DNA from: Eledone cirrhosa
Taxonomy: Eukaryota
DNA: 64,000 nucleotides
Direction: 5' to 3'
NCBI GenBank assembly: GCA_964016885.1
Contig: OZ024740.1
Location: forward strand, 134,230,001-134,294,000
Shown here: piece after piece, positions 1 to 64,000 of the stretch
Layout: each line of letters opens with the position of its first letter
Position numbering within the stretch: position 1 is the first letter of the stretch
Notes under the pieces: generated by a model
Seen by the model: the letters and a program-made list of their open reading frames with translations, nothing else
Databases searched by the model: none
What the model was told of the DNA's origin: nothing
Made by a program: the position numbers and the translations under genes

Positions 1-290
1 TCGACATCACTCTTCTTGTGGAACATTCTGTAGATAGTCATTAGCTTCCTAGTATTTCTATCCATTTCTTTTTGTTCAGCAACATTCCATTTCAGAATTC
101 CCGCACTGTACCTAATAATAGACACAGCTAGGGAATTTACTGCACTTAGACATTCCAACTATTTAGATGTGATTTTAATATGTTCCTTACTCTCCTTGTG
201 TATTCAGATATTATCAATTCCTTCATTTTATTGTTTTTGATGCCTCCAGAACACCCGAATATTTGTATCCCTCTTCACATATGATACTAA
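1..290 (-). mobile_element. R4/Dong-clade non-LTR retrotransposon fragment (RT thumb region), frameshifted, runs off the window edge
   Basis: Manual minus-strand translation gives GYKYSGVLE...EYTRRVRNILKSHLN...AVNSLAVSIIRYSAGILKWNVAEQKEMDRNTRKLMTIYRMFHKKSDV, matching the R4/Dong YKYLG..RYS.GI..W..LDRKTRKL..H.KSDV pattern. Confidence 0.75.
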
Positions 291-324
291 CGGTCAAAAA
301 CTTTAATTACGAAAATGATATATA

Positions 325-1314
325 CACTCAATGGGGTCATTTACAATTATTTCAACTCTAAGAATCGCTTCTGAGCAGTATAAATTAATATATGATAAAC
401 ATTTACATGTTTTAGTTGCAATTGACTAATAAAATAGTTAGGATGAAATATCTTAATTCAAATACATATAGTTTGCCTGTACGATCTAAAAAATAATAAA
501 TCAATACTCACAAACCCATATGGGCAAAAGGCCTTGGTACCTAGACACGTTTAAATTTCAAAATACAAACTTTTTCCGCAGATCGGTCAGAACTTCAAAC
601 TTTAAACATGTTTCACAAAGGATGGTATAATAGTGAAATAATTAATTAATTAGTAGTGAGTAATTAATTTTCTGTGTTTATCAATAGGTACCCAGATAAA
701 TTAAGTAACTTCACCTCAGAAAAATATCTAAGGTCTGGTTAACGTAGCGAAAATACACGAGGTTTTGCACACGACTTATTCCAGTCCTCTAACCTCCCAC
801 ACATAGTGCTAGAAATAACAGCCATTTATATGGGATTACAAATTCAGCTCGACTGAGGGAGCAGTAATATAATATAACTTAGAGTTTACACTCAATGGGG
901 TCATTTACAATTATTTCAGCTCTAAGAATCGCTTCTGAGCAGTATAAATTAATATATGATAAACATTTACATGTTTTAGTTGCAATTATTTCACTATTAT
1001 ACCATCCTTTGTGAAACATGTTTAAAGTTTGAAGTTCTGACCGATCTGCGGAAAAAGTTTGTATTTTGAAATTTAAACGTGTCTAAGTACCAAGGCCTTT
1101 TGCCCATATGGGTTTGTGAGTATTGATTTATTATTTTTTAGATCGTACAGGCAAACTATATGTATTTGAATTAAGATATTTCATCCTAACTATTTTATTA
1201 GTCAATTGCAACTAAAACATGTAAATGTTTATCATATATTAATTTATACTGCTCAGAAGCGATTCTTAGAGCTGAAATAATTGTAAATGACCCCATTGAG
1301 TGTAAACTCTAAGT

Positions 1315-1320
<6 letters not shown>
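325..1320. repeat. Fold-back element: ~320-bp arm (325-642) inverted at ~985-1305, with an extra direct copy of its first ~100 bp (888-985); ends in (TA)n
   Basis: acactcaatggggtcatttacaa occurs at 325 and 888, and its reverse complement at ~1280-1303; the internal sequence matches almost base for base. Same geometry as the Penelope-type termini elsewhere in the window, but no hammerhead core found. Confidence 0.85.
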
Positions 1321-1358
<38 letters not shown>

Positions 1359-1456
1359 TAGCTGGCCTGTCCGGCTGGCGTCCGGCTAGGTATACCTTCC
1401 CCTACCACTCCACTGCAAAGATACCACACACCCTCCCGTGTCACATTGTCCTTCCG

Positions 1457-1541
<85 letters not shown>

Positions 1542-1644
1542 ATGTATTGAAGGGAAATACGGAAACTAAAACAGTGTTGTCATATAAAGAGTGAAGAGCG
1601 ACAGAGAGAGTAAAGCAGTTAAATTATAGAGAGTGGGAATGATC

Positions 1645-2290
1645 TTACATGCATACATGCATACATACATGGTGGCTGCCAACTCGTTTTCTAGTGCGGC
1701 CATTACTTTATATCCATGTAGGACAACTCCTACCGATGCACTGAACGAGTGTGACTTTTTAGTCCAGCCAGCGACTTGAAAACTCTGGTACAAACACTAC
1801 ACTTGTGACAATTATTGACACATAGTGCTGGGCCCATGGTACCATGTGACGACAAGTGCAGAGAGATATCCAGATATAAAGCAATGCCTGTGCCGTGAAG
1901 CTTTTATAGTGAGCAAAGGCACTGCACAAAGCCAGTCCCACTCTCTTAACCAAGATGATATTTACCAAAAAGAAGAACAAGTCAACATCATTGGATACCA
2001 TCAGAGTTGCAGGTGTTATATCAGAGTTTTCCTTCCCCTAGAATTCTGCCTTGACAAAGGCTAAGGGGGTCATCTCTCCCGGTGATTTTGGATGGCCATT
2101 GACTCTTAAGAGCTCCTTTGCCCTTTTACAGGTTTTGTTTTTAGTCCTGCAGGATGTCCAAAGTCACCCTCCTCACCAAGAAACCTTGGTGGGGTTGCAA
2201 GTTTAGTCGCCAGCGACCCGACCATGAGTCACGTTGTACTGGGATACATGTTACTAGTAGCACCAACTGGTGACCTGACATACATACATA
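1645..2290 (-). mobile_element. RTE-related non-autonomous element pieces (3' zinc-finger tail plus 5'-UTR-like part) bounded by (CATA)n
   Basis: Minus strand encodes CHKCSVCTRVFKSLAGLK (RTE C-terminal C2H2-like motif); closely matches 30301-30447 and 30975-31165. Confidence 0.6.
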
Positions 2291-2300
2291 TAAAGTATAG

Positions 2301-2498
<198 letters not shown>

Positions 2499-2889
2499 TA
2501 TGCGAGCGACGACAGAAAAAGTGTATGGGATACATACATTATTATGTATTTTCGTTCTGCAACAATTATATTATGATATGTGTATCCAAATGATTTTAGA
2601 TGTATGTATTACCTTCTTGCGCGTCCCTCTGTTTCTCTTTCTCTGTCTCTCGCTCTCTCTCCTCTCTCTCTCTCTCTCTCTTTAGATGTGTGTGTGTGTA
2701 GTTTTCCTAATCTGTCTCTCTTACTCTCTGTTTCTCTAAGAGGGTTGCCTTTTGATGTATGTATTACCTGCTTGTGTGTTGACCGAATTTGAAGGAGGTT
2801 ATCCTTTAGAAATAAACATACATACGACGCTCATCTCTATGTTGATATATGATATAAATAATGGGATTGATGAGTTAGTATCTGTATAC

Positions 2890-3180
2890 AACAACTACAA
2901 CGGTACGCGATGGGGCCCACCCACAGCCCCGGTGGACAGAATGGAGAAGGCGTTTCCCTGGAGGACGGCAAGGGAGACACGCTGGAAAACCCACTCCAGC
3001 TCACGTGGCTCACACCTGCGGCTGGCCAGCTCAGCGCGTATGGTGGTGAGTAAGGAGGTAGCCCTGCGGCCGAGGACACCAGAAGTCTCCACTGCCAGGG
3101 GTACGACCGCAAACTGTCGGAGAGCGACCGGTATTTGAGGAGTTTGGCCCCCTCATCCCGACGTGCAGCAGAACCTGGAT
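2890..3180 (-). mobile_element. CRE-clade LINE 3' fragment (C-terminus of restriction-like endonuclease)
   Basis: ORF 2895-3092: ETSGVLG...EPRELEWVFQRVSLAVLQGNAFSIL matches the CRE RLE terminal motif ET.G..G...QR.S.A.QRGNA.SIL; GC-rich island. Confidence 0.7.
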
Positions 3181-3775
3181 ATATATTGATATATTGAAGG
3201 TAGATACGGAAAAGTAAAAGAGTGTTGTCATATAGAGAGTGAAGAGAGGCAGAGAGTAAAGCAGTTAAATTATAGAGAGGGTGAAAGAGGGAGAGAGAGA
3301 GAGAGACGACGCTCAGCTTTATAATATTTGAGAGTGAAGAGCGACAGAGAGAGTAAAGCAGTTAAATTATAGAGAGGGGGATTGATCTATTATAGAGAGA
3401 GGGAAGAGCTACGGAGAGAGTAAAGCTAAGAAACTATAGGGAGGTGTGTAGGATACATACGTGTTGATAAAATTTACATACGACGCTCATCTCTACGGAA
3501 AGTAAAAGAGTGTTGTCATATAGAGAGTGAAGAGAGACAGAGAGTAAAGTAGTTTAATTATAGGGAGGGTGAAAGAGGGAGAGAGAGAGAGACGACGCTC
3601 AGTTTTATAATATTTGAGAGTGAAGAGCGACAGAGAGAGTAAAGCAGTTAAATTATAGAGAGGGGAAATGATCTATTATAGAGAGAGGGAAGAGCGACGG
3701 AGAGAGTAAAGCTAAGAAACTATATGGAGGTGTGTAGGATACATACATAATACATATACACGGCACTCAGCTTTA

Positions 3776-3821
<46 letters not shown>

Positions 3822-3824
<3 letters not shown>

Positions 3825-4166
3825 CGTAAATCCGGCATTCTCGATCGCGGTTATTTGCAAAATTTTCCTTGGAACCTAACTAATTATTGTTCGTTGAAAC
3901 CACCGCCTATTCGAGGAATTGTAAATATCATCCGCAATTTTTTAATGGCTTTTTTCGTGGCAATATATATTTGTTAACGCTAAATTATTAATAAGAATAC
4001 ACCGTATTTGCCAGCCTATTGGACACACATTCACATAAAACGCGCCCTCTTTTTTTTATTATATTTTACGTTATATGTTGACGTTTATAGGCATTTTTAT
4101 AGACCACGTCCAATATTCGCGGTTTTTCACTCTGCCGGATACTCTAGAAATACCGGGGGACTACTG
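3822..4166. mobile_element. Tc1/mariner-pogo (Tigger-like) MITE
   Basis: TA-CAG...CTG-TA ends with degenerate TIRs (cagcgtaaatccggcattctc / gaaataccgggggactactg); no ORF. Confidence 0.5.
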
Positions 4167-4724
4167 TATACAATTTTCTGAACTGTGTATAAAGAGTGCT
4201 GTTCGAATATCGATGGTATAAGCGAAAATTTTAACTAATTTGATTTCATTTTCAAATATATCAATACGATTTCGGTAAGTTCTGAACTTCCATCTTGTGT
4301 CGCAATGCTCTTTCATATATACATAGAAGAAAAAATAATTTTTATTCATTTTTGTTTTCGATAAAACAAAACAAAGCAACGACGTGTCCTGGCATCTATT
4401 TACAAAATATTTTTGAGTCACAGGTGTTTGTGCATCCGTGACTGTGTGTCTGTGTGTGTGTAACTGTGTGTATATATGAATATATGAATGTATATATATA
4501 TATATATATATTTAAGAGTTAAACAAGATTCAATGAATACATCAAAGAATGAGTTTTACAATAGATTGGAAGCACTCTACAGTAATTTTTTCCAGAGTTA
4601 TTAATATTAATTCCAAATATTAACAAAATAGATATTCTATTGATGATAAAATAGATATTCTATTGATGACTACCTTGATTAAATCTTAACCATCTACCAT
4701 GTAAGGGTATGTCATGTATCATTT

Positions 4725-4787
4725 TTTTATCTGATGAGGACGAACAGTTGAACTTAATTCAGTACCTCTGAAATATGTATAATAAAA
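4725..4787 (+). ncRNA. Type I hammerhead ribozyme motif (minimal, Penelope-type)
   Basis: ttttat-CTGATGA-stem II-GAAA-tatgta-TA-ataaaa: stem I ttttat/ataaaa, near-palindromic stem III, AUA cleavage triplet. Confidence 0.7.
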
Positions 4788-5289
4788 TATAATTGATCAC
4801 AAGAATATCTATTATGTTAATATTTGGAATTAATATATATATATATATATACAACTAATATCACTAACATCCCCGCGACTCCACGCACACGAACTAACAC
4901 CTTCACACACACACCCACACCTACATACACCACCCACTCCACATTCAACCCTTTCCCCACCACCAGTATACTAACACCCACTAACATCCCTTTTACCACA
5001 CACACACACACCAGTACACTACACTCCCTCCTCCGTCCCCAACACCTTTTATCTCCCTCACCCTCTCCCCGCTCCACCTACACCCCTTCACACACACACA
5101 TCCCACTAACACCTCTACTAATACACACCCCATCCCTCCACATGACCACCTCCCTCCTCCATCTTTCACACCTACCCATCCCCGCCCCTGTCCACGGCAC
5201 CTCCGCACACACAGACACACAGTCCTCACCACACACTGACCATTTCTCCACCTGTCATTCTCCTCTACTGCAATCACTTCACCCTGCCT

Positions 5290-6080
5290 TGACCCTCTGA
5301 CCACTTCCTGTTGCGCGCGCACCCCAGAATTCTCCACTTCCGACCACCACAACCAATGGATTCCACACCACCGGTCATCGTTCCCGTTATCCACTCCATA
5401 ACATGAAAAATATCCAGCACTCATCGCACACTCCACGGAACTACCTTAGGAACTTACCCACGGACATAAACTCACAATTCTTTTTCGAACCACGCCACCT
5501 ACATCCACACCACGTATAAACACCAACACACACGTGCGTACCCCCACATATACACATTAAGCCTCCCGAATTTATACCCCCCTCCCCGCTCCTCTGACGC
5601 CTCCCCATCCACACGCACGCACACACCGACCTACACCCCACCCTACGCACACACCTTTTCCTGAACATGGAACCTCGTTCTTCCCCCAACTCTCACATTC
5701 AATTACACACGCACACACACACACATACACAAACACCACCTTCAGCCCTCCCAGCTCGGACCCCCCGCCTCCCTCTCCCTACTCCACCCGTCACTACCCC
5801 TACACGCCTGAAACCCTTCCACCACTTGTTTATGTTTATGTTTATTTTTATTTTTATTTGTACACCTTCCACCGTTTTTCCTCCCCTTTCTCCCCACCCC
5901 CCTTTTTTCTAAATGTCTCTCCACCACTCCACCACACACCCTCGGAACTCTCTTCCTATCCACTTTTCTCCTGATGAAGGGCTTATGCCCGAAACGTCCC
6001 CCCCCCCTCTCAAGAGCGTGAAACTAATAAACTTTTATTTGTACTGCCTCTCTGTTTTTGTTCCCGTCCAAGCTCTCACT
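5290..6080 (+). mobile_element. Penelope-like element 3' end (degenerate GIY-YIG tail, CA/CT-rich UTR, hammerhead, AATAAA)
   Basis: Remnant resembling LGT..P.GIN..F near 5440-5485; hammerhead core at 5971; aataaa at ~6026; ends in TA/TG repeats. Confidence 0.55.
5964..5998 (+). ncRNA. Minimal hammerhead ribozyme core
   Basis: CTGATGA-A-GGGC-ttat-GCCC-GAAA-CGTC, the typical pLTR hammerhead of Penelope-like elements; the 3' strand of stem I is degenerate. Confidence 0.75.
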
Positions 6081-6225
6081 ATACATATATATGTGTGTGT
6101 GTGTGCGTGTGTGTGTGTGTGTATGTAAGCAGAAGGGATATTTAATTTGTTGGTAATTCAACAAATATAAATGTTTATAACTGATTCAGAGCACTCGACA
6201 GTTTTCTGGAGTATATTATTCAATG

Positions 6226-6514
6226 ATATTAAATAAATGGAAACTACATTTATAAAACCATATTTATTCTATTCTATATATTTCAAGGGTACCAAAATTT
6301 TGGTACGCTATCATCAGATAAAATACTGGATAAAATCCTGGATCTCCAAGGAAAACTTGAACCGTTAAGGTATATTTTCCTTGTTTATGTCAAAATTTAT
6401 AAAACATACTTCGTATTTTATCTGATGATAGCGTACCAAAATGTTGGTATCCTTGAAATATATAGAATAGAATAAATATGGTTTTATAAATGTAGTTTCC
6501 ATTTATTTAATATC
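6226..6514. repeat. Fold-back (~100-bp arms 6226-6326 / 6413-6514) with a hammerhead core in each arm
   Basis: Plus arm: ttttat-CTGATGA(6422)-tagcg-tacca..tggta-tcctt-GAAA(6455)-tatata; the reverse complement lies at 6275-6326. Confidence 0.8.
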
Positions 6515-8958
6515 CTTGTATATGTATATGTATGTATGTATGCGTGTGTGGGAGGGGGTGTACATTTCTGTATGTGAGTATGTGAGTGTCTGGATGTATG
6601 TGTGTGTATACTTGGGAGTGTAATAGATTTTTTATGAGTATGTCACGTCATTTTCGTTCAAACGTATTCTTGAGTCCGATGAAACGTTGACAGAAAACAG
6701 TTAATAAATTTCTGAAAATAAAATAAATGTGTACATATGGGAGGTGTTGAATTCTGACGTTTTGAGAAGCACTTTGTTTTTTTCTTTAAAAAAAATGAAC
6801 GCATGCTATGTATACACAACGACGACGGCGACATCAACAACAACAACAACAACAACAACAAAAAACTAAAGAAAAACAATAACAACAACAACAATAGATA
6901 AATAAACACAAATACAAGTATAGAAGGAGAGGATGAAGGAAAATAAAAGCTAACATTGAATTATCCAACTTACAAAATTAAGAAACGGTTTTAATCCTCA
7001 TCATTAGAATGAGAGTATATGATTGTGAATATCAGATTCGGCTGAATAATTTGAGGTATTTATTTACATCCCTTTGTTTTTTTCTTTGTTTCTTTCTTTG
7101 CTTTTCCTTGTTTCTTTTGGTTCGAAATTGCACACAAACTTTCTTTTTCATCCTCCGGAAAATTTATTATCGCTTATAGGAATGGAAAATGCATGTTACC
7201 CATTTCAGTACCTCCACAACTGATAGAAGAGTGAAAGAGGAAGGTCTCCTCAAACCGGATACTTAGCCTGAATCTCTGCAACAGAGTAGGCTCCGCTATA
7301 GACAACCAAAGAACAGTGGGTGATATTAAACTGGGCAATGGATTAAGTCTACTATCCAATTCGGCCATGCTGGAAATTTATCTCAGAATGCAAAGAGCCG
7401 AAACAAATACGATGTTTTAATGATTTCGTTATTTCATTGCATTAGACTGACATGGTATTTATCGACTCTTAAATGATGAAAGGCAACGTTGACATCATTA
7501 TGAACTCGAGGTGCAAGCAGGCAGAATAAATACCACAAGGCATATCATCCGCTGCATTAACGGTTTTATGAATTTGTTGGTAAATGATAAAATTAATAAT
7601 ACAATACTAAACTATCAAATACTGAGATCAATAAAATCTATTACACATCTCTCATAATATAAGCATTGTGCCTATATAAGAAACTATTGCCAATATTAGA
7701 AAATATTAATATGATGGTAAAATCAGTCGAACGTCAGACAAAATACCTTGAGGCATTTAGTTATGACCGTTTCCATTCTGAACTCAAAATCTCGTCAGAT
7801 TTGACTTTGCCTTTCATCATTTCGGGATCGATGAAACAAAACCCAATAAAGTACTGCGATCATGTTGATCGATTATAACTCCTCGCCCCAAATTTTTAGT
7901 CCTCTGCCAAATTTAGAATCCATTGTTATTAAGGATGGAGAATGTCAACATCGATTGAACGGTTCGTTAAATACATTCCAGTATGTGATTCCGTGTATTT
8001 CCATTCTAAATCTTAATCCTATCAAGGTTAACTTTGGCTTTCTGGGATTAATATAGTAACAAATACCAACGAGAGTGTCTTTAAGTGATATCTCACCCTG
8101 CAAGAGATAGCAGCCAAATATCCGTCAAATCATACCAACTGTCTTAAAAGAGGAAGGATACATTGAATAATGTAGTCCTAAATAAACTGTATTTAAACAT
8201 GAGCATGCGCAATCAAGTTTAGAATACCCTTCACTATAGATCTACTTTATCAGCAATAACAATATAGGATACCAGCCAAGGACTGAGATCAATAAAATTG
8301 ACTTGAAATTTTAGACCCCACCCACCCCCAACACCACCACCACCACCATCACAACTTCACCACCACCACCACCACCACTACCACTTCACCACCACCCACA
8401 AAAAAATGATTGGCCTTCTGGCTATACTAAAAATCAATATTAGGATTAAAACATTTCCTAAATTTTAAATGTGAATCTTTTTCACTGAAACTTTACAATC
8501 AATTACTTCATGCTTGACGACTTACGATAATATCCACGTTGAAATTTTTGTTCTTTCCTTTGGCTTGTTTTGTTTTTATTTTTTATTTTTTGTTCGTTTA
8601 TTTTTTTAGGTGCTTTTACTTCAGCAAACTCGTTGAAAAATATTTTATGGCCGCTTTTGATCGTTCGCGAAGCCTTGATAGTTTTGATAGCGAATTGTGG
8701 TGAATGTTGGTGGTTTCTGTTGCTGTTGCGGTTGTTGTTATTGTTGTTTTCGTTGTTGTTAATGATATTAGGTGATGGAGTTGTAGTGGTTATATAGAAT
8801 ATTGTTGTTGTTTTTACATTACTTCAGCGTTTATACAATTTTTTTTTCACCTAAAAAGACTAAGGATCACTCTCAAGCAATATCTATAATTTCAAACTAT
8901 TCCTCCCACCTATCTAAACTTCTCTTTCTTTCTATATATTTACTTATTTATTTACCAT

Positions 8959-9011
<53 letters not shown>

Positions 9012-9239
9012 ATACATACACACATATATACATATGATAGTTTCAAACTGCAAGGTCGCATTTTGCTTTCTGCACCATTGTGAACAGTCTGCAGATGGTT
9101 GCATGGTACATACCTTGAAACCTAAGGTAGCGTAATATTTGTTGTGTATCTAAACTATAATTAAGTAAGGAATGCGGGGCTGCATCCAGAATACATTTTT
9201 TATCCCGTTTGTAAAATAAGTTGGATTACTTTGAATAAA

Positions 9240-9428
9240 TAATTGTTTCTACTTTAGGCACAAGGCCAGCAATTACCCAGTGCATTACTGGTACTTTATT
9301 TTATCGACCCATTAAGGATGAAAGGCAAAGTCAACCTCGGCGGGATTTGAACTCAGATCATAAAGGGACGTAACTATGCTGGAAAGCATGGCGTCCGACC
9401 CTCTACCGATACTGCCAATCCACCACTA
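9240..9428 (-). mobile_element. tRNA-derived SINE with Meta-domain-like core
   Basis: Reverse complement of gagttcaaatcccgccgaggttgactttgcctttcatcc...gtcgataaaataaagtaccag...ggccttgtgcctaaagtagaaac; same family as 59861-60770. Confidence 0.85.
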
Positions 9429-10084
9429 CTTTGAATAAATAATGAATGAATATTACATAATTTATGTACTAAATTTCGCAACTAAATTTCGTATTTATAA
9501 ATAATTTGAAAGTGACTTCTTTTCAAATTTACAAATTTCTACACTTCCGGTATATCGTCGCCACCACCACCACTTCAACTACCACATATATAGAAAGAGA
9601 GAGTTTGTGATGAGAGAGATATAGTGATAAGCTGACGCGTATGGTTGTGCACATACATACATCTATATGTATGAGTATATAAATATTATCGGGCAAACAC
9701 AAACTTATAAAAATACACCCTCACGGACATACATTCAGTTAAATACACATACTTTCACACAAACACATTCACACAAACACACATTCACACATACATTTAC
9801 ACAAACACACATATAGTCAGGATAGCGTTCGGTGAATTGGAAACGGGAGGGTAAAACAAGAATAACGTTTTATTTATTTATTTACAACACAGTTTAACTC
9901 TTTTTTTTTTAAACTCATTTGTATAAAAATTTTATATAATGCTTACAGAACGAAAAAACAATCAAATATAATATATACAAAGGAAAAGGAAAGGAAAAGA
10001 AAGAAAGAGAAAGAATAAACAAGCACGTAAAAGACACATCTTCGACCCCATAGAACAATCTGCAGGCGAAAGAATGGAAAAACG

Positions 10085-10592
10085 GGACGCTACCAGAGCA
10101 AAAGTTAGCAATATAGCGAGGAGCACTAGGAAACCTCTCTAATAATTGTTTAGGCAAGCCAGCACGCTCGCAGCGTTACCTGGAGTAATGGCGAGGCTGA
10201 GGTGCTGGAACAACCAAGTGCCCTCACGAGCATCACCAGTTACCTATGTTTGGCGAGCCGCCAGTGAAGATAAGAACCTCGCTGTCAGTAGCCCGACTCC
10301 CCCAAACGTCTCTAACGCTACAGGCTGGATAATGTAGTTAGCTGACAGAACACGGTATTTTAGGAATTTGTTCCGTTCAGCTGCGGATGCTGTACTCTCG
10401 CCCTTACCGCTGCATCCAGGATGGGGGAAGAAGCAAAAGTGTCACTAACTGTAACGCCCCAGGTAAGGCACCTGCCTCTTGACCAGGAGCACAGAGTAAG
10501 ACCGTCAAGTCTTTTCTCATCAATTCTTGACAACCCAAACAGTTCCAAAACTGAGGGGACGTTTGCCCGGGCCAAAGCCCTTGAGTGGTAAT
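10085..10592 (-). mobile_element. CRE-clade LINE 3' fragment with PD-(D/E)xK restriction-like endonuclease, degenerate
   Basis: RALARANVPSVLE..GLSRIDEKRLDGLTL..WSRGRCLTWGVTVSDT, then QPVALETFG...TGDAREGTWLFQHLSLAI..GNAASVL. Confidence 0.8.
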
Positions 10593-10784
10593 AGGACAGT
10601 GTGTTTATGTGCACGCGCGAGTTTGTCGGTGTTCTTAAATTAGGGACATGTGTGTGTGTCACTGTTTTTAAGTTAAAGACATATATGTGTGCATCCCTTT
10701 ACTTCCTTTTACGCACACATACATTCACACAAACACACATACACATTGTGTGATGGACAGAGGTCCCGCAAATTTATATAATGT

Positions 10785-11405
10785 GAATGGAGTTCTCAAG
10801 TATCTTGGAGCCGTGTTCATGAGTGATAGAATGTAGGAGGCTGAATTAAGTGCAAGAATTGCAAAAGCTGATGCAGTAATGCGCCAGCCTCAGTATTCAG
10901 CAATCAGAAGAAGGGGTAGGTGTAAAAGCCAAACTCGCTGTCTTCCTGGTATTCCTGCCAACTCTTACCGAGGATCGTGAAGCTTGAGTAATGACCAAAA
11001 GAATACAATTGCAAATAAAAGCGGCAGAAATGGAATTCCTCCGAAGAGTCTTTGGAGTAACGCTACTCGATAAGGTGCATAGCTCAGATTCCAGAGAGTC
11101 ACTCCTCGTAGAGCCGCTACTTCTCCGAATTGAGAGATCACAACTCCAATATTATGAGCATGTGGTTAGAATGTCTCAGTAAAGAATCGCTGGACACATT
11201 TTACAGGCAAAACCAAACGTCAAGAGACCCAGAGGTAGACCCTGAGCAAGATAGCTGGATAACATCCATCAGCTTGGCTAGTCACGCTTTGGGATCCAGC
11301 TGCATCAGTTAGAGATGTTTTTTTCTGACAGACTCGCTGGAAAGAGTGTTTGAGAAGGACTCTTCCCCCACGACCCTCTCAGAAATAAGCGGACGAAGAA
11401 GAAGA
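10785..11405 (+). mobile_element. RTE-clade LINE (Expander/REX3-like) 3' fragment, degenerate
   Basis: KYLG.VFMSD...ARIAKA; AAEMEFLRRV.GVTLLDKV.SS..RESL.VEPLLLRIERSQL..HVVRM; KRPRGRP; ends in a (GAA)n tail. Confidence 0.85.
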
Positions 11406-11574
11406 TATTGTCAATTTACTTTTCAATTTACATATATATATTTGTGTATAATACCAATATGCACACTACATATGCTAGCAGAAAACCGCCGAAGGGCGGT
11501 TTTTCTGCTAGTAACAATAATAAATCGCTCACTTTCACTAGATAAAGCATTCTTTACTTTTTTCGCTGCATATA

Positions 11575-13467
11575 CCGTGTTTCCCCGATTATAAGCCATG
11601 GCATATATTATTTTTTACTCCGAAATGTACCACCACGGCTTATTTTCGGGGTAGGGGATTCATATACCGCAAAAACGACACTACGAAACTGAAAATTACA
11701 AATTCGCTAAATGATTGGAAATTACGAAATAACAATCGGCATTTACGCGCAACGCTTACATTGAAAGATCAAATTTATTAAAAATTAACACACCCTTTAA
11801 TTCAAAAACTCATGAGCGAAATAATCCACTAATTTATTCAAAAATAATCATGTCATCCTGGTCTGGAATGTCATTGTTTTCCAAATCAGTGGATTCAATG
11901 ATTCCTGTGGAATTTTCTTGTGACTCAATTGCCTGCAGAATTTTCGTCCCTAGTCTTTCATGTTGAGCGATAGAGGTCGAATTGAATGGAGAGTTCTTAT
12001 CCAGATAGCCTGCTCATAGTGCATTCATGACACAGCTATCTGTGATTTTGTTCCATGAATTTCCCACCCAAGTCACGATCTCTTGAAGGCAATTTCCCCT
12101 CTCATTTCTCCGCTCATTTCTCGCCATTCTGTTTTCGATGTAGTCATTTATTTCCATGCGCAGATGCTCCTTGAATAGTTTATTCAGTGCGATGTCAAGA
12201 GTCTGGAGATAGGCGGTCATTCCTGCGGGAATCATGATTTGATCGATTCTTCTTTCTGCAAGAAAGTTCTTCATATCTTTGGCGCGGTGCGTGCTGGCTG
12301 AATCCTAGACTATGAGACCTCTTTGGGTTCCACGCAAAATCAATGGCAGCATTAAATCGACCCGCTTCCTTAAAATGCCTGTGTGTACCACGCCTTTTCA
12401 GTTTCCAGAACACAGATACCTGAAACGCGTTCAATTTTATTTTTCTTGCCTTTAGTGATAATTTTCTTCCGTCGAGACAAATTGCCAAGATACATGTAAC
12501 TCGTGCACTTTCGTAACTAGTGGATGGAATGTAAATTGACGACGCACCCCTTTGATCAATTGTATATTGATATTGAGAGCTTTGACCCATGAATACTGCT
12601 GTTTCATCCATAGCAATCATGTTAGAGAGACGGTAGTTAGAAAAGTCTATTCCATCAACAAAAGACTTAAATGTGAGTGCACGTTTAATAATGTCAGTAT
12701 CGTCCAGTTTGAACAGTGTTGTAGATCTTCTCAGAGAAAATTCGTGTCGCTGAAGGAAATTATCCAGCCAGTGTTTGGATGCTTTAAATTCTTCTGGAAC
12801 TATATTCTTCTGGTATATTTGTAAGGGCAAATGTTTGAATATCAGCCCTGTGAACAACCAAAGCTCTAGCTCTTCTTTCAGCAATCCATTCACAGATGGC
12901 ATCTTCCAGCTCAAGAAATATCGGTTGTCGACCAGATCCACGCTTACGTTTCTTTGCATTTCCCACGTCCATGTCCTGATTGAGTTGATCGTAGTCCATT
13001 CTCCATCTTTGAACCATTCAGAGATCCTGATTCTTTTCTTTGCAGAAAATAGTAAGATTCTTGCCCAGTGATTCCTCCACAATTCCTTTCTTGTACTCGA
13101 CTGTATAACTCTTCCTGCCTTTCATCTTGTCTAGGGCTGGAAATGATCTTCTCCCCTGAAGTTACTGATAAGCCGGTTTGTACCCGCATTTGCATAAGCA
13201 ATATTGATTGCACGCACTTCTCCCTTTCCTTTCGTTAATTTCATTATCGATTTTTTCACTTCCGCGCATTCCACAAACTTCTTATACACCCGCTTATCAG
13301 TTAGTTTTACATTAAGATACAATCCAATTTTCATAGCTGGTCATTTCTTTCTATTTGCGTTCATTTTTGCTACGGCTTATTTTCGGGGCATAGCTTATAT
13401 TAAATCCATTCTGAAATATAGTGCTACGGCTTATTTTCTGGGGTGGCTTATAATGGGGGAAACACGG
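11575..13467 (-). mobile_element. pogo-superfamily (Passer-like, DD35D) DNA transposon with both TIRs and TA target duplication
   Basis: TIRs CCGTGTTTCCCCGATTATAAGCC (11575) and GGCTTATAATGGGGGAAACACGG (ends 13467), each flanked by TA; subterminal cggcttattttc(t)gggg repeats at ~11636, ~13373 and ~13427. Confidence 0.92.
11834..13125 (-). pseudogene. pogo-like transposase, frameshifted, with in-frame stops
   Basis: MKGRKSYTVEYK start; CENP-B-type HTH (ELEDAICEWIAERR...FKASKHWLDNFLQRH); catalytic MDET, *DSASTH, LQTLD with 35 residues counted between D2 and D3. Confidence 0.9.
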
Positions 13468-13496
13468 TACTTACAAACGCACACACACACACACAC

Positions 13497-13647
<151 letters not shown>

Positions 13648-13674
13648 CATATATATACATGCATCTGTGTGTGA

Positions 13675-13786
<112 letters not shown>

Positions 13787-14064
13787 CATTATTTCATGTT
13801 AATTAATCGGTGATTATTTTCCCAGTCACAAACACCAATTAATAAATACTAGTGTAAGCTGTATTAAGCACGCCACGTTAGTGTGCCTTTCTTAGTATGA
13901 TATGGGATCAATACATGACAGAGTATTTGGTATAATTATGACGTAAAGGGGTTTCGTTGAAGGTTTTAGAAAAAGGGTTTACTTCATCACAGTGATGACA
14001 TAAAACCTTACTGTCTTCTACTTCATTATTGTTTAGTAATACACACTGACCCTTGATATAACTA

Positions 14065-28632: not shown

Positions 28633-28879
28633 CCTCATTACACAATGCTTCAAGTGAACTATAACTTCCTCCTATATATATATATATATATATATACACT
28701 AAAGTCCGAAGTGGGCTCGATAAAGATTATATATATATAAAATACGTGTATAAAAACTCGTAGAGCAAATATTTTTATATATCTACAGATTGAAGTTTAA
28801 GCAAAGAATCGCTGCTTTCACCCTTTTACGGGATTCTTTGCTTAAACTTTAATCTGTACATGTAATAAATATATATATA

Positions 28880-30030
28880 GCAGGATCAAACAAATAACAC
28901 CTCCGCAATCACAATAGTAACACGGGACCTTCAACTTGAGTCACTATTCTATCTTCCTCTTAGCTTACTACACTCTACCAAACCAAAACGAAGCTTGAAT
29001 AACAAACGTACATGCCTATCGAAGCCCGCTACCACATCTACCGCTACCTCAGATGTCGGAATGAAAAATACCTTAACCGACTTGCACTATTACAATGTAA
29101 CTGCAGACGAGCCAATAGTCGCCTCCTATTGCCTAATTATAATAAGCCTAGGGACATACACATCTAACTTCTTTTAGAAAAGATGCAGTCTTTTAAAAAT
29201 CTGGAGCTTCGCAAGTCAACCGCAATGGCTAAACAAATATGGATCTTAAAGCAGAAAAAGGTGGAGTGTGAGCTGTGGTGTTCGATTCTACGTTTTGCCC
29301 ACCCCTTTCGACACGAGAGAAAGGATTGTGATCTTTGCACGAGAGAAGTGTTGGAAATTATGACAGGGAAAAATTTATTAAATTCTTGACAGGATAGACT
29401 ATTTAATTGTAATCATAAATATCTAAAAGCTTTCTCTAGATATAGTCCACGCTAACCTATGATTTGATCTCACAACTCTATATCCATTTTCCTAGGAACT
29501 GCATCTCTTTTGACTGGCTATTTTCATGACTTTTGACTGGCTATTTTGACTGGCGCCAAATCTAGTATTCCAATCTCTATGATCACGAAACATCCTTTTT
29601 ATCTCTGATGGTCATTTCTCATCTAAACCTATAAATCAATCACACCAGCTAACACCAAATGGTTTTTACGTCTGGTTTCTTTTCATCACAATAGACACTC
29701 CCCTTTCCTAAAATCGTCTTCTTTGAACTATAGAATGAATCCTTTCAGCCAATGACATTTCCTACTTCAACAGTACCATCAAAAATTGAGGCCGGCTGGC
29801 TACTATCTTCACCTACACAAATATACATAAAAAATACTTACTATTTGTTATTTCATTAATCTCTGAAGATTTGCCGAACACAGACATAATTCGAGTGAGT
29901 GAATAGAAAAGATATTCCCATTTAGTTATTGTGGATGATTATAAATCGGTAATGAAACACATGTTAGATTATTTAATCAAATAAATCTTTTTTCAAATTT
30001 CTCCTAATTCCTTGTCTGTTTTCTTAATAC
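28880..30030 (+). mobile_element. Penelope-like (Naiad-type) 3' fragment: decayed GIY-YIG, UTR and hammerhead
   Basis: KSTAMAKQIWILK...W.IL....PF.....CDLCTREVLEI...LLNS*QD....C.HK parallels the C-terminus of the 38341 ORF; hammerhead at 29857-29971. Confidence 0.75.
29857..29971 (+). ncRNA. Type I hammerhead motif with extended stem II
   Basis: taatct-CTGAAGA-tttgccga...tcggtaat-GAAA-cacatg-TT-agatta; perfect 6-bp stem I. Confidence 0.72.
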
Positions 30031-30300
30031 AATATGTTGTACTAAATTACTCTGTGAATGTTTGGAACGTTGTAATGTACTGGAAAATTATATTACATAA
30101 CTCCATTAGGCAAGTTGAGGAAAATATCTGATAAGCTGTTCTTTCACTATCTTCTCATATATATAAACAGGTATGCATATATACATATTAACAGACAGAC
30201 AAATAGACAGGCACAAATGCTATATTCTGATACACACATACATACATACATACATACATACATACATACATACATACATACATACATACATACATACATA

Positions 30301-31165
30301 CATGGTGGCTGCCAACTCGTTTTCGAGTACGGCCACTACTTTATATCCATGTAGGAGAACCCCTTGCGCTGAACAAGTGTGACTTTTTAGTCCAGCCAGC
30401 GACTTGAACACTCTGGTACAAACACTACACTTGTGACAATTATTGACACATACATACATACATACATACATACATACATACATACATACATACATACATA
30501 CATACATACATACATACATACATACATACATACATACATACATGATGATGGCTGCCCCCTCGTTATCGAGTATGGCCATTGCAAGATATAACATTATTAA
30601 TAATTATTAATTAATTCTATCGTGCAATGCCTGTGCGTGAAGATATTTCTTAAAGTGAAGAAAGACTGTGCACTGAGCCAATCCCACTCTCTGAGGGACA
30701 GTAGCTATAACCCGAAAAGAAGAAAAGATCAACATCATCAGTAACTACTGAGCCGCAGGTTTTATATCGGAGTTATCCCAGTTTCCTGAGTTGCCTTCTC
30801 CTAGAAGAATGCCCTGACAAAGCCTAGGGGTCCTTCACTCCCAGTGGTTTAACCGCGCGATCGGGTGTCCAGCCCGACTATTTCTCTGTCCCCGCGCATA
30901 TACATACACATGCACCCATGTATCTCCACATGTACATATATATGTACATGTGTATATACATATTTACACACTTTTGGATGGCCGTTGACTCTTATGAGTT
31001 CTTCCGCCCTTTGTCATGTTTTGTTTTTTGTCCTGCAGGGTGTCCAAAATCACCCTCCTCACCAAGTAAACTTGGTGGGGTTGCCGGTTTAGACGCCGAC
31101 GACCCGACAATGCAACAGGTTGTACTGGGTTACATGTTACCAGTAGCACTCAAGAGTGACCCGAC
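30301..31165 (-). mobile_element. Two RTE-related non-autonomous pieces (30301-30447; 30541-31165), each embedded in (CATA)n
   Basis: CHKCSVCTRVFKSLAGLKSH; homology with 1645-2290 and 28005-28115; (CATA)n at 30238, 30448 and 31166. Confidence 0.7.
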
Positions 31166-31449
31166 ATACATACATACATACATACATACATACATACATA
31201 CATACATACATACATACATACATACATAAACACATACATACAACGAAACAGGGGATAAACATTTACGACGAAATAAAACCCCCACATTTTGGCAAATCAA
31301 CGCCTGTTTATATGCCCTAGCAACGACAGTGAAGCATTATCTTGGTGGTAGCAGAGATATTAACACAAACAAAACACCACCAAACTTAAAACACAAGATA
31401 TATTAACCTGAACAACAATAAACTAAGAAAGGGTAGTAATATTTCAACT

Positions 31450-32200
31450 CGATATCTGAAAAGATAGGTTCATGCTGATAAATGTTTGTCACTGATCCTA
31501 AATCTGGTTAAAGACTTGGGATTCGAAGAAATTAACTTTGAAATGTAGACTTGATGTGGAAGGAGTCTATGGTGTGTTACCAGCTAGCCACCTTTGTTTG
31601 CATTCAGGAATATTTGATCATGTTGATAAAACCCTTGATCGATTCTTGTATAAGAGACAAGTCCGTCTTCCACCAATACCCACGAATATCGATAGCTGAT
31701 ATTACGGAGTTATGCAGTGTGGCTGCGACCGACAGAAATGTCTTTACGATAAAGATGTCTCGTTAACTTTGATGAGAAAAAGCCTCTCCTAACCTTGACA
31801 GAGCTATACTTTGTATCTAGAGCATTATTTCCAAACACTCACAGCCCTTTAGCAAATATGCAATATGGTCGATGAACAATTCTTTACTAGAAACGTTGTT
31901 GAAGATATGCGTGACAATGTCTTCAAAATACGCAACACATTTATATCGATCCGTTGAACAGACTTTCCCCGGTGATTTTCAGGATTACGGATAATATCCA
32001 AATGTCTTTGGTTTAAAATTGTTAACCTATTGTGTAAATTGACATCTACGAATGCATTATTTAGTCAATGTCGTTCGATTGATAGGGCGAGTCTTGGATG
32101 CAAAGAGAACTTTTAAAAGTTTTGATATTCATGCTTTTTTCAAACAACTGCAATCATTGGTAAAATAAATTAAATGTTGAAACCAGGAAATGAAATAAAA
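31450..32200 (-). mobile_element. Old LINE RT remnant (RTE-X-like)
   Basis: Decayed motifs on the minus strand: HLDII (YLG-like), LLKGCECL (YGCE-like), SLTRFRISDKHL. Confidence 0.4.
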
Positions 32201-33402
32201 TGATATACTCTGTCCACTAAGAAGTTGTTTTACATGTAAATAAGATGATAGGAACTTTCTTATTTACATATGCACAAAGTGTTTCATATAAAACTATAGA
32301 TTACATCACATATGTAATGCCTCAAGTTAAACGCCAAAGCAAATGAAAATAGAAACTGCCACACCGATTCGATATGCCGAGAACAAACCCTCAATTTCTT
32401 AATGCCATTAATGCAGAGACATCATCGACAATACTACCAGTGAAATTCAGACCACTACCACTGAACATCTTCCACCACAAACACCATTCACCAAACTAGC
32501 ACCACCTTTGGAACCACTACTACTACTTGAAATAACAATAACATTTAGAACGCCATTTTAGGCTTCTCCTCGGCAAACTATGTTCTAGTTTTGCAATTCT
32601 TTTTGTTTTTGCTTTTGTTGTTGTTTTTTGTTTGTTTGTTTGTTTGTTTGTTTTTATTGTTTTTTGGCCATTTCTTTGAAATCGTTTTTACAATCAACAT
32701 GCAATGCTGCTATAACTATTGTTTTCGTAATTCTTATATATATGTGTGCTTGTGTGTGTGATAGGGAGAGACAAAGAGAGATAGAACGAATATCATCAAG
32801 TATAGTAAAAACAAGTACACCAATATAAACAATAAAAGCTACAAAATAAATTTCAAAAAATAGATAATAGTGAATAATTCTTTTTCAAAAAGTAAACAAA
32901 ATCAAGCATGAATAAATTATACAAATAAACCACCCAAGCAAACTAGCTTTGACCTTTACAGTAGCAATCTTGCAATGAACTTAATCACACGCCACCTTAA
33001 GAAGGAGAACCATCAATAAGATATCAAAGGAGACCGAGAAAGCTCGATAAAGTGATTGGGGCATTTTGAAATCGTTATTATTTTCTCGTTTTCTTTTTTA
33101 TTAGATAGATTTTCTACTAGAAATATAACACAACCACTGTTGTTTGAAACTTGCATCGTAAATTCAAATGTTAAATGTTATGCGAAGGGGTGTATGAAAG
33201 TGTGCGTACTTTCCTTTTTTGGGTATGTGTGCATATGCATACATGTGTATATGCGTGAGGAAATACACAAGTGTGTAAGTGCTTTATGCATTGTTTATAA
33301 CAACGAACGAAAAGAAAATACATATATATAAATATAATTATATGTATGTGTGCATGTATATATATATATGTATATATATACATATATATGTGTGTGTGTT
33401 TG

Positions 33403-33460
<58 letters not shown>

Positions 33461-33505
33461 CAGACATATATATATACACAAACATACATACACACACACA
33501 CACAT

Positions 33506-33609
<104 letters not shown>

Positions 33610-33839
33610 GCATATATGTACCCATGTGTGCGTCCATTCGTGTGCTAAATTATAGATAAATATTCATGTATGTATGCATATGCGTATATGAGTTGATGTG
33701 TGTGGCTGCTTGTACATCTGCATATAGATACAAACATTGGTGTCATACGCATTAAGCAACAAATCTTTGCAGACACGTAAATAGATCATTATTGAGCATG
33801 TGTATGTATACATACATGTGACATAAATATATATTATGG

Positions 33840-33882
<43 letters not shown>

Positions 33883-33905
33883 CGTGTATGTATATGTATA
33901 TAAAC

Positions 33906-33958
<53 letters not shown>

Positions 33959-34183
33959 GCTCATGTGTGTGTTGATATTTTTTTGTTTGCATGAGCAGTT
34001 TAGCATACATTTACACAATTATTTTTAAAGGTATTCATCATGAAACACTGTGATCTTTATAAATTAATTATGAAAACATGTCTACTTGCATCCTTTATTT
34101 TCATGTATAAGTGTATGTATATATATATATATATATATATAATGTGCGTGTGTGTGTGTATTTGAGTGTTTGTGTGCGTTTTC

Positions 34184-34224
<41 letters not shown>

Positions 34225-34277
34225 ATGTATATGTGTATATATATATATGTATATGTGTGTGTGTGTGTGTGTGTATG

Positions 34278-34336
<59 letters not shown>

Positions 34337-34546
34337 CGAGAGAGAGAGAGAAACGTACACACACATACATATATATATTTATATATACGTATGTGTTGTG
34401 TGTATACGTCTATATTTATATATTCGTGTGCATGTATTTCCTTGTCGACCCTCGAAATCTATGTGTACATTTCTGTTTGACTTTCTTTTATATTCACGCG
34501 TTTTTGTATGTGTATATGTATATATATATATATCTGTGTATGTGTG

Positions 34547-34659
<113 letters not shown>

Positions 34660-35114
34660 GATATCACCTTGATATATATGATATAAACTATCGTGCTATT
34701 ATATTGGCTCAGTATTAATGCTTTTAATGAAGTTACGTCCAAACATTGACACTACATCTTAAGCCGACCTGTCGCAATGTTTTAAAACGTCACCTTGTTT
34801 ACTTATTTATTCATCTATATATATATATATATTTATTTAGTTGCTATGTCTATATAATGTAGTGTTGCTGCAAATGTAAGTGATGCAAAGTTATGCGACT
34901 GGATTTGCGATTAAGACTGCAACAGTAAGCTGACCACAACTACTATCATCGAAAAGGAGATGTTTGAGAAATAAACATGGAGGAGGAATCTGATATTTCA
35001 TGACTAATCAAAAGATTATTGATATCATTTAAAGCGTTGTCAGAACAATAAAAAAAATCCTCTCATACATACGTAAATGTATATGTATGTATATGTATGT
35101 ACGTATATGTATGC

Positions 35115-35172
<58 letters not shown>

Positions 35173-35261
35173 TCATATACATATATATATATATATATAA
35201 ATATAGATATAGATATATATACATATATATATATAAACATATATATATATATATATATGTA

Positions 35262-36828
35262 TATAGGAAAAAGTATGACCCCGACGGCAGAGCTCAAGCC
35301 GTTTCGACGGCTATTTCTGGACTAAATTAGAATTTTTAGCCTGGTAAATAAATACCCGAACTTATCAAGAGGTACTTCTTTATATTGCCGGTGTTGGTAG
35401 AGCCGGGTCTTAAAGTGACTTTAAGACCCGGCTCTACCAACACCGACATACTTTCCGAAACCCGGTCCGGCGACATGCCACTACACTTTCGGGCCACATC
35501 TTGGGCCTCCAAGATAATAATATAACCTACAATCTCACTTGGAGATTACTGTTCAGAGCTAACTCTTACACGGGATTACGCGGTCCGTGTAACTTATGCT
35601 CGGAGGAAACATTACAAATGATGTTTTCGAAGGATCAACTCCTAAACAAGAAAGACGAACTGGTAACCGCATGCAAACACAGATTACGTAGGACTTACCT
35701 CGCCCTCAAACCCCATAACGACCCGGGTGGGTAGACAAGGGCTGATACCCCCCACTTGCCGAATAAGTTAGGGGAAACCCCAGCTTACATAGGTAGATGT
35801 ACCTCTTTTATGTTGTCTTCTTCCCCCTGTCTCATCCTATCACTTCCTTCCAACCCCGATCTTCTTCCTCGTCTGTTTTTCCCCTTCCGCCGTCCCCGAT
35901 GCAGCCCATTGGGCCTCTTTAGCCTCAGTACCCCCACCCCTGTAATTTTCAGATAGAATTGGCCGAATACGCTTTACTAACTATTTATAGCAGATGTGTT
36001 AGACCCATGTAATTTTGTATCTTTTTTGTTACTACTCCAATTCTACAATTTTTAAATTTCTTATTTAGTATTTTCTTTTCTCAACTTATTAGCCTGTAAT
36101 TGTAAGTTAGCATTGGCGGAATACGCTTTACTAACTATGTTAGCTGTGTTAGACCCCTGAAAAGTTTGCATTACATTTTTTCACTACCCACTTTTACAAT
36201 TTTAGTATTTTCCATTCTCGAATTATTAACCTTTTCTATAGCTTTGGCCATACAAGCAACACCTACTAATTATAGCAGCTGTCTCTAGACTCTACTGTTT
36301 TTTTGTTTTTTTATTCATTTCTCACTATCTATTTTATATATTTTTTTATATTTCTTTCTATTATGTTTTATTGTCTCCTACTCTCATCTGATTTACCTAT
36401 TCTATAACCTCCCTCCTCCATTTTCTCCAGAACAATTCTTCGACTTTTCATACACTATCCTTAGAATTTGCTGTATAGATATCACTTTCAACGCTTGAAC
36501 GGGTCCACTCACTCCCTCACTGTTCTACAAGCAAGTTCAGCCACCCCTACCTCCCACCAAATGCCATGATAGACTTACTTGTTTTTACAACAAATTTTGA
36601 CCAATCCTCTTGACAACTACAATCTTCCCATATAAGGAAGTACCCCTTGATAAGGTCGGTTATTTATTTACCAGGCTAAAATTTCTAATTTAGTCCAGAA
36701 ATAGCCGTCGAAACGGCTTGAGCTCTGCCGTCAGGCTCATACTTTTTCCTATTATCCACTCTACTACCCTAAGTATTGAGTACTCTGGTGCGTTATGGTC
36801 CATCTGGTTCCTTACCACATCTCCTTCG

Positions 36829-36830
<2 letters not shown>
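35262..36830 (+). mobile_element. 5'-truncated Penelope-like element with inverted pLTR at the 5' end
   Basis: 35262-35385 is the reverse complement of 36630-36753; 60-bp junction hairpin at 35388-35447; GIY-YIG tail TWRLL..A.SY.....CNLCSEE.L.....LLNKKDELV..CKH; ~150-bp UTR subrepeats; (TA)n on both sides. Confidence 0.88.
36643..36736 (+). ncRNA. Type I hammerhead with U3-A8 core variant (UUGAUAA)
   Basis: cccc-TTGATAA-ggtcggttattt...aaatagccgtc-GAAA-CGGC ttgagctct GCCG-TC-aggc; the same core is in the inverted copy at ~35277-35372. Confidence 0.72.
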
Positions 36831-36862
<32 letters not shown>

Positions 36863-36929
36863 CGTTTCTGAATTTGTTTAGCAAGATTCTTTATCTGAAA
36901 ACGTGTGTTGAAACCGATATTGTTATACT

Positions 36930-37172
36930 TTGGGAGGGTCATGTTGCCAATAAGAAACACACGCACCAGCTGCTTTCACTTCAATTTATTATAATAAATT
37001 TATAAATTTAGGAATTTATAAATTTCCGGTTGGTTGGTTGGTTCCACAACCAGATGGTTGTTTATATATTGTCAAAGTTCTTTCGTCACACATTCTGTGA
37101 CCTCTTCAGTGACTGGGATTCTTTTCTTTGTTTTTGTACCTCTCCTTTGTTCTGTCCTACGCCATCTTGTTT
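36930..37172 (-). mobile_element. Short non-coding element with hammerhead (37071-37113)
   Basis: Minus strand: gtca-CTGAAGA-G-GTCAC-agaatgt-GTGAC-GAAA-g aa c-TT-tgac; related pieces at 20553-20795 and 46278-46325. Confidence 0.8.
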
Positions 37173-37180
37173 ATATATAC

Positions 37181-37534
<354 letters not shown>

Positions 37535-39995
37535 GCTGTGACCTCTTCAGGCAGTCCGAATTAGTGTGGTATAGACAAATACATATGTTGTTGAGGTGTA
37601 TAATTTTGTCAATACTCTGATATGCCCAGTTCCTGGTTGGGTTGTTATTTCACTGAGGAACTGGAATCATATGAATTCAAACAAACGAATTTCAGTGTCA
37701 AAGGTCCTCTTCTCCTCTCACTGGTCAGTTGTTAGAACATTCCTCATTCTAAGGTGGTAAAGGAACAAAATAACAAAAAAAGTGTCAAACTTCCCATTGG
37801 TCAGTTTTGAGAGCATTCCTCAGTCAGAAGTCTATATAATTCTTTCTGGGGTGAGGCTCCCTGTAGTGTTTGTGTTTGCTATTGTTAAGTACATTTGACC
37901 TCTACCATTATTTCGGTAGTGTTGTTGGTGTTGTGGTCAGCTTATGTCTTGCTGCTGCTGACAATTTAGAAGTATCTGTGTGTGTTTTTTCTTCATCCCT
38001 CCTGCCACCATCTCTCATAGTGGTGGGGGGGGGATTCTTCCATGTACATGAATAAATATAAGTCAATAAATGAAGAAAACAGAAAATAAATAATAAATAG
38101 AGAATAAAGAACAAAGAATAAATGAAAAATTGGTGAAAAAGTAATGAAAATGTGTCTGATTCAATCTCTAGGCTATCATGGTGTCTGTTCAGCCTGGGTT
38201 GTTCTCTATGGCTTGAAGGGAGTTCACAACCTAGAGTGTTGTTACTGCCCATATAGCTTGAGGGAGGTCTGGCCGAGAGGTGTCTACATGTTCTGTAGAA
38301 TTCCCTATAGCTTGAGGGGAGTTCACATCTTCTTGTGTTGCTACTGTCCATATATCTTGAGGAAGGTCCCGGCTCTAAGGTCCCTGCATGTCCCGAAGAA
38401 GTCGGTTCTGAGGTTTATCAGGCCGGTTCCACCTCTTAGTATCTCGAGGGTCTCGTTCAGGCATAGTTTGCATATGCAAGATCCCCCTTTATCGCGTGGT
38501 ACTTTCCTTATTATGTACCAGGCCAGAGAGTACGGGGTCCTGTCCAGCTTAAGCTTCCAGATCAGGTCGGAGAGAGCCGTGCTTTTCCTTTTGGCCTCCT
38601 TATTGAATGAATGGCGATGGTTGTACCAGCGGTCTTTAAAGCTCGTGGATGTGGCTCCTATGTAGAGGTGTTTGGAGTTGGGAGTTTTAACCCTACAACC
38701 GTATACTAGGTTCTTCTTAAGGCATTCATTACCAAGGGGGCATGATTCGGGGTTTCTGCAGTTGCAGAAGGTGGTCGACCTCTGCGTGCCTAGATTAGGG
38801 TTCTCGTTATGTGTTACATGGTGATCTTCCCCAGGCACGGTGGGGGGTCCCCAGGTCTGTTTGGGTTTCTTGGGTGGGCTCTGGGTCCCCCCCCCCTTCC
38901 CTCTTTTCACATGGTTCTGCTGAGTGCTTGTATTGCCATCTTCTGGTTGTGTGTGGTTTTTAAGCCTACTCCTGTTGATGCTAGCTATGTGTTGGGCCAG
39001 ATTTCTCGTGGTGGAATACGAGAGCTTCACAGTGTGTCTGTTGAAGATCCTGTGGTATCTATGGTCCCTCGGGAAGCATTTATCAAGTGCTCCAAAGAAT
39101 GATCGGGCCAAGCTGTTCTTTAGGGCCGCTGAGTAGGGTGGGTTGTACCACGTGATTTTTCGGTGTCTCCTCCTATATGTGTGGTTCGGGGGCGTCGTGA
39201 TTTGTTGGAGATTTGTTGGGTTGCTGGTGGTTCCCGCACTGTTGCTTCCTCTTTGGGCGCTATGCTTTTTGTTATCTTCACGGCCCGAATCTGTGGGGTG
39301 GTCGTTGCCCGCGCTGGGAGATCTATCGTGGGGTGGTCCCCCGTTCCCCGCCCCCCTACGTGTCCTGCGGTTGGGGTCGTCGGTCCTGGGGTGGTTAGCG
39401 TCACCCCTTAGACTGCGACTCATATTGTGTTTCATCTCGTGGTTAAGCGTACTAGTCACCACCGCCCGTGTGGTGGTGTCGGGCACATGGTGCCTATTTG
39501 TTTCTGCTCTGCCTGTATTGTTAGGGTTCGTCCGTCCGCCCCCCCCCCCCCCCCCCCCCCCCGGAGCAGCGCAGCTGTTGGTGTCTGTTGGGCTATCCCC
39601 ATGCCGGCGTTTCGGACTATATGTTATATTTTGGCCATGTGCCGCCTTCTTTAGAGCTGCGTTGTAATATTCCGCGTTGTTATCGAAGATTTCCTTACTT
39701 GCGGACAGGCTGGAGATCCTGTCTGAGACACTCTTCACCACTGCCTTGGTTATGGATCTAGGGTGGTTTAATTTGGCGTTAACATATACGAGTTTCTCGT
39801 TGGGCTTGTGGTAAGGGTAGTATTGTTCGGTGTTCAGGTTTAGGGTGGTGTCTAGGAAGTTAACTACCTTCCTATTTGGGTCTAGTTTTATACTGAGCCC
39901 CTGGTTCTTAAAGAAATGGCGAATACGCCTCCGCATTCCCTCCAACATATTGGTGCTGTGGTCATATACTGTGAATAGAGCATCGTCACGATATA
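37535..39995 (-). mobile_element. 5'-truncated Penelope-like element, Naiad-like (RT C-half, thumb, CxCx5C, GIY-YIG, 3'UTR ending in a broken hammerhead)
   Basis: YRDDAL, VNFLDTTLNL, YHKPN...YVN...NHP, ITWYNPPYS, IFNRHTVKLSYS, CNCRNPESC, LVY..YIGAT..FKDRWYNH, CKLCLNE, LIN; CTGAAGAggtcac at 37550-37538 (minus). Confidence 0.9.
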
Positions 39996-41913
39996 CGATA
40001 TATCGCTCAAAAGTCCTCCGGTACAGACTGGTCAGTTCGACTTCGTCGAGGCCCAAAGCTTCTCCGAGTGCGTCATCGCACTTGCCCACAACTAATCCTC
40101 TATAGAACTCGAGAGTGGAAGTTCCACTGATCGCATTGCCCGCTTGGTAGAGGGCAGTGAGTGCCTGGCAACATTCCAGGTGCCAGTCACCCAGTCTCGG
40201 TCTCTTCTTGACCCAGGACTGCAGCTCAGTCAGAGAAATGAGCTGCGGAAAGGCCCGTCTGATAAACGGCGACCACACCTGTTCACCGTTGAGGCAGAAT
40301 ATCTGGAGATGTCGCAGCCTCAACGCGTGTCTGCGCATCATTAGCCACGGCATGCCCAGCCCTCCGCGTAGAGGGTGCTGGCAGCAGATGCACCGCCTCA
40401 CCAACGGAACTTGTCCCCTCCACAAGAATTTGAAGAGGAGCCGTTCCAGCTTGACAAGGCGCGGACGGGGGCAAGGCACGACGGTCAGGCGGTAGTAGAT
40501 GACGGAGGCGATGTACGCATTCGCCACCTCCGCGCGACCTCTCAGTGATAGCTTCATCCCAGCCCATTTTTGGGTGAGACTGGCTACTCTGCTCGTTACG
40601 TCGTCCCAATTCTTTTCCACCTGGAGGTCTGGTCCGAACCAAACACCGAGCAACTTTACCGGTCCGTCCGTCCAGCGCCCCACGACGCTGTTGGACGGCA
40701 TGGGCTTGCCTCTCCAGGTTCCGAGCTGCAATCCCACAGACTTTTCCGGGTTAAGTTTGGCTCCTGTCAACCTTTCATATTCCTTCAATAAGGTGCCGAC
40801 CACCTCGATTTCTGAGGTGTTCGACACCATTACGGTGATGTCGTCCGCATAAGCCGACACCGCCTTCCCACGTCCCGGTTCGAGCGGGATGCCCTGCAAC
40901 AGCTCCAGCTTCTGCAGTAAAGGCTCGAAAGTCAATACGTACAGAAGGGAAGAGAGAGAGCACCCTTGACGTACCGATCGGGAGAGCCGAAATGGTTCAG
41001 AGAGGTGGCCATTAACCTTCACCACCGAGCATGTGTCGCTGTGCATTGCAACGATCCAGCTTCTAAAGACAGGGCCGAAGCCAGCTGCTTTGAGGACAAA
41101 CTCCAGATACCGATGGTCGACCCTATCGAATGCTTTCAATTGATCTAAATTGATCAGTGCCCTACCGAAGCCAGGTTTACACCCTACCCTCTCTATGATG
41201 TATCGCATGAGGTGGAGATTGTCGTGTATGGACCTGGCTGGGATTGCGCAAGTTTGCGCCTCCCCAACCAAATCCTCGACGACAAGCGCCAATCTCTTTG
41301 CTAACACCTTGGCCAAAATCTTAAACTCTGTGTTGAGCAGAGTTATGGACCTGAAGTTGTCTAATGTATCCCTCTTGTTCTCGTCTTTCCTTATCAGCGT
41401 CACCACTCCCCTGCTCACAGAACTGGGAATACTCCCATTCTGCTGCCAGTTGCAGTAGAGTGCTTCGAGGAGTTCGGAGAACAAGTCTGGCATATTTACG
41501 TAAAGCTCGTAGGGCAGGCCATCCAAACCGGGTGACTTGCGCCTCATGCAGCCGACAAGGGCGTCCTGAATTTCGGCTGAAGTAATCGGCCTTTCGCAGC
41601 GCTCAACGTCGACCGTCGAGATGCGCGGCAAGCCGTCAAGGTAGGGACTGAAATCCGCTACTCTCTCTGACTCGCCACTCTCTCTGAACAACCGAGCAAA
41701 GTGCTGGCGAAAGGCCTCACACATCCGCTTGGAATCGCTTATCTCGTGTCCGTCTCGGTCCGCCAAAGACCGAATTATGGTTTTATTACCACGCTGCGCC
41801 TCCGCCACGCGGGCCCATCGAACAGCTTTAGTTCCCTCGTTTCTCAGCGCACGCGTCTTAGTTCTGACAATGCAACCTTCGTGTTTGGCATTGAAGAAAT
41901 GGTCTAATGCCAT
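38341..41913 (-). CDS. Chimeric 1190-aa ORF: Tx1 reverse transcriptase fused to Penelope RT C-half and GIY-YIG endonuclease
   Basis: Stop-free in the ORF track (38341-42048); first ATG at 41913. KSPGLDG, DQLKAFDRV, QGCSLS and YADD, then YRDD and YIG motifs. Expression unknown. Confidence 0.6.
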   Translation of the reverse strand: MALDHFFNAKHEGCIVRTKTRALRNEGTKAVRWARVAEAQRGNKTIIRSLADRDGHEISDSKRMCEAFRQHFARLFRESGESERVADFSPYLDGLPRISTVDVERCERPITSAEIQDALVGCMRRKSPGLDGLPYELYVNMPDLFSELLEALYCNWQQNGSIPSSVSRGVVTLIRKDENKRDTLDNFRSITLLNTEFKILAKVLAKRLALVVEDLVGEAQTCAIPARSIHDNLHLMRYIIERVGCKPGFGRALINLDQLKAFDRVDHRYLEFVLKAAGFGPVFRSWIVAMHSDTCSVVKVNGHLSEPFRLSRSVRQGCSLSSLLYVLTFEPLLQKLELLQGIPLEPGRGKAVSAYADDITVMVSNTSEIEVVGTLLKEYERLTGAKLNPEKSVGLQLGTWRGKPMPSNSVVGRWTDGPVKLLGVWFGPDLQVEKNWDDVTSRVASLTQKWAGMKLSLRGRAEVANAYIASVIYYRLTVVPCPRPRLVKLERLLFKFLWRGQVPLVRRCICCQHPLRGGLGMPWLMMRRHALRLRHLQIFCLNGEQVWSPFIRRAFPQLISLTELQSWVKKRPRLGDWHLECCQALTALYQAGNAISGTSTLEFYRGLVVGKCDDALGEALGLDEVELTSLYRRTFERYIVYRDDALFTVYDHSTNMLEGMRRRIRHFFKNQGLSIKLDPNRKVVNFLDTTLNLNTEQYYPYHKPNEKLVYVNAKLNHPRSITKAVVKSVSDRISSLSASKEIFDNNAEYYNAALKKAAHGQNITYSPKRRHGDSPTDTNSCAAPGGGGGGGGGRTNPNNTGRAETNRHHVPDTTTRAVVTSTLNHEMKHNMSRSLRGDANHPRTDDPNRRTRRGAGNGGPPHDRSPSAGNDHPTDSGREDNKKHSAQRGSNSAGTTSNPTNLQQITTPPNHTYRRRHRKITWYNPPYSAALKNSLARSFFGALDKCFPRDHRYHRIFNRHTVKLSYSTTRNLAQHIASINRSRLKNHTQPEDGNTSTQQNHVKRGKGGGTQSPPKKPKQTWGPPTVPGEDHHVTHNENPNLGTQRSTTFCNCRNPESCPLGNECLKKNLVYGCRVKTPNSKHLYIGATSTSFKDRWYNHRHSFNKEAKRKSTALSDLIWKLKLDRTPYSLAWYIIRKVPRDKGGSCICKLCLNETLEILRGGTGLINLRTDFFGTCRDLRAGTFLKIYGQ

Positions 41914-41917
41914 TCTC
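40006..41917 (-). mobile_element. Tx1-clade LINE internal fragment (linker, RT, thumb); no APE and no 3' end
   Basis: Collinear with ORF2 at 56163-59573 from ALDHFFNAKHEG to RRTF; (TTA)n at its 5' junction (41920-41945). Confidence 0.95.
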
Positions 41918-42071
41918 ACAATAATAATAATAGTAATAATAATAAATTTGAAGACTAAAATCCAAAGAGGGCTCGATAAGGATAAATATATATCAGATAT
42001 ATAAGAACGGTAGAGCAAATATTTATTAAAATAACAGATTTTAATCAAACAAACTTTAATCTGTTATTTTA

Positions 42072-42131
<60 letters not shown>

Positions 42132-43349
42132 GGTGGTGTATAAATTTAGTATTCTTTTCGCTACTTGTTTATTGCTTCTTCTCTTGTCATTGTTTTTGTT
42201 ATAGATGTTATCTTTGTTTTTGTTGTTGTTTATAATCATTAAAGTATTTTTCTCTTACAACCTTTAACATGATACTATTGATTTCTCTATTTCATATTTG
42301 TTATCTTCTCTCTCTCTATCTATCTTTCTATCTCTATCTTTAGTTCTCATACAAACTCCCACACCCTCTCTCCCACTCTCTCACTATCTCTCACTCTGTC
42401 TTTCTCTTAATCTCTCCCACTCTCTTACTCTCCCACTCTCTCTCTCACTCACTCTCTGTCTTTCTCACTTTTCCCTCTCTCTCCCTTCAGCTCTCTTAGA
42501 GACACCAATGCTCTCCCTCTCCCTCCCTCTATATTTTTCTCTCCACCTGTCTCTCTCTCTCACTCTCTCCTACTTTCTCACTCTCTCTTTCTCCCACTCT
42601 CTTACTCTCTCCCACTCTCTCCCACTCTCATTCTCTCTCTCTCTCTCTCTCAGTCTTTCTCACTTTTTCCCTCTCTCCCTTCAACTCTCTTAGAGACACC
42701 AATGCTCTCCCTCTCCCTCCCTCTATATCTTTTCTCTCTCTCTCTTTTTCCTTCTCCCTCCTCTACACAGTACGTATCACTCTCCTATTATTCCTTTTTT
42801 CTTACTTTCTTTCTTTCCTTCTTTCAATAGTTTTCGATATCACTTGATCCGAAGATAACGAAGTTGCGACGACAACGGAAGAATTTTGGTAGATTTCTAA
42901 AAGTTCTTGAGAAAAAAGACAAGTATGTGAAGTTAAGTTAAAGAAAATGAAGCCAACTTCTTTGCGAATATGAATGCTTACAAGAATGATGGTTTAATCA
43001 GCGTAAAAACAAAATAAAGGAAAAAGTAAGAAGAAAATAAGTTTCTTTCATACGTTCTGAACTCTATACACACAACAGGGTAATCAATGTAATCGATAAA
43101 ACATGTTTTGGGAAAAACCTGTGCTTCGTCCAATTTCTATATTAAAGGTAGCTGAAAAATCTTCATCATAAAATTAGTATTTAGAGAATTGACATCCGCC
43201 CAGAAGAGATAAAAGAAATGTTCTGTTTTGTTTCCAGCTACTATCATCTAAATAACATGGTCATCCTTCCACCATCAACCACTAAGTATGTTTCGTGTAC
43301 ACACATAATCTTGATATAAGTGTTGAGAGAATTATAGTTGGGTGTGTAG

Positions 43350-43450
43350 ACGCAGACATAGCTTAATGATTAAGAAGTTTATTTCCCAATTATAATGTCC
43401 CAGGTTCGATCTCATTGTGTGTTATCTTCAGCAAATGTCTGTACCATAGC
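43350..43450 (+). mobile_element. tRNA/CORE-type SINE 5' fragment
   Basis: A-box-like tagcttaatg, B-box ggttcgatc, CORE-like cttcagcaaatgtct. Confidence 0.5.
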
Positions 43451-44589
43451 GTTGAGTATAATCCAATAAAGCAAAACTGGTGCATCACAGAGGTGCACCG
43501 AAAAATTCCTATCAAAATCTATCGCATGTTACGACACAAACACCTAGCATTTCATGTGAGCACTTCTACTTCATCTTACTTTTCTAAGTTCATCTCTTAC
43601 CTCTTGTCACTGGAATAATGGTGAGATCATAGGACTGGGACTTATTAAAACATTCAAGAGACCTCCTATGAGATGCAACTTCATAATAGGTTGACTAAGT
43701 CTACACAGATCTGAGCTATTACAACAGGTGTTCGTTTCTTGGACGATTTTCTTTTTGTCTTTGTGCATTGTTTTAGCTACGTTTATTTTCAGTGTGAGAT
43801 GCAATGACTGATGTTCAATAAACAGAATATTTTAACCAGACAAAGTAAAAATGAGATGTGTCTTTAAAAAAATATTACTATTTAAACTCTGTCTGGAAAA
43901 ACTTCTCAAACTCTTCGAATTTGATTGTGTTAGCATCCGTTAAAAGAAACATATCTAACCATGCCAAATATATCTACGGGTGATTTTACTGTAAATGTTG
44001 CGATCCTCAAGTGGACTAAGCTGATATTGATGGAATTGGCTGCAGAACAAGAAGGCGTTACATCAAAAAGGTAGCGTAAATTGACCGTAAATGAAACGCT
44101 GAGTTGGGGGAAGAGAGGTAATAAGTGGTACAGACTGTATAGAAAATAACAGATGAACCAATAACTACCACATGATAAATAGTAACAAAAATATTCTATA
44201 GTATATCTCAGCGAGTCTGTGGATAAAAGAGAAGCGGTGGTTGAAAATAGATTGTATTGCCAATCCCCGTAGTGAGCTAAAAGATGAAACTAAAGCACTG
44301 CTGATCTTACCCCAACACCAGACTTTGAGTACTGAGTCGATGAATAAACGGATATATCATTTTGGTTGAAAATTTGTAATGCTGTCTGTATAAAATTGAT
44401 ACAGAAAGTGTCATCCACATCGTACGTGCGTGCAAAATACGAAGCACAACAGAGTGTAAAAGAAGACTTGGCAAGATTTGTATGTATCTTCACTGGTCAA
44501 TGTTCAAAGGATAATAACTGCAGGTGTCTGATGTGTAGTACCAGCATGTCCCAGAAAATGTGCTTAATGAAAAATACAAATCTAAGATA

Positions 44590-44745
44590 CTCAGTGCTAC
44601 ACTGGTGCTTTATTTAACCGACTCTATAAGGATGAAAGGCAAAGCTAATCTCGGCGATATTTGAACTCAGACAGTAAAGGTCCGTAATTCTATGCTGCAA
44701 AGCATGGTATCCGATGCTCTACCGATACTGCCAGTTCACTGCCTT
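44590..44745 (-). mobile_element. Meta-like SINE
   Basis: aaggatgaaaggcaaag..ctcggcg.atttgaactcag...ctctaccgatactgccagttcactgcc. Confidence 0.8.
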
Positions 44746-45944
44746 AATAGTAGTAATTATAATAAGAGTTATGTGTTATATTCATATGATGATAATGATT
44801 AAGAGGAGGATTCATATTAGCACAATGTCACACATTTCAAAGTATTTGGGTTCAATAATTCAATCCTAACCTCATATTACAAATTAAATATACGTCAGAT
44901 TTTGATCCTTGCTCTTTATACGACTACCAACGGTTTTGTGGGAGGACTATATATGTTTCCAATAAACAGAAGGTAACATATTCTTGTAAGAATTATAGAT
45001 GGAGTATTATAACTTCTATGTCTTTTACAATTATATTATCAGTGTAAGTAAAATTAAATGGCTGTCATTGAGGAATCGAAACCATGTCTCAGTATTTATT
45101 CACCAGTAGTTTACCTCATATCTCTTCCAGTGATCGCTTCCTCCTGAAATTATTTGATGATTTAGAGTGTCATAGATTGCTTCGTCTTCATATCCTGTGA
45201 TGTTAGAATTTTTCAAATATGAATAACTGGTTTGCAATATAACGCAATAGATCAAAGAAAACGAATAAAAGTAACTAGATTAAAATATTCCCGGATTTCC
45301 ACTGAAGTAGAATGAATGTCATGCCAAATAGAACTATAAAATTTCATTCATCCTAACTAGTGTATGAATGGTATGCTAAGAATTTGGAATCGGGATAGAA
45401 ATTCAATGAAATTTTGGTGTTTGCCTTATAATCAGTATACAATTGATGACCACTGATCTTGTTGGGAGACGATCATGAGTGCAGGACACTTCCGGGGAAC
45501 TGGCAGTAGAGCTTGCTAATTCGTTCTTTGATGAAGATCAACAACAAAAAGAATAACAACAATGAGACTACTAAAACTTATATTAAGCAAAATTTTCTCA
45601 CATTATTTTGAGAGTTGCGTTATCGTCCGTGGCTAAGATATTTAATTCTTAGTGAGGCGACGATCTGGCGATTGGAAAGCATGCAGACGACTTTCAAGTA
45701 TTTGTGACAAAACATTTCTATCACAGAATGCATTCTAATGTGACGTCAGAGGACGTCCCTAGATTGTTACATTTTGTTAACTTGTGCAGTGCTTTTACAT
45801 TTTGTGAAAAGTGTGCAGTGATTAAAACTGCAATTTCTGTACATTGTGCATATTTGTAAACGCTGGGTGGGGGGGTGTATATTTCATTATTCATAATTCA
45901 TATATTATAGGGATTGTTTCTGTTTCCATCGCCCGGTTTGTTTC

Positions 45945-46040
45945 TATCGGTAAAGGGTCGGAGGACATGCTTTGCAGCATGGAGTTACGGCCCTTTATAA
46001 CCTGAGTTCAAATCCCGCCGAGATTAACTTTGCCTTTCAC
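45945..46040 (+). mobile_element. Meta-like SINE 5' part
   Basis: tatcggta.agggtcgga...gagttcaaatcccgccgag.ttaactttgcctttca. Confidence 0.8.
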
Positions 46041-46071
46041 CCTTACGTGGTCGATCAAATTTTACATTGTC

Positions 46072-46163
46072 TTTCAGTATGTTACGGTTATGCCAAGGGT
46101 CTTCAGTATGTTACCGTTATGCCAAGGGTCTTCAGTATGTTACCGTTATGCCAAGGGTCTTCC
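46072..46163. repeat. 29-bp tandem repeat x3 (cttcagtatgttaccgttatgccaagggt)
   Basis: Direct reading. Confidence 0.9.
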
Positions 46164-46324
46164 TGACACCTAGGGCAAATAAACTCACTGTATGTATTGG
46201 TAAGCCAGTTAACACACCACACTGATTATAATTTACAGCTTAAAAAAGCAAAAAAAAAAACGAACAAAAAAAGAAACATCATGTTGTCAACAAGAAACAC
46301 ACGCACCAGTTGCTTTCACAATCA

Positions 46325-49300
46325 GGAAAGATAGATCCGTGCCACCCATACCCACGCCACGGAAATCAAGAACAGCAGCAGCAGTGTAAGTATCAACAAC
46401 AACAAAAGTAATACAACTGCAGCTGCAACAGAGACTTCACTGCAACCATCACCAACAAGAACAAGTGAAAGAGTGGAGCTGGTACCCCTCCCCGACCTCA
46501 CAGAATCGGACATGGAGTGTGAGGTGGGATAGGGATGGCAAAAGGTCGCAAGAAGGCACAAACGCAGAAGCAGCACATCGTCGCCTTCAAAAAGGGAGGG
46601 AGGAGATGAAAAAAGGGTGAATGTTACTGCAAAGAGACTTACAGCAGCAACACCACCAACAGAATCACCACCCACACTAGGACTACCATCACCACCGACG
46701 GCAACCCCACCGCCAACAACAACAACACCTTCAACAACACCACCACAAGCACCAACATCGCAAACACAACAACAAAACACACGCACCCAGCAAGAACGAC
46801 AGGAAAACAGCAAAACCACACCCCACCCCAAAATAAGAAATGCACAGCAATAAATACGCAACAAGAAACTAATGACTTACATAATTGAACACACAGACAT
46901 TTCACAGCACGACTACATAATACCAGCACCAATCAAAACACCAACGAACTTAAGACTGGTAAGAATATCACAGAATGAATACACTAACACTAAAATGAAA
47001 TTCCCCAACGCAGTTGGTGATTCCAGAGATCTAGGAGGGACACTCAACCGGAGAGTGTACTCGGATAAACTCACAGAAGAGCCGACGACCAGCCGAAGGG
47101 ACGGTTCAACGGTCCCTTCACCAGACGATCAAGGTAAGTGATCCTTTCTCACTTGCCCCGTTCCTCACCCAACATGGCCGTATTCAGGATCAGAAGTGTA
47201 AACGTGCGTGGCTTGAGTTCGGTTTGGAAGCAGGGTCACTTCCTTAACGACCTCAAGTCACTAAACATAGATGTGGTAGCCATCAGCGAGACGAGAATTT
47301 CCGAAACGCAAGCTTTCGCACCGATCTTCGACGGTTACGAGGTGTATGCATCTCCGAACCGTCTGGGAGCGGGTGGCGGAGTGGCTGTATTGTTTCAGAG
47401 AGGCTTGGGTCTCGCCATACGGACCATATTCCTGGACCCAGAAGGTAAGTCGGTGGTACTGGACATGAACGGCACCGAAGGCAACGCTTTCAGACTAGTA
47501 GCCGTCTATGCCCCAACAGAGGCAGGACGGCCAGATTTCTTCAGAAGTCTAGAGACCTTTCTGGGAACGTCCCGCTCTTTAGTGTTAGTGGGCGACTGGA
47601 ACGGTATCTTGGATACACGCTGGGATTGTGTGGGGCTAGTGGATAGGGGAGGAGGGTGCAAGAGCCTCACCAACCTGCTCAGACATTTTGAACTGTCTGA
47701 GAGGTATCGACTGGATCACCCGAATGTGCCAATGTGGACATGGACAAACCGCATCGGGTCATCCAGATCGCATCTAGATAGGGTATTCTGCAGAGAACTA
47801 GATAAGGCTAGTATAGGTTGTCCACAATTTAAAATAGTCGACTACACGGACCACAAATTTGTGATTTGTGAGATCGACATTGACAGACTTCATAGACAAG
47901 GACCCGGTTACTGGAAGCTGAACGCGTCTTACCCGGCGCTCAAAGCCTACAGAGACCGGATTAGCTTATTAGTTAAGCGGGCGTTGACGGGAGCGGTCGT
48001 CAACAACGGGTGGTGGTTGGCCCTGAAAAGGGCAAGTAAAATAGAGTCGATTAGGTTTAGCAAAGGAGTAGCGATAGAGGAAAATAGAGTAGAGGGAGAG
48101 CTAGTCAGAAAGCTAGAAGAGGCGTTTAGGACAGGCATCGCAACTGACGTGCTTGCAGAGAGATTGGCACTCGACCAATTCTTCAACGCAAAACACTAAG
48201 GCTGCGTTGTCAGAGCTAGAGCGCGTGCTCTGAAACACGAGGGGACGAAAGCCGTCCAATGGGCCCGGGTGGCAGAGGCGCGACGTGGCAACAAAGCCAC
48301 AATTTGGTCTTTGTCTGACCAAAACGGGCGCGTGTTGCTCAAACCCGAGCAGATGTGTGAGGCTTCTCAGCAGCACTTTGCTGAACTGTTCGAGTGCAAC
48401 GGCGGGTCGGATTGGGGTATGGACTTCAGTGCATACCTCGACGGACTGCCTCAGCTCTCGACGACCACAGACAGTGTTGCGAAAAGCCAATAACAGCCGG
48501 TGAAATACGGGAAGCGATGTCTAACTGCACGAGGTGTATATCGCCAGGTTTGGATGGTCTGCCCTACGAGCTTTATGCATTTATGCCAGACTTGTTCGGT
48601 GACGTCTTTTCAGACGTCTACTGCAACTAGCAGCATAACGGGAGCATTGCCAGTTTTGTGAGCCGGGGAGCGGTGGCGCTGCTGAGAAAAGACCCGAACA
48701 TGGGAGATGTTATCGATAACTTCAGGCCCATAACTCTGCTAAACGCAGAGTTCAAGATTTTGGCCAAGTTGTTACCAACGAGGTTGGCGTTTGTCGTTGA
48801 GGATCTGGTGGGAGAGGCGCAGATATGCGCCATTCCGGACAGATCCATACACGACAACCTCCACCTCATGAAATACATCGTAGAGAGGGTGGTTAAGGAA
48901 CCTGGCACGGGTGGGGCTCTGATCAACTTGGATCAATCCAAAGCTTTCGATAGGGTCGACCATCGGTACCTGGCGGCGGTCCTCGAGGCAGCCGGTTTCG
49001 AGCCCGTTTTCAGGGGTTGGATCGCTGCGATGTACAGCGACATCTTCTGGGTTGTGAGGGTGAACGGTCACATGTCGCAGCCGTTCAGCATCATGCACTC
49101 GGTCCGCCAGGGTTGTCCCCTCTCGTCCCTCTTGTACGTATTGGCTCTCGAGCCGTTACTGCACGAACTGGGGGCGATGAGGTGCGTCCAACGCGAACTG
49201 GGATGCGTGAAATCCGAGTCGGCTTATTCCGACGACGTCACCGTGGTGGTGTTGAGCAGCAGACACATCCAGATGCTCGGCACCGCTCTCAAGGAATACG

Positions 49301-50918
49301 AAGCGGTATCAGGAGCAAAGATAAGATAAACCAGGAAAAGTCGGTGGGCTTGCAGCTCGGCACCTGGAGAGGCAAGTCCATGCCATCTGACAGCGTCGTG
49401 GGGCGTTGGACGGACGGACCGGTTAAATTGCTCGGGGTCTGGTTCAGACCGGACCTCCAGATGGAGAAAAACTGGAGCTAGGTGACAAGCAGAGTGGCCT
49501 CCTTCACCCAGAAATGGGCCGAGAGGAAGCTGTCCCTGAAAGGCCGGGCGGAGGTGGCGAATGCGTACATCGCATCCGTCATCTGCTACCGCCTCACCCT
49601 CGTCCCTTGCCCCGGACCAACTCTCAATAAACGGAGCGCCTCCTCTTCCTCTTTTTGTGGAAGGGCCGCGCTCCCATGGTCTGACGATCCATCTGCTGTA
49701 AACACCCGTTGGGTGGAGGGCTGGGGAATGCCATGGCTGATAATGCGCAAACATGCGCTGAGGCTGCGACATCTCTGGTGCTTCCTTGACGGTGAACAGG
49801 TGTGGTCGCCGTTCGCCAGGCACGTTTTCCCACAGCTCGTCTCCTTGACGGAGCTGCAATCCTGGGTCAGGAAAAGACCGAGAGATAGCGCTTGGAAACT
49901 GGAATGTCTCCAGGCACTCACCGCCCTCTGCCAGTTGGGCACCAGTATCGGTGGAACATCCACCTCGGCGTTATATAGAGGAATAGTGGAAGGGAAGAGC
50001 GACGACGTTCTCGGAGAGATCCTGGGCGTCGAAAAAGGGCAGCTGTTTGCTCTCTTGCGGAGAACTTTCAGCCCAGTGCCTATGGATAACTTACAGAAAT
50101 CCCTGGCCTGGCAGTGCTACCGGGGAGCGTTGCCGGTTCGAGATAAGCTCTACAGACACGGAAGTGCCGTCAACCGAACCTGTTCGAGATGCGCGCAGAG
50201 CGACGAAACCGTCGTGCACGCACTCGTTCAGTGCCCGAGCATTGCTGACTTGTGGAGCTATGTCGAACAGTTGCTGTCGCGTGTAGGACTGATCCGGTTA
50301 TCGACTGAGTCCATTGTGCAGATGGTCTCACCGTCTTCCTTCGAGGAGGAGGGGCAGGCGGTTTTCATCTGCCTGGTGACCATGGCGAAAGAGATTGTGT
50401 GGTGGACAAAGTTGAAAGGGTTAAAGACAGACACTTTCCTCTTCGGCGAATCCCTGATTAACTTTTTCAAGTTTCACTTGAAGAGGAAAATCAGGGTGGA
50501 GAGGCAGGTGCTGCCTTCTAGCAAGTTTGTTGAAAGGTGGGTGAATGTAGCGAGAATGGTCCGAGTAAACGGGACCGCTCTGAATATACGCTTGTAGTTT
50601 GAGGAATGGAAAAATTCAGAGAGGGCGCTTGCCCTGGTGGTCAGGGTGGCCGTGGTCTTTTGTGTGGTTTTAGCTACGAATAATCCTCGGAGTTTTCCCC
50701 CCTATTGGGGAATTTTTTCATCGTTTGAATGTTCATTTTTATTGTTTATATGTCTTTTTTCTTTTTCGTTTCATATATAAACAATTAAAAAATCTTTACA
50801 CGCACAAAACCCACATCGTACCGTCCTGTACCGTCCTGTGCCGTCTGTAATGTTTTTCTTGATGTCAGCCCTTGTGGCCAATAAAGAAATCACCAATATT
50901 ATTATTATTATTATTATT
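46325..50918 (+). mobile_element. Tx1-clade LINE copy A: 5'-truncated within ORF1, ORF2 disrupted, (TTA)n tail
   Basis: ORF1 tail homologous to 55480-56128; ORF2 from ATG 47174 to 50597 with stops (48197, 48628, 49479) and frameshifts; YADD changed to YSDD. Confidence 0.95.
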
Positions 50919-53900
50919 GGCGACCTACGTAGTAAATCGTATCATCGTGAGCTCAGCAAAGGTTTGTTATTTCCGTTTGTTAAAAATTGCCATTTATGGC
51001 TAAACGCGTCCTTACCAGCGCGCATGCCCTACAGAGACCGGATTAGCGAACTAGTTAAGCGGGCGTTGACGGGGGCCATCGTCAACAACAAGTGGGGGTT
51101 TGCTCTGAAAAGAGCGATTAGAATAGAATCCATTAGGTTTAGTAAGGCTTTAGCAATAGAGAAAAATAGAGCAGAGGGAGAACTAGTTAGAAAATTAGAC
51201 GAGGCGCTTAGCAAAGGCATTGCGACCGACGTGCTTGCGGCGAAATTGGCCCTTGACCAATTCTTCAATGCAAAGCACGAACGCTGCGTTGTCAGAGCAA
51301 GGGTGCGTGCTCTCAGACACGAGGGGACGAAAGCCGTTCAATGGGCCTGAGTGGCGGAGGCGCGTCGTGGCAACAAAGCCACGATCCGGTCTTTGGTGGA
51401 CCACGACGGGCGCATGCTACTCGATCCCGGGAAAATGTGTGAAGCTTTTCAGCGACACTTCGCTCAGCTGTTCGGGGGCAGTGGTGGGCCGGGTCGAGAG
51501 ATGGACTTTAGTGTCTACCTCGACGGACTGCCGCGGCTCTCGGCCACTGAGGCGAAATGTTGCGAAAAGCCGATAACAGCCGCTGAAGTAAGGGAGGCAA
51601 TGACTGGCTGCACAAGGGGTAAATCGCCTGGTTTGGATGGTCTGCACTATGAACTTTACGTACAGATGCCAGACTTGTTTGGAGTCCTCTTGGCGGACGT
51701 CTACTGCAACTGGCAACAGAACGGGAGAATTCCCAGTTCTGTGAGCCGAGGAGCGGTGGCACTGCTGAGAAAGGATCCGAACAAGGGGGATAACATAGAT
51801 AATTTCCGGCCCATAACTCTGCTAAACACAGAGTTCAAGATTTTGGCCAAGGTGCTAGCAAAGAGGTTGGCGCTTGTCGTTGGTGGTCTGGTGGGAGAGG
51901 CGCAGACATGCGCCATTCGCGACAGATCCATCCACGACAACCTCCACCTCATGCGATACATCGTAGAGAGGGTAGCTAGGGAACCTAGCACGGGTGGGTC
52001 CTTGATCAATTTAGTTCAGTCGAAAGCTTTCGATAGGGTCGACCATCGTTACCTGGCGACAGTCCTGAGGGCGGCTGGCTTTGGGCCCGTCTTCAGAGGC
52101 TGGATCGCTGCCATGCACAGCGACATCTGCTCTGTGGTGAGAGTGAACGGTCACCTGTCGGAACCGTTCAACATCATGCGCTCGGTCCGCCAAGGATGTC
52201 CCCTCTCGTCCCTCTTGTACGTATTGACTCTCGAGCCATTACTGCACAAACTGGAGACGTTGAGGGGCATCCCGCGCGAACTACGATGCGGACGATGTCA
52301 CCATAGTGGTGTCGAACGCCAAACACATCGAGGCGATCGGCACTACACTAAGAGAATACGAAGCGGTGACAGGAGCAATGATCAACCAGGAAAAGTCAGT
52401 GGGCCTGCAGCTCGGCACCTGGAGAGGCAGGTCCATGCCGTCCAACAGCGTCGTCGGACGCTGGACGGACGGACCGGTTAAATTGCTAGGGGTCTGGTTC
52501 GGTCCGGACCTCCAGACGGACAAAAACTGGGACGAGGTGACGAGCAGGGTGGCTTCTCTCACCCAGAAATGGGCGGAGAGGAAGCTATCCCTGAAAGGTC
52601 GAGCGGGGGTGGCTAACGCGTACATCGCGTTTGTCATCTGCTACCGCCTGACCGTAGTACCTTGTCCTAAGCCTCACCTGACTGCGTTGGAGCGTTTGCT
52701 CTTTCGCTTTTTGTGGAAGGGACGCGCTCCGATGGTCAGGCGGTCCATCTGTTGTCAACACCCGCTACGTGGAGGGCTGGGCATGCCGTGGCTGATGATG
52801 CGTAGGCACGCGCTCAGGCTACGACATCTCCACCTCTTCCTCGACGGTGATCAGATGTGGTCGCATTTTGCTAGACACGTATTTCCCCAGCTCGTTTCCT
52901 TGACGGAGCTGCAGTCCTGGGTCAAGCGAAGACCGAGAGGGAGCGCCTGGAGACTGGAATGTCTTCAGGCGCTAACAGCCCTCGACCAATCGGGCAATGT
53001 GATCGGTGGAAACTCCACCTCAGCGTTCTATAGAGGATCAGTGGAGGGGAAGAGCGACGACGTGCTTGGGGAAACTCTAGGCGTCGACGAAAATCAACTA
53101 GCCAATCTCTTCGGAAGAACTTTCGGGCCAGGGCCTATGGACAACTTCCAGAAATCTCTGGCCTGGCAGTGCTACCGAGGAGCCTTGCCAGTTCGGGATA
53201 AACTCTACAGGCATGGAGGTACCGTCAGCCGGGCATGTCCGAGATGCGCGCAGGGCGACGAAACCGTCCTGCACGCACTCGTCCAGTGTCCGAGCATTGC
53301 TGACTTGTGGGTTTATGTCGAACACCTTCTGTCACGTGTAGGACGGATCCGGCTATCATCTGAGTCCATTGTGAGGATTGCCCCGCCCTCCTCCTTTAGC
53401 CGGGAAGGGCAGGAAGCTTTTATCTGTCTGGTGGCCATGGCGAAAGAGATAGTATGGGGGACACGTTTGAAAGGGCTGAAGACGAGCACTTACCTCTTCG
53501 GTGATGCTCTGATTGACTTTTTCAAATTTCATTTGAAAAGGAAAATCAGAGTAGAGAGGGAAGTGCTCTCTTCCCAGCATTTTGTTGAAAGATGGGTGAG
53601 AGAAGCAAGAATGGCCCGAGTGAATGGGCCTACTCTGAGTATAAATCTGTAAATTAAAGGTGGAAAACTGGGAGAGGGCACTTGCCTTGGTGGTCAGGGT
53701 CATTGTGGCCTTTTATTGGGCTTTCTCCACAAATGTCCCTCCGAAGTCTCCCCCCTATTGGGGAATTTTTCATTGTTATTTTTTGTTACATCCTCTCTTT
53801 TTGTTTTTTACACGCAGAAATGCCCATTTGTACCGTCCTGCATTGTCCTGCACTGTCCTTAATGTCTACTTTATGTAAACCCTTGTGGTTAATAAAGAAA

Positions 53901-53935
<35 letters not shown>
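50919..53935 (+). mobile_element. Tx1-clade LINE copy B: 81-nt 5' end joined to post-APE ORF2, disrupted, (TTA)n tail
   Basis: 5' end ggcgacctacgtag as in copy C; jumps at 50999/51000 to ctaaacgcg; stop at 51348; deletion at ~52290 removes the YADD codons. Confidence 0.95.
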
Positions 53936-54143
53936 GGCGACCTACGTAGTAAATCGTATCATCGTGAGCTCCGTAAAGGTTTGTTATTTCCGTTTGTTAA
54001 AAATTGCCATTTATGGAAAATTTTATTGTTAACTGTTTATAAGCACACATACATTGTTTTCCGAAAAGGACACCCAAAAAGATTGGGGCCTTGTGCCCAA
54101 AATTTTAACTTTTATTATTATCCAAAAATTTCTTTGAAAAAAA

Positions 54144-56128
54144 ATGGCTAATTCCCCTCTGCACGAAGCAGCTGAAAGCCTTCCTCACAAAATAACACCT
54201 CACACCGACACCACCATTGTAAATGTTACTACGTTTGCCAACACAAAAAAAAATATAAGCAGTAGCAATATTTTAAATTTGTCTCAGGCAGACATTCATT
54301 TCCCGCCATTACCAATGACTGCAGGTGTTAAAGCCTCCACCACCACCACCACCGCGACAACCACCACCCCCACCACCACCGCGACAACAGAAACAAAAGA
54401 AGAAAAAAATAAATTAACTCGTGATGTCGAAATGAAATCAAGCAAAATGGACTCTTCCGCACCAAAGACGACTGACGTCACCACCACCACAACTGAAACT
54501 AAAATTAATATTAACGATAGCAACAACAACAACAATGACATTATAAAACCCCCCCTCAGTTTCGCCAGAGTAGCAAAACAATTCAAAGCATTTATGGTAA
54601 CTCAGGAAGATTTAGAAAATGCCAAACAAATGGTAAAGAAAGATGGGTACAGGGTCAGCCTCACGCCCCCACCTAATAAAATGGAGCATCGGCGCCTATG
54701 CACCGTGTCGTATAGAACAATAAATGTAAAATCGCGTCGAGTGGAACGGGCATCCGAGTCCCAAATCCAAAAAGCTTTGGGACATGTGTGGGCAAGAAAA
54801 ACCCACATCAGACGTGGGCAAAAGTATGGAACCGTGGATGTGTTCTTTGAAACACCAGAGGAGGCTAGGGAACACTCCATGGCCCCATTAAAAAGTGACG
54901 ACTTCACACTCGTCCCAAGCTATTGTGGCCAGAGACTCGTAAAGATCAGGGTGACCCACGTTCCACCGGCCATCGAAATTCCCTGGCTAATAGCGGCTGT
55001 TCTCGCCGGCATCGAAGCCAACACGAAAATAATAGCAGTAGCAAAAGAAAAGCAGGAAAACTGGTCCGGATCTGGGATGGAGCTCCTAATCCAAGCGGAC
55101 CAAAAAAGCATTGAGGAGATCCCAGAGGTAATAGACCTCACTGACGGCAGCCACCTCACCGTAATTGTCGAGGGCAGAAGACCTAGGTGTGTCGTTTGTG
55201 GTGAAGGAACCCACCTAAGGGCTTTCTGCCCTCAGGCTAAAAGGTTGAAGCCACCTCTCCTACCCACCCCAGTGACACAACCATCAACACCACCAGTAGC
55301 AGAGATGGCAGCAACAACTGTAGCAGCAACAACAGAAGCAACTATAACAGCAACAACCCCAGCAACAGTAGCAAAACCAACACCACTACCACCACCAGCA
55401 AAACCAACACCACCACCACCCAACGCTTCAGAACTAGCACCAGCGCCTACACCATCCACCACACCACAACCAAAACTAACGGCTGTGGAGGATTTTCCAC
55501 TCCCCGGCCTATCACAACTGGAGACAGATTGTGACGACGAGGAGTGGGAAACGATATCCGGAAAAAAAAAAGAAACCAAAAAAGAAAAAATTCTCTTCCT
55601 TCTCCCTCCAAAAACAAAATACAGAGGGAAACAAATAAACTAAGAAACAAAAAAGTTAGGACAGATATGCCACCATCCACACCAGCATCACCAACCCCAT
55701 CAACCCAAACACCAACACCATCACCATCATTAACTCCAACACCACCATCACCTACACCACAAAAGTCACCAAAATGCGAAACAGAAACAAACCCACAACA
55801 AACGCAAACAAAACAAAACAACCAAAACGATACACACTACACAGCATTAAATTTGAACAACAAGCAATTATTACACTACATCCAACACAACACCAGCATC
55901 ACAGAAAAAGACTACACAACAACCCCAAAATTCACACCACCTCCAAACATACAAATCACTCGCATCACACAGAAAACGTACATGACACTAAAACAAAAAT
56001 TCCCAAAAGACATCGGAGACTTCCGACAAGCACTCTCCAGGAGGATTTATAAGGACATCCTTCCTGAGGAGGCCACAAGCAGTGAAAAGGATGGAAAAAC
56101 CGTTCTTCCCCTACGAGAAGTAAGGTAA
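54144..56128 (+). CDS. LINE ORF1 (gag-like: RRM-like region, CCHC knuckle, Pro/Thr-rich linker) with one frameshift at the A-run near 55562
   Basis: CVVCGEGTHLRAFC = C-X2-C-X4-H-X4-C; the downstream frame (55544-56128) is homologous to the copy A ORF1 tail. Confidence 0.85.
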
Positions 56129-56162
56129 GTGGTCTTTCCCATCTTTTCCACTCCTTTTCAAC

Positions 56163-59100
56163 ATGACCTCACTCAGAATAGGCAGCATAAATGCGCGTGG
56201 CTTGGGGTCGTCATGGAAGCAGGGCCACCTGCTCAACGACCTCAGGTCACTAAACATAGATGTAGTGGCCATCAGCGAGACCAGAATCTCCGAAGCACAG
56301 GCTTTCGCACCGATCTTCGGCGGCTACGATGTGTACGCATCTCCCAGCCGTCCGGGATCGGGAGGAGGAGTTGCTGTGCTTTTTCGGAGAGGTTTGGATC
56401 TTGCCATACGGGCCATCTTCCTGGACCCAGAAGGTAAGTTGGTGGTGCTGGACGTGACCAGCGGAGACGGGAAAGCTTTCAGGTTAGTGGCCGTCTATGC
56501 CCCGACAGGAGCAGGGCGGCCTGATTTCTTCCGGCGTCTGGAGACCTTTCTTGGAACGTCCCGCTCTTTAGTGTTAGTGGGCGACTGGAACGGGATCTTA
56601 GATGCACGCTGGGATTGTGTGGGATTAGTGGATAGGGGAGGAGGGTGCAAGAGTCTCACCAACCTGCTCAGACGTTTTGAACTGTCTGACAGGTACCGAA
56701 TGGATTTCCCGAATGTACCAATGTGGACTTGGACAAATCGCATAGGGTCATCCAGATCATATCTAGATAGAGTATTTTGTAGGGAAATAGATAGGTCTAG
56801 CATAGGCTGTCCACAATTCAAGATAGTCAGCTACACGGACCACAAATTCGTGATCTGTGTGCTTGACTTAGATAGGCTTCATAGGCGAGGACCCGGCTAC
56901 TGGAAGCTAAACGCGTCCTTACCAGCGCGCAAGGCCTACAGAGACCGGATTAGCGAACTAGTTAAGCGGGCGTTGACGGGGGCCATCGTCAACAACAAGT
57001 GGTGGTTTGCTCTGAAAAGAGCAATTAGAATAGAGTCCATTAGGTTTAGTAAGACTTTAGCAATAGAGGAAAATAGAGCAGAGGGAGAACTAGTTAGAAA
57101 ATTAGATGAGGCGCTTAGCAAAGGCATCGCGACCGACGTACTTGCGGCGAAATTGGCCCTTGACCAATTCTTCAATGCAAAGCACGAAGGCTGCGTTGTC
57201 AGAGCTAGGGTGCGTGCTCTCAGACACGAGGGGACGAAAGCCGTTCAATGGGCCCGAGTGGCGGAGGCGCGTCGTGGCCACAAAGCCACGATCCGGTCTT
57301 TGGTGGACCACGACGGGCGCATGCTACTCGATCCCGGGCAAATGTGTGAAGCTTTTCAGCGACACTTCGCTCAACTGTTCAGGGGCAGTGGCGGGCCGGA
57401 TCGGGGGATGGACTTTAGTGTCTACCTCGACGGACTGCCGCGGCTTTCGGCCACTGAGGCGGAGTGTTGCGAAAAGCCGATAACAACCGCTGAAGTACGG
57501 GATGCAATGACTAGTTGCACAAGGGGTAAATCGCCTGGTTTGGATGGTCTGCTCCATGAACTTTACGTACAAATGCCAAACTTGTTCGGAGGCCTCTTGG
57601 CGGACGTCTACTGCAACTGGCAACAGAACGGGAGAATTCCCAGCTCTGTGAGCCGAGGAGCGGTGGCGCTGCTGAGAAAGGATCCGAACAAGGGGGATAA
57701 CATAGATAATTTTAGGCCCATAACTCTGCTAAACACAGAGTTCAAGATTTTGGCCAAGGTGCTAGCAAAGAGGTTGGCGCTTGTCGTTGGTGGTCTGGTG
57801 GGAGAGGCACAGACATGCGCCATTCCCGACAGAGCCATCCACGACAACCTCCACCTCATGCGATACATCGTAGAGAGGGTAGCTAGGGAACCTGGCACGG
57901 GTGGGTCTTTGATCAATTTAGATCAGTCGAAAGCCTTCGATAGGGTCGACCATCGTTACCTAGCGGCAGTCCTGAGGGCGGCTGGCTTTGGGCCCGTCTT
58001 CAGAGGCTGGATCGCTGCCATGCACAGCGACATCTGCTCTGTAGTGAGAGTGAACGGTCACCTTTCGGAACCGTTCAACATCATGCGCTCGGTCCGCCAA
58101 GGATGTCCCCTCTCGTCCCTATTGTACGTATTGACTCTCGAGCCATTACTGCACAAACTGGAGACGTTGAGGGGGGTCCCGCGCGAACTAGGATGCGGAA
58201 GATCCGTGTCAGCATATGCCGACGATGTCACCGTAGTGGTGTCAAACGCCAAACACATCGAGGCGATCGGCACTACACTAAGAGAATACGAAGCGGTGAC
58301 AGGAGCAATGATCAACCAGGAAAAGTCAGTGGGCCTGCAGCTCGGCACCTGGAGAGGCAGGTCCATGCCGTCCAACAGCGTCGTCGGGCGCTGGACGGAC
58401 GGACCGGTTAAATTGCTAGGGGTCTGGTTCGGTCCGGACCTCCAGACGGACAAAAACTGGGACGAGGTGACGAGCAGGGTGGCTTCTCTCACCCAGAAAT
58501 GGGTGGAGAGGAAGCTATCCCTGAAAGGTCGAGCGGAGGTGGCTAACGCGTACATCGCGTCCGTCATCTACTACCGCCTAACCGTCGTACCTTGTCCTAA
58601 GCCCCGCCTGACTGCGCTGGAGCGTTTGCTCTTTCGCTTCTTGTGGAAGGGACGCGCTCCGATGGTCAGGCGGTCCATCTGCTGTCAACACCCGCTACGT
58701 GGAGGGCTGGGCATGCCGTGGCTGATGATGCGCAGACACGCGCTCAGGCTACGACATCTCCACCTCTTCCTCGACGGTGATCAGGTGTGGTCGCCGTTTG
58801 CGAGACACGTTTTTCCCCAGCTCGTCTCCTTGACGGAGCTGCAGTCCTGGGTCAAGCGAAGACCGAGAGGGAGCGCTTGGAGACTGGAATGTCTCACAGC
58901 CCTCGACCATTCGGGCAATGTGATCGGTGGAAACTCCACCTTGGCGTTCTATAGGGGATTAGTGGAGGGGAAGAGCGACGACGTACTTGGAGAAACTCTA
59001 GGCGTCGACGAAAATCAACTAGCCAATCTCTTCGGGAGGACTTTCGGGCCGGGGCCTATGGACAACTTCCAGAAATCCCTGGCCTGGCAGTGCTACCGAG

Positions 59101-59573
59101 GAGCTTTGCCAGTTCGGGATAAACTCTACAGGCATGGAGGTGCCGTCAGCCGGGCATGTCCGAGATGCGCGCAGGGCGACGAAACCGTCCTGCACGCACT
59201 TGTCCAGTGTCCGAGCATTGCTGACTTGTGGGTTTATGTCGAACACCTTCTGTCACCTGTAGGACGGATCCAGCTATCAGCTGAGTCCATCGTGAGGATT
59301 GCCCCGCCCCCTTCCTTTAGCCGGGAAGGGCAGGCAGTTTTTATCTGTCTGGTGGCCATGGCGAAAGAGATAGTATGGTGGACACGTTTGAAAGGGCTGA
59401 AGACGAGCACTTACCTCTTCGGTGATGCCCTGATTAACTTTTTCAAATTTCATTTGAAAAGGAAAATCAGGGTAGAGAGGGAAGTGCTCTCTTCGCAGCA
59501 TTTTGTTGAAAGATGGGTGAGAGAAGCAAGTATGGCCCGAATGAATGGGCCTTCTCTGAGTATGTGTCTGTAA
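56163..59573 (+). CDS. LINE ORF2: APE endonuclease, reverse transcriptase and C-terminal zinc-binding domain (1136 aa)
   Basis: NARGL, ISET, VYAP, GDWN, LDRV, TDH, GYWKLN (APE); KSPGLDG, FRPITLLN, DQSKAFDRV, QGCPLS, YADD (RT); CPRC..ETVLHALVQC. Confidence 0.97.
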   Translation: MTSLRIGSINARGLGSSWKQGHLLNDLRSLNIDVVAISETRISEAQAFAPIFGGYDVYASPSRPGSGGGVAVLFRRGLDLAIRAIFLDPEGKLVVLDVTSGDGKAFRLVAVYAPTGAGRPDFFRRLETFLGTSRSLVLVGDWNGILDARWDCVGLVDRGGGCKSLTNLLRRFELSDRYRMDFPNVPMWTWTNRIGSSRSYLDRVFCREIDRSSIGCPQFKIVSYTDHKFVICVLDLDRLHRRGPGYWKLNASLPARKAYRDRISELVKRALTGAIVNNKWWFALKRAIRIESIRFSKTLAIEENRAEGELVRKLDEALSKGIATDVLAAKLALDQFFNAKHEGCVVRARVRALRHEGTKAVQWARVAEARRGHKATIRSLVDHDGRMLLDPGQMCEAFQRHFAQLFRGSGGPDRGMDFSVYLDGLPRLSATEAECCEKPITTAEVRDAMTSCTRGKSPGLDGLLHELYVQMPNLFGGLLADVYCNWQQNGRIPSSVSRGAVALLRKDPNKGDNIDNFRPITLLNTEFKILAKVLAKRLALVVGGLVGEAQTCAIPDRAIHDNLHLMRYIVERVAREPGTGGSLINLDQSKAFDRVDHRYLAAVLRAAGFGPVFRGWIAAMHSDICSVVRVNGHLSEPFNIMRSVRQGCPLSSLLYVLTLEPLLHKLETLRGVPRELGCGRSVSAYADDVTVVVSNAKHIEAIGTTLREYEAVTGAMINQEKSVGLQLGTWRGRSMPSNSVVGRWTDGPVKLLGVWFGPDLQTDKNWDEVTSRVASLTQKWVERKLSLKGRAEVANAYIASVIYYRLTVVPCPKPRLTALERLLFRFLWKGRAPMVRRSICCQHPLRGGLGMPWLMMRRHALRLRHLHLFLDGDQVWSPFARHVFPQLVSLTELQSWVKRRPRGSAWRLECLTALDHSGNVIGGNSTLAFYRGLVEGKSDDVLGETLGVDENQLANLFGRTFGPGPMDNFQKSLAWQCYRGALPVRDKLYRHGGAVSRACPRCAQGDETVLHALVQCPSIADLWVYVEHLLSPVGRIQLSAESIVRIAPPPSFSREGQAVFICLVAMAKEIVWWTRLKGLKTSTYLFGDALINFFKFHLKRKIRVEREVLSSQHFVERWVREASMARMNGPSLSMCL

Positions 59574-59860
59574 ATTAAAGGTGGAAAACTGGGAGAGGGC
59601 ACTTGCCCTGGTGGTCAGGGCCACTGTGGTCTTTTAATGGGCTTTCTCCACAAATGTCCCTCGGAAGTCTCCCCCCTATTGGGGAATTTTTCTTTGTTAT
59701 TTTATTTCAACCTCCGTTTTTTTTACACGCAGAAATGCCCATTTGTACCGTCTTGTATTGTCCTGTACTGTCCTTAATGTCTACTTTATGTAAACCCTTG
59801 TGGTTAATAAAGAAAACATTATTATTATTATTATCATTATTATTATTATTATTATTATTA

Positions 59861-60770
59861 GGGCGGTGAATTAGTAGTATCGGTAGAGGGTTGCACGCCA
59901 TGCTTTCTAGCATAATTACCTCCATTTTCGGTCTGAGTTCAAATCCCGTCGAGGTTAACTTTGCCTTTCATCCTTACGGGGTCGACAAAAAATAAAGTAC
60001 CAGTCACGCACTGGGGTCGATTTAATCGACTTTCCCTTCCTCCCAAATTTCTGGCCTTGTGCCTATATAAGAAACCATTATTATTCCCGCCGAGGTTGAC
60101 TTTGCCTTTCATCCTTACGAGGTCGATAAAATAAAGTACCAGTAATGCACTGGATAATTGCTGGCCTTGTGCCTAAAGTAGAAACAATTATTAACTTAGT
60201 AGATTGGTAGTATCGGTAGAGCGTCGGGCAATATGGTTTACGGCATATAGTCACGGCCTTTACGATCTGAGATCCACTCCCGCCGAGGTTGGCTTTGCCT
60301 TTCATCCCTACGGGGTAGATTAAATGAAGCACCAGTAACGTAGTGGTGTCGATTTAATCGACTCCCCCCCCCCAAAAAAAAAATATTACTGGCCTTGTGT
60401 CTATACTAGAAATCATTATTATTAACTTTTTTAATAATTGTTTCTACTTTTGCCACAAGGCCAGCAATAACCCAGTGGATTACTGGTACTTTATTTTATC
60501 GACCCCGTAAGGATGAAAGGCAAAGTTAACCCCGGTGGGATTTGAACTAGAATGGCAAGGGCTGTAACTTTTTTAATAATGTGCGGTGGGTTGGCAGTAT
60601 CGGTAGAGGCTCGGACGCCATGCTTTGACGCATAGAGTTACGGCCCTTTCCATTCTGAGTTCAAATCCCGCCGAGGTTAACTTTGCCTTTCATCCTTACG
60701 GGGTCGATAAAATAGTAATGCACTGGGTAATTGCTGGCCTTGTGCCAAAAGTAGAAACAATTATTATTAA
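59861..60770. mobile_element. Cluster of five Meta-like SINE copies (59861+, 60085+, 60200+, 60432-, 60580+)
   Basis: Repeated B-box gagttcaaatcc, core ttgcctttcatccttacggggtcgataaa, and ggccttgtgcc..agaaac(a/c)attatt tails. Confidence 0.9.
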
Positions 60771-60989
60771 CTTTGTTATTAATTTTCAAATATTTACATT
60801 ATATTAATAGTAATATTTTTGTCACAAACTGTTGATAGGGCACTACACATTGTTCTGTGAAAAGGAGACTATATTTTTTTGAAAATAATTTTTTTCGTCA
60901 AAAAATATATACGGAATACTCTCATTAAGCCAGCTGTCACGTGACAGCAGCTCAAATGTTGAGACAGGTGACGCCGCTCCCATCCCCAC

Positions 60990-61780
60990 CATTATAAACT
61001 GTGTTACCATTTGACGGTCGGACCGGTCAAGTTGCTCGAGGTCTGTTTCGGACGACATCTCCGGATTGATACAAAACTGAGACGAGGTAACTAACAGTGT
61101 GGCAACTTTCACCCGGCAATGGGCAAAGGGGAAGCTATCCCTGGCACATCAGGTGGAGGTGACAAACGCGTACATCGCGTCCGTCATCTATTACCGCCTT
61201 CTCCTCAACTTTTTGTGGAAGGTATATGTTCCATTGGTGAGGCGTTCCATTTGTTGTCAGCAACCTCTACGCGGAGTGCTGGGCATTCTGTGGCTGATGG
61301 TGCGCAAACATACGTTGGGTCTACAGCATCTTCAGATATTCAGCTCGTCTCCTTGACTGATCTGCAGTTGTGGGTCAAGAAAAGACCGAGACTAGGCACC
61401 TAGTATCTGAAATGTGTCCATGCGCTCACTGCTTTCTACCAGGCAGGTAATACGGTCAGTAGAAATTCCACTCTAAAGTTTTATAGAGGATTAGTGGTGG
61501 GCAAATACGTCGACCCTCTCAGTTTGGCTCTGGGGATGGACGAAATTGAACTGACCAGTCAGTTCTGGTGGACTATGGATAACTTCCAGAAATCCCACGC
61601 TTGGCAGTGCTACCGTGAGGGCTCTACCTTTCCGAAATAAACTCTACATGTACAGAAGTTCGGTCAGATGAACCTTCCGAGATACTCACATAACGACGAA
61701 ACCGTTCTGCACGCACTCATCCAGTGTCCGTGCATTACTATCGATCGAGTCCATAGTAAAGATCACCCCGCTACCTTCAT
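60990..61780 (+). mobile_element. Older degenerate Tx1 ORF2 fragment (thumb to zinc domain)
   Basis: DGPVKLL, KLSL...EVTNAYIASVIYYRL, RRSICCQQPLRG, MDNFQKSHAWQCYR, DETVLHALIQC, with indels. Confidence 0.85.
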
Positions 61781-61894
61781 TTGGAAATAATTTGGGTTGA
61801 TTGCTCGTCCAAACTTTTTTAAATGTGGATTAGGTCTCATAATGCCAAAATCAAAAACAAGGTTTTGTGTCAGGATATGAAGACGACACTTCAG

Positions 61895-62200
61895 GTGACA
61901 GCTACCACCTAGTAACGATCTTCTCTCACGAATAACCAGAAAATTTGCACCTAGAATGTTCCCCTCCGAGGCACATGTTTGAGCAAGGTGGTTTGTGGAA
62001 GACCCGCAGTCACCCATGCAATCCGATCTCCCCACTCCCCGCCACCAATGTTGGGGGAAAGGCAATGGCCGATACAGCTTGGCACCAGTGATGTCGCAGC
62101 TAATTTCTACAGATGAGTAAACTGGAGCAACATGAAATAATGTGTCTTGTTCTATGACAAAACGCATTACACGGTTCGGGAATCGAAATCCCAACCTTCC
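61895..62200 (-). mobile_element. tRNA-derived SINE of a second family (CORE/V-like)
   Basis: Minus strand: ggttgggatttcgattcccgaacc (B box), caagacacattatttcatgttgctccagt, ggtgccaagctgtatcggcc. Confidence 0.65.
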
Positions 62201-63027
62201 AAGGTACCACCTACTATTTCAGAAATATGATCAAATTGCTTAGTTGCAATTTATCAGTCACACCTATTTTACCGACACAGTGTATTTAAATCGATTTCTT
62301 CTGAAATTTTAATGAATTAAGAGAGACGAACATAGTATCTATAAAGCATGTAGTTCGGTGCTCTAAAGTTGCTGGCAATTCAACGCCCTCATTCTAAATT
62401 CTAATGAAAAATATCTTCAGGACAAGCAGAAAATTTTAAGACGGAATGATTACAAAGAAGCAGCTAAAATAAATACAAACCTCAAATTGTTGCTTGCTAC
62501 ATTCTGATCAAAATTATAAAATCGATGATGACAGTCTAAGAAAGAAAATAGTTCGGCCATTCTCTTTTTATTTATAGTTATTTTATTATATTTCGTTTCT
62601 GCCTTGTCTGTTTGTTGTTTGTTTATTCTTTTTATTTTTGCTAACAAAAGATAAAAATTAAACTGGCAAAGATTCATTTTGGTTCGTTAAAGGAAAAAGT
62701 GTGTCAGCCTGTTACTCGCAATATATATGATTTGCCTACATTAAATTTAACATCTCAATTGATGCAACAATAATAACAGTTTACTATGTTGCAGACATAG
62801 CTTGTTAATACCTAATATTACGTTCCCGATGAAACCTACGTTAGAAATGGTATTAATTAAGCAAAAGCAAATGTTAAAAAACGAGCATCAGTATACGAAA
62901 AAAACCCATATAAAATCAATGTTTTCCTAAATGATATTACTGAGTACAAAATAGTCTCTATATGTGTAGTATGTATTAATGTGTTTATGCTTCTTTGTGT
63001 ATATATATATATATATATATTTGTGTG

Positions 63028-63082
<55 letters not shown>

Positions 63083-63545
63083 ATATATACATATATATAT
63101 ATATGTGTGTGTTTGTGTGTGTTTGTGTGTACACGTACGTACGTGTGCGTGTGCATGCGTGTGCGTGTCAATTGGTGGATAAATTAAAAAGCAGAATGTT
63201 AAAAGAAAAACGATAACAACTTCCCAACTTACCTGATTGAATGCAAAATAACGTGTATTGCTGTATACACCCATGTTTATTCTATTTCTGTGAGAGCAGG
63301 TGTGTAAAATAAAAACAAACTGTATATGCGCGTACGGGAATGTGAGATTGCGTGTATATGTGTGTGGTGGTAGGGTGTTTATGGCGGACAATATGGCTTC
63401 AGAAATGACAGAATCCATTACAATAAAGGAAATTGTCTTTTTTTAGTGATTATAGTAAATAATTCCATTTGTTAATTGCTGTTTACTATAAATAGTTTGT
63501 TACTATGAAGTCGGACAGCCAGTTGAACGAAGGGAGTGACAGACG

Positions 63546-63683
<138 letters not shown>

Positions 63684-63733
63684 TATATGCAGGTAGGTAA
63701 ATAGGTAGGAATGTAGGTATATATATATATACA

Positions 63734-63800
<67 letters not shown>

Positions 63801-63884
63801 CACACACAGAGATTGGTATACAGATAGGTACATAGGTAGGCAAGTAGGAAAATAGGTAGCTATAAAAATAGATAGATATATAGA

Positions 63885-64000
63885 TATATTTCTTTATTTA
63901 CCATAAAGGCATAAAAAGAAGGGACAAATACAAAGGGGGAGTTTACATAAAACCGAGTAAAAAGGGTATAAAATGAAAATAATCGAAAACAACCTCAAAA
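63885..64000 (-). mobile_element. 3' end of a Tx1 subfamily-b copy, continuing beyond the window
   Basis: Reverse complement tgtaaactccccctttgtatttgtcccttctttttatgcctttatggtaaataaagaaat matches 15789-15850; followed by a (TCTA)-rich tract. Confidence 0.8.

Follow-up and report, generated by a model that had tools for sequence, protein, structure and literature searches.

A likely accidental in-frame join of LINE and Hydra-type Penelope fragments in Eledone cirrhosa

Retroelement classes are defined by the pairing of a nuclease with an RT, so a working hybrid of a LINE RT and a GIY-YIG nuclease would, if true, represent a new pairing and domain swapping in progress. Does a long open frame on the minus strand of a 64,000-nucleotide stretch of the Eledone cirrhosa genome (the window) encode such a hybrid, or did two broken elements merely come to share a phase? 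A preliminary description of the locus had left open both an accidental frame-preserving join and a hybrid element with a replaced endonuclease. The evidence points to one dead composite insertion rather than a working hybrid, and it is likely that the in-frame state arose by chance and that the composite is inactive.

Anatomy and copy number of the join

In the assembly sequence the frame is open from stop to stop over 1240 codons (38341..42063), and the 1190 stop-free codons initially reported are present (Table 1). Read 5′ to 3′, it comprises an internal piece of the ORF2 of an L1/Tx1-type LINE, nine bases of filler, and, from YRDD onward, a Penelope-like element (PLE) of the Hydra type reduced to its 3′ half; the join is single-copy. 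As the preliminary description had it, the LINE RT comes without APE or zinc tail, because the piece starts after the APE and ends early; its 3′ side has lost 173 codons, including the zinc knuckle, together with the 3′ UTR, and ORF1, the 5′ UTR and the (ATT)n tail are also missing. The absent LINE 3′ part, already sought in vain beyond the Penelope sequence, is not found in 84 kb (the 64-kb window plus 10 kb on either side), which rules out a clean nested insertion of the PLE within the LINE. The Penelope part does begin at its own YRDD (39993→39982); some 1,190 bases are gone from its 5′ side, RWK, DKT and the RT motifs up to B′ among them, and farther on it lacks roughly 320 bases of 3′ UTR, half of its hammerhead ribozyme and its 3′ terminus. 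The micro-palindrome and duplication noted at the junction are formed by the filler, which belongs to neither parent. Two (TA)n tracts bound a stack of four pieces (repeat B, the PLE, the LINE and repeat C), all in the same orientation.

Table 1. Features of the composite locus, in window positions
Feature	Position	Strand	Remarks
(TA)n tract	37181..37274		left boundary of the stack
Repeat B	37275..37534	-	short fold-back piece of a different repeat that is anchored at (TA)n and bears a hammerhead; distal arm cut short
Hydra-type PLE	37531..39995	-	5′-truncated at YRDD; last ~90 bases gone
5′ half of PLE hammerhead ribozyme	37531..37555	-	cut in stem II; joined to repeat B via 4-base microhomology
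PLE 3′ UTR deletion point	38151..38152	-	UTR about 300-465 bases shorter than in the siblings listed; 2-base microhomology
Chimeric open frame	38341..41913	-	first ATG at 41913; 1190 codons + stop
CxCX5C linker and GIY-YIG nuclease	38344..38766	-	core residues as in 9 homologues; CxH reads CxD (38382)
Copy-specific +4 G / -1 G pair	38832..38899	-	~21 codons in another frame, then frame restored
Run of 24 C	39539..39562	+	in PLE low-complexity linker; frame depends on its length
9-base filler	39996..40004	-	copies the PLE's first bases imperfectly, in direct and fold-back form; in neither parent (34 LINE, 29 PLE loci compared)
Internal piece of L1/Tx1-type LINE ORF2 (RT region)	40005..41917	-	5′ truncation after APE; 3′ cut ~830 bases before the family (ATT)n tail
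(TTA)n tract	41918..41929	-	directly before the LINE 5′ end; usual insertion context of the family
Repeat C	41930..42064	-	short fold-back repeat with multiple copies, (TA)n-anchored
(TA)n tract	42065..42129		right boundary of the stack

Searched for in the 3.0-Gb genome, as the preliminary description had proposed, the junction gave a single match, whether the query was exact around a free gap or allowed up to three mismatches. No near-identical second copy of either half appeared among the best 40 of the 1,200-2,400 candidates in each targeted search, and the right flank yielded neither a second copy nor a haplotig. The LINE piece is 97.8% identical to one long sibling (another copy of the same family), and divergence is 1.41% in each half, with intervals of about 0.9-2.0%.

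Is the frame a gene?

How surprising is the open frame? Over the corresponding spans the frame is open in 7 of 18 siblings of the LINE half and in 1 of 26 of the PLE half, which together with a one-in-three junction phase gives roughly a 0.5% chance of an open frame per such junction; an open junction of this kind is uncommon, yet is to be expected somewhere when a scan selects windows by long frames. A young chimeric gene or hybrid under purifying selection, its LINE RT and GIY-YIG nuclease transcribed from repeat C upstream, with translation starting at the ATG at 41913, would, if true, offer a snapshot of nuclease-domain exchange across classes, but it strikes us as very improbable. The openness of a span that so few PLE siblings keep open is in its favor, as are the YADD of the RT and the core GIY-YIG residues, all of which are present; against these stand the single copy of the junction, the loss of ORF1, 5′ UTR, (ATT)n tail, whole hammerhead and PLE terminus, and changes at near-invariant residues, three in the RT and one in the nuclease. 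In the LINE half, 3 of the 14 amino-acid changes specific to this copy fall at residues kept in 24-26 of 26 homologues, where chance predicts 1.8, so that conserved residues were altered at the chance rate, not spared; the RSI (for RPI) and QGCSLS (for QGCPLS) reported earlier in this RT are both seen. The GIY-YIG domain likewise lies at the frame end, with Tyr, Gly, Arg, His, Glu and Asn invariant between the window copy and 9 homologues, but the claim that its key residues are present holds only in part: because its CxH motif reads CxD (38382), with the His kept in 9/9 homologues and 51/55 siblings, the nuclease is not fully intact. Pfam matched RVT_1 alone on the chimeric frame and did not call GIY-YIG.

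Copy-specific changes in both halves together have an N:S of 25:23 versus 796:376 in siblings (p=0.027), made up of 14:13 versus 397:198 in the LINE half (p=0.14) and 11:10 versus 399:178 in the PLE half (p=0.15), and strictly private changes alone give a silent excess at p=0.018. The dN/dS near 1 in both halves that had been named in advance as a refuting sign is therefore not cleanly found, N:S being lower than in siblings, although in either family three siblings match or fall below the window copy in N fraction. Could the silent changes derive from an unsampled LINE source lineage? We rejected this idea, as the LINE half is an ordinary member of a star-like subfamily (terminal branch 1.4%) with no closer copy among the best 40 candidates of each targeted search. 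The compensated +4/-1 frameshift pair also favors a gene; the window's phase at the first G run occurs in 0 of 47 PLE siblings, and that at the second in 3 of 43. We count both the mild silent excess (p≈0.03) and this pair against an accident, which leaves them unexplained. Nor does a fused protein appear among the 43 matches of a whole-frame protein search (best coverage 53%), none of which carries PF26215, the Pfam family found on most PLE homologues; among 5,042 candidates, no longer protein contained the PLE half at E≤0.001, which is weak evidence. The pairing of LINE RT and GIY-YIG was thus not found in the proteins searched, nor reported in the papers reached by a literature search that mostly covered those outside subscription.

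A further question is whether the assembly can be trusted here. In run X1, a contig of 131 letters at depth 5.5 aligns to 39502-39633, the stretch that holds the C run, without differing letters and with one one-base gap, a hint that the run may have 23 C and not 24. Such a change would break the frame, as the other two frames at the run stop after 5 and 26 codons. It is an appreciable, though clearly minority, prospect that the junction is true and the run miscalled, in which case the frame would end 26 codons later and never reach the nuclease, an outcome compatible with any mechanism of origin; short-read contigs are, for their part, unreliable in long C runs. An assembly error as the source of the frame, to which the same gap and early stops lend some support, we hold to be very improbable, since the sole N run in the window is at 22001-22200, the X1 contig is otherwise an exact match to sequence specific to the window, and several bases specific to it occur at single-copy depth in the X1 sample, possibly the assembly's source. 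More improbable still is a mis-join at the junction itself, as a repeat mis-join would not be expected to create a filler that is in neither parent. No contig of runs X1, X4, X5 or X6 spans 39996-40003, and none of the pieces listed bridges the junction; as contigs drop rare paths between high-copy repeats, the lack of such a contig weighs neither for nor against the join.

How the halves came together

An accidental origin by some route is, in our judgment, very likely. The single copy, the lost insertion ends and the chance-rate residue changes all support the accidental frame-preserving join that the preliminary description had put first, and speak against its alternative of an element with a replaced endonuclease. 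Among the possible routes, we lean modestly toward a patch-in, whereby a piece of PLE cDNA was inserted into a break beside an existing LINE and DNA was deleted on both sides. A 5′-truncated LINE would have inserted normally at (TTA)n. A break, probably at a (TA)n tract between the LINE tail and repeat B, may then have been resected, on one side by about 830 bases of LINE and on the other into the distal arm of B. Four matching bases on B's broken end would have let priming begin within the PLE RNA, some 90 bases short of its 3′ end; copying would have skipped once in the 3′ UTR and halted at YRDD, and end-joining with a slip and fold-back synthesis could have left the filler. The (TTA)n before the LINE 5′ end counts for the normal insertion, since (ATT)n or (TTA)n precedes 24 of 35 5′ ends in the family (background 0.28%). 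Three points set the PLE copy apart from its siblings: its 5′ end, which in 42 of 51 siblings adjoins PLE sequence or (TA)n; its UTR deletion, found in 0 of 28; and its 3′ terminus, which 60 of 62 reach normally. One event is a simpler account of these than three. Also counted for this route are two siblings, L154 with a templated duplicate at its 5′ junction to unrelated DNA and L177 with an in-frame join to such DNA; a long frame upstream of a PLE in L173 turned out to be (TA)n. No ancestral allele of the locus was seen.

Alternatively, the LINE and the PLE may have inserted normally as neighbors and been fused by later deletions at fragile (TA)n tracts and hairpins, with end-joining leaving the filler. 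Templated fillers and microhomologies of 2-4 bases, such as those seen here, are typical of end-joining, and 10 of the 64 LINE 3′ ends examined in the family stop internally, 3 of them (judged by eye) on non-LINE DNA. Microhomology deletions also disable Penelope copies elsewhere, according to the accessible part of PMC3846280. We nonetheless consider this unlikely, as it calls for three separate deletions within 2.5 kb of a copy only 1.4% diverged, and the UTR deletion is shared by 0 of 28 siblings, while 2 of 62 miss the normal 3′ terminus. Somewhat less likely again is a single integration in which the PLE RT jumped in series from repeat B to PLE RNA, LINE RNA and repeat C, both halves arriving together. 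The shared orientation of the four pieces and the equal divergence of the halves, which we count against the patch-in, are also expected from a single template-jumping event; neither coding half retains its own 3′ end, and fold-back and template change are the rule in the PLE family, 29 of 51 5′ ends being followed by inverted PLE sequence. Template jumps have been proposed for Penelope ORFs in the part of PMC3846280 available to us. Joint arrival is at odds with the LINE 5′ end bearing its own family's (TTA)n signature, though repeat C itself ends in TTA repeats, and a few C copies carry extra ones, and with the two families lying side by side at no other locus fetched.

The patch-in has precedents. 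In the accessible portion of PMC1920257, non-classical (endonuclease-independent) L1 insertions show target deletion in 18/21 and extra bases in 15/21 cases; they share with this locus a 3′-cut insert, lost target DNA, extra bases with junction microhomology and an AT-rich site, and differ in that the insert here is a PLE and the pre-insertion state is reconstructed. Closer in its partners is Pen2_Av, a Penelope inserted by microhomology at its 5′ junction, without target duplication, into a non-LTR element of Adineta vaga; that copy is intact, and no in-frame fusion is described for it in the available part of PMC3846280. The locus still shows that in-frame cross-class fusions, the raw material for domain swaps, arise in genomes whose microsatellites are each a shared target of several families.

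The parent families

By its sequence traits, the LINE parent would be of L1/Tx1 type, with the domain order, L1-type RT and repeat target preference of the Tx1 clade. The ORF2 of full siblings holds APE, RT and a C-terminal zinc knuckle, an (ATT)n tail is present at 19 of 20 loci, and human L1 ORF2p is matched over residues 386-876 (E 3e-44); Pfam domain support was taken on another LINE family of the window, 76% identical. From what can be consulted of PMC4494074, Tx1/L1-type LINEs share this ORF2 organization, and microsatellite targeting is known from Kibi and Koshi; the target here is (ATT)n, and the window copy is without APE, zinc knuckle, ORF1 and tail. More than 1,200 candidate copies of this family occur in the 3.0-Gb genome.

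The PLE parent had been labeled Naiad-like, a label that its nuclease contradicts. Naiads carry an N-terminal GIY-YIG with CCHH and no canonical hammerhead, as the accessible sections of PMC8557442 describe them; the family here is opposite on all three counts and shares with them a (TA)n bias and inverted structures. Its GIY-YIG is C-terminal to the RT in the window copy and siblings, with one Cys only between VY and YIG and no CCHH motif. Its 3′ ends run into (TA)n or the tail, and a hammerhead descriptor of our own making matched at 19 of 20 sibling loci; an Rfam search over 36500-42500 gave no hammerhead, only sub-threshold miRNA matches on hairpins. A CxCX5C linker precedes the nuclease in the window copy and homologues, CxxC and CxH flank the conserved E and N in the family (among the siblings and homologues compared, CxD occurs in the window copy alone), and all 4 long siblings tested carry RWK and DKT in place of DKG, a region missing from the window copy. 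Assigned by these motifs, the family appears to fit the Hydra clade of C-terminal EN+ PLEs, with which, going by the same part of PMC8557442, it has in common RWK, DKT, the CxCX5C linker, CxxC and CxH on either side of E and N, the absence of a CCHH cysteine pair, insertion at (TA)n, a hammerhead and inverted 5′ copies. Hydra elements are there generally <3 kb, whereas the unit here is ~4.2 kb with long G-rich low-complexity linkers, and the window copy departs further as a broken 3′ half with CxD (PMC8557442). A by-product of the analysis is thus a Hydra-type PLE family with long low-complexity linkers and more than 1,200 candidate copies in the 3.0-Gb genome.

The joined frame and its single junction

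The open frame lies within a 443-Mb contig of the 3.0-Gb genome and joins part of an L1/Tx1-type LINE ORF2 to the 3′ half of a Penelope-like element (PLE). Translated, it would give an L1-type reverse transcriptase (RT) damaged at three conserved sites, half of a second RT, and a nuclease from which a likely zinc ligand is missing. The frame carries neither an ORF1 nor the cis ends of either family, and mobility of the fused element is unlikely. Composite retroelement junctions are an already known kind of event; protein searches found no LINE-RT/GIY-YIG fusion, nor did literature searches, including the accessible part of bioRxiv 10.64898/2026.07.22.740005, and one degraded copy does not establish a new class.

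Coordinates of the fused frame, its parts, and other features (window positions unless a sibling locus, L, is named)
Feature	Position	Strand	Detail
Stop-to-stop frame	38341..42063	−	first ATG at 41913; 1190 codons from there
LINE piece	40005..41917	−	
Filler	40004→39996	−	
PLE part	37531..39995	−	
Repeat B	37275..37534	−	
24-C run	39539..39562	+	
X1 contig match	39502-39633		
Tandem repeats	38202-38403, 37716-37825		diverged 99-base and 76-base units
Hammerhead-like motifs	37379, 37114	−	
Sole N run	22001-22200		
Stacked LINE copies	47115-59573	+	three copies
Long frames in last stacked copy	54138-55643, 56124-59573	+	second carries APE, RT, zf-RVT
Tc5-like frame	12195-13121	−	308 codons
PLE nuclease half fused to unrelated DNA	L177:1485-2624	−	
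LINE copy with inverted 5′ part	L065:5878-7151		
Piece of second PLE family	L173:2-895	−	

A 301-base junction query drew 2,351 candidates, 40 of which were scored; one matched in full and the remaining 39 on the LINE side only, the PLE side having 1,217 candidates in the genome. A 40-base pattern allowing up to three mismatches and a pattern with a free gap each matched the genome once. Comparison with 34 LINE and 29 PLE loci places both break points sharply; the nine bases between them, absent from both parents, repeat the first PLE bases imperfectly, in direct and in fold-back form. The entire stack is flanked by two (TA)n tracts. The same spans are open in 7 of 18 LINE siblings and 1 of 26 PLE siblings, giving the whole frame a chance of about 0.5% of being open, the one-in-three chance of an in-frame junction included. 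A further in-frame fusion that arose by chance is seen at sibling locus L177, where an open PLE nuclease half (380 codons) continues the frame of about 69 codons of unrelated DNA. At L154, the 5′ junction of a PLE to unrelated DNA carries a templated duplicate of the element's own break region, resembling the window filler.

One contig from sequencing run X1 matches window-specific sequence with a single gap; if the gap falls inside the C run, the frame would end 26 codons later. A miscalled run, which is compatible with any mechanism of origin, is unlikely but a real possibility. The read-derived contigs did not reach across the junction, a result that weighs neither way.

The parental families and the damage to their copies

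LINE siblings continue at both sides past the window piece, which corresponds to 3227-5139 in a reference copy of 5,970 bases, and a full-length sibling encodes APE, RT, and a zinc knuckle; the window RT aligns to human L1 ORF2p residues 386-876. The preliminary description had not found the LINE 3′ end beyond the PLE, and the ~830 remaining bases are indeed found neither in the window nor within 10 kb on each side. Family 3′ ends are (ATT)n in 19 of 20 loci, and (ATT)n precedes 24 of 35 5′ truncations versus 0.28% of random places (after 7 of the 42 ends had been set aside as internal rearrangements). Such an (ATT)n-type tract directly precedes the piece, whose 5′ end therefore resembles that of a normal insertion. 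Domain layout and microsatellite targeting, as treated in the accessible part of PMC4494074, suggest the Tx1 label. The inverted copy at L065 has the appearance of twin priming.

The portion of PMC8557442 available places the nuclease of Naiads at the N terminus and that of Hydra elements at the C terminus, the latter lacking CCHH. Hydra elements also show RWK, DKT and, in addition to a CxCX5C linker, the motifs CxxC and CxH; they carry hammerheads and target (TA)n (PMC8557442). All these features are present in the parent PLE family, and they recur in its database homologues, so that judged by motifs and described features (PMC8557442) the window PLE is Hydra-type rather than "Naiad-like," as it had been called. 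The family (L032-L060, L082-L101, L153-L181; unit ~4.2 kb, >1,200 candidate copies) has long RT–nuclease linkers rich in G runs, and most copies bear an inverted 3′ end at their 5′ side. The piece at L173 belongs to a second, diverged family with a similar WYN-type motif and adjoins a long (TA)n.

The window PLE is broken at three points. Its 5′ half, first catalytic RT motif included, is missing; 51 sibling 5′ ends run into inverted PLE (29), direct PLE (3), (TA)n (10), or other DNA (9). The deletion in its 3′ UTR recurs in 0 of 28 siblings, and the 3′ terminus, reached by 60 of 62 siblings, is absent. The terminal cut halves the hammerhead (matched by our own descriptor in 19 of 20 sibling PLE loci); a four-base microhomology joins the remaining half to another fold-back repeat, B, at its shortened arm. 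The two further hammerhead-like motifs belong to other families of short repeats anchored at (TA)n, and throughout the genome several such families are packed together in shared (TA)n tracts; the tandem repeats, in the PLE coding end and 3′ UTR, are common to siblings.

Origin of the fusion

We lean toward one aberrant integration, in which a piece of PLE cDNA would have patched a break next to a LINE already in place, DNA being lost from both sides. Such a single event would account at once for the missing LINE 3′ end, the short repeat B, the lost PLE terminus, the skip in the UTR, and the filler. It would resemble non-classical L1 insertions (the available part of PMC1920257) and the insertion of a Penelope into a LINE in Adineta (PMC3846280, as far as accessible). 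That later deletions produced the fusion is unlikely, serial template jumping is less likely still, and a false junction is hardly credible.

A selected chimeric gene is likewise very improbable. In its favor is an excess of silent changes: nonsynonymous-to-synonymous counts, homopolymer regions masked, are 14:13 versus 397:198 among siblings for the LINE half and 11:10 versus 399:178 for the PLE half (each p ~0.15; combined, p=0.027; from strictly private counts, p=0.018). Three siblings per family are equally low or lower. Against it, conserved sites were not spared: 3 of 14 amino-acid changes in the LINE half hit residues that 24-26 of 26 homologues retain (chance expectation, 1.8), and the CxH histidine, kept in 9 of 9 homologues and 51 of 55 siblings, is Asp. 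Each half diverges by 1.41% from its subfamily (LINE, 27/1,911 sites; PLE, 21/1,485), similarly to siblings; the LINE half forms an unremarkable tip within a star-like subfamily, and no closer copy of either half was among the 40 candidates that each targeted genome search scored. The PLE half stays open across four variable G runs, a copy-specific +4/−1 pair among them; beyond chance and the choice of the locus for its openness, we cannot explain this or the silent excess.

Elsewhere in the window, the three stacked LINE copies are ~75% identical to the fragment's family, and the Tc5-like frame matches the DNA-binding domain of Tc5 transposase.
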